64,000 nt of DNA from positions 384,001 to 448,000 of the forward strand of contig CBDBPB010000004.1 of NCBI GenBank assembly GCA_965208615.1. The letters run 5' to 3'. The translations under genes were made by a program, and so were the position numbers. The notes under the pieces were generated by a model. The model saw only the letters and a program-made list of their open reading frames with translations, made no database searches and was not told the DNA's origin. Shown in pieces: positions 1-64,000 of the stretch; within the stretch, counting starts at the first letter, position 1; the number at the start of each line of letters is the position of its first letter. The DNA is from Spirochaetota bacterium (lineage in GTDB: Bacteria > Spirochaetota > UBA6919 > CBDBPB01).

Positions 1-851
1 TGCAGGCTCAAAAAACTGGAAAGGTAGAACGAAAGAAAATTAATACTAAAAATATATTATTCGTAATGAGCGGTGCTTTTCAGGATATATCAGATATAAT
101 AAAAAAACGCCTTAATAGACAACCTCTAGGATTTAGCCCGACTAATAACAATAAAGAAAATACTCATAATGAAAACCTACTAAAATATGTAAATAGTAAT
201 GATCTCATAGAATACGGTTTTGAGTCCGAATTTGTAGGAAGACTCCCTGTCATAACTATACTAGACGATCTTAACGTAGAAAGCTTATACAAAATACTAA
301 ATAATCCCAAAAGCTCTGTTATACTAGTGAAAAAAAAAGAGACTTTGCCGCATATGGCATAAAAATAAACTTTGAATCTGATGCCCTTAAAAAAATCGCT
401 GGGCTTGCATTTAAAGAAAAAACTGGTGCAAGGGGTTTTAGTCAGTATTTGTGAAAAAGTACTAATTAAATTTGAAAAGTATTTACCATCAACATCTATC
501 AAAAATCTCGTTGTCAGTAAAAGGCTTAGTAGACTCTCCTAATGATGTATTAGCAGAAATACTAATAGAAGATGCCATTAATAAAATTAAAGAAGAATTT
601 ACTACTAAACATGGTATAACTCTTAACTTTACTGAAAACGCTATTAACCTAATTTTAGATAAATCCAAAAAACAAAATATAAACTCTTTTGATTTTTGCT
701 ACTCAATGCTAACAGACTACGAATACGGACTTAAGTTAATAGGAGAAAGTAGCTTTACTGTTACAGAAGATGTTGTTAACAATCATAGGAAGTTCCTTGG
801 ATAACTTAATTAAAAAAAGCCTATGAAAAAAGTCAGGCTAATAAAAGTTAA
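1..851 (+). CDS. ClpX-like AAA+ ATPase, C-terminal part (5' truncated by window edge, several frameshifts)
   Basis: Fragments read NILFVMSGAF, DLIEYGFESEFVGRLPVI and, after frame correction, KRDFAAYGIKINFESDALKKIA..KTGARGL (ClpX/HslU sensor region). A second small-domain-like extension follows (HGITLNFTENAINLI). Frame breaks at about 330-338 (A run), 435-440, 518-522 and 800-820. Confidence 0.7.
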
Positions 852-943
852 AACTACCATTAGCTAACTTAGTCTATTTAAAACCTTTATTGTATAACAG
901 TTTATAGAGTCTACTCATAGCTAAATAAAAAAACCTAACAACT

Positions 944-1735
944 TTATATATTATAGGATATTTTTTTTATCTCATTATAAACCAAAATAGGCGATGACTG
1001 TCTAAACTCAGCTATCTCTTTTAGTAGTTTAAATTCATTATCTGTCCAATATCTTTTTCTTACTGCCTCTGTTTCTCTTTCTCTTGTGTCTATAACATCT
1101 TTACCATTGTATTCTGAACTAATTCCTGTTAATGAAAAATAAGCAAAAGCAACTGGAATATACTTTGTAGATACCTTATATTTGACAATTGTTTTTACAA
1201 AAAAATCATAGTCCCCAGCAATCTTAAAAGACTCATCATATAAGCCGTATTTTAAAAATAACTCCCTTTTAATAAAGGAACTCGGATGAAAAATAGTTCT
1301 AATATATAAGTTAATATCATTAGTCTCTGTCCAAGCCTTAGCAAGAACTGGCTTCTTTATTACCCTATTATAAATATTACCTATACAATATAGGTCACCA
1401 TAAATAATATCTGCCGATAAACCCTTTGAAAATATTAGTTCTAATACCTTATCATCACATAAATAATCATCAGAATTTAAAAAGTACGTATACTCCCCAC
1501 TACTAAGGTTTATACCCTTATTCATAGCAGAGTAAATACCATTATCCTTCTCTGAGAGAGTAATATCAATTTTATCCCTATATTTATTAATAACATCCAT
1601 AGTTCCATCAGTGGATAAGCCATCAATAATTATATATTCATAGTCGGTAAATGTTTGATTTATTACGCTTAAAATTGACTTTTCAATCCAGTTTACAGAA
1701 TTAAGGCAAACTGTAATAATACTTAACTTTTTCAT
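944..1735 (-). CDS. Family 2 glycosyltransferase (WcaE/WfgS-like)
   Basis: SIITVCLN, IIIDGLSTDGT, SEKDNGIYSAMNKG, FLNSDD, HPSSFIKRELF, YDESFKIAGDYDF; lies downstream of gmd-fcl. Confidence 0.9.
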   Translation of the reverse strand: MKKLSIITVCLNSVNWIEKSILSVINQTFTDYEYIIIDGLSTDGTMDVINKYRDKIDITLSEKDNGIYSAMNKGINLSSGEYTYFLNSDDYLCDDKVLELIFSKGLSADIIYGDLYCIGNIYNRVIKKPVLAKAWTETNDINLYIRTIFHPSSFIKRELFLKYGLYDESFKIAGDYDFFVKTIVKYKVSTKYIPVAFAYFSLTGISSEYNGKDVIDTRERETEAVRKRYWTDNEFKLLKEIAEFRQSSPILVYNEIKKISYNI

Positions 1736-1753
1736 TATATATCTACTTAAAAT

Positions 1754-2699
1754 CTAGCACCTTTTATAATTATCTATAAACCATCTATAAGTTGACTCTA
1801 TACCCTTAATCAAGGATATTTTATATTTCCATCCAAGCTTGGAAAGCCTTGATACATCTAAAAGTTTTTGTTTAGTCCCGTCAGGCTTTGTTTTATCCCA
1901 AATTATATTACCTTTATAATCGACAATACCTTTAATTATCTCGGCCAATTCTTTAATAGACAGCTCCTTACCAGTTCCGATATTACAAAATATATTACCT
2001 TTTTCATTATCATCATCATTAGGATTAAAGCTGTCCATCAAATATAAGCAAGCATCAGCCATGTCATCAACGTGGAGGAACTCCCGCATTGGGCTACCAC
2101 TACCCCATAGCGTAATATTATCCAAATTATTGATCTTTGCATCGTGAAACTTTCTTATAAGAGCTGGAATAACGTGAGAACTTTCTAAATTAAAATTATC
2201 ATTAGGGCCATAAAGATTAGTAGCGCATACATGCAATAAAATTAGTACTATACTGCCTATTAAAGCTCTGACACATTTTAATACCCGCAATTTTAGCTAT
2301 GGCATAAGGCTCATTGCTAGGCTCTAATGGAGCAGTTAATAAATAGTTTTCTTTCATTGGCTGAGAACACTCTTTGGGATAAATACACGAAGAACCTAAA
2401 AATAATAACTTCTTAACCCCAACCCTATATGACCAATAAATAATATTATTTTGTATTTGTAGATTCTCATAAATAAAGTCAGCAGGATAAGTATTATTAG
2501 CCATTATACCACCAACCTTAGCCGCGGCTAAATATACATATTCAGGTTTATTATTTTTAAAAAAGCATTCAACGTCTTTTTGATTGGTTAAATCCAGCTC
2601 ATTATGTGTTCTATAAATAACATCAGTACATCCTAAGGCGTTTAGCCTTCTTAAAATAGCAGAGCCAACTAAACCCTTATGTCCTGCTATATAAATCAT
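1754..2699 (-). CDS. fcl: GDP-L-fucose synthase (one +1 frameshift near 2224)
   Basis: [31 protein letters not shown] and YAIAKIAG in the first ORF; [22 protein letters not shown] and [10 protein letters not shown] in the second. Removing one base (atg cGct act to atg cct act) restores ACMPTNLYG. Confidence 0.93.
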
Positions 2700-3730
2700 T
2701 TACCCAACTTACAATAAGTATAGTCTGACTCAACCATAAGCTTAACAAGCTCTTTAAATTTCACTTTAGGCTCCCATCCCAAAAGCTTTTTAGCCTTAGT
2801 ATAATCACCTATTAGACAGTCCACCTCTGCAGGCCTAAAATAATTAGGATCAATTTTAATAATGGTTTTATTAGTTTTTCTATCCACACCTTTCTCATGA
2901 ATGCCTTTTCCATGCCATGCTATATCAAAATCAAGGTGACGGCAAACCTCTTCAACAAACTCTCTTACGCTATGAGTCTCACCAGTAGCCAAAACGAAAT
3001 CATCAGCACTATCATGTTGTAATATTTTCCACATACCATAAACATAATCCATAGCATAGCCCCAATCCCTTTTTGCATCAAGGTTTCCAAGGTGTAAGCA
3101 GTTATCAATACCTAGTTTTATACGGCTTAAGCCCATAGTAATTTTTTTAGTAACAAACGTCCTTCCACGCCTTGGGGACTCATGATTAAAAAGTATGCCA
3201 TTACTAGCAAAGATATTATAGCTTTCACGGTAATTTTTAGTAATATAAAACGAGAAAGCTTTTGCACAGGCATAAGGACTCCTTGGATTAAAAGGGGTAT
3301 TTTCTTTTTGAGGAGTCTCTAAAACTTCACCAAACAACTCCGACGACGATGCCTGATAGTATTTTGTTTTCATCCCTGTATCTTTAATGGCATCCAATAA
3401 TCTCAAAGCTCCTATTCCAACAACGTCAGAGGTATATTCAGGCAGTTTAAAGCTTACTGCAACATGGGATTGAGCCGCTAAATTATATATTTCATCAGGA
3501 TTTATACGTTCTAACAATCTGGATAGGTTTGAGCTATCCGTTAAGTCAGAATAGTGTAGAAATAGTGTTCTACCATTAATATGGGGATCTTGATAAAGGT
3601 GATCTATCCTATAAGTGTTAAAGTTAGAAGCAGGCCTAACAGTACCATGTACCTCATAGTCTTTTTTCAGCAGGAACTCTGCTAAATAAGAGCCATCTTG
3701 ACCAGTGATACCAGTAATAAGCGCTTTCAT
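2696..3730 (-). CDS. gmd: GDP-mannose 4,6-dehydratase
   Basis: [70 protein letters not shown]. Confidence 0.98.
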
Positions 3731-3743
3731 AGGTTATATAATA

Positions 3744-4067
3744 TTATAAATAAGCTTTTATTTTATCTTCAAAATGAGCTTTTGGCAAGGCACCTACTAC
3801 CTTATCCACGATTTCTCCATTTTTATAAAAGTAAAGGGTAGGTATACTATTTATGCCATAAGTTCCAGGAGTTTTAGGATTTTCATCTACATTTAGCTTA
3901 GTAATTTTAATTTTATCCCCGTACTCATTAGCCAGTTCTTCCAGAATAGGGGCAATCATCCTACACGGGGCACACCATTCAGCCCAAAAGTCAACTATAG
4001 TCAGCTTATCGGATTTTATTACTTCATTTTCGAAAGCATCATCTGAAATTTTAACAATATTTCCCAT
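3744..4067 (-). CDS. trxA: Thioredoxin
   Basis: VDFWAEWCAPCRMIAP active site; 107 aa. Confidence 0.97.
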   Translation of the reverse strand: MGNIVKISDDAFENEVIKSDKLTIVDFWAEWCAPCRMIAPILEELANEYGDKIKITKLNVDENPKTPGTYGINSIPTLYFYKNGEIVDKVVGALPKAHFEDKIKAYL

Positions 4068-4145
4068 CTATACACCGCCTAATATTTAATTAAATAATTT
4101 ATCTTAGTTATTATACTACATAAAAATATACTGTAACAGTTTGAA

Positions 4146-4174
4146 AAAGTATTAAAAATACGTATTATAGTCAA
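4146..4174 (-). promoter_or_regulatory. Putative sigma70 promoter for the trxA-gmd-fcl-GT2 unit
   Basis: Minus strand TTGACT (4174-4169), 17 bp spacer, TACTTT (4151-4146), about 80 bp upstream of the trxA start. Such matches are common in AT-rich DNA. Confidence 0.4.
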
Positions 4175-4227
4175 CTTTTTTAATAAAAATTGTGAACAAA
4201 ATAAAAAAAATAGTGAATACCTTTCCA

Positions 4228-4520
4228 AAGGAGGTATTAAGAAATGTTTTAGTAGTTTATTGTTACTAATTGTTTTAGTAGTGTAGCTCAAAAGTATTAT
4301 AAGGTAGTTTATCTATCTAAAGCTTAAAAAATAGAGATTATGAAGTTATAGAAAGTGTTTTGATGAAAGTTAAAAAGGCAGTGAAAGAGGTTTTTGACAA
4401 TGGGGATAGATATAAACATGTAGGTTTAGGTTTTGAGTCAGACGAGTAAGTATATTTATTTTTTTTTGTTAATGTTAAGGGGATATTATTTAATAATTCA
4501 GTTATCATTTTATGATAGAT
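4228..4520 (+). pseudogene. Probable decayed gene remnant
   Basis: AAGGAGGT ribosome-binding site, then a hydrophobic signal-like stretch (KKCFSSLLLLIVLVV*) and a coding-like segment (DYEVIESVLMKVKKAVKEVFDNGDRYKHVGLGFESDE*) broken by stops, inside a 1.1 kb gap. Confidence 0.35.
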
Positions 4521-5179
4521 TTATGACAAAGTCTACAAGGTAAAAAGCAAGACATATAACGTAAAGGCAGATAGATTTTAGATTTCTTTATGGAACAGGA
4601 AAGTTAAGATATTTATGGAAAAGCTATTTTCTTGTCTCAAGCAGGTTATCCCGCTATGCTTTTTAAGTACTGCTTAAATACTTCAGCAATGAACACAAAA
4701 TATCACTTTTTATGCAAGTAGTCATCACTACGAGAGCTATTAAGAATCCCTTACTGAGACTAAGAATTATAGACCTTTATTAAGTGATAACGGATTTACC
4801 TTTCCACAAAGGCTTAGAGCAGATTATTTAAATATCACATATTGACTTTATATGTAAAGCCTCAAAAAGTATAGCTAATCCTATATGAGTAAATAACAAA
4901 TAAAAAAATAATCCACTAAAACCTTCACTAACAAAATGCCTGATAAAACGTTTGTTAACGGTTTGTTATAAAGGCGTTCTATCAGTATACATTAAAATTC
5001 ATATACCAAATCAGTATTAAAAAAACTTGATGACAATATCCAATAGAATATTTGCTAACAAATTACAACAAAACCTTTTTTACCCTATCAAAGCTTATTA
5101 TTAAAAATTACTTTTAGTTTTAACTATAATTCTCCGACAAATCAAATTAATAATACAATAAGCAGTTCTAGGAGGAATA

Positions 5180-6034
5180 ATGGTAAGGGGTTTATATACC
5201 GGCGTTAGCGGAATGTTAGGTCAGTGGCATAAAATGAATGTTGTATCAAATAATCTGGCTAATATCAATACCACCGGCTTTAAACGTAATGAAACCATCT
5301 TTAAAGCATTCCCAGAAATGCTGATTAGACGCATAAACGATAACGGAGTAGTAAAAATACCAATAGGCTCATACGATGTTGCCCCTATTGTAGGTAAACT
5401 CGGTACTGGAGTTGAGTTAAACGAAATTATTACCAGACATGATCAAGGCTCAATAAGACAAACCAATAATGACTTTGACCTTGCCTTCTCTGGCAAAGGA
5501 TATTTCGTCATCAAAACCGATAACGGTGAAAAATATACAAGAAATGGAAGCTTTATAATAGATAGAAATGGCTTTTTAACCACCAAAGAAGGATTTAAAG
5601 TACAAGGCGAAAAAGGCGATATAAGAATTAAAACTAATAACTTTAAAGTTAATGAATTTGGAGAAATAATAGAAAATGCCGATTACCCATCCAAAGACCT
5701 AGGATTATTCGTTGATAAAAACGATAATGAGTGGTTATTTCCTCAAGTAGTCGATAAACTGAAAATAGTAAACTTCTACGACGAAAGACAACTAAATAAA
5801 CAGGGTAATAGCTATTATACTGCAACTCGTCATTCCGGTGAAGCAGAAATAAAAGAAATTGGCGAAGGTAGACCAAATGTATTACAAGGATTTATTGAAG
5901 GCTCTAACGTAAACCCTGTCAATGAAATGGTAAGAATGATCGAAGTGCAGAGAAGCTATGAAGCAAATCAAAAGGTCGTTACCGCTAATGATCAACTCTT
6001 AGGTAAAGCTGTAAACGAACTTCCAAGAATATAA
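5180..6034 (+). CDS. flgF: Flagellar basal-body rod protein FlgF/FlhO type
   Basis: MVRGLYTGVSGM, SNNLANINTTGFK, YTRNGSF, QGFIEGSNVNPVNEMVRMIEVQRSYEANQK; GGAGG RBS upstream; directly precedes flgG. Confidence 0.88.
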   Translation: MVRGLYTGVSGMLGQWHKMNVVSNNLANINTTGFKRNETIFKAFPEMLIRRINDNGVVKIPIGSYDVAPIVGKLGTGVELNEIITRHDQGSIRQTNNDFDLAFSGKGYFVIKTDNGEKYTRNGSFIIDRNGFLTTKEGFKVQGEKGDIRIKTNNFKVNEFGEIIENADYPSKDLGLFVDKNDNEWLFPQVVDKLKIVNFYDERQLNKQGNSYYTATRHSGEAEIKEIGEGRPNVLQGFIEGSNVNPVNEMVRMIEVQRSYEANQKVVTANDQLLGKAVNELPRI

Positions 6035-6055
6035 TAAAACGGAGGCTTAATAATT

Positions 6056-6859
6056 ATGATAAGATCACTATGGACTTCTGCCAGCGGTATGACAGCTCAA
6101 CAGCTTAATATCGATACTATATCAAATAACCTGTCAAACGTGAATACCACTGGATATAAAAAAGTAAGAGCCGATTTTGAAGACTTGATTTATCAAAATC
6201 TACGCCTGCCTGGTACACCCTCATCCATTAATACCGAGTATCCAACTGGTGTGCAAGTAGGCCTTGGTGTGAAACCTGCCTCTACTCAAAAATTATTCTC
6301 TCAGGGTACACCACAAAGAACCGAAAATAAACTCGATATTGCTATCTTCGGCGAGGGATTTGTTAAAGTAAGACTAAATGATGGTACTTTTGCATATACA
6401 AGAAATGGCTCCCTAAAAATAGATAGTAATGGTGATATAGTAACCTCTGATGGCTATTATATAGAGCCTCCACTAAGATTTGATTTGGACGTTTTACAGA
6501 ATAGCATTAATATATCAGAAAATGGAATGGTTAGCTATAAAACTGGTAGTATGCCTCCTGATGGACAAGCTAAAATAGCCGGAGAGCTTAAACTATATAG
6601 ATTCGTTAATCCAGCTGGACTAAAAAGTATTGGTAAAAACCTACTAAAAGAGTCTAGTGCAAGTGGACAAGAATTTGAAGGAATACCCGGTGAACAAGGC
6701 TTTGGTAAAGTACAACAGGGTTTTCTTGAGATGTCAAATGTGCAGATAGTAGAAGAAATGGTAAACATGATAGTTGCTCAAAGAGCCTATGAGTTCAATT
6801 CAAAGGCTATTCAAACGTCGGATTCTATGCTAGGTACTGCTGTTGCACTAAAGCGATAG
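6056..6859 (+). CDS. flgG: Flagellar distal rod protein FlgG
   Basis: MIRSLWTSASGMTAQQLNIDTISNNLSNVNTTGYKK, FEDLIYQ, QVGLGV, LEMSNVQIVEEMVNMIVAQRAYEFNSKAIQTSDSML. Confidence 0.97.
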   Translation: MIRSLWTSASGMTAQQLNIDTISNNLSNVNTTGYKKVRADFEDLIYQNLRLPGTPSSINTEYPTGVQVGLGVKPASTQKLFSQGTPQRTENKLDIAIFGEGFVKVRLNDGTFAYTRNGSLKIDSNGDIVTSDGYYIEPPLRFDLDVLQNSINISENGMVSYKTGSMPPDGQAKIAGELKLYRFVNPAGLKSIGKNLLKESSASGQEFEGIPGEQGFGKVQQGFLEMSNVQIVEEMVNMIVAQRAYEFNSKAIQTSDSMLGTAVALKR

Positions 6860-6963
6860 AAAAGGCCTTTAACCATACATAAATATAATCTGTATAGATA
6901 AACATAAGAACGCTATTAAAAATGTAAAGCTATACCCAAATTAAAAGTTTAACGGTATGTATA

Positions 6964-7353
6964 ATGATCTCAATTAGTGATAAAATTCAATTAACTAATA
7001 ATAATATATCCACCTATAAAACTAAAGAAAAAATTAACAATATAAAAAACTTTGCTGATACGCTGAATAATGAAAAAGCTAAAATTAACAGCATTAATAA
7101 AACTAATCCTAATATCGATAAAAAGCTTATGAGTGTATGTTTAGAGTTTGAATCCATTTTAGTGAATCAAATGTTTAAGACTATGAGAAAAACTATTAAC
7201 AAGGATAAATCCCTTTTTAATGGCGGTCAAGCAGAAAAGATATTTGAGGATATGCTCTATGATAAATACTCCTTGCAAACTGTAAAAAATGCTGACTTTG
7301 GACTGGCTAAACAAATTTATAACCAATTAATAATAAAGTCCAACAATAAATAA
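6964..7353 (+). CDS. flgJ: FlgJ, rod-binding domain only (no muramidase domain)
   Basis: KLMSVCLEFESILVNQMFKTMRKT..GGQAEKIFEDMLYDKYS..FGLAKQIYNQL, a Rod-binding domain pattern. Confidence 0.88.
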   Translation: MISISDKIQLTNNNISTYKTKEKINNIKNFADTLNNEKAKINSINKTNPNIDKKLMSVCLEFESILVNQMFKTMRKTINKDKSLFNGGQAEKIFEDMLYDKYSLQTVKNADFGLAKQIYNQLIIKSNNK

Positions 7354-7509
7354 CTAAATATACTAATATGTCTGTCTTATAGCTTTAGGCCCTTTATGCT
7401 AAGTTATCTTTTTTCAAATAGATAAAATAGCTTAAAAAAATATGCTTATCTTTATAAAAATAACTGCCAACTTTATTATATATCTTACCTATGTTATAAG
7501 GGTTTATAA

Positions 7510-8427
7510 GTGGATAAAATATATAAATTTATCGTCTCTGATAAAAGTATCGGACAAAGAATTGATATATACCTAGATAAGCAGTTAAATATAATAACTA
7601 AAGGGAGTTCTAGGTCATTTGTACAAAAGTATTTTGATAGAGTATTAATTAATAGTAAAGTCAAAAAGAAAAACTACAAAATTAAGCCTAATGATATTAT
7701 CGAATTTAGCTTTCCTGAACCAGAACCTATTAACATAATACCTGAGAATATAGACTTTGAAACCGTATACGAAGATAATGATATTATAGTTGTTAATAAA
7801 CCTCCTGGATTAGTTGTACATCCTGCTAAAGGTAATAATACAGGTACTCTTTTGCACGGTATAATAGGTAAACTAAGGGGATTTGATCAAAATATTAGTT
7901 CTAGACCAGGAATTGTCCACAGACTCGATAAGGATACATCTGGATTAATGGTTATAGCAAAAAATATATATAGTCAAAGAGCTCTCGTTGAACTCTTTAA
8001 AAATAGAATGGTAGAAAAAAAGTACCATGCCCTTGTTAGAGGACTAACTCAACAAAATGGTAAAATTAACTCCCCTATTAAACGTCATAATATTTATAGA
8101 AAGAAGTTTACAGTATCAAACTCTGGTAAGCCCTCTTTAACATATTATAATGCAGTTAAATATTATTCTAAACATACCCTTTTAGAGGTAAAAATAGTTA
8201 CCGGCCGAACTCATCAAATTAGAGTTCATCTTACATCCATTGGATACCCAATAGTAGGGGATATAATCTATTCTAAACCAAAAAATGACTTTGAAAAAAC
8301 CTGTATGGCTCTTTGTGCAAAAGAGCTTTGTTTTAATCATCCAATAACAAATAAAAAAATGAGCTTTCAAATAGACCTTCCGCTTTTTTTTAAAAAAATG
8401 CTAAATGAACTAACAAATATTGAGTGA
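7510..8427 (+). CDS. rluD: RluA/RluD-family pseudouridine synthase with N-terminal S4 domain
   Basis: GQRIDIYL, VVNKPPGLVVHPA, RPGIVHRLDKDTSGLMV, TGRTHQIRVHL, PIVGD. Confidence 0.92.
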   Translation: MDKIYKFIVSDKSIGQRIDIYLDKQLNIITKGSSRSFVQKYFDRVLINSKVKKKNYKIKPNDIIEFSFPEPEPINIIPENIDFETVYEDNDIIVVNKPPGLVVHPAKGNNTGTLLHGIIGKLRGFDQNISSRPGIVHRLDKDTSGLMVIAKNIYSQRALVELFKNRMVEKKYHALVRGLTQQNGKINSPIKRHNIYRKKFTVSNSGKPSLTYYNAVKYYSKHTLLEVKIVTGRTHQIRVHLTSIGYPIVGDIIYSKPKNDFEKTCMALCAKELCFNHPITNKKMSFQIDLPLFFKKMLNELTNIE

Positions 8428-8487
8428 TTTTTAAAAAAGTCGATTTATGATTATATTAAGCTAATAAGCATTATAAAAAGGTGTTGT

Positions 8488-10404
8488 ATGAAAAAAATAA
8501 TAGTTATTACAATTTTACTTATTTTAGCTCCTTTTAACCTTACAAACCCAAGCTTTAATAAAAATAATAAAACAGTATATAGCAGGTCTAATGCAAAAAT
8601 AGGCAGTGCTAAAAAACGATATAAAAGCTCCATAGGAATAATGAAGCTTTCCCAAATTAAAAGAGGTATGAAAGGATATGGTATAACAGTATTTAAAGGA
8701 CTTAAGCGTCAACGGTTTAATGTAAAAATTATCGGCATAATAAAAAATGAAAGTCCAAAAGGTAGCTTAATCTTAGCACGCTTTTCAGGCGGACCAATAA
8801 ATAAAGCCGGTGTAATCGCCGGGATGAGCGGTAGTCCTGTATACATTAAAAATAAGCTTATTGGTGCAGTATCCCACACATTCCCTAGTACCCTTGAGCC
8901 TATTGGTGCTATTAGACCAATTAATCAAATGTTAAAAATACTAACTTCTAAACAATATAATACGTCAAATAGGGCAATTAAATTCATCCCCCTTGAAACA
9001 ACACTAAGAAAAAAAATAGAAAGCTTAGACTCAGACTACTTTAGCAACTCTGATAAACCTAAAAACTTTAACTATACAACTAAATCTGGCAAAAAAGCTA
9101 AACTTATACCAATTAAAACTCCAATCTTTTTTAGCGGTATAGATAACCAAATCCTAGAACAAATGAGACCAGAAATGGAATCCTATGGATTAATCCCCAT
9201 AAACAGCGGTATTAGTGGTAAAGTTAAAGCAAATAAAAGAATATTAAGAACTCTAAAACCAGGGGATGCCGTTGGTATAACCTTAATTAGCGGGGATATG
9301 ATAGCTTCTCCAGTTGGTACTGTTACATATAAAAAAGGCAATAAAGTACTTATTTTCGGACATCCCTCTTTTTTTAAGGGTCCAATTAGTATGCCCATGA
9401 GTAGACAGTATATCCATACTGTTATTCCAACACGACGTATCTCTTTTAAGCTGTCTTCGTTTTTGTTTAACGTTGGACGAGTGTTTGAGGATAGAAGTGC
9501 TGGTGTAGCTGGTGAGCTTGGTATATTTGCTAAGGTTATCCCTGTTAACGTTGTATTACGGCATAGAAAACGTAAAGAGGTGTTTAACTACAAAATTGTA
9601 AAAGATAATATATTTTTCCCTAATCTCTTAGCGGCTGCAATCACACAGTCAGTATATAACTTAACTAATAAAGTGGGACATAATAGCATTAAATTTCGCT
9701 TTAACATAAAAGTTAAAAACCTTAAAACTAATACCATTAATACAATTACCACTAATGATCTCCTTACTGGTAATACTAGCAATAAAAACCTACTACAAGG
9801 ACTCCTTCAGCTAACCCTGCCACTACAAGCTATTATGTTTAATCCTTATGTTAAAACTGAAATACTAAGTGTTAAAGCCAATATAGAAGTAGTTGAAGGC
9901 TGGAAGGCATGCGAAATACTTAACATAAATATACTAAAAAATAAGATTAGGCCTGGTGATAAAATACCAGTATTAGTAACCCTAAGAAATTATAAAGGAT
10001 ATAAGTTTTATAAAAAACTGTTTATTAATGTGCCAACTAACCTTAATAATAATGTTGCTATTCTTGGAGTAGGTAGTGCAAAAAGTGAACTATCCTTGGA
10101 TAAAGCTATATCCATTGCCAAATATACTCCCAAAAACTATAAGCATTTAATTAAAATACTTAATCGTAATGATAGATTCAATGATCTGGCTATATGGCTT
10201 GACCTTCCACAAAGAGGACTAATCATAGAAGGTAAAGAACATCCTAATCTACCATCATCTATGCTATCCATTATGAAAAACGCTAAGGAACAAAAAACTC
10301 ATGGCATTTTTAATAGAATAACTAAGTATTATAGATCAAACTACTTAATTTATGGAGTCAAGGTTAAACGAATAAATATTGACCTAACTAATATAAATAA
10401 ATAA
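8488..10404 (+). CDS. Secreted SpoIVB-like (peptidase S55) serine protease
   Basis: Signal peptide; GMKGYGITVFKG, GVIAGMSGSPVY..LIGAVS and GTVTY..VLIFGHP motifs. Confidence 0.85.
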   Translation: MKKIIVITILLILAPFNLTNPSFNKNNKTVYSRSNAKIGSAKKRYKSSIGIMKLSQIKRGMKGYGITVFKGLKRQRFNVKIIGIIKNESPKGSLILARFSGGPINKAGVIAGMSGSPVYIKNKLIGAVSHTFPSTLEPIGAIRPINQMLKILTSKQYNTSNRAIKFIPLETTLRKKIESLDSDYFSNSDKPKNFNYTTKSGKKAKLIPIKTPIFFSGIDNQILEQMRPEMESYGLIPINSGISGKVKANKRILRTLKPGDAVGITLISGDMIASPVGTVTYKKGNKVLIFGHPSFFKGPISMPMSRQYIHTVIPTRRISFKLSSFLFNVGRVFEDRSAGVAGELGIFAKVIPVNVVLRHRKRKEVFNYKIVKDNIFFPNLLAAAITQSVYNLTNKVGHNSIKFRFNIKVKNLKTNTINTITTNDLLTGNTSNKNLLQGLLQLTLPLQAIMFNPYVKTEILSVKANIEVVEGWKACEILNINILKNKIRPGDKIPVLVTLRNYKGYKFYKKLFINVPTNLNNNVAILGVGSAKSELSLDKAISIAKYTPKNYKHLIKILNRNDRFNDLAIWLDLPQRGLIIEGKEHPNLPSSMLSIMKNAKEQKTHGIFNRITKYYRSNYLIYGVKVKRINIDLTNINK

Positions 10405-10606
10405 TATTAAAATAGCTCTAATTGTTGTGTTATAAATACCATCCCTTGATTATATAAATAAATGTTACGATATGGTATATTAAATTTGTTAACTACTATA
10501 ACGATAATTATATTTTAAAATATTATTTATATAAAGCGGGTAATTTTTAATAACACTATGTTAAAACATCTAAAACTAGATAAGATATAATGTTAAGGGT
10601 AATCTA

Positions 10607-12721
10607 ATGATAAAAAGAATACTAATTTTAATGGCTATTCTATTATTTATAGTGGTTAATCAGTTTTATGGAGCAGTAACAAAGTTTTTAGGGGATAACT
10701 CTATTAGAGATTTTGAAAAGGGTAAGTTCAAAAATACTACCCTAGATAAAGATGGCTTTATATCCCTTTCTCCAACTATAAAAGAACTCTTTTCTAAAGA
10801 AGATATAATATTCGTTTGGGATGCAGTAGAAGATAAACAAAATAACATATATTTCGGAACCGGAAATAAACCTCGTATATATAAATATTCCAACAAAAAA
10901 AAACTAAAACTATTTTATGAAGCTAATAATGGTGTATCAATTATCAGCTTGGCAGTCGATTCTAAAAATAATATATATGCGGCAGTAATACCAGGTAGTA
11001 CTATTATAAAAATATCTCCATCTGGTTCTGCAAAAGTATTAGCCAGACTAACTGAAAGCTATATCTGGAAACTAAAACTCGACTCTAAAGATCAGTTATA
11101 TGTTGCCACTGGTAATCCTGCTAAAATATATAAAATTACTAACTCTCGTAAAAGGACTATTTTATACTCTTCCAAAAAGGAATCCCACTTTCTGGCTATG
11201 GATATGGATAGTAAAGAAAATATTTATTTTGCCAGTACTGATAAAGGTATACTTTATAAATATAATAAGAAGTCCAGTAATGTTAGCGTATTACATGATA
11301 GTTACGAAAATGAGATTAAAGCTATAGTCGTTGATAAAAAGGATAATATTTACTTTGCAACTGCTACAAAAGTTAAAAAGTATCCACCGAATAACTTTGA
11401 TTATACAGATACCTTTGTTCTTTACGGCTCTCACACTAAACAAAGGATATCATCTAAAAAGCCTCCTTTAAAAAACTCTATTTATAAGATTAGTCCTAAG
11501 GGAGATATAAAAAAAGTCTTTACTAAAGATAATACTACTTTTCTCTCTTTAGCTATAGATAATAAGAATCAGCTTTATGCAGGCTCTGGCAATAGTGGTG
11601 TTATTTACTTAATAAGAGGGATTAATAACGCCTCTACTTTTATAGATACGGATGAACTACAAATAACCTCACTTTTAGTTAATAAAAATAATAATCTCAT
11701 TGTTACCACAGGGAATATTGCTAAAGTTTTTGAGTTAAATTTAAGATCGGCATTCACTGGAACTTATTATTCAAGGATATTTACTACCAGAGGTCCATCT
11801 ATTTGGGGGAATATTAGTTGGAAAACTAACTCTAATAATGGAAAAGTATATCTCTATACCAGAACTGGTAAAACTATTACTCCTGATAAAACATGGAGTA
11901 ACTGGTCTAAAAAATATATAAATCCTAATGGAGAGTTAATAAAGAATCCAAAAGGTAACTATATACAATATAAGGCTGTTATGACTTCTCTATCAGATAA
12001 AAAAGTTCCCGTTTTAAAAAAAGTATCAATGTCATATTTATTAGATAACAGGCCTCCAGAATTAGAAAATATTAGATTAAAGCAAGACATAAATAAAAGT
12101 TTACCTTCCAAACTCTTAACTAGTACAATTCCTCCATCCGTTTATACTATAAGCTGGACTGCCTTTGACCAAGATAATGATTTTATGACATATTCTATTT
12201 TCTTTCGCAGAGAAAGAAGTAATAGTTGGATTCTTATAAAAAAAGACATAATTAAAAAGAAATATTCATTTGACTCTCGAAGACTCCCTGATGGAGAGTT
12301 CTTCGTAAAAGTTACTGCCTCTGACAAATGGTCAAATGGTGAAAAGCGAGCAAAAATTAGTGAAAAAGTAAGTAAGCTATTTACCATTGATAATACTCCA
12401 CCTACTATTGCAGAGATAAAGACTAATACTATTGGGGATAACCATATTATAAGCGGAATAGCCATAGATAACTCAAGCTTTATCAAGGTGATAGAGTATT
12501 CTATAAATAGTAGTGATTGGAAGTACCTAAATCCTAAAGATATGATATATGACTCTAGTAAAGAGGGTTTTCAGCTTATTATTACATCCAAGAGCGAGCT
12601 AATTAATGGAGAGAATATAATAATATTCCGTGTTGCAGACTCATTTGGTAACTTTTCATCTAAACAGGTAACTTTTACAATAAACTCAAAAAGTTACTCT
12701 TCCCCTGAGCATAACTATTAA
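10607..12721 (+). CDS. Secreted beta-propeller protein with C-terminal Ig/FN3-like domains
   Basis: Signal peptide; repeated blades (LAVDSKNNIYAA, LKLDSKDQLYVATG, MDMDSKENIYFAST, IVVDKKDNIYFAT, LAIDNKNQLYAGSG); TRTG..PDKTWSNWS; ISWTAFDQDND, LPDGEFFVKVTASD, IDNTPP. Confidence 0.8.
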   Translation: MIKRILILMAILLFIVVNQFYGAVTKFLGDNSIRDFEKGKFKNTTLDKDGFISLSPTIKELFSKEDIIFVWDAVEDKQNNIYFGTGNKPRIYKYSNKKKLKLFYEANNGVSIISLAVDSKNNIYAAVIPGSTIIKISPSGSAKVLARLTESYIWKLKLDSKDQLYVATGNPAKIYKITNSRKRTILYSSKKESHFLAMDMDSKENIYFASTDKGILYKYNKKSSNVSVLHDSYENEIKAIVVDKKDNIYFATATKVKKYPPNNFDYTDTFVLYGSHTKQRISSKKPPLKNSIYKISPKGDIKKVFTKDNTTFLSLAIDNKNQLYAGSGNSGVIYLIRGINNASTFIDTDELQITSLLVNKNNNLIVTTGNIAKVFELNLRSAFTGTYYSRIFTTRGPSIWGNISWKTNSNNGKVYLYTRTGKTITPDKTWSNWSKKYINPNGELIKNPKGNYIQYKAVMTSLSDKKVPVLKKVSMSYLLDNRPPELENIRLKQDINKSLPSKLLTSTIPPSVYTISWTAFDQDNDFMTYSIFFRRERSNSWILIKKDIIKKKYSFDSRRLPDGEFFVKVTASDKWSNGEKRAKISEKVSKLFTIDNTPPTIAEIKTNTIGDNHIISGIAIDNSSFIKVIEYSINSSDWKYLNPKDMIYDSSKEGFQLIITSKSELINGENIIIFRVADSFGNFSSKQVTFTINSKSYSSPEHNY

Positions 12722-12823
12722 TTATTCTAATAAACAAGGTTTATAGCAAATATAAAAAAAGTACTTGCTTATTAACAGTATTCTGTTTTTATTTAACAAC
12801 TAATTTATTAAGGATATAATATT

Positions 12824-15079
12824 ATGGATAATCAGAGTCACGCATTAAAATACCATTCTAGCGGAAGAAAAGGTAAAATAGAGGTTATATCTTCTAAGCC
12901 TTGCAGTTCACAAAGGGATTTATCCCTTGCATATACCCCTGGTGTGGCTGAGCCGTGTCTTCGTATTAAAAATAATCCCCATGATGCTTATAGCTTTACG
13001 GCAAAAGGTAATTTAGTTGCTGTAATAACCAATGGAACTGCTGTATTAGGTCTTGGTAATATTGGTGCCTTAGCCAGTAAGCCAGTTATGGAGGGAAAGG
13101 GAGTATTATTTAAAAAGTTTGCTGATATAGACGTATTTGATATTGAGCTTAATACAGAGGATCCTGATAAGTTTGTAGAGACTGTAAAGCTTTTAGAGCC
13201 AACCTTTGGAGCTGTTAACCTTGAGGATATTAAGGCTCCTGAGTGTTTTTATATAGAGGAAAGATTAAAAAAAGAAATGAACATACCTGTAATGCACGAT
13301 GATCAACATGGTACAGCTATTATAGCAAGTGCGGCTCTCTTAAACGGTCTTGAGTTAGTTAATAAAAAGATTGACGAGGTAAAAGTTGTATTTAGTGGTG
13401 CTGGTGCGGCTGGTATATCATGTGGAAGGCTATATATTAGTTTAGGAGTACGTCCTAATAATATTGTTTTTATTGACAGTTATGGAGTTTTGCATAAGGG
13501 TAGGACTAAGCATATTACCCCTTATAATGAGTCTCTTCTTATTGAGACAAAAAATAGAACTTTAACTGATGCACTAAAAGGAGCAGATGTTTTTGTGGGC
13601 TTATCCACTGGTAATATTGTCACTAAAGACATGGTTAAAGCTATGAATGATAAACCATTAATTTTTGCTATGGCAAACCCTACTCCTGAAATATCCTATG
13701 CTGATGCAAAAAAAGCAAGGCCGGATGCTATTGTAGCTACTGGTAGAAGTGATTTTCCTAATCAGGTAAATAATGTATCTGGTTTTCCTTTTATTTTTAG
13801 AGGTGCATTAGATGTAGAGTCAACTGCAATTAACGAAGAAATGAAAATTGCCGCAGTACATGCTTTAGTAAGGCTTGCTAAAGAGCCTGTTCCAGATAGT
13901 GTTTTAAGGGCATACTCTCTAAAGCATATAGAGTTTGGCGATGAATATATTATACCAAAACCATTTGATCCAAGGGCTCTTACTTATGTTGCCCCTGCTG
14001 TAGCTAAAGCGGCTATGGATAGTAATGTTGCTCAGTCTCCAATTAAAGATTTTGCCAAATATATTGAAGACTTAGAAAAGCGGCATAGTACAAGAGACTT
14101 TGTTGTTAGAAGGATTATAAACAGTCTAAAGGCTAAAAAACTTAAGTTTGTTTTTCCTGAGGGAGCTGAGCCTAAGGTTTTACGTGCAGCTAAGTTAATG
14201 TTAGAAGAAGAAATAGGTATTCCTGTCTTATTAGGTATGGAAGATCGAATTCGCAAAGAAGCAAAAAAGATTAAGATCGATCTATCCAATATGATATTAA
14301 TTGACCCTCTACAATCTGAACTAAGGGATAAATATGCGAATAGGCTTTTTGAGCTTAGACAAAGAAAAGGTGTTACGCCTAATCAGGCCTTACAGTTAAT
14401 AAAGAAAAATATTTATTTTGGAATGCTTATGCTTGAGCAAGGGGATGTCTCTAGTATAATATCAGGAGTTACAGTTCACTATCCAGATACAATAAAGCCT
14501 GCTCTTGAGATTATTAAAATCAGAGAAGGGACGTCAATAATATCCAGCTTTTTTTTAGTTATCCAAAAAGATAAGAAGTTTATTTTTGCTGATCCAACTA
14601 TAAACACTGATCCAACTGCAAAAGAGCTTGCAGAGATTGCTATAAACTGTGCAAAGGCATCAAGATTTTTTGAAATAGATCCCAAAATTGCAATGTTATC
14701 TTTTTCTAATTTTGGTAGTGTTAATCATCCTCAGGCAAAAAAGATGGCAGAGGCCGCAAAGTTAGTATCCCAGATTGATAAAACTCTCAAAGTAGATGGT
14801 GAAATGCAGCTTGATACTGCCATATCCGAAGAGCTAATCAATGAGTTCTATCCTTTTTCTAATATAAAGGGCGGGGCTAATATATTAATATTCCCTGACT
14901 TACAATCGGCAAATATTAGTTATAAGCTTATAGAGCAGTTAGGCAATGCAGAATTAGTTGGTCCACTACTTATGGGGCTAAAACAGCCTGTTAACGTTTT
15001 ACCAAGAGGTTGTACTGTTGAAAGTATAGTTAACATTGCCGCTATTACTGCTCTACAGCTTGAGCATGGTACATTTTAA
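12824..15079 (+). CDS. maeB: NADP-dependent malic enzyme with C-terminal PTA-like domain
   Basis: [71 protein letters not shown], plus a PTA domain ([20 protein letters not shown]); 751 aa. Confidence 0.97.
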
Positions 15080-15143
15080 ACAAAAAAGCTTTCTTATGTT
15101 GTTTAGACTTTTTCTATAATTCTTTAATATGCTCTAATCTAAC

Positions 15144-15182
15144 TAGTTAACTTAACCATGCTTAACATGATTAAGTTAACTA
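15144..15182. terminator. Hairpin between convergent genes, probable bidirectional terminator
   Basis: tagttaacttaaccatg - cttaa - catgattaagttaacta: 17-bp arms with one mismatch, between the maeB stop and the LRR gene stop. Confidence 0.6.
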
Positions 15183-15205
15183 AACAAAAATATTAACTTT
15201 GTTCG

Positions 15206-15838
15206 TTATCTCTGTATGTCAACTATACTTAACCCTTTACCTGTGCGATAGGTATTTAGCTGCGTTTCATAACCTGCGGTAACTTGAGTGTTTTTAGCTT
15301 TAATGTCCTTCATGGCTGGTAAGTCTTTTAATTGTTCTAGTCCATCATTGCCAATGCTGGTATTATCAATATTAATATATTTGAGTTTCTGTAGATTTTT
15401 TAAATATTTTAATCCATCTCCAGCTACATTAGTTTGTGGAATATAAATGTCGGTTAATTCACTTAAGTTAGCCAAGTGAGATAGTCCTTCATCACTTAGA
15501 TTACTATTGCCAATGACAATCATTGTTAATTTCGTTAAATTCGATATATATTGTAATCCTTGATTAGTCATTCTAGGACTATTTTTAATTTCAAGATTTA
15601 TTAAGCTAGTAAGGCTCTGTAGATATTTTAACTCATTGTCATCAGTATCCTCAAAGTAGGCAAAAGTTAGAGTACTTGGATCGCTAGTATTAATACCTTT
15701 TTTCTTTAAAAACTCTATAACCTCAGCATTAGTAAAAGCATACCCTCCGGTTAGGCTCTCAGCAGACCCTTTGTCAGAGTCTCCACATGATAGTAAAAAT
15801 AAAAAAATAATTAGCAAGCTATAAACTCTTATTTTCAT
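15206..15838 (-). CDS. Leucine-rich-repeat lipoprotein
   Basis: Lipobox LLSC; about five 24-aa LRRs (LKYLQSLTSLINLEI, GLQYISNLTKLTMI, GLSHLANLSELTDI, GLKYLKNLQKLKYI, GLEQLKDLPAMKDI). Confidence 0.88.
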   Translation of the reverse strand: MKIRVYSLLIIFLFLLSCGDSDKGSAESLTGGYAFTNAEVIEFLKKKGINTSDPSTLTFAYFEDTDDNELKYLQSLTSLINLEIKNSPRMTNQGLQYISNLTKLTMIVIGNSNLSDEGLSHLANLSELTDIYIPQTNVAGDGLKYLKNLQKLKYINIDNTSIGNDGLEQLKDLPAMKDIKAKNTQVTAGYETQLNTYRTGKGLSIVDIQR

Positions 15839-16058
15839 ACTCTTTTCCTATTAAAAAGTTAATCTAACTATATACTATAATCCACTATAAATAACAACAC
15901 CCTATAACTTAATCTATTTCATGATAACTCAAATAAAGTTAACTATACAGTTTATAGCTGTATATAAAATATGCTGACACTTTATAAGCTCAATCTATCC
16001 AAAAAAAAAAATATATATTATCTTTATCACTAGTTTAAAGCTACGGAGAAAATATTTA

Positions 16059-17855
16059 ATGATAAATCCAAAATATATTAGAAACTTCTCTATAATTGCC
16101 CATATAGATCATGGCAAATCAACTCTAGCTGACCGCCTCCTAGAAATAACTAATACTACTGATGATCGTAATAAAAAAAATCAAATACTAGATACTATGG
16201 ATATCGAAAGAGAACGCGGTATTACTATTAAATCTCAGGCGGCTACACTACTATACAATGCCAATGATAATAATACATATCACCTAAACCTCATTGATAC
16301 CCCAGGACATGTTGACTTCTCCTATGAAGTATCTAGGTCGCTGGCCGCCTGTGAAGGTGTTCTACTGGTAATTGATGCATCCCAAGGTGTAGAAGCTCAA
16401 ACTTTAGCTAATATGTACCAGGCTCTAGAACACGATTTAGAAATAATACCCGTTATTAATAAAATCGACTTGCCTTCTGCTAATGTTGATGCAGTTAAAA
16501 AACAAATTAAAGAAGACTTAGGTCTAAACCCCGATATCGCCGTACCCATAAGTGCAAAAATGGGCCAAAATATAAAAGCCGTCCTAGAAAGTATTATTAA
16601 ATATTGTCCAGCACCAAATGGCTCTATAGACAATCCAGCTAAAGCCCTCATATTTGATGCCTCTTTTGACTATTATCGTGGTGTAGTGGTTAGCCTAAGG
16701 CTCTTTGACGGCGTGATTAAGGTTAAAGACTCTATAAAACTATTCCAAAGTAATAGAGAGTATAAAGTTGATGAACTCGGTATATTTAAACCTAAATACC
16801 TTCCAAAAAGCAGTTTAAGCGTTGGTGAGGTAGGCTATCTTATAGCAAATATAAGAGAACTCTCCGATACAAAAATTGGCGATACCATTACTACCACTAA
16901 TAACCCATGTCATAAAGCTTATCCAGGCTACAAAGAAGTTAAACCAATGGTATTTGCCGGTATATACCCTATAGAAAATGATGACTACGAAAACCTTAAA
17001 ACTGCCATCGAAAAACTTAAACTAAATGATGCATCCTTAGTCTTTGAACCAGATAGCTCTCTTGCATTAGGATTTGGCTTTAGATGCGGCTTTTTAGGCC
17101 TGCTACACATGGAAATCATCCAGGAAAGACTAGAACGTGAGTTTAACCTTAGCATTATTACTACAGTCCCAAGTGTGGAGTATAAAGTCCATTTTACCAA
17201 TGGTGATACTAAAATCATCGATAATCCTACTAACTTCCCTGAACCTCAATATATCACTAAAACCGAAGAACCCTTTGTTTTAGTTAATATTATTGTTCCT
17301 GAAAAGTATGTTGGAAACGTAATACAACTGTGCCATGAAAAACGAGCTATACAAAAAAATATGCAGTTCTTGGGTGATAAAAGAATAGAAATCGACTTTG
17401 ATATACCCTTAGCAGAAATTATTTATGATTTTCATGATAAATTAAAAAGTGTATCCAGAGGATATGCCTCCTACGATTATCACTTTATCGACTACAGAGA
17501 AAGCAAACTAGTTAAAGTGGATATCTTGGTCAACAAAAAACAAGTAGATGCACTATCCCAAATCATATTTAAAGAACATGCTCAGACTAAAGGACGAGGT
17601 ATTATCGAAAAACTGAAAAACGTTATCCCAAGACATATGTTCCAGGTACCTTTACAGGCCAGCATTGGTGGTAATGTCATTGCCAGAGAGAATATTAGAG
17701 CTCTTAGAAAAGATGTTACCGCAAAGTGCTATGGAGGCGATATAAGTAGAAAACGTAAACTTATAGAAAAACAAAAAGAAGGTAAAAAACGTATGAGACA
17801 AGTGGGAGACGTCGATATACCCCAAGAGGCCTTTATGTCAATACTAAAAATTTAG
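16059..17855 (+). CDS. lepA: Elongation factor 4 (LepA)
   Basis: [71 protein letters not shown]. Confidence 0.99.
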
Positions 17856-17860
17856 AACAA

Positions 17861-18280
17861 TTATATAGGATTACCCGAATCAAGGTATTCTTGAAGAATA
17901 ATCTTGGCGGATAGACTATCTATAACATCTTTTCTCTTTTTAACCTTAACATTATTCGCCCTTAAAATAGACTCAGCCTCGTAAGATGACAATCTTTCAT
18001 CCCAAAATGTTATTGGAATATCAACAAAGTCTTTTAGCCTATTTACGAAGAGCCTAACTTGTCTAGAACGTTTACTCTCCTCTCCATCAATGCTTAATGG
18101 CAGTCCTACTAATATCTCCCCACAGCTATTCTCTAAAACGATAGATTTAATCTTATCAAAAACTCGTCCTTTTTTTACGCTAATATAGTCCAATCCAAAA
18201 GCAAAAACCCTGTTTGGATCACTTATAGCAACACCAATCTTATTAGTCCCATAATCTATGGATAAAACCTTAGTTTTCAT
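17861..18280 (-). CDS. ruvX: RuvX/YqgF pre-16S rRNA nuclease (Holliday junction resolvase-like)
   Basis: LSIDYGTNKIGVAISDP, VGLPL, WDERLSS, IDSLSAKIILQEYL. Confidence 0.95.
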   Translation of the reverse strand: MKTKVLSIDYGTNKIGVAISDPNRVFAFGLDYISVKKGRVFDKIKSIVLENSCGEILVGLPLSIDGEESKRSRQVRLFVNRLKDFVDIPITFWDERLSSYEAESILRANNVKVKKRKDVIDSLSAKIILQEYLDSGNPI

Positions 18281-18488
18281 TTTATTAAGTATAATAACAT
18301 TATATTAATTTTGTATATACAATATCTAATAAATGTTATATATTTTAATTTGTAAAAGTTTAATTTAATTTAAAAATTAAAAATTATAACGTATAATTAA
18401 TAAATTCCTTAACCGATACATAAAAATTATTGACTTCTTTAAATATCTTTATTTTATTATAGCTAGTAAAGTAGGAGGCCATTCTAAA

Positions 18489-19478
18489 GTGAATAATAGT
18501 AATCCAATTATGGAATACAATGATATGAAAAAACATACTATTCTTATTGTTGATGACTCTCAGGTCATACGTAAGGTAATAGACTATATGCTAAAAGCAC
18601 ATAATTATTCCATAATTCATGCTGTTAATGGATTAGAGGCTCTAAAGGTACTCGAAAACAAAAAGATAGACTTTATAATTACAGATATTAACATGCCAGA
18701 AATTGGCGGATTCGATCTTATATCAAGATTAAAAAAACTTGGCTTAGATTTACCATATATAATGATAACTGATTCAGATATTAATAAATATCTTGAACTA
18801 GCAATAAAATATAACGTTGGTAATATCCTTAGTAAGCCTATAGAAAAAACTGAACTCTTACATACCGTATATAAGCTTTTAAACCATAAGTCCCTTTTTG
18901 GATTAAGTAATTATTTAAACTGTCAAGCAGAGAATCTTAAAACTATATACATAGACAACTCTAAACAGTGTGATGAAAGCGTATCACAAATAGTAAATCA
19001 TGCTAAGTCTGCTGGCATGGAAAGTGAGTTTTTACCATCACTAAAATTGATTCTTAGCGAAATGGCAATTAATGCTTTATACCATCCTCATGGTTTTGAA
19101 AAAAAGAAAAAAGAAGGCGAATCTATCAAACTGAAAGAAGGTGATAAAATTGAGGTGCAGTTTGGTAAAGATGATAATAGGTTTGGCGTAAGTATAACAG
19201 ATTTTGAAGGTAAGTTAACTAAATTAGGAGTCCTACAAACCTTTAAGGAGTTTGTAGACAATAATAATAGGCTAATGAAGGCTCTTGAAAAAGGAGAAGA
19301 CCCATCCACCTTTATGAAGGATAGTGGTAGAGGATTACAAATGGCTAGAGAAATGTCTAACGAATATTATTTTAATATTAGGGTCAATAAGCTTACACAA
19401 ATTATTATTCTTATATGGATGAAAAAAATACCAATTCTCCAGAAAAGCCAATCTATAAAAATTAATGAGATAAATTAA
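18489..19478 (+). CDS. Response regulator: receiver domain plus C-terminal HATPase (RsbW-like) domain
   Basis: ILIVDDS, IITDINMP, MIT and SKP form an intact receiver. The C-terminus has SEMAINALYH (N box), SITDFEG (G1) and DSGRGLQMA (G2); no HisKA histidine box. Confidence 0.8.
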   Translation: MNNSNPIMEYNDMKKHTILIVDDSQVIRKVIDYMLKAHNYSIIHAVNGLEALKVLENKKIDFIITDINMPEIGGFDLISRLKKLGLDLPYIMITDSDINKYLELAIKYNVGNILSKPIEKTELLHTVYKLLNHKSLFGLSNYLNCQAENLKTIYIDNSKQCDESVSQIVNHAKSAGMESEFLPSLKLILSEMAINALYHPHGFEKKKKEGESIKLKEGDKIEVQFGKDDNRFGVSITDFEGKLTKLGVLQTFKEFVDNNNRLMKALEKGEDPSTFMKDSGRGLQMAREMSNEYYFNIRVNKLTQIIILIWMKKIPILQKSQSIKINEIN

Positions 19479-19481
19479 ATA

Positions 19482-20483
19482 TCAGCCGAAGAGATGCCAT
19501 TTTATAAGTTTAATAATATCCCCAGTGTTAATATTAGTACCAATGGCAACTGTTGATTCAAATCCTGAGTGTACCATACAGTTAATACAGCGTTTATCTT
19601 TATTTGTACCAAAGTTATCCCACTTAACCGTAGCTATAAAGTCATTCCAGCTATTGTAATGCTTATCTGTAATTAGGTAGCATGGAGCCTTCCATCCTTT
19701 AACATTCCTAGTTACGTTACCCCATGGAGTACAGTTTAGCCTTTTTTCACCCTTAAGAAAGTCTCTATATATCGGGCTAGAATAGTATTTAACGTTTTTA
19801 GACTTTTTATCAAGCTCCTTAAATTTACTATATATCTCTTGTCGATTTAAAAAAATACTAGGATCTAATGACTGAAAAGCATAAGCCGGAGATATTATAA
19901 TACCGTCTACCTTTAGATCTCTAAGTTTATCAAATAATTTAACTATTTCATCAACTTTACTATCCCTATATATAGTCGTATTAGTACATACAATAAATCC
20001 CCTTTTTTTTGCAGTATAAATAGCTTCTATGGCTTTTTTATACGCTCCCTTATGATTAGTTATTCTATCGTGAATCTCTTCAGTACCATCAATATGTACG
20101 TTAAAATATAGGTATGGACTAACCTTAAACTCATTTATCATTTTTTTAAGTAATATGCCGTTAGTACATAAATAAATATGCTTTTTTCGTTTGATAATTC
20201 CATCAACAAGGTCGTTAATTTGCGGATACATAAGAGGTTCACCACCGCAAATAGATATAAGTGGTGCATTACACTGATCAACCGACTCAAAACACTTATC
20301 CAAAGATAGCATTTCTGACATACTATCTTTATATTCTATTATTCGTCCGCATCCACTGCATGACAGGTTACAAGAGTGTAAAGGTTCCAGCATCAAAACA
20401 AGGGAGTATATTTTATTGTTTTTTAATTTGTTTTTTAATATATAGGATATAAGGTTATACGTTAGTAAGAACGGAAATCTCAT
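19482..20483 (-). CDS. hpnH: Adenosylhopane-forming radical SAM enzyme HpnH
   Basis: YSLVLMLEPLHSCNLSCSGCGRI (CX3CX2C), SICGGEPL, YLCTNG, CTPWGNVTRNVKGWKAPCYL, CINCMVHSGFE; typical HpnH length (333 aa). Confidence 0.9.
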   Translation of the reverse strand: MRFPFLLTYNLISYILKNKLKNNKIYSLVLMLEPLHSCNLSCSGCGRIIEYKDSMSEMLSLDKCFESVDQCNAPLISICGGEPLMYPQINDLVDGIIKRKKHIYLCTNGILLKKMINEFKVSPYLYFNVHIDGTEEIHDRITNHKGAYKKAIEAIYTAKKRGFIVCTNTTIYRDSKVDEIVKLFDKLRDLKVDGIIISPAYAFQSLDPSIFLNRQEIYSKFKELDKKSKNVKYYSSPIYRDFLKGEKRLNCTPWGNVTRNVKGWKAPCYLITDKHYNSWNDFIATVKWDNFGTNKDKRCINCMVHSGFESTVAIGTNINTGDIIKLIKWHLFG

Positions 20484-20507
20484 ATTACACTTTAAAAGAT
20501 AATTTAT

Positions 20508-21509
20508 TTAATAGTCATCTTTGCTAATTGAGTATAGTGATGATGCAGTTGCTATAATAAGGCTTTGTTTTAGACCAAAGGATAGACCTATAAAGTTACG
20601 TCCTGTTATTATGGGTGTGCTAGACTTATTTGAATTAACTTTAATTATACAACTTTCATTTCTTTTGCTTTCTACTAAGTACAGTACATCGTTAGAGTCA
20701 AAAGCAAAACCGTGGAATAAACTTAAACCATTATAATATATCTGTGGTTTTTTATCTTCTTTATCTATTTTATAAATACAGTTTTCACCCATATGAGCAG
20801 GATTAGAAACATATAAATTATCTTTAGAGTCAAAGGCTAGATGAAAAGCTATATAGCTTGATGGTATAGAGGAATAAAATGATGCAAGTCCATCTTTATT
20901 AAGTTTAAATATAGAGCCATTTCTGTCTCCCACAAATATCTCCCCTTGACTATTCATTGCCATGCCAAAAGCCGCACCTAATCCATGAGAGAATATCTCA
21001 AATGTACCTTTCTCAAACGACCTATATACCTTACCGTCAAACCTACTAACAATATATAGCGTATCATTATTATCAATCAACAAGGAGGTTGCATTAACTA
21101 ATCCTCTAATATAAACTTCTTTTTCTCCATTTTGATTTATTTTAAATACAGAAATATTAGTAGACTCTCCTCTACCACCGCTATAAGTAGTATATATATT
21201 GCCATTACTATCAATTACAGGGTTATCAACTATATGTAAACCATCAGTTATAGCCTTAGGTACCACAAAGTGATACTTATTACTTTTTACTCCGTTTATA
21301 TTTATATAAACATGACCAGATACAGAATTATCAGGTATACTTGTTAAAAGAGTTGAATCACTAACTCCATCTATCCATGCGTTTGAGTTAGGGAAATAAA
21401 GATTTTCATTAGCTATCTCCCATGGCTTAAACCTTTTTCCTTTAATGGTTATAGCACCTCCAGGTAGTCCCATTTTAGGAATTATATCTTTAATAACAAT
21501 TTTAGGCAC
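20508..21509 (-). CDS. IPT/TIG domain plus SMP-30/gluconolactonase-like beta-propeller protein
   Basis: N-terminal IKDIIPKMGLPGGAITIKGKRF..IPDNSVSGHVYINING (IPT/TIG pattern); blades DNPVIDSNGNIY, FGMAMNSQGEIFVGDRNG, FHLAFDSKDNLYVS, HGFAFDSNDVLYL. No signal peptide. Confidence 0.75.
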   Translation of the reverse strand: MPKIVIKDIIPKMGLPGGAITIKGKRFKPWEIANENLYFPNSNAWIDGVSDSTLLTSIPDNSVSGHVYININGVKSNKYHFVVPKAITDGLHIVDNPVIDSNGNIYTTYSGGRGESTNISVFKINQNGEKEVYIRGLVNATSLLIDNNDTLYIVSRFDGKVYRSFEKGTFEIFSHGLGAAFGMAMNSQGEIFVGDRNGSIFKLNKDGLASFYSSIPSSYIAFHLAFDSKDNLYVSNPAHMGENCIYKIDKEDKKPQIYYNGLSLFHGFAFDSNDVLYLVESKRNESCIIKVNSNKSSTPIITGRNFIGLSFGLKQSLIIATASSLYSISKDDY

Positions 21510-21519
21510 AATTTCTTCT

Positions 21520-22371
21520 CTATAACATTTTTTGTTTTAAAAAGTCCTTATATTTATCGGACAAATCCTTTCTTGATAAGGCATAATCAGTAATTGTCTC
21601 CATAAAGCCCTGTGGAGTTCCTATATCATATCTATTACCTTCAAACTCATACGCCAATACTCTTCCAATTTTAGAAAGCTGATTAAGGGCATCGGTCATA
21701 TAGAATTCTTCTTTTTGATCTTTTTTATAATCTTCTAATGCAGTAAATATATCCGAAGTAAGAAGATACCTACCAATAGAAATCATACTACTAGGCTCAG
21801 TGCCAGGTTTAGGCTTTTCTACAATACCCTTAATAGAAAACGGATTAGATAACTTTTTATTCTTAACCCCAGGATTTACTACTCCATACGGAGAGACATC
21901 CTGACCATCAAAATTCATAACGGCTAATACATTCTTATGAGTTTCATGATAAACATCAATTAGCTGTTTAGCTAATGGATTAGCAGAAAAAACAATATCA
22001 TCGGGAAAGGCTAAAACAAAAGGCGAACTAATTATTTTACTAGCTAATAATACAGCATCCCCCGTGCCACCCATTTTTTGTTGTCTTATAAAATAAAACT
22101 TTATACCGTTTTTTATTGTATTTATTTTCTCTAACTTAGCAGGATCAGTAATTTGAGTTTCTAGTTCAATTTCTCTATCAAGATAGTCTTCAAGAGGCTT
22201 TTTACGCCTTGAAGTAATAATAACTATATCCTTAATACCAGAGTCAACAAACTCTTCTATAATAAAATGTATTGCAGGCTTATCTATTAGAGGTATCATT
22301 TCTTTAGGTATAGTTTTAGTTGCTGGTAAAAATCGAGTTCCATATCCTGCGGCTAAAATCATTCCTATCAT
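21520..22371 (-). CDS. galU: UTP--glucose-1-phosphate uridylyltransferase
   Basis: ILAAGYGTRFLPATKTIPKEMIPLIDKP, RQQKMGGTGDAV, PDD, VEKP, IGRYLL, RYDIG. Confidence 0.95.
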   Translation of the reverse strand: MIGMILAAGYGTRFLPATKTIPKEMIPLIDKPAIHFIIEEFVDSGIKDIVIITSRRKKPLEDYLDREIELETQITDPAKLEKINTIKNGIKFYFIRQQKMGGTGDAVLLASKIISSPFVLAFPDDIVFSANPLAKQLIDVYHETHKNVLAVMNFDGQDVSPYGVVNPGVKNKKLSNPFSIKGIVEKPKPGTEPSSMISIGRYLLTSDIFTALEDYKKDQKEEFYMTDALNQLSKIGRVLAYEFEGNRYDIGTPQGFMETITDYALSRKDLSDKYKDFLKQKML

Positions 22372-22429
22372 ATTGTGTCCTTATTATTTTTTATTTTTAG
22401 CTATACTTATCTTAAATAATATGGTACAA

Positions 22430-22726
22430 TCACTTTTGAAAGGCCTTTTTCTTTATTAGCTTGGCCAGTTCATCATGAAAGATTTTATATTTTTCTTGAT
22501 CTTTTTTAATCTCATCATGTGCCTCTATATATTTCCTACTCCCATTAGTGAGGTTATAGCCCATTCTTTCGAAAAGGCTTGATAGTTTTTTATTATCTTT
22601 TCCACTATCCACAATCTCTAGAGTTACCTTAGCAAATTCCTTTGGATTCTCAAAAGGTTTAGCTACTTCACTATTACTACACGTTATTAATAATAAAGTT
22701 ATTATGGGTATATAATACATTTTCAT
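22430..22726 (-). CDS. Small putative lipoprotein
   Basis: Hydrophobic N-terminus ending LITC; charged helical remainder; co-oriented upstream of galU. Confidence 0.7.
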   Translation of the reverse strand: MKMYYIPIITLLLITCSNSEVAKPFENPKEFAKVTLEIVDSGKDNKKLSSLFERMGYNLTNGSRKYIEAHDEIKKDQEKYKIFHDELAKLIKKKAFQK

Positions 22727-23055
22727 ATTTTTTTATAACTATTTAAAAAAAAACATTCTTATAATAGTTTTACTTAACAACTTGTTATAATTTATCGAAC
22801 TTTTATTTATATAAGTTAGGAAAATTTATATTTTATAGTTATTCAATTATTGTAGGGTACGATAACCTTATTAATCGTATTAATATAGGCAATTTCTTTT
22901 GTAATCAATGTATTGTTAACAAGATTTAATAAAATAATTGTTTTAAAGTATAATTTTATTATTTTTATCAACACAATTTTATAATAAAAGTTTTATTATT
23001 AATTAGTACTTAAATTAACACCTCTGTTATAAATTACTGCTTATAGGTATACATA

Positions 23056-23667
23056 ATGAATAAAAAGCTCTTATTTATATTAATATTAACTGCTAGCTTA
23101 CTTAGTCAAGTAAATGCATATTCCATAAATAGATGGTTAAAATTCACCCCTGGTATAAGAATAAGTGGTACTGCTGTTGATATAGACTCAAGAGTACCAG
23201 ATAATGGAACTTCTACTCGATTAGATTTTGGTGGAGGTGCAACATTAGATATTCAGTTTGAAAAACACTTTGGCATAGAAATAGGCCTACTATATGCCAG
23301 AAAAGGTTCAGAATCGGGTACTAATGGTAGACGTATTTTTTTACATTATATTTCTATACCAATGGTTTCCAAGCTATGGATAGTAAGAAATAGGTTTGCG
23401 GCTATATTGGGGATAACTCATAATATTTTACTTGGTGTTGATGGACGTCTTAGCTCTCCAAATGTAGAACTCACTTTGGATAATACAAATCGATATGATT
23501 TTGGGCTGACCCTTGGTTTAAGCTATGTAATAGTACACATGGGAAAAGGCATTCACCTTGTTGGAGATTTTCGTGTTGAAATAGGTATGATAAACGTTTA
23601 TAATAGGTTTAGGCCAGAATTATTTAATAGGGTTATTCCTTATTTATCTTTTGGTATAACTTTTTAG
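23056..23667 (+). CDS. Outer-membrane beta-barrel protein (PorT/OmpA-like 8-strand type)
   Basis: Signal peptide ending VNA; alternating amphipathic strands (FGIEIGLLYARKG, LHYISIPM, RYDFGLTLGLSY); C-terminal YLSFGITF BAM-type motif. Confidence 0.8.
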   Translation: MNKKLLFILILTASLLSQVNAYSINRWLKFTPGIRISGTAVDIDSRVPDNGTSTRLDFGGGATLDIQFEKHFGIEIGLLYARKGSESGTNGRRIFLHYISIPMVSKLWIVRNRFAAILGITHNILLGVDGRLSSPNVELTLDNTNRYDFGLTLGLSYVIVHMGKGIHLVGDFRVEIGMINVYNRFRPELFNRVIPYLSFGITF

Positions 23668-23682
23668 ATTAAGGCTCATTAT

Positions 23683-25107
23683 TTAAAGATATTTTTGTTT
23701 TGTTAGCTTATCCACAATATAGTTTGCTAATCCAATTACTCCTTTTCTCTTATCAGAGCGTATATGTGATAGTGCAACTAATATTTCTATATAATAGGGT
23801 TCACTCATTTCTTTAAAGTTAAGATTTTGTTTCAATTTGCTAATATCATTAAAGTCGATTAACCATATATCTTTGGCAATGTCTTTTTGTAATTCTTTAT
23901 CAATTCGCTTTATATAAACAGAAGTTTTTTTATTATCAAAGTCTATATTCTTAATGGTAATTTTAACTGTATCATTTATTGGATTAAATTTACTATAAAA
24001 GCTAATATCTTTTTTATAATCCTTTAGGATTAGTCTAGCTTCTACAATTTTCATAACTGCTTTTATTCTACTAAGGGTAGCCTTATTAGCCTGAGACTTA
24101 AAATACGGACTAATATCTATTTTAAGGTTATAATTTTTATCTTGTTTATTAATTGGCTTATTTTTAGTTTTGTTATAAGGCTTAACATAAGCTTCATCTA
24201 TAACCACTACTGGTATTAGCTTATGGGGTATATATTTCTTTTTATTAATTATATTTTGTTTTAACTTGGCATTATTTTTCTTAATAAAAGAGTTAGTTTT
24301 TACTGGTAACAGCCTGCTATCACTTATCTTCCACCTAACCTTATCATCAACTATCTGAAAAGGAATCTGAAAGCTATTTTTATTTTTTGTATTTAGGACT
24401 ATATTATTCGAGTGTATTTTAACACTATCCCTAAGTTTGTTATACCCTATTGGGACTAAAAGCTTTTTCTTTTTTAAGAAATCGTCATAGATTTTATTAT
24501 TTTTGAAAGAAGACGATATTAGCCTCATATTCGTTTCGGATAAATACTCTCCAAACACCCAACCTTGTTTATGATCCTTAGTTTTTATTAGGTACCAATA
24601 GTTTTTTTTACCTGCCAGCATTTTTGACTTATTATCATTATCTATAATTTTGACTACTGTACCATCAAACAGATAGCTTATTATATTACTCTGTCTATTA
24701 GGTTCTAGTCTAAGGCGTACAAAGTCATGGTTAATTATGGCATTATTCTTTAGAACAGTATTATACAGCTTATTTTTGGATATTAGCTTATCTTCTATTT
24801 GATAATTATCTTCGGATTTGTTTACTATATTATATTTTACCTGAACTATGCCTTCTTTATTAAGGATATTTTCTATTTTAGTTAGTTGATTTAGATAGTC
24901 AGAGCTGTCTATTTTGTTAAAATCACATTCTATTAGTATTTTAGCACTTTTACTTTGGGGATAATAATACACTAATTTAAACTTTAGGGGAATATCTATA
25001 TTATTAGCGTATTCTATTTTATTATTAAGGCTTGATTTTACTGAGTTTTCCTTATCTGTGCATGATATAATAGTTATCACAATTATTAGTATAGCTATAT
25101 ACTTCAC
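23683..25107 (-). CDS. Lipoprotein with a bacterial SH3 domain
   Basis: Lipobox IISC; VRLRLEPNRQSNIISYL..GTVVKII..WYLIKTKDHKQGWVFGEYL (SH3b pattern). Confidence 0.8.
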   Translation of the reverse strand: MKYIAILIIVITIISCTDKENSVKSSLNNKIEYANNIDIPLKFKLVYYYPQSKSAKILIECDFNKIDSSDYLNQLTKIENILNKEGIVQVKYNIVNKSEDNYQIEDKLISKNKLYNTVLKNNAIINHDFVRLRLEPNRQSNIISYLFDGTVVKIIDNDNKSKMLAGKKNYWYLIKTKDHKQGWVFGEYLSETNMRLISSSFKNNKIYDDFLKKKKLLVPIGYNKLRDSVKIHSNNIVLNTKNKNSFQIPFQIVDDKVRWKISDSRLLPVKTNSFIKKNNAKLKQNIINKKKYIPHKLIPVVVIDEAYVKPYNKTKNKPINKQDKNYNLKIDISPYFKSQANKATLSRIKAVMKIVEARLILKDYKKDISFYSKFNPINDTVKITIKNIDFDNKKTSVYIKRIDKELQKDIAKDIWLIDFNDISKLKQNLNFKEMSEPYYIEILVALSHIRSDKRKGVIGLANYIVDKLTKQKYL

Positions 25108-25223
25108 AGTTAACCCTAATGTATTTATTTACTTTAATAGGATCGTTAAAATCCTAAAAAAGTTTACTAAAATACTATACTCAGTTAGGGATATACTGCT
25201 TAACGCTATTGGATATAATATAG

Positions 25224-26261
25224 CTATTTATCTTCAGAAGAGCTCAAATACTTTTTAACGCCCTTAAAGGTCGTATTGACTTTAGATTTGGATATTGAAA
25301 AATCAAACTTACCTAAAAAAGCTACTCCTAATCCCAGCCAAAATAACTCCCTAATTCTTTTTATTATGGCATAAAATACAGCATCTGGTCTTAGATAACC
25401 CAATATATTAAAAAATAATAATATACCCCCCTCTTGGATGCCAAGACTACCAGGTATAAAGAATATTAGCCCTGTTATTATGGAGCTAAGGGATTCTATT
25501 ATTATGGCATGGCTAAAACTTATATTTATGTCCATAAGATTAAGGACTACATATATCTCAAAACTGGATATAATCCACCCAGCTGTAAAGCATATTAGGG
25601 ATAATAAAAACTTTTTCTTTTGATGATTATAAAAATAGCGTACCTTTTCATCAAAGAGGTCTAAGGTTTCTTTATATTTGTTAATCCTATTTACGTTGAT
25701 GCCAAGTTTATTAAATATAGAGTAGATTAGGTTAAACAGGCCTTTCTTAAGGCTTATTATATAACTAATTGTTATTAGAATAATTAATACTATTACACCG
25801 GCAAGTCCTGCTACTAATAGAGTTTGATGCTCTTGTGCTAATATTAAAAAGGATATTATTATACCGGTTAATATAAAAATTATTTGTCCTTTTGCCATTA
25901 GCAGTTTACCAATGTATAATGAGGCAATACCTTCTACAAAGCTTACACCGTATGGTTTTAGTATATGTGCTTTAACAACGTCTGCGGCTAAGGCACCTGC
26001 TGGATTAATACGTTTAATAAAGTCACCTACTAATTTCATTTGTAAGAGATCTATAAAGTTATATTTTTTTTCTTTAGTTATTAATACTAGTTGCCACCCT
26101 ATGGTATCCAATATAATTACTGGTATATACGGTAATAAAAAAAGAAATATTTTATATTTTGCTTCTATTAGCTTTTCCAATATCGAATATGGATCAGAAT
26201 AGTATATTATTACCGAAAAGATTATAATCCCTAGTGTTATAAAGAATAGTTTTTTTGCCAT
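25224..26261 (-). CDS. Lysylphosphatidylglycerol-synthase TM (UPF0104/HpnL-like) membrane protein
   Basis: About 8 TM segments; LDTIGWQ, INPAGALAADVVKAHIL, FFIPGSLGIQEGG, IIKRIREL. Confidence 0.82.
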   Translation of the reverse strand: MAKKLFFITLGIIIFSVIIYYSDPYSILEKLIEAKYKIFLFLLPYIPVIILDTIGWQLVLITKEKKYNFIDLLQMKLVGDFIKRINPAGALAADVVKAHILKPYGVSFVEGIASLYIGKLLMAKGQIIFILTGIIISFLILAQEHQTLLVAGLAGVIVLIILITISYIISLKKGLFNLIYSIFNKLGINVNRINKYKETLDLFDEKVRYFYNHQKKKFLLSLICFTAGWIISSFEIYVVLNLMDINISFSHAIIIESLSSIITGLIFFIPGSLGIQEGGILLFFNILGYLRPDAVFYAIIKRIRELFWLGLGVAFLGKFDFSISKSKVNTTFKGVKKYLSSSEDK

Positions 26262-26560
26262 GATTTTATTAGATAGTTGTAGGTTATAAAGTTATAGCTA
26301 GAAGATAAATAATATTTTATTTTAAGCAAGGCTTATACAATAATATTTATCGAACTACTCAGAAATTTAAATATAAAATATCAATACTAAACCTCATAAA
26401 AAGGCGTTATATGGTTATATATTATTTAGTTAAATATAGAAAATAAAATATTGGTTGTTTATTTATAAAAAATTATTAACATTAACACGCCGTGTTATTT
26501 ATAAACTTAAATTATATAGTCATAAAAATATAAAACTGTTGTACTAAAGGAGTTTTTTTA

Positions 26561-29500
26561 ATGAAAAGTATAAAAAGAGTTTTGGTTGCTAATAGAGGTG
26601 AAATAGCTATTCGTGTTTTTAGAGCCAGCATGGAGTTAGGTATTCAAACAGTTGCACTGTTTTCTCATGAGGATAGATTCGCATTACACAGATTTAAGGC
26701 AGACGAAGCATATTTAATAGGTGAAGGAAAAAGTCCTATTGCCGCGTATTTGGATATAGAAACCATTATAAACCTCGCTTTAGATAAGAATATAGACGCT
26801 ATTCACCCAGGATATGGTTTTTTATCCGAGTCCGCTGAGTTTTCAAAAGCTTGTGATGATGCTGGATTAATATTTATAGGACCAAAACCTGAGGTTATAA
26901 AAAATATGGGTGAAAAGGTATATGCTAGAAACTTGGCTATGAGTTTAGATATACCAGTAGTACCTGGAACAGAAGGCCCTATTGAAAACGATAATGATGC
27001 CATTCATTTTGCTAAAAACTATGGCTATCCTTTACTTATTAAGGCATCTATGGGTGGTGGTGGTCGTGGTATGCGTGTTGTTAGGGCAGAGAATGAGTTA
27101 ATTAATCTGCTTGAGTCTGCCAGATCAGAGGCTAAAAAGGCTTTTGGCAGTAGTGAGATTTTTATTGAAAAATATCTTGAAAATATTAGACATATTGAAA
27201 TACAGATTCTGGGGGATAACTTAGGAAATGTTGTTCACCTTTTTGAGAGAGATTGTTCTATTCAGCGTAGACATCAAAAAGTTGTAGAGGTTGCACCTTC
27301 ATCAAATCTAACCAATTCATTAAAGGAAAAGTTATATTCTGATGCAGTAAAAATAGCTAAGTCCATTAATTATACTAACGCTGGTACAGTTGAGTTTGTA
27401 GTTGACAATAATAAAAACTATTATTTTATAGAAATGAATACCAGACTCCAAGTAGAGCATACCATAACTGAAATGATAACCAATAGTGATATTGTTCATG
27501 CTCAGATCAGAATAGCAGAAGGACATCCATTAAGCCATCCCGATATAGGCATAGATAAACAAAGTTCTGTTATAAAAAGGGGATGTGCAATTCAGTGTCG
27601 TATTACTACAGAAGATCCCATGAATAACTTTATGCCTGATACAGGACGAATATTGGCATATAGAACCGCCGCAGGACACGGAATTAGACTAGATGGTGCA
27701 TGTGCTGGAGTGGGTCATAGGGTTACTCCTGATTATGATTCACTTTTAGTAAAGGTTATATCTTATGGCTCAACGTTTAAAGAGGCTATGACAAAGATGT
27801 ACAGGTCTTTAATGGAGTTTAGAATAAGGGGAGTTAAGACTAATACAGCTTTTTTAGAGAATCTTATCCAGCATCCAAAGTTTTTAAGCGGAGAGTGTAA
27901 AACTAATTTTATTGAAAGTCATCCAGAGCTTTTTGACCTTAGACCAAGAAAAAATAGGGCTAATAAGCTACTATCGTTTATTGGAAACGTAATTATAAAT
28001 GGAACAGAGGATATAAAAAACCCTATTACTGAAAAATCTTTCTTTGAGCCACCTATGCCTAAAATAGATTATAGAATGCCTATTCCAACTGGCACTAAAC
28101 AACTACTTGATAAAATTGGACCAAAAAACCTATCCAAATGGATACTTGAACAAAATCGTATTCTTATAACTGATACAACTTTTAGAGATGCTCATCAATC
28201 ATTAATAGCCACAAGAATGAGAACTTATGATATAATGAAAATTGCTAGTGCAACTGCTAAACTTGTACCAGGACTATTCTCCCATGAAATGTGGGGTGGT
28301 GCTACTTTTGATGTTTGTTATCGTTTTTTAAAGGAATCCCCATGGGATAGGCTGTCAAAGCTTAGAACTGCTATTCCTAATGTACTTTTTCAAATGTTAT
28401 TAAGATCGTCTAATGCTGTTGGTTATACTAATTATCCCGATAATATAGTAAAAGAGTTTATTAAGTTATCCTCTGAGGCTGGTGTTGACGTATTTAGAAT
28501 ATTTGATAGTCTCAACTGGACAAAGAATATGTCTATAGCTATGGATGCCGTTTTGGAAACCGGAAAGATTTGTGAAGGAGCAATATGTTATACTGGTGAT
28601 CTTTTAGACACAAATAGAGATAAGTATAATTTAAAATACTACGTAAGCATGGGAAAAGAACTTGAAAAAATGGGAGCTCATATTTTAGGAATAAAAGATA
28701 TGGCTGGTTTATGTAAGCCTCTAAGTGCATATAAGCTTATAAAGGCATTAAAGGATGAAGTTGGTATTCCAATTCATTTTCATACCCATGATACCAGTGC
28801 AAATGGCTTATCCACCCTTATGAAGGCTACTGAAGCAGGTGTTGATATTGTAGATGCCGCTATAGGACAAATGAGTGGATTAACTTCTCAGCCTAATTTA
28901 AACAGTTTAGTATTCGCACTGGCTACTAGTGATAGAAATACTGGTCTTAATAGTGATAATCTTAGTAAGCTGTCATCCTACTGGGAGATTACCAGAGAAT
29001 ATTATTATCCATTTGAGTCTGGTCTAAAAACTGGTACCGCTGATGTTTATCGTCACGAAATACCTGGTGGACAATATTCTAATTTAAGGCGTCAGGCGGC
29101 TGAGCTGGGTCTTAGCCATCATTGGGATGACCTTAAGGATATGTATGAACGAGTTAACTATGAACTTGGGGATATTGTTAAGGTTACGCCGTCTAGTAAG
29201 ATGGTTGGAGATCTTGCTATTTTAATGGTCAAGAAGAATATTAATTTTAATGATATTTATAGCTCTAATGGTAAGGGTATAGATTTTCCAAGGTCTGTTG
29301 TTGATTATTTTAAGGGTATGCTTGGTCAGCCTTATGGTGGTTTTCCTAAGAGATTACAAAAAATAGTTTTGGGTGATGATAAACCTATTACTGATCGTCC
29401 TGGTAAGTATTTGCCTCCTGCTGATTTTGATAGCACTAAAAAAGACTTAGAAGAAAAGCTAGGTCAATATATTGATAATCGTGATGTTATTAGTTATCTT

Positions 29501-29998
29501 CTTTATCCTAGCGTAGTTATCGATTATTTTAATCATATAAAAGAATATGGTGATATCTCTGTTATCCCTAGCAAAGTATTTTTTTACGGTTTAAATGTGG
29601 GAGAGGAGACTTCTATAGAAATAGAAGAAGGCAAGGTCCTTATTGTCGAATTACAGGCTATTGGTAAGCTAGAAGAAGGTTGTAGAAAAATATACTTCGA
29701 CTTAAACGGTCAACCAAGAGAAATCCTAGTACAGGATAAAGATTCTGGAGTTGAGCAAATCGGCTTTGAGAAGGCTGATTTTGATAATCCTCATCATATA
29801 GCCGCACCTATGCTTGGTAAAATTATAAGGATTAACGTTAAAGTTGGTGATGAGGTCAAAAAAGGCGAAAACCTCTTAGTTATTGAAGCTATGAAAATGG
29901 AAAATAATGTCTTAGCTAAGATTGATGGTGTGGTAGAGCGTATATCTCATCAGGAGGGCATACAGGTAGACATAGGGGATCTTTTAATGGTTATTTAG
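26561..29998 (+). CDS. pyc: Pyruvate carboxylase (single-chain BC-CT-BCCP)
   Basis: VLVANRGEIAIR, HPGYGFLSE, ERDCSIQRRHQK, DTTFRDAHQS, WGGATFD, IKDMAGL, HTHDTS, HEIPGGQYSNL, VKVTPSSK, EAMKME; AAGGAG RBS. Confidence 0.99.
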   Translation: MKSIKRVLVANRGEIAIRVFRASMELGIQTVALFSHEDRFALHRFKADEAYLIGEGKSPIAAYLDIETIINLALDKNIDAIHPGYGFLSESAEFSKACDDAGLIFIGPKPEVIKNMGEKVYARNLAMSLDIPVVPGTEGPIENDNDAIHFAKNYGYPLLIKASMGGGGRGMRVVRAENELINLLESARSEAKKAFGSSEIFIEKYLENIRHIEIQILGDNLGNVVHLFERDCSIQRRHQKVVEVAPSSNLTNSLKEKLYSDAVKIAKSINYTNAGTVEFVVDNNKNYYFIEMNTRLQVEHTITEMITNSDIVHAQIRIAEGHPLSHPDIGIDKQSSVIKRGCAIQCRITTEDPMNNFMPDTGRILAYRTAAGHGIRLDGACAGVGHRVTPDYDSLLVKVISYGSTFKEAMTKMYRSLMEFRIRGVKTNTAFLENLIQHPKFLSGECKTNFIESHPELFDLRPRKNRANKLLSFIGNVIINGTEDIKNPITEKSFFEPPMPKIDYRMPIPTGTKQLLDKIGPKNLSKWILEQNRILITDTTFRDAHQSLIATRMRTYDIMKIASATAKLVPGLFSHEMWGGATFDVCYRFLKESPWDRLSKLRTAIPNVLFQMLLRSSNAVGYTNYPDNIVKEFIKLSSEAGVDVFRIFDSLNWTKNMSIAMDAVLETGKICEGAICYTGDLLDTNRDKYNLKYYVSMGKELEKMGAHILGIKDMAGLCKPLSAYKLIKALKDEVGIPIHFHTHDTSANGLSTLMKATEAGVDIVDAAIGQMSGLTSQPNLNSLVFALATSDRNTGLNSDNLSKLSSYWEITREYYYPFESGLKTGTADVYRHEIPGGQYSNLRRQAAELGLSHHWDDLKDMYERVNYELGDIVKVTPSSKMVGDLAILMVKKNINFNDIYSSNGKGIDFPRSVVDYFKGMLGQPYGGFPKRLQKIVLGDDKPITDRPGKYLPPADFDSTKKDLEEKLGQYIDNRDVISYLLYPSVVIDYFNHIKEYGDISVIPSKVFFYGLNVGEETSIEIEEGKVLIVELQAIGKLEEGCRKIYFDLNGQPREILVQDKDSGVEQIGFEKADFDNPHHIAAPMLGKIIRINVKVGDEVKKGENLLVIEAMKMENNVLAKIDGVVERISHQEGIQVDIGDLLMVI

Positions 29999-30037
29999 CA
30001 GGCTAATGGACTATATCTTATTAACGGAATTATAAAT

Positions 30038-30466
30038 ATGACCAGTATAGAAGAAGAAATTTTAGTTCTATGTAGAGATTCTTTATCCATAAAGAGTCGG
30101 ATTATTAAAGGTGGTGTGTGGGATTTTAGATGCTATCTTGGCGGAGGTAGAAAGTTTGACTTACACAATGATAAAGGTATATATTTGAGAACTATTTATA
30201 TGAGTCGAGATTCTAAGCGTTTTGAAAATATACCAGAGGATGTTATTGATTTAAACGAAATCTATCATATTTATAGGGTAAACAATAACTTAACATCTTG
30301 GAGCAAGGAAAAGTTTAATCCAAACTTCCTTAAGGTGATATATAACCTTAAAAATAAGGGCTTAATTCTTATTTTAAAAACTATTGATGTAATGGCTGGT
30401 TTATACCACCCTACTCCATTTACGCCAGAAGAACAAGAACCCAGATTTATTAAACTAAGTTCTTAG
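30038..30466 (+). CDS. Hypothetical protein
   Basis: 142-aa ORF 39 bp after the pyc stop, same strand; no family recognised. Confidence 0.55.
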   Translation: MTSIEEEILVLCRDSLSIKSRIIKGGVWDFRCYLGGGRKFDLHNDKGIYLRTIYMSRDSKRFENIPEDVIDLNEIYHIYRVNNNLTSWSKEKFNPNFLKVIYNLKNKGLILILKTIDVMAGLYHPTPFTPEEQEPRFIKLSS

Positions 30467-30492
30467 ATATGATTAATAAATATAAAAAGACT

Positions 30493-31845
30493 TTATTTAG
30501 ATAAAGTTGTTAGCATCTCTTTTGTATAGACATACGATTCATAAAACTTATTTAATTCATCCTCTGATAAAGTCATAGAGAACATATCTTTTACTCCATC
30601 CTTTAAGGAGACTAAAGATGGATATCCAATATAAACATCCTTAATCCTATGATCCAAGTCAAACTTATCTATATACCGTGAAATAGGCCAAATAGAAGGA
30701 TAATCTTTATATAATGACTGAATAAGACTTACTGTAACGGCTGCGATTCCTCTATAGCTTGCTCCTTGTGCCTCTATAATTTTGTATGCACTTTGTTTTA
30801 TAGATTTAAAAATATTATAATACTCATCAACGCTCATATATTTGCTAATGTGTATACCGGATACAAATGAATGACTAAAAACAGGAATTGCATTATCTCC
30901 ATGAGGTCCAATCATCTGACATGTAACATCAGAAGGGTTAATCCATAAATGTTTTGCAATTTCGCTAATCATGCGAGCATTTTCTAATATACAACCAGTA
31001 CCAAATATCCTATCTTTGTTTGTATCAGAATAATTAGCAAATGCTTGAGTCATAACATCCAAAGGATTAGTAATAACAATATACAATGCCTGGGGATTAA
31101 TACCTTTAAGGTTTTCAGCCAATGTTTTAATGATCTCGTGGTTTTTATATATAAGATCATCCCTGCTTTCGCCAACCTGTTGAGGAATACCAGTCGATAT
31201 TATAATAATATCCGTATAAAATAAATCGTGGTAGTCCACAAGCTCAATAGACACATGGGGAAAGGAAACTGCAGATTCTTTTAAATCTAATAATTTTCCT
31301 TCATCTTCATCTCTATTGCGGATAGACTTAATAAATACTCTTTCACATGTCTCAGACGCAATAATTAGTTGAGCAATCTCTAAGCCTACTCGTCCTAGTC
31401 CAATTATTCCAACGGTATTAGGGGATAATACCTTTTTATGTAGTCTAGAACGTGATATTCCATTTATAATCCATGGAATTATCTTACTATCAAAGTCTTT
31501 TAGGTCTTCTTTGTCTATGAAAGTTAAAATATTGTTAGAAAGGGATAATATTTGCTTTCTTAAATCTATTCTCGTGGATATAAATATTACAGGAAGGTCT
31601 AACTCTTTATCAATGATCTTTACCAGCTCATGACCTTGCATTTTTGGCATCTCTTCATCAAGCATAACAAGATCAATAGCCATGCCTTTAAGCCTAGCAA
31701 TATCCTTCAGCACCATTAGGGGGTCATTATAAGCTATAACATCGATATTTTCATCATTTAATCGTTTTTTATAAATCTTAGTGTATATAACACTATCATC
31801 AACTGTTAATACTCGTCCTTTAACCCTCCTTTTGTTATAGGCCAT
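30493..31845 (-). CDS. Response-regulator receiver domain fused to an L-lactate/malate dehydrogenase family domain
   Basis: N-terminal VLTVDDS, LVMLDEEMPKMQG, VIFIST, FIDK. C-terminal VGIIGLGRVG, TGIPQQVGESRDDL..N, VITNPLDVMT, GTGCILENAR, IGPHGD, GASYRGIA. One uninterrupted 450-aa ORF. Confidence 0.9.
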   Translation of the reverse strand: MAYNKRRVKGRVLTVDDSVIYTKIYKKRLNDENIDVIAYNDPLMVLKDIARLKGMAIDLVMLDEEMPKMQGHELVKIIDKELDLPVIFISTRIDLRKQILSLSNNILTFIDKEDLKDFDSKIIPWIINGISRSRLHKKVLSPNTVGIIGLGRVGLEIAQLIIASETCERVFIKSIRNRDEDEGKLLDLKESAVSFPHVSIELVDYHDLFYTDIIIISTGIPQQVGESRDDLIYKNHEIIKTLAENLKGINPQALYIVITNPLDVMTQAFANYSDTNKDRIFGTGCILENARMISEIAKHLWINPSDVTCQMIGPHGDNAIPVFSHSFVSGIHISKYMSVDEYYNIFKSIKQSAYKIIEAQGASYRGIAAVTVSLIQSLYKDYPSIWPISRYIDKFDLDHRIKDVYIGYPSLVSLKDGVKDMFSMTLSEDELNKFYESYVYTKEMLTTLSK

Positions 31846-31910
31846 AAAAAGTGTATTCCCTTATTTTTAGCTGATATTATAGTATATCAATAAGTAACCC
31901 TATAATTATG

Positions 31911-33797
31911 TTATTTTGCACTATCAACTTTTTTAGTAGAGTCTTTTATACTATCACTATCCCATTTTTCTTCTTTCTCAGACGAAGATACTCCAACATG
32001 CAAAACAGATACCTCTTGATTTAACTCATCTATCTCTCTATTAATAGAAGTTTTATCATTCATAATATAGTTATTAAGGTCCTTACCAAGAAATATAGAA
32101 TATTTATAAGTATATTTTCCTTTTGCCAATAAAAACTTACCTGTCCAGCTTCCATCATCTTGTTTGTTAAGCTCATATTCCTTAACCTGCTTACTTTCAC
32201 TAGATTTAATAATAACAGATACCTTTTTTACACTATCTTCACTATACATAGCTAAAAATTGCTTATATCCGCTAAGCTTCTTTTTATCTGGACTATCTTT
32301 AGCCGCTTCTTCATTAATAGCTTTTTTCATCTCTATTCTAACCATATTAAGCTGATCAAACTTAAAAGCAACCCTATAATAACTTATATTACCAACATTA
32401 ACAACATTACTATTAGAAATACTACTAGTAAGTTCCCTTTCTTCGATTCTTAGTTCCTCAGGATCATAAGGAAGTTTTTTCAAAACCTCTTTTTTGATAA
32501 CTTTATTATCGGCAATACTATCCCTAACTGACTTAGGTTTTCTTTTCTTATCAATTTTTTTATCTATAAGCGGCTCTGTAAACATTCCAGGTACTTCTAT
32601 TACACAAACATTTCCTGTTATATTATTTTCTCTATTAACATTTTTAGCTATACCTTTATCATCCTTTACAGGCACTTTATTTACTCTATAGCTTTCATCG
32701 TTCGAGATAACCTTATTAGAATAAGGATCTAAAACCTTTAACTCAATATTACTAGTTCCAGAAAAGGATAATATAAAATAATACTTATACACTCCAGCTG
32801 AAAGAGGAATTTTAACAGAATAAATCCCATTTTTGTCCTTAACCATTGGATGTTTTGAACTATCCCAGTTATTAAAGGATCCTACAACGCTTACCCCTTC
32901 AACCCTATCAGAATTATAAAGTTTTAGATTTTCAACCAGCATATCAAGCTTTTGAGGATCAGTCTCACCAGCAATCATGTCTTCAAGGGTTTTTCTACCT
33001 AACTCAAGGTTTAAAAACCTAAATGTAACAGAATAGTCCTTTTTTTCAAACCTAGGTTGAGCACTCTCACCAAGGAAATGATGAAGTTTATATAACCTTA
33101 ATATACCTTTTAGTCTTTTAACAAGTTTAACTAAAACAATATTCTTATCACTAAGCTCGGTTATACCAAGACCAGGAATATTAAGAATAACCTTTTTCTT
33201 TCCAAAGATGTTCAAGCTCTTATCTAAAGATGATTCATTTAATTTAATAGATTTATAATCATTTAGTATTATTTCTGTAGCAATCAAGCTATTTCTAAAC
33301 CTGATAACTTTAATAGCGTTAATATTTTGACTATCTATGGTTTTAGTTTCAGTTTCCTCAAATGGTATATAAGTTATATTGCGATCTATTATTATATTTC
33401 TTTGAATGGTAATTTGTCTTCCTTCTTTTTCATACACTACTTCTGCGTGATAGTTATAGCCATCCCATTTATATACGTTATTTACTTTATCTCCAGACTT
33501 AATACTATCCAAGTTTCCGTCAATTATTTTAGCCTTTAAATACCTTGGTATAATCTTTGATACTTTTATAATAGCTTTTGTTGAGTCATCCTTATCATGA
33601 ATATATAAAACGGTTCCCTTTTTTATGGACTGTGCCTGATTAGTTTTTATCCAGACAGTTTTATCATTTTGAGCCGTATTTTTTATAACTCCCTTAAAAA
33701 TACTTTTAGCAATAAGGCTATGGCTAAATAATATGGACAATGATATTATAATTGCTATTTTTATAGGCGTTTTCATTAAAATCCCCCTTAACTTCAT
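31911..33797 (-). CDS. Secreted protein with an N-terminal FlgT-C-like barrel and two glycogen-binding (CBM48/AMPK-beta-like) domains
   Basis: Signal peptide; VWIKTNQAQSIKKGTVLYI..AIIKVSKI..AKII..IKSGDKV; VSVVGSFNNWD..PMVKDKNGIYSVKIPLSAGVYKYYF..DP; second degenerate copy LNKQDDGSWTGKFLLAKGKYTYKY. Confidence 0.72.
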   Translation of the reverse strand: MKLRGILMKTPIKIAIIISLSILFSHSLIAKSIFKGVIKNTAQNDKTVWIKTNQAQSIKKGTVLYIHDKDDSTKAIIKVSKIIPRYLKAKIIDGNLDSIKSGDKVNNVYKWDGYNYHAEVVYEKEGRQITIQRNIIIDRNITYIPFEETETKTIDSQNINAIKVIRFRNSLIATEIILNDYKSIKLNESSLDKSLNIFGKKKVILNIPGLGITELSDKNIVLVKLVKRLKGILRLYKLHHFLGESAQPRFEKKDYSVTFRFLNLELGRKTLEDMIAGETDPQKLDMLVENLKLYNSDRVEGVSVVGSFNNWDSSKHPMVKDKNGIYSVKIPLSAGVYKYYFILSFSGTSNIELKVLDPYSNKVISNDESYRVNKVPVKDDKGIAKNVNRENNITGNVCVIEVPGMFTEPLIDKKIDKKRKPKSVRDSIADNKVIKKEVLKKLPYDPEELRIEERELTSSISNSNVVNVGNISYYRVAFKFDQLNMVRIEMKKAINEEAAKDSPDKKKLSGYKQFLAMYSEDSVKKVSVIIKSSESKQVKEYELNKQDDGSWTGKFLLAKGKYTYKYSIFLGKDLNNYIMNDKTSINREIDELNQEVSVLHVGVSSSEKEEKWDSDSIKDSTKKVDSAK

Positions 33798-33921
33798 TGT
33801 GTGAAATATATAATAAATATAGAAATTTTCAAGTTAATTTAATAAAAAAACAATTTTTAGTATACTCTTAGTTATATTGCTCTATATAACTCTATAACAT
33901 ATATAGAAACTAGTTAAGTTA

Positions 33922-34917
33922 TCATAGCTTTTCTGCAATCTGAACAGCATTTAATGCCGCACCTTTTAAAAGCTGATCACCTGCCGTAAATAATGCAATA
34001 CCATTTTCTGTAGAGTAGTCATAGCGTATTCTTCCCACAAGGACATCGTCTATATTAGAAGCCAATAAAGGCATAGGAAAATAGTTTTTTTCTATATCAT
34101 CAACAAGTTTTGTTCCATCGAACTCGTCAATAGCCTTTTTAACAGCCGATAATGATAAGTCATTTTCCAGTTCAAGGTTAATAGACTCCGAATGAGCACG
34201 TAACACTGGAACACGTATACAAGTAGCAGATATCTTTATCTTACTATTATTTAATATTTTCTGAACTTCATTAATCATCTTTTTTTCTTCTGTATTATAT
34301 CCATCGTCACCAATCATGGAGTCATGAGAAAAAAGATTAAAAGCAATTTGATGAGGAAAAACTTTTTTAATAATAGATTCATTATTAATATATGCTCTAG
34401 ACTGTTTTATTAATTCCTCCATGGCCTCATGTCCTGCACCACTTGCAGACTGATAGGTGGATACAATAATACGCTTTATTTTGGATAACCTATAAATAGG
34501 GAAAACAGCCATAAGCAGTATAATAGTACTACAATTCGGATTAGCAATAATACCTTTGTGATGCTTAATAACGTCTGAGTTAATCTCTGGTATAACAAGG
34601 GGAGTATTATTATCCATTCTAAATGCAGAACTATTATCTACAACAATACATCCCTCTTTAACCGCATGAGGTGCAAATTCAACACTTCTACTACCTCCAG
34701 CACTAAATAATGCAATATCCATACCCTTAAAAGAGCTAGGTTTTAATTCTTCTATAAGTATTTTCTCACCGTTAAAATTAAGCTTTTGTCCTTTTGAACG
34801 CCTTGATGCCAAAAGCTTAATGGATCTAACAGGAAAACTTCTTTTTTCTAAAACCTTTAAAATCTCATTCCCAACGGCACCACTGGCACCAACAACAGCT
34901 ACATTTTTTAAATTCAC
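33922..34917 (-). CDS. asd: Aspartate-semialdehyde dehydrogenase
   Basis: VAVVGASGAVG, ALFSAGG, VDNSSAFRM, IIANPNCST, STYQSASGAG, ATCIRVPVLRAHSE, DQLLKGAALNAVQIAE. Confidence 0.98.
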   Translation of the reverse strand: MNLKNVAVVGASGAVGNEILKVLEKRSFPVRSIKLLASRRSKGQKLNFNGEKILIEELKPSSFKGMDIALFSAGGSRSVEFAPHAVKEGCIVVDNSSAFRMDNNTPLVIPEINSDVIKHHKGIIANPNCSTIILLMAVFPIYRLSKIKRIIVSTYQSASGAGHEAMEELIKQSRAYINNESIIKKVFPHQIAFNLFSHDSMIGDDGYNTEEKKMINEVQKILNNSKIKISATCIRVPVLRAHSESINLELENDLSLSAVKKAIDEFDGTKLVDDIEKNYFPMPLLASNIDDVLVGRIRYDYSTENGIALFTAGDQLLKGAALNAVQIAEKL

Positions 34918-35067
34918 TTAATTATCCTTAATTTTATAAGATAATCTAATAAATTAATACCCTAGCCTCCCCAAAGGCAACCTAAACTTATAAAAAAAAA
35001 TATAAACTCCATTAGTAGTATATTTTAATGTTTAACTAATTAAATTCCTCAACTGCTAAACTAATAT

Positions 35068-36273
35068 TTAATTGTTGGTTGGTTCCATAGGAAAGTCTTT
35101 ACCCATAACCAAAAGAATATCATAATACTGATCAGGCTTATTAGCAGTATTATAAATATGTTTAATTTTTAATGATCCCTTTATATAGTTAGCCATCTCA
35201 AGGTTATCAGATAAATTAACAATATATGACTCATCTATTATATTTCTGCCTATTCCATAAAAGCTAACATCAAGATTTAGCACCTTTACTAAAAAGTTTT
35301 TACGCTCAGACTGGCTAAACTCATCAAGATGTCCTAATCCGCTGGAATCAATAACCTTTACACGAATCTTATTAGAGGCCTTAGGATATAAACTCGTTGG
35401 AGACTTTATAAACCTAAAATAATCCTCTGGAGAGTCTTTTAAAGATAATTCTCCTTTTTCTCTAAAAGAAAACATATAAGAATAAATATCCATAATCCTA
35501 ATCCTAGATAGCATATCCAAAAATATCCTCCCCTTATTAGATGGCATATTAGATATAACACCATAATTATTAATAGCCTTAACAAATTCGCTACCGTTAG
35601 ATAACAATTTTAATACCGAATATAATACTCTATTATGCTTAGTCTTAGTAGAAAGAACTTTGTTAGCAGGATTCATATACTTTGATATACCATATCCCTG
35701 TATCAAAAAGAAATTATTACTCTGATCATATTTCTCTAAAATAGATCCATGTACAATAATTTCTTTATTCTTTTCTGAGTATAGAATAACTTTTTTTAAT
35801 TTTCTTGATACCTTTTCATAAAGGTTGTCATATAAAACCAAATAATAAAACTTTTTATTAAAAAACCACTGAAATTGATCTAAAAGACCATTTTCTTTTT
35901 TCTTATTATAAACATTGATAAGCTGTTTTTGTTTAAGAGAGGCCTTTGCAGGAAAATAAGATAGTATTAACTTTCCGGTATTTTTTTTATACCCCATCAT
36001 TATAACCGATATAAGTTTATTATCCCTAGGGTTATTTACATTAATTATTATAAAGTGGTAGTCAGACTTGCTTAGCTCATGAGATTCTTTAGTTTTGTTT
36101 ATGCCCAAAAAGTAGTATAATAAAACCGTAATTAAAATAAATATAACAAATATGCTTATTAATCCCTTTATCGGAAAGCTTTTCTTCTTATTTATTCTTT
36201 TTCTTCTTGATACACTTTGTTTAAACTTATAGTTTTTGTAATCAAACTTTTTTTGCCTCATTATATAAACCAC
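35068..36273 (-). CDS. Single-pass membrane protein with divergent LCP-like and LytR_C-like domains
   Basis: Basic N-terminus then one TM helix; C-terminal IRVKVIDSSGLG..AN..YYDILLVMGKDF matches the LytR_C pattern. LCP catalytic arginine motifs are not recognisable. Confidence 0.6.
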   Translation of the reverse strand: MVYIMRQKKFDYKNYKFKQSVSRRKRINKKKSFPIKGLISIFVIFILITVLLYYFLGINKTKESHELSKSDYHFIIINVNNPRDNKLISVIMMGYKKNTGKLILSYFPAKASLKQKQLINVYNKKKENGLLDQFQWFFNKKFYYLVLYDNLYEKVSRKLKKVILYSEKNKEIIVHGSILEKYDQSNNFFLIQGYGISKYMNPANKVLSTKTKHNRVLYSVLKLLSNGSEFVKAINNYGVISNMPSNKGRIFLDMLSRIRIMDIYSYMFSFREKGELSLKDSPEDYFRFIKSPTSLYPKASNKIRVKVIDSSGLGHLDEFSQSERKNFLVKVLNLDVSFYGIGRNIIDESYIVNLSDNLEMANYIKGSLKIKHIYNTANKPDQYYDILLVMGKDFPMEPTNN

Positions 36274-36514
36274 TTTGTTTTTTATTAATCCAACTTATAT
36301 TTGCGATAATATATTGCTGTTCGAGCTTTCTAACAATTTAAATAGCCTAACCTTAGTATACAGTAATACAAGCAAAATTGATAAATCAAATACTTCAAAA
36401 GTTAATGATAACAATTATAAATGACAAGAAAATATAATCCTAATAAGGCTCATATATAATTTCTTTACTAAGATTATGTTAAAGGTCTTTGTTTTTATAT
36501 TATAAAATCACTTT

Positions 36515-39223
36515 TTGGATAAGCCTATGCTTAATGATAAAACTTTTAAACAAAGCAATACAGCTACCTTAAACAACTTAAAAAATATAATCTCGTCACA
36601 AAAAAAATGGATAATAATAGAGTCCTCATATTCTGTATCTAAGCTATATAAAAAACTAAATAAAGAAATAACAAAAACCCTTTGGATAAGTGATAACTCT
36701 AAGTTGATACCCTTTATAGCTAATAGTATAAAAAATAATCCTAACTATAATGATTATTATAACATGCTAAAAGTGGATAGTAACGTTTACATTTTCATGC
36801 AACACCTTTCATACATAAACGAGCTAATCACTAAATATAGATGGAATCTCATAATAATAGACATAAATACATTTGATAAAAATATTACAAAAAACTCAGA
36901 ACTATTTTTACTCCTAAAAAAGTTAAGAAATATTAATCAAAAGCTTATATTAATAACCTCATCAAAAATAGCTTTGTCTATAAGACGATATTTTAATCAA
37001 TCTTTTTCAAGTTTAATTAAGCCTACAATAAATACATATTCAAACTTTAGAGTACTAACAGAAAAAAAAACTTCTCATAAACTTTTAAAAATATTAACAC
37101 TACTACAAAATATAAAGGGTAAAGGGATAATATTTATCTCACACAAAGAAGAAGGACAATTAGTAAAAGCTTTCTTAGACTCAAAAGGATATTCATCAGT
37201 ATATACTAAAGATTCAAAAGTAAGCTATAGGTATTTAAAGAATCAATTTTCATCATCAAAAAGCCATTTATATGCGGTAAAAGTAGTTATCACTAACAGC
37301 ATTGATGATATATCCTTTATCTCAAGCGATATTAACTGGATAATTCATTATAACTTTTCCAGCGGTATAACTGACTATCTAAAAGAGCTAAACTGGATAA
37401 CATCCAAAACCAATGAGCCAGAATCTTATATATTCTACAACCATAGAGATAAGGTATTAAGAGAGTCAATTATCAAAGAAGGATGTCCTGATAATAAATC
37501 CATAAGGATGGTATACTCCCATATAAAAAAAAACTTTAGGTGGGGTAACTATTGCTTTGTACCTCTTAACAAACATTTTAGTAATTTAAGGCTATCGAAT
37601 AAAAGGCTTAAAGCAACTCTAAAGGTTTTAGAACAAAAAAAACTTATAAAAAAAGAATCCCGTATAATTAGCTATGCAAAAATACTAATAGACTCCTATA
37701 CCTTTAAAAACTATCCTCAATACCTTAATAGAATGGTTAACACTGATAAGCAAAACTGCCGAATAATTAATGTATTTACTATTTGTAAAAATACTAATAT
37801 ATCCCCAATTGCTATAACAAAAAACCTTTTAAACCTAGAACAAGAAGGCAAAATATTATTCTTAGAAAAACATTTCGCAGAAGCATACTATATAACAGAA
37901 AATAACGATATCCGGTTAAAGCTTGATTACAAAGAAATAAGAAAGGCTGTTGAAATCCATAATGACTACAACGAACTTAATAAATTAGAACAGCTTGTTC
38001 AAAAAAAGCTATGCCTTAGTCCAGATAAACCAAATATCACTGATAACATAGATAGTTCTACAATGACTGGCAGAGTTATTTTAGGTATACTAGTGGTATT
38101 AGAAGAATCTTTTTTTCCATTGGGCAAATGTTTAGTATCGGAGGTTCTAACAGGATCAGGGTCAAAGAAACTAAAAAAGCTTAAACTGGATACACTATCT
38201 TTATATAGTTCTTTTAGTTTAGTAAAAGCTGAGTATATAAAAGAATTGGTTATAGAGCTTATCCTAAACGGATTATTAGAAGAAATATTTATTAAAGGCG
38301 GACTCCTTAAAGGATTAAGGCTCTCTAACAAAGGGGTTGAGGTAGTAAAAAAGGAAGGCCAGTTTAATAAGTTTTTTTGGAAAAACCATAAACAAAACTT
38401 CTCAAATAAAAAAAGCTCCCTTTACTCTACCATAAAGAAAACTATAGATAATGAATATAAAGGAAAATTATCAGACAATATTCTAAAGGCTATTTCGTAC
38501 ATGAGGCCGGAAAATAAAAAAGAACTCTCTATGATTAAAGGCATAAAACATGAACAGGTTGATAAGTTAGCTCCATTAGTCTTACAGAACACACTTTCTA
38601 ATAACAAAACTAATGATGATATACAGTCTATGAAATGCATAACAGAAATAGAAAACTTTATCAAAAATGAGTTTTATCCACAAATAAAAGGAGATTTTAA
38701 TAAAGGATATAGTTTAAGTTATTATACGTCAATATCAGAGGGCAAAAGGAGTTATACACCTATTGGTAAAATAGTTCACAACTATAAGTATAAAAATAAA
38801 AAAGAGATTAGCCATTTAATTAAGGATAAAATACTATCTTTTTTTGAAAAAGAAAAGGAGTTCTTAAAAGTCGACTTTATAAGTGTGATACCGTCTCATA
38901 AAAAGTATCCTTCTATTACATCAGAGTTAGCCGAGTGGATTAGTATTAAACTAAATATTCCTTTTCAGCCCGATCTTATAATGCAAACAAGGGATTCTAA
39001 TTATCAAAAAACACTGGATACCCTTGACAAACGAGTTAATAATTCTCTTAACTTGTTTACTACAGCTTATAAGGACCTAATAAAAAACCGCTCTATACTC
39101 ATCATGGATGATATTTATGACTCTGGTACTACTGCTAATGAGTGTACAAGGTACTTAAAGGCACATAAGGCATACAGAATATATTTGTTAACCTGTACTA
39201 AAACTTCTTATAGGGATATATAA
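36515..39223 (+). CDS. Degenerate RecQ-like helicase scaffold with RQC and HRDC domains fused to a ComF-type phosphoribosyltransferase
   Basis: RecQ-like frame (KGIIFI..L..KGY, VVITN..DINWIIHYNF..DYLKEL..YIFY), RQC (GKCLVSEVLTGS..LY..LILNGLL..LRLSNKG), HRDC (LSDNILKAI..RPENKKELSMIKGI), PRT (IGKIVHNYKY, VIPS, ILIMDDIYDSGTT). Confidence 0.8.
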   Translation: MDKPMLNDKTFKQSNTATLNNLKNIISSQKKWIIIESSYSVSKLYKKLNKEITKTLWISDNSKLIPFIANSIKNNPNYNDYYNMLKVDSNVYIFMQHLSYINELITKYRWNLIIIDINTFDKNITKNSELFLLLKKLRNINQKLILITSSKIALSIRRYFNQSFSSLIKPTINTYSNFRVLTEKKTSHKLLKILTLLQNIKGKGIIFISHKEEGQLVKAFLDSKGYSSVYTKDSKVSYRYLKNQFSSSKSHLYAVKVVITNSIDDISFISSDINWIIHYNFSSGITDYLKELNWITSKTNEPESYIFYNHRDKVLRESIIKEGCPDNKSIRMVYSHIKKNFRWGNYCFVPLNKHFSNLRLSNKRLKATLKVLEQKKLIKKESRIISYAKILIDSYTFKNYPQYLNRMVNTDKQNCRIINVFTICKNTNISPIAITKNLLNLEQEGKILFLEKHFAEAYYITENNDIRLKLDYKEIRKAVEIHNDYNELNKLEQLVQKKLCLSPDKPNITDNIDSSTMTGRVILGILVVLEESFFPLGKCLVSEVLTGSGSKKLKKLKLDTLSLYSSFSLVKAEYIKELVIELILNGLLEEIFIKGGLLKGLRLSNKGVEVVKKEGQFNKFFWKNHKQNFSNKKSSLYSTIKKTIDNEYKGKLSDNILKAISYMRPENKKELSMIKGIKHEQVDKLAPLVLQNTLSNNKTNDDIQSMKCITEIENFIKNEFYPQIKGDFNKGYSLSYYTSISEGKRSYTPIGKIVHNYKYKNKKEISHLIKDKILSFFEKEKEFLKVDFISVIPSHKKYPSITSELAEWISIKLNIPFQPDLIMQTRDSNYQKTLDTLDKRVNNSLNLFTTAYKDLIKNRSILIMDDIYDSGTTANECTRYLKAHKAYRIYLLTCTKTSYRDI

Positions 39224-39461
39224 TAGCCTGTTAAACTGTTATACATTACATTAACTGTAAAAAACCATATAACAAATATAATAAAAACTATTCTAAGTTA
39301 GCCAACCACTCTCATAAAGAAGTATAAAATAAACCTATCCTTATATTCTATATTTTGTCATAAAGTGATAAGTGTTATATAAAAATCTATGCCTTAGTGA
39401 GTTAATTAAATATCTTACTTTTATGATAGTTTTTCTTAATATTTAAATTATTGTATAAGAT

Positions 39462-39489
39462 TTGACATAATAAATGTAGAAGATATAGT
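39462..39489 (+). promoter_or_regulatory. Putative sigma70 promoter of nrdJ, overlapping weak NrdR-box-like sequences
   Basis: TTGACA (39462-39467), 16 bp, TATAGT (39484-39489). Between them ataaatgtag and gaagatatag partly match the NrdR core CwAtATaTwG. Confidence 0.5.
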
Positions 39490-39522
39490 ATATATAATTT
39501 ATAAATGTTACGGGGATAATAA

Positions 39523-42234
39523 ATGAAAGTACTTGGTGATAACGGATCTAACAGTTTAATGGGAAAAAACATTATAGATATGGATGAGGAGGAGCATATT
39601 ATTGGGAATAAAAATGGAATAACTATAAATAGGATGTTTAGTAAAGATAATATACATCCATTTGATGAGCTTGAGTGGGAGTTGAGGAGTGCATCCATTA
39701 CCAATGAAAAAGGGGATATTATTTTTGAAGAGAATGGAGTTGAATATCCCAAGTCATGGTCTCAGATGGCTACTAATGTTGTAACTTCAAAGTATTTCAC
39801 TGGGGGACTGAACCGCGAAAAGAGTGTTAAACAAGTTATTAACAGAGTAGCACGGACTATAACTGACTGGGGCTATGCTGATGGATATTTTAATGATAAA
39901 AACTCTTCCGAAGTCTTTTGTTCAGAGCTATGTTATCTTTTGATTAACCAAATGAGTTCATTTAATAGTCCTGTATGGTTCAATTGTGGTGTAGAAGGCA
40001 ATAGTAACCAGTTTTCGGCATGTTTTATCAACTCCATAGAGGATACTATGGAATCTATATTGGGTTTAGTTAAAACTGAGGGTATGCTTTTTAAGTGGGG
40101 TTCTGGCACTGGTACTAATCTATCCCCTTTAAGATCGTCAAAAGAAGGCTTAACTGGAGGGGGTACTGCATCTGGACCAGTATCTTTTATGAAGGGCTAT
40201 GATGCTTTTGCTGGAGTCATAAAATCTGGGGGCAAGACTAGACGAGCCGCTAAAATGGTAGTGTTAAACGTTGATCACCCCGATATTAAGGAATATATAT
40301 ACTGCAAGGCTAATGAGGAAAAAAAAGCATGGACTTTAATTGATTCTGGCTATGACGGCTCTTTTAACGGTGAAGCTTATAGTTCAGTCTTTTTTCAGAA
40401 CTCTAATAATAGCGTTAGGGTTAGTAATGACTTTATGGGCAGTGTTTTATCTAACGATAACTGGGCAACCAAATCAGTTGTGCTGAGGCAGGATGTGGAT
40501 AACTACCCCGCAAGAGAGCTTCTTAATGATATGGCTGAGGCCGCTTATATATGCGGTGATCCTGGCATTCAGTTTGATACTACCATAAACAAATGGCATA
40601 CATGTCCTACTTCTGGGCGGATAGAGGCCAGTAATCCTTGTTCTGAGTATATGTTTTTAAGTGATTCCGCTTGTAATTTATCATCCATAAACGTTCTTAG
40701 GTTTAGGGATAAAGATGGTAACTTTAATATAAGTCAGTTTTTATACGCAGTTAGCGTTATGATCATTGCTCAGGAGATATTAGTGGATCATGCCGATTAT
40801 CCAACGGATAGGATTGCTAAAAACAGCACAGAGTTTAGACCTCTTGGACTTGGTTATGCTAACTTGGGTGCACTTTTAATGGCGAATAGTTTAGCTTATG
40901 ACAGTTCAGAAGGCAGAAGTTATGCATCCTTAATAACTGCATTGATGACTGGTCAAGCGTATAAAATATCTTCCATTATTGCATCCAATAAGGGAAGCTT
41001 TAAGCATTATAATAAAAATAGCAAGTTTATGCTTAATGTTATATCCATGCACAAAAATAGTATAGATAAAATCGAAATTGATAAAAATTGTCAATATCTT
41101 AATTTGCTTAAAAATAGGGCTAAGGAAGTTTGGTCTGAGGCTTATGATCTTGGCAATAAATATGGATACAGAAATGCACAAACTACTGTTTTGGCTCCCA
41201 CTGGGACTATAGCTTTTATGATGGACTGTGATACTACTGGTATTGAGCCTGACATTGCTCTTGTTAAATATAAAAAAATGGTGGGCGGTGGACTCTTAAA
41301 AATAGTTAATCAGACTGTCCCTCTCACACTAAAAAGTTTGGGCTATACCAAAGAAAGTACTAATAGTATTTTACAGTATATTAATGATAATGATACTATT
41401 GAAGGCTGTTCTGATCTAAAAAAAGAGCATTTATCTATATTCGATTGTGCATTTAAGCCGATTAATGGAACTCGATCTATTCATTATATGGGTCATATTA
41501 AGATGATGGAGGCTGTACAACCTTTTCTATCCGGGGCAATATCAAAGACTATTAACATGCCCAATGAGATAACCATTGAAGAGATTTATAATACCTTTAT
41601 TGAAGCGTGGAATAGGGGATTAAAGTCCATTGCTATTTATAGGGATGGCTCAAAGCGTACTCAGCCTTTGACTACCAAAAAAGATGAAAAAGAAATAGTC
41701 AGGGGACTACATAGAAAAAGACTCCCTGATGAGAGAGAGTCTATTACTCATAAGTTTAGTGTTGGCGGACATGAGGGCTATATCACCGTTGGGATGTATG
41801 AAGATGGTAATCCTGGAGAGATATTTGTGGTTATGGCAAAAGAGGGTTCTGTTGTATCCGGCTTAATGGATTCCTTTGCTACTGCAATATCCCTCGCTTT
41901 ACAATATGGCGTACCCTTAGAGGTGCTTATTAGTAAGTTTAGCCACACCCGTTTTGAGCCCTCTGGATGGACGTCTAATAAAAAGATTCCCATTGCAAAG
42001 TCTATTATGGATTATATTTTTAGATGGCTTGCGTTAAAGTTTGCTCCTGACAAAGATGAGGACAGTATAAACATAGAGTTAGAAAACGATAATAAGCTTA
42101 TATCTAAAAAAGAAGAAAGTATATTTGATAATCAGGCTGACGGCATTCCATGTTTTACTTGTGGCTCTATTATGGTTAGGAATGGCACTTGTTATCGCTG
42201 TCTTAATTGCGGTAATACTAGTGGTTGCTCCTAA
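39523..42234 (+). CDS. nrdJ: Vitamin B12-dependent (class II) ribonucleotide reductase with C-terminal TSCPD domain
   Basis: FNSPVWFN, QFSACFI, GSGTGTN, SGGKTRRAAKM, SNPCSEY, ACNLSS, APTGTI, GAISKT, YRDGSK, C-terminal CFTC..CLNCGNTSGCS. No intein seen. Confidence 0.97.
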   Translation: MKVLGDNGSNSLMGKNIIDMDEEEHIIGNKNGITINRMFSKDNIHPFDELEWELRSASITNEKGDIIFEENGVEYPKSWSQMATNVVTSKYFTGGLNREKSVKQVINRVARTITDWGYADGYFNDKNSSEVFCSELCYLLINQMSSFNSPVWFNCGVEGNSNQFSACFINSIEDTMESILGLVKTEGMLFKWGSGTGTNLSPLRSSKEGLTGGGTASGPVSFMKGYDAFAGVIKSGGKTRRAAKMVVLNVDHPDIKEYIYCKANEEKKAWTLIDSGYDGSFNGEAYSSVFFQNSNNSVRVSNDFMGSVLSNDNWATKSVVLRQDVDNYPARELLNDMAEAAYICGDPGIQFDTTINKWHTCPTSGRIEASNPCSEYMFLSDSACNLSSINVLRFRDKDGNFNISQFLYAVSVMIIAQEILVDHADYPTDRIAKNSTEFRPLGLGYANLGALLMANSLAYDSSEGRSYASLITALMTGQAYKISSIIASNKGSFKHYNKNSKFMLNVISMHKNSIDKIEIDKNCQYLNLLKNRAKEVWSEAYDLGNKYGYRNAQTTVLAPTGTIAFMMDCDTTGIEPDIALVKYKKMVGGGLLKIVNQTVPLTLKSLGYTKESTNSILQYINDNDTIEGCSDLKKEHLSIFDCAFKPINGTRSIHYMGHIKMMEAVQPFLSGAISKTINMPNEITIEEIYNTFIEAWNRGLKSIAIYRDGSKRTQPLTTKKDEKEIVRGLHRKRLPDERESITHKFSVGGHEGYITVGMYEDGNPGEIFVVMAKEGSVVSGLMDSFATAISLALQYGVPLEVLISKFSHTRFEPSGWTSNKKIPIAKSIMDYIFRWLALKFAPDKDEDSINIELENDNKLISKKEESIFDNQADGIPCFTCGSIMVRNGTCYRCLNCGNTSGCS

Positions 42235-42244
42235 CTCTTTGAAA

Positions 42245-42273
42245 TAGGTATAAATAAACCTTATTTATACCTA
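42245..42273 (+). terminator. Hairpin after nrdJ, probable terminator
   Basis: Perfect 13-bp inverted repeat taggtataaataa-acc-ttatttataccta, 10 bp after the stop codon. Confidence 0.65.
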
Positions 42274-42567
42274 ACCTTAAGACTGAGACAGTATTATAAA
42301 GTACACTTTTTACTGCCATATTATGTTTTTTCTACTCATTAAAAAACTACTTGTTATGTATAAAGTTAAATATTTCTTGCTATAATTAAAAAAATTACTA
42401 TCTTTACATTACAATAAAATAAAAAATCAGGTAAAGGGAAATTAAAACTTTATAACTTAGCTCATTAATAAATATACCTTATTATAAAGATTATAGGCCA
42501 AGATTTAGGTCTTAATATAATTATTTTACCTTAACCTACCTTTAACTCTACCATTAAGGGTATCTTT

Positions 42568-44193
42568 ATGAAAAAGTCTAAAACTATATTTAATATAATT
42601 ATTTTACTTTTTTTAACAACTCTAATACTACTTGTCTATGATCAGTCTTACCACTCTCTAATACCATTTGCTATTACGGCAATTTTATTGCTTGTATACT
42701 CTTATAACCTAATTACCATTGCACATGAAAATCCAAAAAAACAAATCGATAGTAATAAAAATAAAGAAATGCCTATTATAGTTAAGCAAGATAAACGTAC
42801 TAAAAAACTTATTGCCGGCCTAAGAGATCAGTTTACTGATTTTTTTAATGCTATTTCATCCCGCTCCAATGACTCAAGCAAACTCGTGTACTTTATCGAA
42901 CGTATACGTATTTTAAGTCAACAACAAAATGATAACTCTAGTAAAATTGATAACTCTTTGCTTGAAATCTCTAATATACTACGAGAGGTAGTTGGGTTAA
43001 CAGAAAAATCAAAAAAACAAGTTAATGAAACCTATGATTCTGCTGAAAAGGGCGTAGAAAAAATGGGACAGTCTATGAAGGTTATGACTAACTTCTTTCA
43101 GTCCATGGATGGCGTTAATAAAACTACCAGAAAATTAACCGACTCTACAGAAAAAATATCAGCAATTATAGATATTATTGTAAGCATATCTCAAAAAATT
43201 GAACTATTGTCCTTTAATGCGGCTATAGAGGCCGCTAAGGTAAAAGAACATGGAAGAGGATTTAATGTTGTTGCTCAAGAAATAAGAAAACTCTCTGATA
43301 TGACAAAAAAGTCATCTGATGGAATTGCTAACTTAATTAACTCCATGCAGTTTATGGTATTACAGCTTATCTCCCAGTTAAAAGATAGTACAGGTCAGCT
43401 CGATAAAGGCTGGGATGCCGTTTATAAAACTAAAGAAATATTTGATGAAATACTTAAACATACTAAAAAAAGTAAACTCCAAACAGAGAGCTTGTTTGAG
43501 GCAATTGATAAACAGAGTAACTCTCTCAATAGCATTACTGAGTGTATGTATGACTTAACAAAAAATACTTATGGTATTCATAATAGTATTAAGGAGTCTG
43601 AAGAGTTTGCTGAACAAATATCCGTATCAGGTGAAGAAAGCCTAAGACGCTTGCTATCTTATAGATTAAAAAATAAATCACAAAAAATATTATTCCACTT
43701 AAGAAGACTTAGCAAAAAAATTATAGAGGTCCTTGAAAAAGGCGAAAGGGATAATATAGATATTTGGGATACTAATTATATCCCTATGCCTAATACTAAT
43801 CCAATTAAGTATGTAACAAGCTATATTAACTGGATCGATAAAAGCGAAATACAAAAACTCCAGGATGGCTTTCAACGTGAATTAGATGTTAAGTTTGTAG
43901 TTTTGGTTGATAAAAATGGATATTTACCCAAACATAATTCTAGTTATGATTATGAGATGGTAGGTGACCCTAAAGTAGACCTACTAAATAGTAGAAGTAG
44001 AAGAATATTTAATGACCGTACCGGACTAAGAGCCGGACAAAACAGTAAAGACGTCTTACTGCAAACTTATGTTAGGGATACTGGAGAGGTTATGATGGAT
44101 ATGTCTTTACCAATTTATGTAAGCAACGTTCATTGGGGAGGAATTAGGGTTGGATATCAGCTGGAAAACGGATCTTCTGCTTTTTTATCTTAG
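42568..44193 (+). CDS. Methyl-accepting chemotaxis protein with an extra C-terminal domain
   Basis: Two adjacent N-terminal TM helices; hairpin tip LLSFNAAIEAAKVKEHGRGFNVVAQEIRKLS; about 140-aa tail (DTNYIP..VDKNGYLPKHN..RRIFNDRTG..LLQTYVRDTGEVMMDMSLPIYV..HWGGIRVGY). Confidence 0.92.
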   Translation: MKKSKTIFNIIILLFLTTLILLVYDQSYHSLIPFAITAILLLVYSYNLITIAHENPKKQIDSNKNKEMPIIVKQDKRTKKLIAGLRDQFTDFFNAISSRSNDSSKLVYFIERIRILSQQQNDNSSKIDNSLLEISNILREVVGLTEKSKKQVNETYDSAEKGVEKMGQSMKVMTNFFQSMDGVNKTTRKLTDSTEKISAIIDIIVSISQKIELLSFNAAIEAAKVKEHGRGFNVVAQEIRKLSDMTKKSSDGIANLINSMQFMVLQLISQLKDSTGQLDKGWDAVYKTKEIFDEILKHTKKSKLQTESLFEAIDKQSNSLNSITECMYDLTKNTYGIHNSIKESEEFAEQISVSGEESLRRLLSYRLKNKSQKILFHLRRLSKKIIEVLEKGERDNIDIWDTNYIPMPNTNPIKYVTSYINWIDKSEIQKLQDGFQRELDVKFVVLVDKNGYLPKHNSSYDYEMVGDPKVDLLNSRSRRIFNDRTGLRAGQNSKDVLLQTYVRDTGEVMMDMSLPIYVSNVHWGGIRVGYQLENGSSAFLS

Positions 44194-44209
44194 CTATTTA
44201 TTTGCGGTA

Positions 44210-47200
44210 TTAACTTAGTTCTGTTAATATCTTTTTTAAAAAGTTAACTTTTTTATTTAGATCATAGTCCCCTATTTTTAGATTTAATAGATTAGTATTG
44301 TTAGGGCTAATACTAATAAGTCCATCATAATGGCTCATAAGTAAAATAAGCCTTTCAGGCTTTATTAAAGAATGCTTATTAAATTTAACTATAACTTCAT
44401 TATTCTGCTCTATAATAGAACTAATCTTAAGAGTCTTACCTATAACCTTAACATAAGACAACGTTAAAAGATTATCTATTATTTTTGGACTAGTACCAAA
44501 ACGATCTATAAGCTCAGTTTTTAATGACATGATTTGTTCATTCGAAATAGCCCCAGCCATCTTTTTATAGATTTCAATCTTTTGCTTCTCATCTGGGATA
44601 TAGCTACTTGGAATATATCCAGAATACTTTAAATCAACAAAAACATCGCTCTCATATTGTTTTTCTGAGTCAGAAAGTTCAAGGATTGCCTCATCCAATA
44701 GCTTAGAGTATAATTCAAAGCCTACACTAATAATATTACCGCTTTGAGCAGTACCAAGAATATTACCAGCACCTCTAAATTCCATATCTTTCATAGCAAT
44801 TTTAAATCCACTACCTAGATCGGTATACTCACTAATAACCGCAAGACGTTTTTGAGCAACCTCTGTTAATGCTATGTCAGTGGGATAAAATAAATAACAA
44901 TATGCCTTTCTATTACTCCTACCTACTCGCCCTCTAAGCTGGTATAGCTGGGATAATCCAAGACTATCGGCTCTATCAATTAGAATAGTATTAGCATTGG
45001 GAATATCAATACCCGATTCTATAATAGTGGTGCATATCATAACATCATATTTATTATGAATGAAATCGGTAAATACCTTTTCTAACTCCCCCTCATCCAT
45101 TTGTCCATGGGCAACACATATCTTCGCCTCTATAACCAATTGTTTAACAAACTGTGCAAAGCCCTTTATAGTCTTTACTCTATTGTGAATGAAATATACC
45201 TGTCCATTTCTGTCTAGCTCTCTGTATATGGCATCTTTAATAATATCCTCGTTAAACTCAGTAGTATAGGTGTCTATAGGGAGACGATTCTCAGGGGGAG
45301 TGTTAATAACACTCATATCCCTAATTTTTATAAGGGACATATAAAGAGTCCTCGGTATAGGAGTAGCAGACAGAGAAATAACATCTACCATTGTTCTAAG
45401 CGATTTTAGCCTTTCTTTATGCCTAACACCAAATCTTTGTTCTTCGTCAATAACAACAAGTCCTAAATTCTTAAAATTAATATCCTTGGATAGTAGTCTA
45501 TGAGTACCAATAATAACATCAATTTCAGCATCAGCAATCATTTTTACTATCTTTTTTTGCTCATTATAACTCTTAACCCTTGATAACATTTCGGTTTCAA
45601 TAGGATAAAAGTCAAACCGCTCAGTAAATGTACTGAAGTGTTGTTCGCAAAGAATAGTAGTAGGAGCAAGAACAGCAACTTGTTTACCGTCCATAACAGC
45701 CTTAAATGTAGCTCTAATGGCTATTTCTGTTTTACCATAACCTACATCACCACATATTAAGCGATCAGTAGGGCTTTTAGACTCCATATCTCTTTTTATA
45801 TCCTTTATGGCACTAAGCTGATCAGGAGTCTCTTCGTATTGAAAGCCAGTTTCAAAGTCATGTTGCCAGTTAGTATCTTTAGCAAAAGCATATCCAACAA
45901 GCTTAGATCTGGCGGAATATATATCTACAAGCTCTTTAGCCACCTCTTTAACAGAGTTTTTAACCCTAGATTTTGTCTTCTCCCAAGACTTAGAGCCAAG
46001 TTTATCCAGCGGAGCCTTTTTTCCTTGCATACCAATATATTTTTGAATCATATTAAGCTGTTCTATTGGTATATACAGTTTTTCATTATCGGCATACTCA
46101 AGTACAATGCAGTCCCTTTCTCTATTAGCGGCTTTTATTCTCTCTATTCCGCAATATTTACCAATTCCATGATTTATGTGTACTATAAGGTCTCCTATGG
46201 CCAGCTCATAAAAGCCTTCTATTGGATTAGAGGATATTTTTCTAAGTTTTTTATATATACTTCGTTTTCTACCGAATATCTCTCTATCCATTATGACTAA
46301 GACTTTTTCTTCAGGTATAGAAAAGCCTTCGGTTAGTTCTGCAACGTCTAAATACAATCCACTACCATTAACCTTGCTATCAGTGATAGGGTTAAAGTCA
46401 GCTAAGACAGATTTAAGCCTATGAGCTTGTCCTTCATAAGAAGAAAAAAGAAAAACTTTATATTCATTATTTATTTTTTCACTAAGCTTATCCCTAAAAA
46501 TATTTATATCGCCTATATAACTATCCACTGATGATATAGGCATATTAAAAACATTATTTCCTTTATCAAGTCTTGTTAGCTGGGTGATGTTAACTCTATT
46601 AATAACTCTACTTTCGACTTGTTCATATTTGCTAAAGAGCTCATAAGGCTCTACCCTAACTGTATTGACTTTATGACTCTGGTTATACAAGGTTTTACAT
46701 TCTTTTAATAATGATACACTTTTTTTTCTAATTTCTATATCTTCATTAAAAACAAATATACTTTTTTCGTCAATATAGTCTAATAAAGTATTAGGCTCAT
46801 AAAAAAAAGGGATAAGGTGTTCAATACCCTGAAAGTAATCCTTATTTTCTATTTTACTTATAACATCATTTAGGTTTTTATAGTTTTTAAATCTTGTTTT
46901 GATAGTGCTTAAAGCATTGTCTATATTTTTGTCTGTTAAGATAAGCTCTCTTTGGGGTAGTATTTCGATAAAATCAAGCTTTTTTTTTGTAAGCTGAGTG
47001 ATAGCGTCAAAAGCTCTAATAGACTCAATTTCGTCATCAAACAGCTCTACTCTAATAGGGTCTTCATAGGATGACGGAAAAATATCTAAAATACTCCCTT
47101 TTAAGCTAAAACTACCGGGTTGCTCAACTTTATACTCTTTGGAGTAGCCTAATTCTAACAGAATAGAGGCTATATTGCTATAGTCAATAATGTCTTTTAC

Positions 47201-47659
47201 CTTTAGATTAAGATATTCCTTTTTAAATACCTCTTTTGGTATAATAACCTTCATCAAATTAACAATAGGAGTAACAATAAGGACGGGTTTGGAAGAGAGT
47301 AAATTGTGGAGTACCTCTATTCTATGGTGGACTATATCATAAAATGGGGATATGTTTTCGTATGGAAGGATTTCCCATGGAGGAAAGTAAAATATTCTGT
47401 TATTATCAGAAAAGCTTTTTATGTCTTGATAAAAGTTTTCACCATCTTGAGTTGTTGCAGTAACAACTACAAGACTCTTATTAACCTTGCTGAAGTCAGA
47501 GAACAACTTATAGACAAGTAGAGCTTTAGAACTGCCATAAAGATTTTGAATAGTTAGAGAACATCCATCATTACAGAGGTTTAGCCCAGTTTCTAAAAGT
47601 CTTTTATATTCTTTGGCATTTGAAAAGTATTTTGGAAGTATTTTAGTATAATAGTTCAT
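44210..47659 (-). CDS. mfd: Transcription-repair coupling factor
   Basis: UvrB-like N-terminus, VHINHGIGKY, ETPDQ, RLICGDVGYGKTE, IDEEQRFGV, SATPIPRTL, GLSQLYQLRGRVGRS, TRCF domain. Confidence 0.99.
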   Translation of the reverse strand: MNYYTKILPKYFSNAKEYKRLLETGLNLCNDGCSLTIQNLYGSSKALLVYKLFSDFSKVNKSLVVVTATTQDGENFYQDIKSFSDNNRIFYFPPWEILPYENISPFYDIVHHRIEVLHNLLSSKPVLIVTPIVNLMKVIIPKEVFKKEYLNLKVKDIIDYSNIASILLELGYSKEYKVEQPGSFSLKGSILDIFPSSYEDPIRVELFDDEIESIRAFDAITQLTKKKLDFIEILPQRELILTDKNIDNALSTIKTRFKNYKNLNDVISKIENKDYFQGIEHLIPFFYEPNTLLDYIDEKSIFVFNEDIEIRKKSVSLLKECKTLYNQSHKVNTVRVEPYELFSKYEQVESRVINRVNITQLTRLDKGNNVFNMPISSVDSYIGDINIFRDKLSEKINNEYKVFLFSSYEGQAHRLKSVLADFNPITDSKVNGSGLYLDVAELTEGFSIPEEKVLVIMDREIFGRKRSIYKKLRKISSNPIEGFYELAIGDLIVHINHGIGKYCGIERIKAANRERDCIVLEYADNEKLYIPIEQLNMIQKYIGMQGKKAPLDKLGSKSWEKTKSRVKNSVKEVAKELVDIYSARSKLVGYAFAKDTNWQHDFETGFQYEETPDQLSAIKDIKRDMESKSPTDRLICGDVGYGKTEIAIRATFKAVMDGKQVAVLAPTTILCEQHFSTFTERFDFYPIETEMLSRVKSYNEQKKIVKMIADAEIDVIIGTHRLLSKDINFKNLGLVVIDEEQRFGVRHKERLKSLRTMVDVISLSATPIPRTLYMSLIKIRDMSVINTPPENRLPIDTYTTEFNEDIIKDAIYRELDRNGQVYFIHNRVKTIKGFAQFVKQLVIEAKICVAHGQMDEGELEKVFTDFIHNKYDVMICTTIIESGIDIPNANTILIDRADSLGLSQLYQLRGRVGRSNRKAYCYLFYPTDIALTEVAQKRLAVISEYTDLGSGFKIAMKDMEFRGAGNILGTAQSGNIISVGFELYSKLLDEAILELSDSEKQYESDVFVDLKYSGYIPSSYIPDEKQKIEIYKKMAGAISNEQIMSLKTELIDRFGTSPKIIDNLLTLSYVKVIGKTLKISSIIEQNNEVIVKFNKHSLIKPERLILLMSHYDGLISISPNNTNLLNLKIGDYDLNKKVNFLKKILTELS

Positions 47660-47744
47660 TAATTATATTACTATAAGTTAAGACATACCTTAGAAATGAT
47701 CTCATTGATTTAAATTAAGTATTGTTCAGATAGGGATTATAGTG

Positions 47745-48326
47745 TTAAAACTTAAAGCTGATACCTGACAAAACACTAATTACATATGCATTACTTTCAG
47801 CAAAAATAACATCTATTCGCCCTATTATTGGAATAGAGATAACTTCGGATAGTTTTAAGTCAGAACCTCCTGAAAAAAATATACCAATCTCTTTACTTTT
47901 CATCTCATATGCACTAATCCCTATTTTCTCACCAATATAAAAGTATGGTCCAACACCAGCTTGGATAACAAGACCATCATAAAAATGAAATTCAAGTACT
48001 CCTGAGACATTAACATAACTAATATCAAGGTCTATATCAAACTTAAAATTATATCCGTTATAATTTTGTTTTACCTTAGTAATTTTAGATACCTTTATGT
48101 AAGACGAATCTACACCAATACTAAGCCAACTAAATAACCTAACAAGGCCTTGACCTCCACCTCTATAATTTAATGGATTACCACTTATAACCCTATCATC
48201 CTTACCAACTGTTATACCTACAGCACCATAAAGTCTAACAGTAATGATATTTTCGTTTGCGGACAAGAAACTGGTTAAACCTAAGATAAAAAATAGGGTT
48301 AACAGCAATATATAAAATCTTTTCAT
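47745..48326 (-). CDS. Putative outer-membrane beta-barrel protein
   Basis: Signal peptide ending FLSA; amphipathic beta strands; C-terminal SGISFKF. Confidence 0.72.
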   Translation of the reverse strand: MKRFYILLLTLFFILGLTSFLSANENIITVRLYGAVGITVGKDDRVISGNPLNYRGGGQGLVRLFSWLSIGVDSSYIKVSKITKVKQNYNGYNFKFDIDLDISYVNVSGVLEFHFYDGLVIQAGVGPYFYIGEKIGISAYEMKSKEIGIFFSGGSDLKLSEVISIPIIGRIDVIFAESNAYVISVLSGISFKF

Positions 48327-48724
48327 TATCAGCCTCTTTTTATATATATTAAATAGCTTTATTGTTATAACATTAAAATAAATATAAACACAATAATAAC
48401 ATAATTATTAAGAATAAGTCAATTTTTTATGCTTAATTTGAATATAGATTAAATTACGTTAAAATAAAATATCTTTATACCCATTAAAAAGTATTATTAA
48501 TAATAACCATAAAATTAAAAATTACTAAAAAAAATAAAAAGATATTAACTATTTAGTATAACAATATTATTTTATCTTTAAATAATTTGGTATATTTGTA
48601 ATGACAATTATTAGTGGATTTTTATAAATAACTATTTGTTATTCCGCTGGTTGAGAGTCTTTTAGTAAAAAGAAAATAGTTAAAATAAATAACATAGAAT
48701 TGATTTTTATAATAGGAGTAGTAA

Positions 48725-50005
48725 ATGAAAAACTATCACTTTTACTTAATATTAATTTTATTAGTCCTTGGACACTGTGACAATAAAACAAAAAAGAATA
48801 ATCTTTCTGACCTTAATAAGCTATCTAAAGATAGTATAAAAGTGGATGCCTTAACTAAAAAAGATGATGGAACTTGGACCGCTATTATTGAGGGAAAACT
48901 AATAAGTAAAAATAAATTTGAAGAATTATATAGCTTTTGGCTAAAAATGTCATCTATGACCGGTGGTATTGGTAAGGCTCAACAAGAATTACTCAAAGAT
49001 AATATCAAAAATAAAAAAACAATGCTTGATTTACTAATTAATATTGAGTTAGCCGTTTTAGAGGCTATGAATGGACCTTTTTTTAAAAGTGATAAGGGTA
49101 AATCTTTGATTAAGATATATGGTAAGCAAGCCTTAACCCAATACTATTTGTTGGATAAGTTTTGGCCTAAAGTTAAGGAGCCATCTGATAAAGAACTTAA
49201 AGCTTTCTTTGAAAAGTTTATTAAGCCTAAATCTGCTATAAAAGAAATAAAAACTAAAAATGATAAAAATCAAATAACAGTATATTATCGCCATACCAAA
49301 TTAAATGAGTTAGTTAATAACGAACTATCACGCCTTGTTTTAGAAAGAAAGGTTAGGGATAATAAAAAAGTTTTGTTAGATTATATAAAAGGTAAAATTA
49401 AAAAAGAACTTTATATGAATAATAAAGAAAATAAATATTGGATATTAAAAATAGATGATGAGGCAATTTATTTAAAAGATATATCACCATTTTTAGATTT
49501 ACAGCTTAAGGGTAGTAAGTTTGATAGTGCAAAAGCTAATGAGGCTAATTTAAAAATGTTTTCTAAAGAAATTCTAAACTCATTTAAGATGATGGAGTTA
49601 AATTATCAAAATGCCTTAAAAGAAAAGTATTTTGATAAGCCAGAAGTTAAAAACTTTATAAAGTTTTTTCAAAAAAGAAGTATTGCAGATTTTTTTATAA
49701 AAAAGGAAGTCCTTGAAAGAGTTAAAAAACCAACTGATAAAGATATTGATGAAAAGCTAAGGGATAACTCTATAAAAGAGAAAGCCATTAAGTTATTAGG
49801 TAAAAAAAAGATAGCTATAAATGATAAAAATATTAAGAAATTAGTTAAAGAAATGATTTATGCTGAAAGATTGCAAACTTCTAATAGAGAAATAATAGAT
49901 GAATTAAAGGGTTCTTATAAGGTTAAGATTAGTAAAAAGTATTTTGAGACTGAGTCTGATAAAATACAAGAAAAGATACTGAAAAATAATAAAGATAACA
50001 ATTAG
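48725..50005 (+). CDS. Lipoprotein with two SurA-N-like helical repeats, no PPIase domain
   Basis: Lipobox LGHC. Repeat 1: WTAIIEGKLISKNKFEE..LDLLINIEL..YYL..KVKEPSDKELKAFFE. Repeat 2: WILKIDDEAIYLKD..A..YFDKPEVK..IADFFI..VKKPTDKDI..LKGSYKVKI. Confidence 0.6.
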   Translation: MKNYHFYLILILLVLGHCDNKTKKNNLSDLNKLSKDSIKVDALTKKDDGTWTAIIEGKLISKNKFEELYSFWLKMSSMTGGIGKAQQELLKDNIKNKKTMLDLLINIELAVLEAMNGPFFKSDKGKSLIKIYGKQALTQYYLLDKFWPKVKEPSDKELKAFFEKFIKPKSAIKEIKTKNDKNQITVYYRHTKLNELVNNELSRLVLERKVRDNKKVLLDYIKGKIKKELYMNNKENKYWILKIDDEAIYLKDISPFLDLQLKGSKFDSAKANEANLKMFSKEILNSFKMMELNYQNALKEKYFDKPEVKNFIKFFQKRSIADFFIKKEVLERVKKPTDKDIDEKLRDNSIKEKAIKLLGKKKIAINDKNIKKLVKEMIYAERLQTSNREIIDELKGSYKVKISKKYFETESDKIQEKILKNNKDNN

Positions 50006-50056
50006 TCATACTTATATGTGCTAATCCAAATAAAGTAAGCTGAAGTAAGGAAGTTT

Positions 50057-51230
50057 ATGGTAAAGTATATTTCTTTATTAGTGTTAATAATTAACATTTT
50101 CTTTGCTTGTGAGGAAAAGTCAAAAGCTGTTAAAAAAACCAACGATAAAGACTATAAACATTCAAATGAAGAATATCTTAATAAGCTTACCAATAATATG
50201 TTTGCAAAAGATGCAAGTAAACATATTAAGGGTAAGAAAGATAAGCAGTTAGATGATAGTAGCTGGATAATATTGATTAATAACCATAAAATAGCTAAAA
50301 TAAGAATTTGAAAATAGCTATAATAGATTTATTAGGCAAGCTGGTATAAGGATACCCAAAGAAAAATTCCTAAACTTTTTTTTGTTAAACTACTCAATAA
50401 AGAAAAAAGCTAATGCTTACTTTTCTTCAAGAAAGAAATTACTAAAGTTTGTTAGAACTCCAAGCAGTAATAAGGGAATATTTAAAAACGTTTATATCAA
50501 AACGAAAAATTAAAAAGCCTTCTTATGAAAAGCTTAAACAATTTTATAGTGTGCTTATTAGAGAAAAAGGCTTTAGACATCTTAATTTTAAAAAAGATAA
50601 AAAAAAGATTAGACTTTTATATAAAAAATCAAAAACTAAATCAAGAGTATGCCTTTTTGGAACAAAAACTTATTGGTAAATTTAGGGTTATCAAAAATGA
50701 TGAGTGGGAAAATGGCATTATTGAAAAGTATATCAATAACAAAATTAATCTCAAAAAGGCCTTGGCTAGTAAATATAAAGAGTATTGGCTATTTCGTATT
50801 GTTACTAAAAAACCATCTAGACAAAAAGAACTAATAATAACCTTAAAAATAAAAGCTCAAAATATATTATAAAGCAGGCTTATTATGTTAAAGATGTTGA
50901 AAAATAAAATTAAAATGTTAGGCTTAAGCGGTCTTAACCCTTTATTAGTAAAGAAGTTTTAGACGGAATATTAATGTTAGAAAAATGATTATAAACTCAT
51001 TCCTTACCGAAATATTGGCATATAACCTGTTAAAAAAGACTAGGATGCTTTATAACAAGAGTTATAGAAAAGTAGCTTATAATGCTGAACAAAATTTTAT
51101 GATTAACTATTACATAAAAAATGTCTTAAAGTTGAGAACAGAAAGTGCTAAGCAAGAGTATATTTGGAATTTCATTAATAACAATAAGATAACTCTTAAT
51201 AAAGGTTATTTTTATAATAGTAAACCCTAG
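50057..51230 (+). CDS. Second SurA-N-like lipoprotein, paralog of the upstream gene, split by several frameshifts
   Basis: Lipobox FFAC; WIILINNHKI, IKKPSYEKLKQFY, KEYWLFRI and FLTEILAY..INYYIK lie in four overlapping reading frames that parallel the 48725 protein. Confidence 0.55.
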
Positions 51231-51250
51231 ATTAAATGTTGGTTTGAATC

Positions 51251-51894
51251 ATGATTTATTTAATTCTTTTTTTGATTAGCTATATTATAGGATCTATCCC
51301 CAGCGCTTTTTTGATTGGTAAAAAGGTTAGGGGCATTGATATTAGCGATCATGGTAGTGGGAATGTTGGTGCTACTAATGTACTCAGGGTTTTAGGAAAG
51401 AAATGGGGAGCTTTAGTTTTAGGGATTGGACGTATTTAAGGGTATATACTAGCCAGTTCTTATAGCTAAGATTGTTTTGGATGACTATCATGGCCTATAT
51501 TTAAACTGGGTATTTCTTGGTGTTGGCGGAGGAGCTTTTTTAGGTCATCTATTTCCTTGTTGGTTAAAGTTTAAAGGTGGAAAAGGTGTGTGGCTGTAGC
51601 TGCCGGAGTATTTTTAGTATTGGCTCCTATTGAAGTCCTTTATTGCTCTATTTTATTTTTATAATCGTTACTAGTATTACAAAGTATGTCTCTTTAGGTT
51701 CTATGGTTTCTGCTTTTATCTTACCTGTCATGATTTCTCTTAATTTTTCTGGAAATAAATGGGTAGAACAGCTGCCATATTTAATTGCCTCTAGTATAAT
51801 ATGCGTTTTAGTTATTTTTATGCATAGGAAAAATATTGTACGTCTATTAAAAGGAAACGAAGATAAGGTTTTTTCTGCTAACAAAGGCTTATAA
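51251..51894 (+). CDS. plsY: Glycerol-3-phosphate acyltransferase PlsY (frameshifted)
   Basis: [30 protein letters not shown]; after correction [44 protein letters not shown]. Extra bases at about 51422 (ggg), 51450, 51588 (gtgtgt) and 51640. Confidence 0.92.
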
Positions 51895-52173
51895 TTTGAG
51901 GTTTTTTATAAAGAATTTTTAACTTTAATATAAAAACTTTTCAGCTGTTATAAACGATTTGTAGAGTACAGGTCATTTTGTTAATAAAATATAACATGTA
52001 TATGATAGTTTAAATTTGATTAATATAAATCGATAATATTATTATCAATTTATGATTGAGTATATCTTAACAAATAAAAATCCCTTAGAATGCTGAAAGA
52101 GTTTAGGTACTAATTAATAGTAGGTTGTTTAGCATAGCAACTTTAAATATGCTAATAAAGGTTTTTTTTTTGT

Positions 52174-52202
52174 TTGACAAAAGGATTATATTATAATATT
52201 AT
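52174..52202 (+). promoter_or_regulatory. Putative sigma70 promoter of the che operon
   Basis: TTGACA (52174-52179), 17 bp, TATTAT (52197-52202); about 340 bp upstream of the cheA start. Confidence 0.5.
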
Positions 52203-52545
52203 ATAATTATAAGGTTAATAAGAAATCATAAAATAATATATATATATTTATTTTTTTGTAAATGCTCTACTATATAGGCTTTTGGGTAGCTTTTTTACAT
52301 ACTAATTTGTAAAAGTAAAAAAAAGACTTTATACATAGGTTATTGTTTATAATATTTTATAGTGGTTTCTTAGTATAAAAGTTTTTTTGGGGTGTATATA
52401 TTTATATATTTTAAAATCAGAAGAGTCATATAGACTTATAGTGAATTATCCCAAACCTTATAAGTCATCTTTTAATTTTTGAATATGTTAAAAATATAAC
52501 ATAAGGACTAATATTTTTTTATTGTTTAATTAGGAACCTTAATTT

Positions 52546-55265
52546 ATGGATGATGCACAATTTTTAGAAGAGCTTAAAAAAGACTTTTTTGATGAAGCAC
52601 AAAGCTTTATTGATATATTGGAGTCTAATATCCTAATTTTAGAAAAGGATCCAACAAATGAAGAAGCCATTAATGAAATATTTAGGGCCGGCCCATACTC
52701 TAAAAGGCGGCTCATCTACTTTAGATCTTGAATAGAATTGCCAATTTTACCCACGACATGGAAGACTTATTAGATGATGTTAGAGGAGGTAAAATACCTT
52801 TAACCCCCAATATTATAGATATACTTTTAAAATCAATAGATATAGTAAAAACACTTTTGAATGACAGCCTAGAAGGACATGAACGAGAAACAGGATATGA
52901 AAATGAAGTTATTGAGTTAATAAAGGCTGTTTTAAAAGGTGACTCCAGTAAAGAAGATAGCGTTGATGACATAGATAAGGCTAAGATTGAAGACAGTAAA
53001 CCTAAAACTAAGTTAGCATTTAATGAATATGAAAGATTTTTAATTAAGAATGCTTACTTAAAAGGATATTCTGTTTATGAGGTATATATTCGTTTAAATA
53101 GCTCTAACCCTATGAAAACGGTTAGTGGACTCCAGGTGCACTCTCAGATTAAGGAGGTGGCTGATATATTAAAAAGTTCCCCTGATATTGATGACTTAAT
53201 GAGTGATCAATTTTATGAGGAAGTATTATTTATAGTTCAGTCAACTGCTAGTCGTGATGAGGTTTATTCAAAAGTATTTTTAAGTGATGTTACTGATCTT
53301 GTTGAGGTTTCTGATTTTAGCGAAGATTTTGATATTGATAAAGATAAAGATAAAGATAAAGAGTTAGTTGACCATAAGACTGAGTGCAAGATGGTGCTAA
53401 CTAATGATGATCTTAGTACCATAAAGTCTTTTTTACAAAAAGGATCAAGGGTATTTAAGATCTTAGTTGTTTTTGATGAAACAAATCCCATGAGGGGGGT
53501 TAGCGGAGTTCTTTTTTATACTATGCTTAAAACAAAAGGAGATGTATTAAGGTCTATCCCAACTTATGACGACTTTAAAGAGGATACCTTTTATGATAAA
53601 GGGGAGTTTATTTTAGTTACTAATAGTAACATTGATGAACTAAGAGCAAAGCTATATTTAAGTGATGTAACTATTACCTTAAAATTTCAAGAGTTTGAAA
53701 AGGATATGGCTGATGAAACTATAGCCCCCGACTCTACTGAAGTAAAACCTATACCTAATGAGAAAAAGCCTGGTGATACTAAACCCTCAGTACCGTTAGA
53801 TAAGTCACTTTCTGTAGAGGCTTCTTCTATTAAACCAATTATTTCACAGTCTCCTAATAGAAAAAGTATTACAAGTGTTTTGAGAGTGGAAAGCTCTCGA
53901 ATTGATGAAATGCTAAACTTGGTTGGAGAGCTGGTTATTATAAAAGCAAGTTTTAGTCAGCTTAATGATGATAACTTAGCTATTTTTGATGATCTTATTA
54001 CCTTAAACGTACAGTATAAGGATTTTATTAGGCAGCTATTAGACGATATTGATGAGATCCTTAAGAAAACAGAAACTGATGATGATAAAGCTGGTGAATA
54101 TGTTGAGAAGTTAAAAAAAATAGAACTTCAAGATAGAATAGAACCTATAATTGGACATTTTGATAAAGTTTTCCCTAAATATCGTGAGGTACAAGAAAAA
54201 CTAAAAAGATCCACCCAAAACCTTGGCAGGATAACTGACGATCTACAAGAAAGTGTTATGAAAGTTAGGATGGTTCCTATTAATCAGATATTTAGTAGGT
54301 TTCCGCGTCTAATAAGGGATATTTCTAAAAATCTTAATAAGAATATTAATTTATCCATGTATGGTGAAGATACTGAGCTTGACAAGAGTGTTGTAGAGGA
54401 TTTAGTTGATCCTCTTATTCATATTGTAAGAAATGCAGTAGATCATGGTATTGAGCTTCCTGATGAGAGAATTAAAAAAGGTAAAGAAGAAACTGGATCT
54501 GTTGAGTTAAAAGCAGAACATGAAGGTAATACTGTTGCCATTTCTATTAAGGATGACGGTAGAGGTCTAAGTCTTTCTAAGATACGTAAAAAAGCTATAG
54601 ATAATAAGTTAATTGAGGCTAATCAAGAGTTAAGTAATGAGGAGCTTGTTAATCTTATATTCCATCCCGGTTTTTCTACTGCTACTGAGGTGACTTCTAT
54701 TTCTGGTAGAGGAGTAGGCTTGGATGTAGTAAAAAAGAAAATTGAAAATATTGGTGGTGCTATTGAGATCACTTCAGAAGAAGGAAAAGGAAGTAATTTT
54801 GGAATAAAAATACCCCTTACACTGGCTATTATTCAGGCTCTTTTAGTCCAAGTTAACAACTATATTTATTCTATACCTATAAACTCTGTTCTTGAGACTT
54901 TAAGAGTTTCTCCTGAGGATGTTAAACTATTAGAAAATACTGAAGTTATTAGAGTAAGAGAGGAAATATTATCACTGGTTCAACTGGACTATTTATTTAA
55001 ACATCGTTTAGCAGAAAGAGAAGGTGGAAGCTTTTATGTTATAGTTGTTGGGATCTCTGGTAAAAAAATGGCCTTAGGTGTAGATAGTTTATTAGGTGAG
55101 CAGGATGTAGTAATTAAACCTTTAAATAATAGATATACTAATGTAAAAGGAATTGCTGGAGCTACCATACTAGGCGATGGACAAATTAGCTTGGTACTGG
55201 ATGTTGGAGGTATATTTCATTTAGTAAGTACACAAAAAAGAAAGTTATATGATATACAAGCTTAA
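52546..55265 (+). CDS. cheA: Chemotaxis histidine kinase CheA (two +1 frameshifts in the Hpt domain)
   Basis: Removing one base at about 52690 and one at about 52730 restores INEIFRAAHTLKGGSSTLDLNRIANFTHDMED. Two P2-like domains, LRVESSRIDEMLNLVGELVI, VRMVPI, HIVRNAVDHGIE, DDGRG, GFST..SGRGVGLDVV, CheW-like P5. Confidence 0.96.
53337..53360 (+). repeat. In-frame hexamer microsatellite (GATAAA)4 encoding DKDKDKDK in the CheA linker
   Basis: gataaa repeated four times at 53337-53360. Confidence 0.85.
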
Positions 55266-55276
55266 TAGGTAAACCA

Positions 55277-56587
55277 ATGTCAGCTATATTATCAACGATT
55301 AACCAATTAGTTACTTTTCAGTTAGAGAGTGATATTCTGGGTGTTGACATTATGCATACTCAAGAGATCCTCAGCTTAGGTAACCTTAGAAAAGTTCCAA
55401 ACTCCCCTTTTTATTTTGACGGAATGCTAGATCTTAGAGGAACTGTTCTCCCTGTTATCAATTTTAAAAAACTATTTAACTTTGGAACATTTGATTTATC
55501 CCGTGATAAGGGAATTGTCATTATTAAAGATGATAATAAAAAGTGTTTTGGGGTTATTATTGATGAGATTTTACGTGTAGTTAACATTGAAAAGGCTAAA
55601 GTAAAAAAGATACCAGAAAGCTTTTCTAAATCTCTTAAGCAATATATTTCCGGAGTAGTTGAGGTAGAGAATGAATTAATCTCTATTTTGGATATTAAAG
55701 CTATTTTTCAAACTGTTGTTAAAGATCTTGGGAAAAATGCTGAAGATGATCAGGTTTTTTTAGATTTTCGTAGGGATAAATTTAAGCTACTTGATACTGA
55801 AGAAGAAAAACAAATTTATCACTTTTTAGATTCTTTTGGCGTTAAACAGAATATGGTAACTAGTATTGGAGCAAAAAATTATTTTTCAAGAATGAGAATT
55901 AATACTAATCTACCTATAGATGTTGTACTTAATGACTTTAAAACTTCTCTTGCAGAAAAAGCATATAATGTTTTGGCTTTCAAAAAAAGTATAGAATTTT
56001 TTGATTATTATAATGATTATTTTAATTTTTTAGCTATTTTAGAAAGTGTGATTTTACCTATTAAGAAAAAACAAGGATTATTAAATATAAAAATTGTTAA
56101 CCTGCAGTGTGGAAAAGGTTTTGAATGCTATTCTATTCTTTTTATCTTGAAGGCATTCATTCCTAATTTTTCTAAGTGGAACATAGAAATTATAGCTTTT
56201 AATGACGATTATAATGAGTTATCCTTTGCAAGTGAAGGACTTTATCAAGAGGAATACTTATTAAAAGTTAGCAATTGCGATTACGATAACTTTTTCTATA
56301 AAGAAAAAGAAGGGTATAAGGTTAAAGATGAGCTTAGGAAAATGATAAAATTTAGGTTTGGCACAGTAAAAAACTTTGAACCTGTAAAAAATGTTGATTT
56401 ATTTTTTTGCCGGGGAGTTTTTGCTAAATTAGGTGACAATGTTATTAGGAGAGTAGTTCTGTCTATAAAGGAATCTTTAGGTATAAATGGTATTTTACTA
56501 CTTGGCGAATTAGAAGATTTACTTTATATAAATCAACCTTTAGTAAGTAGGGAAATTAACGGAAGAAAGTTTTATTTAAATGTTTAG
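55277..56587 (+). CDS. cheW: CheW-CheR-like fusion (spirochaete CheW3 type)
   Basis: N-terminal CheW (QLVTFQL, KVPNSP..GMLDLRGTVLPVI, FGVIID). C-terminal degenerate CheR fold (IVNLQCGKGFECYSI, FASEGLY, YKVKDELRKMIKF, VDLFFCRGV, GILLLG). Confidence 0.9.
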   Translation: MSAILSTINQLVTFQLESDILGVDIMHTQEILSLGNLRKVPNSPFYFDGMLDLRGTVLPVINFKKLFNFGTFDLSRDKGIVIIKDDNKKCFGVIIDEILRVVNIEKAKVKKIPESFSKSLKQYISGVVEVENELISILDIKAIFQTVVKDLGKNAEDDQVFLDFRRDKFKLLDTEEEKQIYHFLDSFGVKQNMVTSIGAKNYFSRMRINTNLPIDVVLNDFKTSLAEKAYNVLAFKKSIEFFDYYNDYFNFLAILESVILPIKKKQGLLNIKIVNLQCGKGFECYSILFILKAFIPNFSKWNIEIIAFNDDYNELSFASEGLYQEEYLLKVSNCDYDNFFYKEKEGYKVKDELRKMIKFRFGTVKNFEPVKNVDLFFCRGVFAKLGDNVIRRVVLSIKESLGINGILLLGELEDLLYINQPLVSREINGRKFYLNV

Positions 56588-56601
56588 GATGGAGAAATGT
56601 T

Positions 56602-57072
56602 ATGAGGTTAGAATATATTAATCCATTTTTAGAAGCTTCTTGCGATATTTTAGAAGAAGTTTTAGAAACAAAAGTCAAAAAAGAAGAGCTATTCTTAAAA
56701 GATACAACTATACCTATTCTGGGTGTTGCTGTACTCATTGGCTTAACTGGGAGTGTCAGAGGACGGGTTCTTCTCGATATGGATATGGAAACTGCTTTAA
56801 AAATATCGTCCAAGATGAATAATGAAAAGATTAGTAATTTTGATAATCTTAGTAAGGCTACTATTAGTGAGTTAGCTAATATGATTGGAGGTAGAGCTAT
56901 TACTAGTTTACATAATGAAGGATTTTCTTTTCAGGTATCCCCGCCCAGTATTTTTACTGGAACAAATATGGAGATAACTTCACATTCGTTAGAGGCATTT
57001 ATTGTTCCCTTAAGTACGCCTTTCGGAAAAATAGAGGTAAATGTTGCTGTCAAAGAGAGAGAAGATTTTTAA
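56602..57072 (+). CDS. cheX: Chemotaxis phosphatase CheX
   Basis: MRLEYINPF, GVAVLIGLTGSVRGRV, ISELANMIGG (E-x2-N), VSPPSIFTG, PFGKIEVNVA. Confidence 0.96.
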   Translation: MRLEYINPFLEASCDILEEVLETKVKKEELFLKDTTIPILGVAVLIGLTGSVRGRVLLDMDMETALKISSKMNNEKISNFDNLSKATISELANMIGGRAITSLHNEGFSFQVSPPSIFTGTNMEITSHSLEAFIVPLSTPFGKIEVNVAVKEREDF

Positions 57073-57096
57073 AATAAAGCTATAGGAGAAGAGTAT

Positions 57097-57528
57097 ATGT
57101 CTTCATCAGATTATATAAATATTAACGAAAGCCCACCTGAGGGACTTAAAGAAGATGGTACTAACTATAAAATAATGGTAGTTGACGATTCTATGTTTGT
57201 TACTAAACAGTTAAGTCAGATATTGCAATCTGAGGAGTATGAGGTAATTGCTATAGCAGAGAATGGTGAGGCGGCATTAGATAAGTATAAATCTTTATAT
57301 CCTAGTATTGATCTGGTAACCATGGATATTACAATGCCAAAGATGGATGGTATTGAATGCTTAAAAAGAATTATTGAATTTGATAAAAGTGCTAAGATTA
57401 TAATGATTAGTGCCATTGGAAAGCAGGACCTTGTAAAGGAGTCATTGCTAATAGGGGCTAAGAATTATATTGTTAAGCCTCTTAACAGAACTAAAGTATT
57501 AGAAAGAATTAAGAATGCCTTATCCTGA
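57097..57528 (+). CDS. cheY: Chemotaxis response regulator CheY
   Basis: MVVDDS, LVTMDITMPKMDG, MISA, YIVKP; N-terminal extension as in spirochaete CheY; follows cheX. Confidence 0.93.
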   Translation: MSSSDYININESPPEGLKEDGTNYKIMVVDDSMFVTKQLSQILQSEEYEVIAIAENGEAALDKYKSLYPSIDLVTMDITMPKMDGIECLKRIIEFDKSAKIIMISAIGKQDLVKESLLIGAKNYIVKPLNRTKVLERIKNALS

Positions 57529-57531
57529 TTA

Positions 57532-58485
57532 ATGAATAAGCGGCTTGCCATTGGAATAGATATTGGAGGCACTTTTATTAAAGGTGCTGTTGTTGATAAT
57601 GAAGGTATAGTTCTTGAGAAGATAATTATTCCTACTTATGCTAAAGATGATGTTCAGTCCATTTTTAATAACATTTTAAAATCTATTAAATTGCTTTTAA
57701 AAAACCGTAATAATATTAGTGGTATTGGAATAGGTATACCTGGTAATTTTGATAAACATTGCGGGACTATTGAAGGATGTTATAATATTCCTAGTTTAGT
57801 TGGTTTTCCTATTATCCAAAAGATAAAAGAACATTTTAAACATTCCATATTTATTGATAATGATGCTACCAATGCGGTTAAGGGCGAGTTCCTTTTTGGA
57901 GCAGGTAGAAAAACTGATAGTTTAGTTATGTATACCTTAGGAACTGGTATTGGAGGAGGTATTATACTCAATAATAGGGTATTCCATGGGATTACTAATC
58001 AAGCTGGTGAAGTTGGACACATGATTCTATATCCCAATGGAATGTTATGTACTTGTGGAGCTTATGGGTGTTTTGAGGCTTATGCGTCTACTAATGCTAT
58101 GATCAGCTATGCTAAACAGGCTGTTAAACGTAACTTACAAACGAGGTTAAGGAATAGAAATATCGATGATATCGATGGAAAGGTTATTTGTCAGTTAGCC
58201 GAAGAGAATGATTTAGTTTGTATAGATATAATTAATAGGATTTCTTCATATATTGCTATTGCCAGTACTAGTATTATTAATTTCCTAAACATTTCGCTTA
58301 TTGTTATTGGAGGTGGAATCTCTCAAGGTAGTACATTGCTTTTTAAAGCTATATATGATAATATGTATAACTTAGTTCTACCTAGGCTTAGGGATAGCTT
58401 TGCTGTTGTCAAGGCTGAACTTGGTAATGATGCTGGAATGGTTGGTTCTGCGTCATCCATTTTCATAGAGGATGTGTTGTATTAG
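57532..58485 (+). CDS. ROK-family sugar kinase (glucokinase-like)
   Basis: IGIDIGGT, GIGIPG, DNDA, TLGTGIGGG, AGEVGH, CTCGAYGCFEAYAS, LGNDAGMVG; no HTH domain. Confidence 0.93.
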   Translation: MNKRLAIGIDIGGTFIKGAVVDNEGIVLEKIIIPTYAKDDVQSIFNNILKSIKLLLKNRNNISGIGIGIPGNFDKHCGTIEGCYNIPSLVGFPIIQKIKEHFKHSIFIDNDATNAVKGEFLFGAGRKTDSLVMYTLGTGIGGGIILNNRVFHGITNQAGEVGHMILYPNGMLCTCGAYGCFEAYASTNAMISYAKQAVKRNLQTRLRNRNIDDIDGKVICQLAEENDLVCIDIINRISSYIAIASTSIINFLNISLIVIGGGISQGSTLLFKAIYDNMYNLVLPRLRDSFAVVKAELGNDAGMVGSASSIFIEDVLY

Positions 58486-58526
58486 CTTATAGAACTGTAT
58501 ATAAAAGTTTTTATTATAGGGGATAA

Positions 58527-59294
58527 ATGTCTAAAGATATTCTAGAACAAATACTAATAGATAAGCGAGCTGAGGTTGATAATTTAAAAAAGACTGCTAT
58601 TACTCGTAAAGATGATCTACACATTGATAAACCTTCATTTCTCCATGCTTTTAAGAAAGGAACTCCTGTTATAATAGGAGAAGTTAAGAAGGCCTCTCCT
58701 TCTAGAGGTATTATTAGGGATAATTTTAATCATATTGAAATTGCTAAGACCTATGAGAAAGCTGGAATAGGTGCTATATCCGTATTGACCGATGAAAAGT
58801 ATTTTATGGGGAATATTGCATATTTAAAAGAAATTAGAAAAGAGGTTAACCTTCCTTTATTGAGAAAGGATTTTATAATAGATCCTTATCAAATAGAAGA
58901 GGCATTTTATGCTGGTGCTAGTGCTATTCTGCTTATTGCCGCCATTCTTAGTGATAAAGAGATAAAAGAATATATTCACATGGCTGAAAGTTTATCTATA
59001 GATGTTCTTGTAGAGACGCATAATCAAGAAGATATTAATAAAGCTATTAACGCTGGAGCAAATATTATTGGAATAAATAATCGTGATTTAAGAACCTTCA
59101 AGACTGATATTAGCTTAACTCAGAAATTATTATATAATATACCAAAAGATAAAATTGTTATATCAGAAAGCGGAATAAATAAACCTTATGACATATCTTA
59201 TTTAACATCATTGGGTGTTGACGGCTTTTTAATTGGAGAGGCCTTTATGAAAGAAAATGATATTGAAAAAAAGATAAAAGAAATGCTTAATTAA
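58527..59294 (+). CDS. trpC: Indole-3-glycerol phosphate synthase
   Basis: IGEVKKASPSRG, ISVLTDEKYF, LLRKDFIIDPYQI, LVETH, IGINNRDL, ISESGI, FLIGEAFM. Confidence 0.98.
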   Translation: MSKDILEQILIDKRAEVDNLKKTAITRKDDLHIDKPSFLHAFKKGTPVIIGEVKKASPSRGIIRDNFNHIEIAKTYEKAGIGAISVLTDEKYFMGNIAYLKEIRKEVNLPLLRKDFIIDPYQIEEAFYAGASAILLIAAILSDKEIKEYIHMAESLSIDVLVETHNQEDINKAINAGANIIGINNRDLRTFKTDISLTQKLLYNIPKDKIVISESGINKPYDISYLTSLGVDGFLIGEAFMKENDIEKKIKEMLN

Positions 59295-59440
59295 GGGGGT
59301 TAAAAAGGGTTAAGTTTAATTACTTTACTTTTTTAATAAAAGGTATTATTATTATTTTATTATTAAAAGTTATAGTGTGGTTAACATAACACATGAAATA
59401 CATTATATATTTTGCTATACTGGTTTTTAGGTCTTAAGGG

Positions 59441-59626
59441 GTGTACATGATAAACAAAAATGATAAGGAATGGCTCGCCTCACTTGTTGCAGGGGGATTA
59501 ATTGGTGCTGGTTTGGTATTATTATTTGCTCCTCAGTCTGGTGATAAGACAGTGAAATCCATAAAAAGAATATCTAAAGATGTGAAAGACAGGGTAAACT
59601 TAACTCATTTTGTAAAGGAAATCTGA
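59441..59626 (+). CDS. YtxH-domain protein (short copy)
   Basis: LVAGGLIGAGLVLLFAPQSGDKT, the YtxH motif. Confidence 0.8.
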   Translation: MYMINKNDKEWLASLVAGGLIGAGLVLLFAPQSGDKTVKSIKRISKDVKDRVNLTHFVKEI

Positions 59627-59639
59627 TATAGGAGGATTT

Positions 59640-59924
59640 ATGAATGATAGAGCTGGAAGTAATGTTAGGGCATTTTTTATTGGAGGATTAATTGGGGCTG
59701 GATTAGCTCTTATTTTTGCACCAAGAAGTGGTAAAGAAACTAGAGAACATCTTAAAGAATATGTTAATGATTTAGAGGATAAGTTCAAATCTCAATATGC
59801 TGTTGCAAAAAAGACTGCCACCGAAGAGGTAGATAAAATAAAGCGTAAGACTAAAGCCGCTGTAGAGAAAGGTAAAGAGGCTTTTAGAGAAGAACTTGAC
59901 AAAAAAGAGACTGATAATATTTAG
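59640..59924 (+). CDS. YtxH-domain protein
   Basis: FFIGGLIGAGLALIFAPRSGKETREHL followed by a coiled-coil tail; AGGAGG RBS. Confidence 0.9.
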   Translation: MNDRAGSNVRAFFIGGLIGAGLALIFAPRSGKETREHLKEYVNDLEDKFKSQYAVAKKTATEEVDKIKRKTKAAVEKGKEAFREELDKKETDNI

Positions 59925-59943
59925 GTTATATTAAACTTACGAT

Positions 59944-60294
59944 ATGGCTATTGAAACTTCATTAGGGATAATTAGTATATCTTTGCTTGTACTAACTAGT
60001 TTAGTACTTGTTCTTATGTTTATAGTGCTATATCTTTTCCTTAAGATTTTACCTCTTATTAGTCAATCCAAAAAGGTATTAGATAATTTAAGGGCATCTA
60101 GTATTTATATTAGAAAAGAGATTCGTCATATTACAAAGACCATACATAAAATTACTAGTAGCACTAAAAACAGGTTCTACTCTTTTGATGAGACTATATC
60201 AAAGATTAACGATAGTGCTTATAGGTTGAATGCTCTTTTAAAGGGAGTTACATCCTCATTAGAGTACTTTTTTAAGAATAAAAAAGATAATTAG
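59944..60294 (+). CDS. DUF948/YtxG-like single-TM coiled-coil protein
   Basis: Long N-terminal hydrophobic helix followed by an amphipathic coil; adjacent to the ytxH genes. Confidence 0.6.
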   Translation: MAIETSLGIISISLLVLTSLVLVLMFIVLYLFLKILPLISQSKKVLDNLRASSIYIRKEIRHITKTIHKITSSTKNRFYSFDETISKINDSAYRLNALLKGVTSSLEYFFKNKKDN

Positions 60295-60331
60295 TTAATT
60301 ATGTCTTTTTTAAATATCACAATAATATATA

Positions 60332-61882
60332 ATGGACTACGACAAACCCAGCCTTATTGATAATATTTTCCTTCAAATGTTCAGGCTATACAGCTCTGAC
60401 AAACACCTTATTAGCTATATTCGCTCTCAATTACTTGACAGAAAAACCATATTAGACATACCTGATAAAGTTGTTTTTCCTATTAGTATTTTCAAAGATT
60501 TTTCTTTTTATTTTATGCTGTCTTTTGCTGACTACGAAAGACATAGAACATATATAGCTGATATTGTTTTATTGTTAGCAAGGGGTATTGAAAGTTTTAT
60601 TAAGGATAGCACTCTTAAAAAGGGGAAGGCTAAAGTTGGAGATATTAAAAGGCTTAATTTTTCTAAAGTTAAACATAGCCATGATATTATCGGATATTAT
60701 ATTGAGGCTAACTTTAAGAGTGAAGAGGCTCAATTTAATTTTTACTATTATATACCTAGAAAGTCTGTTGATAAGATAATATATTTTTTATCGAAGAAGA
60801 ATACTAGTAAGATTAGTGATATTGGAGTTTTGTCTGAACTTATCCATGGTCTTAGGACTGAGTTTTATAAGAGGAGTCTTACTTTTCCTTTAGATATACT
60901 CGACTTTTTTAACTATATTTCTAATAATGACCTACAGCGTATAATGGGATTACTTATTAGTAATAACATGATTACTTTTGATATGCTTTGGGCTTTGGCA
61001 AGCCGTATGGATAATGGTATGGATAGGATTATGAATAATCTATCCAAGAATCAGAAGGAGGATTTTTTATCTGTTATAGACAAAAAGGCTGACCAGAGCG
61101 ATTATTTATGGAATAGTATTGTGTTATACCAGCTTAGTCTTAATATGGATATTCTTTTAAAAGAGAATAAGATTGAATCTGGTGTTATTTTTAGGGTTAA
61201 GAATATCTTAGGGGATATTTTTCATCAAGAGATAAATAGTTTCTTTTATTTTAAGCCATTCGATATGTGGATAAAAGAGGCTAATGATAAAGGTGTACTA
61301 CAGGAGTTTTTAAGTAAGTGTCACGATGCTATTTTGGGTAAGAGTTTTATTTTTCTGTCTGAGGAGTCTTTAGCTATTATAAGGGCTAATAGTTCAAAGA
61401 GAAAGTTTCAGACTTTTATGGAAGATATAGAATATTACAAGAGGGACATTAAAAAAAGAGATATTTATTTAGCTCAGTACGAGGCTGTAACCAGTCTTAT
61501 AGACATATTATTTAGAAAGTTAACTCCTAAGGAAAAGAATACGGAAACATGGATTAAGAGGTTTAATAAGGCTAATGATTTTAATTTAGCGGTACACTAT
61601 GTTGGACCTATAGACTTTTCTTTAGCTCTTATACCATTGCCTATTACCGTTAAGAGGTTTGTTATTAAGAACTTAAAGCCTCCCATAAAGCATTTTGTAT
61701 ATTATTTTTTATCCAACAAGATTAAGTTAAACTTTCCTTATGGTGAGATTAGGATTAAGGAAGCATCATTAGAGGTAGTTAGGTCATTTTATCGTTTGGA
61801 GAAAGAGAATAAGGTTAGTTTAAAGCCTATTGAAAAGATCACCGAAGAAGATAGTATCAATCATACTGCTAGACTACTATAA
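60332..61882 (+). CDS. Hypothetical protein with three FliG C-terminal-like repeats
   Basis: ISNNDLQRIM..MLWALA..RIMNNLSKNQKEDF; LQEFLSKCHDAILGKSF..SEESLAIIRANSSKRKFQTFMEDIE..IKKRDIYLAQ; DFSLAL..VIKNL..RIKEASLEVVRSFYRLEKENKVSL. Confidence 0.6.
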   Translation: MDYDKPSLIDNIFLQMFRLYSSDKHLISYIRSQLLDRKTILDIPDKVVFPISIFKDFSFYFMLSFADYERHRTYIADIVLLLARGIESFIKDSTLKKGKAKVGDIKRLNFSKVKHSHDIIGYYIEANFKSEEAQFNFYYYIPRKSVDKIIYFLSKKNTSKISDIGVLSELIHGLRTEFYKRSLTFPLDILDFFNYISNNDLQRIMGLLISNNMITFDMLWALASRMDNGMDRIMNNLSKNQKEDFLSVIDKKADQSDYLWNSIVLYQLSLNMDILLKENKIESGVIFRVKNILGDIFHQEINSFFYFKPFDMWIKEANDKGVLQEFLSKCHDAILGKSFIFLSEESLAIIRANSSKRKFQTFMEDIEYYKRDIKKRDIYLAQYEAVTSLIDILFRKLTPKEKNTETWIKRFNKANDFNLAVHYVGPIDFSLALIPLPITVKRFVIKNLKPPIKHFVYYFLSNKIKLNFPYGEIRIKEASLEVVRSFYRLEKENKVSLKPIEKITEEDSINHTARLL

Positions 61883-62068
61883 ATATGACAATCACTTTTT
61901 TATAGCTTTTTAACATATAAAAACATTAAAAACATATAATTTTAGTTAAAATGATAATATCTGCTGTTATTCTAAAATCCTTCTATTATGGTTTAATAAA
62001 TAATACAAGACTTTAAGAATGGTGTTTATACTTTAAATATGATTATTTAAGATATAAAAGGTGGGGTT

Positions 62069-63559
62069 ATGGGAAGTGTTAGGATCCTTGCTATAGTCGA
62101 TGAAGAAGACTTTCTTATATTAAACAATTTTAATAGTAATATTAGGAATAATAAATACGACTTTATTTTTTTCGATAGTACCAAAGATAATTTAAAAGAA
62201 AAACTCAATGATAAACTTGATATCATCCTCATAAATAATGATATACTAACTCTAGCTAAGCTTAATATATTCTCAGAAATCGAAAAAACCCCTACTATTG
62301 CCGTTATCGTTATGTTTGACTATGGCGATATAGACAATATTAGAAGGATTATGAATAAAGGGGCATTTGACTTTATCGTAAAGCCAATTGACTGTAAGGA
62401 TTTAGATATTACTATAAATAGGTCGTTAGGCTATGTGAAACAGCTTAGAAAATTAGATATTACTAAAAAGGATAATGATAGATTAAAAAAAGAAATTGAT
62501 AAATATAAAATCAAAGAGATATATCTTAAAAACAAGAAAGACCTTTCTATATTTTTGAAAACTGCCTTTGAATCCATAATTATATACGAAGATAATAAAA
62601 TTATAGATGTTAATAATAGGTTTATTAAAACCTTTGGTTACAACGCTAATGACCTTATAGGAACAAGTATATTAGATTTTATTGATCCAGATTATCGTCT
62701 TATTGTTATGAATGCTCTTAAAAGTGGGGATAGTAAATTTGATGTTATTGCGATAAAGCAAAATGGAGAAGAGATTAATGTTAGACTTTTCTTTAAGACT
62801 ATGGTATACAAGGATAAAGCTATAAAGGCCATCAATTTAGTAGATATCACCGACCTTAAAAGACTGGATGACCTTAGAAAGGTTAATGAGCGTATTGTTA
62901 GACATGAGTTAAAAAATCAGTTAAGTGGTATTGTAGGTTTTGCGCAGTTATTTTTGACCGAGGATAATTTAAAACCTGAACATTTAGAATGGGCTAATTG
63001 TATTTTGGATAGCAGTAATCAACTGCTTTATATATTGGATTACTCATCAGATATCCTAAAAATGGAAGAGGGTATATATACCTTAAAGCCAAAGCCATTC
63101 GATATGATAAAACTTTTTAATAAGCTTAATAATGTTATACAATATACCTTAAACCATAGAATGGGGTCTACTAGTTATTTTATTAATGGAGAGCCTATAT
63201 CTGCAGATGATAGTTATTATATTAAAGGAGAAGAAAAGCATATTGAAGGTTTATTTGCTAATTTGATAAAAAATGTTTTTAAATATACTCCTAAAAATAC
63301 TAAGGTAATGGTATCTATTGAGGAAAATACTGATTCTCATAGATTTATAATCCACAATAATGCTATAATACCAAACAGACTTAAGAGTGAATTTAACTAT
63401 AAAGAGAAAAATAGTAGCAATAAGTCAGGACTTGGAGCATCTAGTGCATTTATAATAGCCAAGACCCATGGTGGTAATGTAAGCTTTAGAGGTTCTGATG
63501 ATAGCCTCTCACATTTAATAGTAGAGATCCCAAAGGAATTGCCTTCTATATACTATTGA
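62069..63559 (+). CDS. Hybrid sensor kinase: pseudo-receiver, PAS, HisKA, HATPase
   Basis: Receiver-like N-terminus (GAFDFIVKP) with the phospho-Asp position reading N (DIILINN); PAS (IIDVNNRF..FGY..DLIG..FIDP); RHELKNQL; ANLIKNVFKY; SGLG; HGG. No TM segment. Confidence 0.85.
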   Translation: MGSVRILAIVDEEDFLILNNFNSNIRNNKYDFIFFDSTKDNLKEKLNDKLDIILINNDILTLAKLNIFSEIEKTPTIAVIVMFDYGDIDNIRRIMNKGAFDFIVKPIDCKDLDITINRSLGYVKQLRKLDITKKDNDRLKKEIDKYKIKEIYLKNKKDLSIFLKTAFESIIIYEDNKIIDVNNRFIKTFGYNANDLIGTSILDFIDPDYRLIVMNALKSGDSKFDVIAIKQNGEEINVRLFFKTMVYKDKAIKAINLVDITDLKRLDDLRKVNERIVRHELKNQLSGIVGFAQLFLTEDNLKPEHLEWANCILDSSNQLLYILDYSSDILKMEEGIYTLKPKPFDMIKLFNKLNNVIQYTLNHRMGSTSYFINGEPISADDSYYIKGEEKHIEGLFANLIKNVFKYTPKNTKVMVSIEENTDSHRFIIHNNAIIPNRLKSEFNYKEKNSSNKSGLGASSAFIIAKTHGGNVSFRGSDDSLSHLIVEIPKELPSIYY

Positions 63560-63689
63560 TAAAAATAATAAAAAGTCCTTGCTAATAAATAGCTTTATTA
63601 TATTTATACGCATCGCATTTTGGATATTATAACCTTTACTAATAATATATTAATACCATCCCCAACTTTAACAAACTGAAGGTACTAAA

Positions 63690-64000
63690 ATGAAAGCTAT
63701 AGTTGTTGGATCAGGCCCTAGTGGTATATCTTGTGCCTATGCCCTTGTTAATAAGGGAATAGAAGTCATTATGCTAGATGTTGGAATAGAGCTTGAACCA
63801 GATAAACAAAGAATTGTTAATGAGCTATCCAACACTACTAAAGATAATTGGGATAATAGTCTTAGTTCTTTTATCAAAGATAGTCGGAATGATGACTTAA
63901 ACAATGTAGATGCTGTTAAAAAGTTAATCTTTGGTTCTGACTTCCCTTATAAGGGAGTCGAGAGTTTTATAAAGACTGACTTTTATAATACAGAGGTTCT
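63690..64000 (+). CDS. FAD-dependent (GMC-like) oxidoreductase, N-terminal part cut by the window edge
   Basis: ATG at 63690 reads MKAIVVGSGPSGISCAYALVNKGIEVIMLDVG (dinucleotide-binding GxGxxG) and stays open to 64000. Confidence 0.8.
   Translation, partial: MKAIVVGSGPSGISCAYALVNKGIEVIMLDVGIELEPDKQRIVNELSNTTKDNWDNSLSSFIKDSRNDDLNNVDAVKKLIFGSDFPYKGVESFIKTDFYNTEV

Follow-up and report, generated by a model that had tools for sequence, protein, structure and literature searches.

A response-regulator receiver fused to an LDH/MDH-family dehydrogenase in a Spirochaetota bacterium

Locus and domain architecture

We analysed a 64,000-nucleotide stretch of DNA from a Spirochaetota bacterium (the window), in which one minus-strand gene encodes a receiver (REC) domain joined to a dehydrogenase of the LDH/MDH family. 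The first-pass annotation of this DNA had described a single uninterrupted open reading frame of 450 aa, and the ORF list bears this out; the open frame reaches just five codons above the ATG (455 aa in total). The fusion protein consists of a receiver (residues 10–134) followed, after a short conserved linker, by a complete dehydrogenase of the LDH/MDH family (residues 144–450). The features of the gene and its surroundings are as follows.

30493–31845, minus strand: whole gene of the REC-LDH/MDH-family fusion; 450-aa ORF with an ATG start, stop codon at 30493–30495
31444–31818, minus strand: receiver domain, residues 10–134 (PF00072, AF2 model, PDB alignments to MtrA, CheB and 4q7e)
31795–31800, minus strand: acidic pair D16-D17 of the receiver, aligned to the DD of MtrA and CheB; present in 3/3 fusions
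31657–31659, minus strand: D63, predicted phospho-acceptor Asp (in LDEEMP), opposite the acceptor Asp of MtrA, ARR1, 4q7e and CheB; 3/3 fusions
31510–31578, minus strand: switch residues S90, F109 and K112, with S90 opposite a Thr of MtrA and K112 opposite a Lys of 4q7e; 3/3 fusions
31417–31443, minus strand: linker LHKKVLSPN, residues 135–143 (pLDDT <50 at 136–140)
30991–31416, minus strand: NAD(P)-binding domain Ldh_1_N, residues 144–285, with GLGRVG (PF00056; glycine columns)
31324–31329, minus strand: K173-S174, a Ser where the NAD-ribose Asp53 would stand, preceded by a Lys (MAFFT and profile-HMM columns)
31162–31182, minus strand: active-site loop from Q222 (position 102) to R228 (Arg109) (column counts, 183 homologues)
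30496–30990, minus strand: catalytic/substrate domain Ldh_1_C, residues 286–450 (PF02866; block pLDDT 93–98; Foldseek match 1a5z)
30973–30984, minus strand: E288 (place of Asp168) and R291 (Arg171) (column counts; E288 in 3/3 fusions)
30901–30903, minus strand: H315, predicted catalytic His (His195), His in 182/183 homologues
26561–29998, plus strand: pyc, convergent with the fusion gene, with one ORF between
30038–30466, plus strand: 142-aa ORF, converging on the fusion gene
12824–15079: malic-enzyme/PTA (MaeB-type) gene, in the same window

All three Pfam domains were matched above their cut-offs: Response_reg (PF00072) at residues 12–113 with 44.4 bits (cut-off 30.2), Ldh_1_N (PF00056) at residues 145–282 with 94.5 bits (cut-off 27) and Ldh_1_C (PF02866) at residues 287–437 with 57.4 bits (cut-off 22.6). 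The AF2 model of the protein has a pLDDT of 92.1. The same three domains occur in two orthologues found in other assemblies, namely P0002 (454 aa, 69% identical) and P0003 (451 aa, 68% identical), whose PF00072 matches score 51.2 and 50.1 bits, respectively. Identities to the two orthologues are 73% and 72% for the REC core, 71% and 68% for Ldh_N and 65% and 65% for Ldh_C; receiver conservation is at least equal to enzyme conservation across the fusions, by statistics that rest on three sequences, all from uncultured organisms. Over the segment comprising α5 and the linker (residues 113–143), identity to the two orthologues is 74% and 68%, and 19 of the 31 residues are invariant. The joining of a receiver to an LDH/MDH-type enzyme in one gene suggests that a signalling kinase may act directly on a metabolic enzyme.

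The surroundings had been described correctly, with pyc, the 142-aa ORF between and the maeB gene all in place. The nearness of pyc and maeB does not hold up as functional evidence, the neighbourhood not being conserved in the nearest relatives examined: the asd neighbourhoods of a genome of the same order (G002) and one of the same class (G004) contain unrelated genes.

The receiver domain

Signature residues of the receiver (D16, D17, D63, S90, F109 and K112) were placed by alignment to MtrA, CheB, ARR1 and 4q7e, the switch residues being assigned by CheY numbering. All six are invariant in the three fusions, and every key site named in the first-pass annotation (D16-D17, D63, S90 and K112) was recovered when codon positions were checked. 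The residue after the conserved K112 is Glu; the usual Pro is missing. In the predicted structure the receiver has a (βα)5 fold, with five strands (residues 10–15, 34–39, 59–63, 86–89 and 106–110), helices between them and a last helix at 123–134, all modelled with block pLDDT values of 82–95.

Comparison with other receivers points slightly towards chemotaxis proteins. Among receiver-type NCBIfam models, CheB matches best (PRK00742, 40.1 bits; next 30.8), and both CheB receivers of the genome, together with the CheY of the window, are among the five best of 28 in-genome receivers. Of the best 40 REC-only matches in relatives, 13 fall within CheB genes; the top seven do not. The origin of the receiver may therefore lean slightly, by a few bits, to CheB/CheY, which we treat as a lead only. 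Leads only also came from the ESM Atlas, where the search gave clusters of stand-alone receivers and nothing else, at a score of 0.83 (below the 0.9 mark).

The dehydrogenase domain

Residues of the dehydrogenase were assigned from a MAFFT alignment in which the fusions were compared with 183 unfused homologues, using standard LDH residue numbering (102, 109, 168, 171, 195, the FBP-site positions and so on). A profile of the 183 homologues aligns the domain end to end (279 bits, nodes 4–306 of 308), and the best Foldseek match of the AF2 model is 1a5z (E 3.4e-29, target-normalised TM 0.92). The fusion enzyme retains 21 of 24 near-invariant columns (at least 90% in the unfused homologues). The glycines of GxGxxG are kept (G149, G151 and G154, matching 182–183 of the 183 homologues), as are R228 in the Arg109 column and R291 in the Arg171 column (Arg in 183/183 for both), H315 in the His195 column (182/183) and, in LDH numbering, N140 and D143. 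Residues for hydride transfer and for binding the substrate carboxylate are kept in a predicted complete dehydrogenase fold, and retention of Arg109, Arg171, His195 and Asn140 with the 21 near-invariant columns suggests that catalysis is retained.

There are marked departures. The Asp168 column, that of the partner of the catalytic His, holds a Glu (E288) in all three fusions (Asp in 181/183 homologues, Glu in 2/183), a substitution that could reduce or alter catalysis. Pro takes the place of Glu194, and Arg that of Tyr248, where it occurs in 0/183 homologues. The full LDH/MDH fold that had been described for this region stands, with its motifs (GLGRVG, R228 in SRDDL, TNPLD, R291 in ENAR and H315 in GPHGD); the enzyme is not, however, a standard LDH, since it scores below every NCBIfam LDH/MDH cut-off, has Glu at Asp168, has lost the NAD-ribose Asp and sits on a very long branch.

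Position 102 is Gln (Q222) in 3/3 fusions, the homologues having Gln in 98/183 and Arg in 74/183. Because of this Gln, we infer that the enzyme reduces a non-dicarboxylic 2-ketoacid and not oxaloacetate. The fusion is the only Ldh_1 family member found in the genome with Gln at position 102, a residue that marks it as putatively LDH-type; no member of the lactate permease family was found there, which counts against the reading favoured below.

The coenzyme site

The enzyme probably uses NADPH, since a Lys-Ser pair replaces the Asp to which the adenosine ribose of NAD binds. In the MAFFT alignment the NAD-ribose Asp column holds S174, where homologues have Asp in 167/183 and Ser in 6/183, and the profile-HMM alignment agrees. 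Pairwise phmmer shifts the register by one, placing K173 opposite the Asp; there is no acidic residue there either way. An acidic residue is likewise missing at this place from 15 of the 183 homologues without a receiver, in most of which an Arg or Lys follows. P0003 lacks the extra Arg that follows the Lys-Ser pair, and hence NADPH use is argued mainly from loss of the Asp and from Lys173.

The same exchange has been made in the laboratory. Table 1 of PMC5817062 lists, among mutants of Bacillus stearothermophilus LDH engineered from NAD to NADP, I51K:D52S (Holmberg 1999) along with D53S (Feeney 1990). The natural K173-S174 fill the two columns that I51K:D52S alters, a hydrophobic residue and then an Asp where strand B ends; unlike the fusion, the engineered enzymes are unfused laboratory mutants of reduced efficiency. 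A natural Lys-Ser in place of the NAD-ribose Asp would offer a ready test of coenzyme-engineering rules.

The fructose-1,6-bisphosphate site

The LDH/MDH family is a textbook case of how allostery evolves and, to our knowledge, all its known regulation is through small molecules (fructose-1,6-bisphosphate (FBP), substrate, pH) and oligomeric state. The predicted fusion enzyme has no FBP site. The place of Arg173 is taken by Ile (I293) in 3/3 fusions, where homologues have Arg (115/183) or Lys (33/183), and that of His188 by T308, which is Asp or Thr across the three fusions (His in 63/183 homologues).

The FBP-activated bacterial L-LDHs (1ldn, 2zqy/2zqz and 9dq7) share the fold of the fusion enzyme (target-normalised TM 0.89–0.92, identity 30–34%) along with Gln102, Arg109, Asn140, Arg171 and His195. 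The fusion differs from them in Asp168 to Glu, Asp53 to Ser, Glu194 to Pro, Tyr248 to Arg, Arg173 to Ile and His188 to Thr, and in carrying an additional 143 residues of receiver and linker at its N terminus. According to PMC10583557, the dimer-tetramer state and catalytic efficiency of LDHs are under the control of N-terminal segments, and in one LDH such extensions govern the tetramer state and Km.

A candidate phosphorylation-controlled reductase

On balance, and with modest confidence, we favour a reading of the protein as an orphan response regulator whose output would be a non-malate 2-ketoacid reductase, probably NADPH-using, in which phosphorylation would replace sugar-phosphate allostery. 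A histidine kinase encoded elsewhere would phosphorylate Asp63 of the receiver; the fused dehydrogenase would reduce pyruvate or another non-dicarboxylic 2-ketoacid; and the phosphorylated receiver would alter its activity. The most likely route would be a shift between dimer and tetramer, or the relief of a steric block on the Rossmann domain at its N-terminal end. Phosphorylation would substitute for FBP allostery, the residues for binding FBP being absent from the fusion, and such a substitution fits the sequence.

The genome is rich in two-component proteins, with 29 matches to REC and 22 to HATPase_c above cut-off. Several of its kinase-type ORFs have no receiver nearby (C9:54130, C7:305783, C7:414572, C8:113555 and C6:138789, as contig and position), and it has two genes of the CheA type, at 52728–55265 of the window and near position 232180 of contig C7. 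Acetyl phosphate was set aside as the donor. The acetate kinase family gave no match in this 99.4%-complete genome, which makes the route doubtful, and the sole PTA domain seen lies inside the MaeB-type gene.

A more specific version, which we advance only tentatively, would have a sensor kinase, perhaps one of the chemotaxis CheA proteins, switch an NADPH-linked pyruvate or 2-ketoacid reductase, phosphorylation of the fused receiver driving the enzyme between a weak dimer and an active tetramer. CheA is considered as the kinase because the receiver leans slightly to receivers of the CheB/CheY type.

Alternative readings of the receiver and its output

The enzyme could be active and its receiver indifferent to phosphorylation, either because it serves permanently for oligomerization or docking or because it no longer has a kinase, with no two-component switching at all. 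We judge this unlikely. The five residues of the signature, and the aromatic switch with them, are kept in 3/3 fusions at about 70% overall identity, which would be unexpected of a receiver whose phosphorylation chemistry lay idle. No kinase gene adjoins the fusion gene, as this alternative would have it, but it is common for orphan response regulators to have their kinases encoded far away. Also in its favour are the modest Pfam match of 44.4 bits, which spans profile positions 1–100 of 111, the Glu in place of Pro after Lys112, and the isolation of the receiver: the most similar in-genome receiver reaches 31.9 bits and is no close paralogue, and a search with the REC region found no relatives other than the three fusions.

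Signalling could also run in reverse: the dehydrogenase-like domain would mainly sense a 2-ketoacid or NAD(P)H and would tune the uptake or loss of phosphate by the receiver, making the protein a metabolite-tuned sink or relay, for example for CheA. The CheB scores, the CheB genes among matches in relatives and the in-genome ranking of the CheB and CheY receivers would all suit such a role, as would the change of Asp168 to Glu, the loss of the NAD-ribose Asp and the very long branch. The gaps between receiver scores are nevertheless only a few bits and none of the top seven matches in relatives is a CheB; there is no adjacent CheA gene, the che cluster of the window lying ~21 kb from the fusion gene; and a domain that had become a sensor is hard to square with the retention of Arg109, Arg171, His195, Asn140 and 21 of 24 near-invariant columns. 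We hold this alternative to be quite unlikely.

Subfamily placement bears on a third alternative, in which the output is malate dehydrogenase and a receiver-controlled MDH feeds the oxaloacetate-malate node of pyc and maeB. Profile scores do not separate the subfamilies: the equivalog LDH model TIGR01771 gives 219 bits (cut-off 303.55) and the MDH model PRK06223 nearly as many, 216.8 bits (cut-off 283), with TIGR01763, also an MDH model, at 151.8 bits (cut-off 351.85). In trees the three fusions group together as a separate clade (SH-aLRT 100) whose stem measures 2.55–3.05 substitutions per site and has no firm attachment point, and an approximately unbiased (AU) test rejects neither a grouping with LDHs (p 0.90) nor one with MDHs (p 0.83). 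Likelihood is slightly better with the fusions held in the LDH clade (+19.9) than in the MDH clade (+14.7). The fusions resemble the LDH-like MDHs (PRK06223, TIGR01763) in fold and in the near-equal profile score, which falls short of the cut-off. Unlike them, all three fusions have Gln at position 102, where every row of the 27-row MDH clade has Arg; moreover, the other family member of the genome is itself an Arg102 MDH nested in the MDH clade. Although pyc is a convergent neighbour and maeB lies in the window, this neighbourhood is not conserved among relatives, and we consider an MDH output very improbable.

At 17 lineage-specific signature positions, no unfused homologue has more than four of the residues found in the fusions. 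Given the sub-cut-off NCBIfam scores and the very long branch, the substrate may differ greatly from those of LDHs and MDHs.

Relation to known receiver-enzyme fusions

CheB (REC-methylesterase), PleD and WspR (REC-GGDEF) and RpfG (REC-HD-GYP) share with the fusion an N-terminal receiver with the full signature, a short linker and a C-terminal catalytic domain, and the CheB structure 1a2o ranks with the closest solved structures to its receiver. Switching is by occlusion of the active site in CheB and by dimerization in PleD and WspR. Unlike these signalling enzymes, the output of the fusion is predicted to be a 2-hydroxyacid dehydrogenase that uses NAD(P), is of a type found in central metabolism and is an obligate oligomer, and the fusion gene has no adjacent cognate kinase gene.

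Receivers joined to standard metabolic enzymes are a recognised category of narrow phyletic distribution (PMC5847659, section 14), and the fusion resembles those in the Galperin censuses reported there in having a receiver on an ordinary enzyme and a narrow distribution. Section 14 of that article lists no output of the LDH/MDH family. The class is already known, and the LDH-family output is the new element. The first-pass annotation knew of no characterised REC-LDH fusion and our literature search likewise found no paper on one; bacterial census tables (refs 5 and 6 of PMC5847659) may list one.

If the more specific, tentative version is right, in which a sensor kinase switches the enzyme between dimer and tetramer, no enzyme of the LDH/MDH superfamily would have been known before to be under two-component control, and the protein would show sugar-phosphate allostery swapped in nature for a covalent phospho-switch. 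Control by phosphorylation would also place a central redox enzyme among the few metabolic enzymes directly under two-component control. A phospho-receiver on the N terminus, the segment known to govern tetramer formation, would make the switch open to study by a new route that is simple genetically.

Rarity and integrity of the fusion

The REC-LDH fusion is very rare: the architecture was found in three sequences in a collection of ~15 billion proteins, and in none of 400 other genomes of the same phylum. Searches for related loci with a single protein and over-specific peptide patterns confirmed nothing. With the fusion alignment, genome contigs yielded one locus, a plain Glaciecola MDH, and metagenome contigs none, and the conserved peptide YPSIWPISRYI, as a degenerate DNA pattern, matched 0 metagenome contigs. 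A word-based search for longer proteins (789–2250 aa) with the fusion found none, which is weak evidence given the method. Of the sequencing runs searched, one DNA-type run carries the stretch, two other runs of the same study have next to none of its words, and no RNA run was found.

The junction between the domains, which had been flagged for checking, is continuous in P0002, in P0003 and in a contig assembled by a second assembler (Logan) from run X1. The latter spans 30400–32000 unbroken with 0 differences; X1 is probably the source sample, making this an independent assembly and not an independent sample. Because two orthologues share the architecture and the second contig crosses the join without difference, we take the join to be real and not an artefact of assembly. 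That a chimeric join, or a stop codon lost between neighbouring genes in a low-coverage assembly, produced the fusion is scarcely credible: indel errors do occur, with several split genes in the assembly and a Logan k-mer depth of just 6.55 for the contig spanning the gene, but such errors disrupt frames and would not make a frame of 450 codons in DNA of 31% G+C, and the linker is conserved in both orthologues.

Gene, domains and surroundings

The REC-LDH gene is a single ORF (30493..31845, minus strand, 450 aa; ORF listing of the window), with just five more open codons above its ATG (open frame, 455 aa) and the G+C content of the flanking DNA (0.31–0.33). Domains were called with Pfam at curated cut-offs, and all three lie above them:

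Residues 12-113, minus-strand gene, Response_reg (44.4 bits)
Residues 145-282, minus-strand gene, Ldh_1_N (94.5 bits)
Residues 287-437, minus-strand gene, Ldh_1_C (57.4 bits)

Two proteins from public collections share this domain order: P0002 (454 aa, 69% identical to the window protein) and P0003 (451 aa, 68%). All inferences about the REC-LDH protein rest on these three sequences from uncultured organisms. The surrounding genes are as follows:

12824-15079, MaeB-type malic enzyme with C-terminal PTA domain (Pfam)
26561-29998, plus, pyc (ORF and Pfam annotation of the window)
30038-30466, plus, 142-aa ORF for which no annotation was possible, converging on the REC-LDH gene
31911-33797, minus, 628-aa protein with CBM48 module, upstream of the REC-LDH gene across a 65-bp gap
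33922-34917, minus, asd, next upstream after the CBM48-protein gene

Every receiver and dehydrogenase motif named in the first-pass annotation is present in the translation (codons checked), and its description of the surroundings, with pyc, one converging ORF between and maeB in the window, is correct. In the two relatives compared gene by gene, G002 (same order) and G004 (same class), the genes around asd are entirely different, so the proximity of pyc and maeB has no value as support. The REC-LDH and CBM48 genes may be co-transcribed, since they lie on one strand 65 bp apart; promoter- and terminator-like sites around the REC-LDH gene show no excess over shuffled sequence. The 628-aa neighbour has a hydrophobic signal-like N terminus and a CBM48/AMPK-type glycogen-binding module at residues 300-360.

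The receiver domain

Receiver residues were placed by alignment to the solved receivers MtrA 3nhz, ARR1, 4q7e and CheB 1a2o, and we take the names of the signature positions to follow CheY numbering:

D16-D17, acidic pair
D63, predicted phospho-acceptor
S90, Thr/Ser position
F109, aromatic switch position
K112, conserved Lys

All six residues are identical across the three fusions; the residue after K112 is Glu, the usual Pro being missing. The AlphaFold2 model of the receiver has five strands and five helices, with block pLDDT of 82–95. Identity to the two orthologues is 73% and 72% in the receiver core, against 71%/68% and 65%/65% in the enzyme domains. The receiver core is thus conserved as much as the enzyme domains, the level expected of a receiver in use.

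The receiver leans slightly to the chemotaxis type; with score margins of a few bits, we treat this as no more than a lead. The top NCBIfam receiver-type match is CheB (40.1 bits; runner-up 30.8), and 13 of the best 40 receiver-only matches in relatives sit in CheB genes (cross-read by hand). None of the 28 in-genome receivers compared is a close paralogue, the best scoring 31.9 bits, and the top five include both CheB receivers and the window's CheY.

Catalytic, coenzyme and effector sites of the dehydrogenase

The dehydrogenase domain was aligned to 183 unfused homologues of 285-345 aa, from 197 fetched, the others falling outside this length range. Positions 102, 109, 140, 143, 168, 171 and 195 are presumably equivalent to those of LDH numbering. 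Of the 24 columns with conservation of 90% or more, the window protein matches 21, and GxGxxG, Arg109 (R228), Asn140, Asp143, Arg171 (R291) and His195 (H315) are all kept. A profile built from the unfused homologues only scores 279 bits, with nodes 4-306 of 308 aligned to the window protein, and the predicted model superposes on T. maritima LDH with a target-normalised TM of 0.92. The place of Asp168, partner of the catalytic His, is taken by Glu in all three fusions versus 2 of the 183 homologues, a conservative change that could still affect catalysis. The domain is probably still a working reductase of the LDH type.

In this family the adenosine ribose of NAD is bound by an Asp that closes strand B. 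This residue is Asp in 167/183 unfused homologues and S174 in the window protein, also by profile alignment, with K173 filling the hydrophobic position before it; one pairwise alignment is off by one residue here, and the acidic residue is absent in either register. Fifteen of the 183 homologues also lack it, mostly with Arg or Lys next. Among mutants engineered from NAD to NADP use, the review PMC5817062 (Table 1) includes I51K.D52S and D53S, both in B. stearothermophilus LDH. We infer with moderate confidence that the REC-LDH protein uses NADPH or both coenzymes. Both positions that make up the FBP site of allosteric bacterial LDHs are changed in the fusions, to Ile and Thr/Asp; with these site residues missing, the classical FBP activator site is absent by alignment, and the protein is not an FBP-type allosteric LDH.

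A putative phospho-regulated enzyme

Common modes of receiver action are dimerisation upon phosphorylation and the lifting of an occlusion from the output domain. In the REC-LDH protein a linker of nine conserved residues connects an intact, conserved receiver to the first strand of an LDH-family enzyme whose catalytic set is nearly complete and whose FBP site is missing. Phosphorylation at D63 would alter how the enzyme assembles, or its conformation, and this change would gate a 2-ketoacid reductase, phosphorylation standing in place of FBP allostery. We lean, if only modestly, towards such a phospho-regulated enzyme. According to PMC10583557, N-terminal extensions of LDHs stabilise the tetramer, and removal of one gave a less efficient dimer (Km 30 mM versus 10 mM) whose response to FBP was lost; the words fusion, fused and receiver do not occur in this large LDH survey.

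An active enzyme whose receiver is no longer switched is unlikely, given that the signature residues of the receiver are kept in all three fusions. Reverse signalling, in which the enzyme-like domain is a sensor and the receiver a sink or relay, is a little less likely again, most catalytic residues of the dehydrogenase being retained.

The REC-LDH protein is one of the response regulators with enzymatic output and, more narrowly, belongs with the receivers fused to standard metabolic enzymes described by Galperin and co-workers, which are recurrent and phyletically narrow (PMC5847659, section 14). A full-text literature search, whose reach excluded the two bacterial censuses and all supplements, returned no paper on a receiver–LDH/MDH fusion. 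What is probably new is the LDH/MDH-family output; receiver–metabolic enzyme fusions are known as a category. The REC-LDH fusion would be an attractive natural experiment on how LDHs are allosterically controlled and how they choose their coenzyme.

Affinity of the dehydrogenase domain

All three fusions have Gln at position 102. Among the 183 homologues this position is Gln in 98 and Arg in 74, a split that follows LDH-type versus MDH-type clades, and the sole other family member in the genome, on contig C7, is an Arg102 MDH nested in the MDH clade. NCBIfam scores fall under every equivalog and subfamily cut-off (LDH, 219 versus 303.55; MDH, 216.8 versus 283), which by this measure places the domain outside the curated L-LDH and MDH equivalog families. 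The three fusions form their own clade on a stem of 2.55–3.05 substitutions per site (median tip, 0.72–1.06). The quick free tree search was poor, since both constrained trees scored better, and by AU test a grouping with the LDH clade (p 0.90) is not rejected, and the same holds for the MDH clade (p 0.83). Although the latter value would allow an MDH as output domain, Gln102 in every fusion and the presence of an Arg102 MDH elsewhere in the genome make that reading very unlikely. At sixteen positions all three fusions share a residue that departs from a family consensus of 60% or more. Of 17 signature positions (the sixteen without L262, plus K173 and Q222), no unfused homologue shares more than four. 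By scores, branch length and residues, the domain is far from a standard LDH or MDH.

Reality and rarity of the fusion

The unbroken junction reported in the first-pass annotation is upheld by the two orthologues and by a second assembly. The junction segment (residues 113-143) is 74% and 68% identical to the orthologues, with 19 of 31 residues invariant. A Logan contig from the sole sequencing run found to contain the stretch spans 30400-32000 in one piece with 0 differences; this run is probably the source sample, which makes this a second assembly and not a second sample. An assembly artefact is extremely improbable: several genes elsewhere in the same assembly are split, but indel errors disrupt frames and do not create them, and P0002 and P0003 have the same fused architecture.

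From the collections searched, the fusion is real and very rare. We scanned 1.84 billion cluster representatives exhaustively with HMMER. Of the 5059 matches (E up to 0.001), the best 150 include just one that covers both domains, P0003 (query 7-447); in the 9 others of at least 350 aa among these 150, Pfam finds no receiver. A word-based search across 5.8 billion clusters gave 48 matches, of which just the window protein, P0002 and P0003 are fused; searching with the receiver region alone returned the same three fusions and nothing else. No match spanned both domains in 40 relatives or in a sample of 400 further genomes of the phylum; 28 of these 400 had unfused matches (E up to 1e-35), all starting from query residue 125 or beyond. 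Scans of species-representative genomes and JGI metagenomes gave no further fusions, and no solved structure found by structure search spans both parts. The second-best match of the exhaustive search, P0049 (public collection, 720 aa), carries a pair of EF hands at its N terminus and then two LDH/MDH units in tandem, a different, possibly calcium-linked elaboration of the family.

Genome context

The genome (2.46 Mb, 99.4%-complete) contains several broken genes. At 1754-2699 (minus), beside GDP-mannose 4,6-dehydratase, a single NAD-dependent epimerase profile (PF01370) is spread over two overlapping ORFs, with positions 1-166 in 2217-2699 and 169-230 in 1754-2290, which looks like a frameshifted or split gene. 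Frame 0 of the Arg102 MDH (G000:C7:117250-118283) stops early (...AKLGTKRYRRYNRAKPF, then stop) and its normal C terminus (SGIEDIIELSLSDSETEAMK...) goes on in another frame; the cause is an indel of one base close to the 3' end or else an assembly error. A 2-Hacid_dh_C match at G000:C3:133124-133580 is in two pieces with TAA inside, and a CheB at G000:C6:225713-226817 is divided between frames of 143 aa (receiver) and 260 aa (methylesterase). These breaks suggest indel errors or gene decay in a low-depth assembly.

Acetyl phosphate is doubtful as phosphodonor, because the genome has no match to the acetate kinase family, despite the MaeB-type gene with PTA domain. It has no match to an LctP-type lactate permease; it has two POR_N oxidoreductase genes and several genes of the D-2-hydroxyacid dehydrogenase type.

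The window's Pfam annotation places no histidine kinase gene next to the REC-LDH gene. Across the genome, 29 receiver and 22 HATPase_c matches exceed the cut-off, and for several kinase-type ORFs the nearest receiver lies more than 5 kb away (by coordinates). A response regulator at 18489-19478 (plus, 329 aa) has a receiver of 88 bits and about 200 C-terminal residues without a Pfam match (E up to 1e-5). The window also has flagellar-rod genes, which together with CheX fit a spirochaete-like bacterium. Further signalling genes in the window are:

52728-57528, che cluster (CheA, CheW-CheR fusion, CheX, CheY), 21 kb from the REC-LDH gene
62069-63559, REC-PAS-kinase gene (Pfam)

Within the cheA/cheW-cheR/cheX/cheY cluster, CheW and then a CheR methyltransferase domain share one 436-aa ORF (55277-56587, plus).
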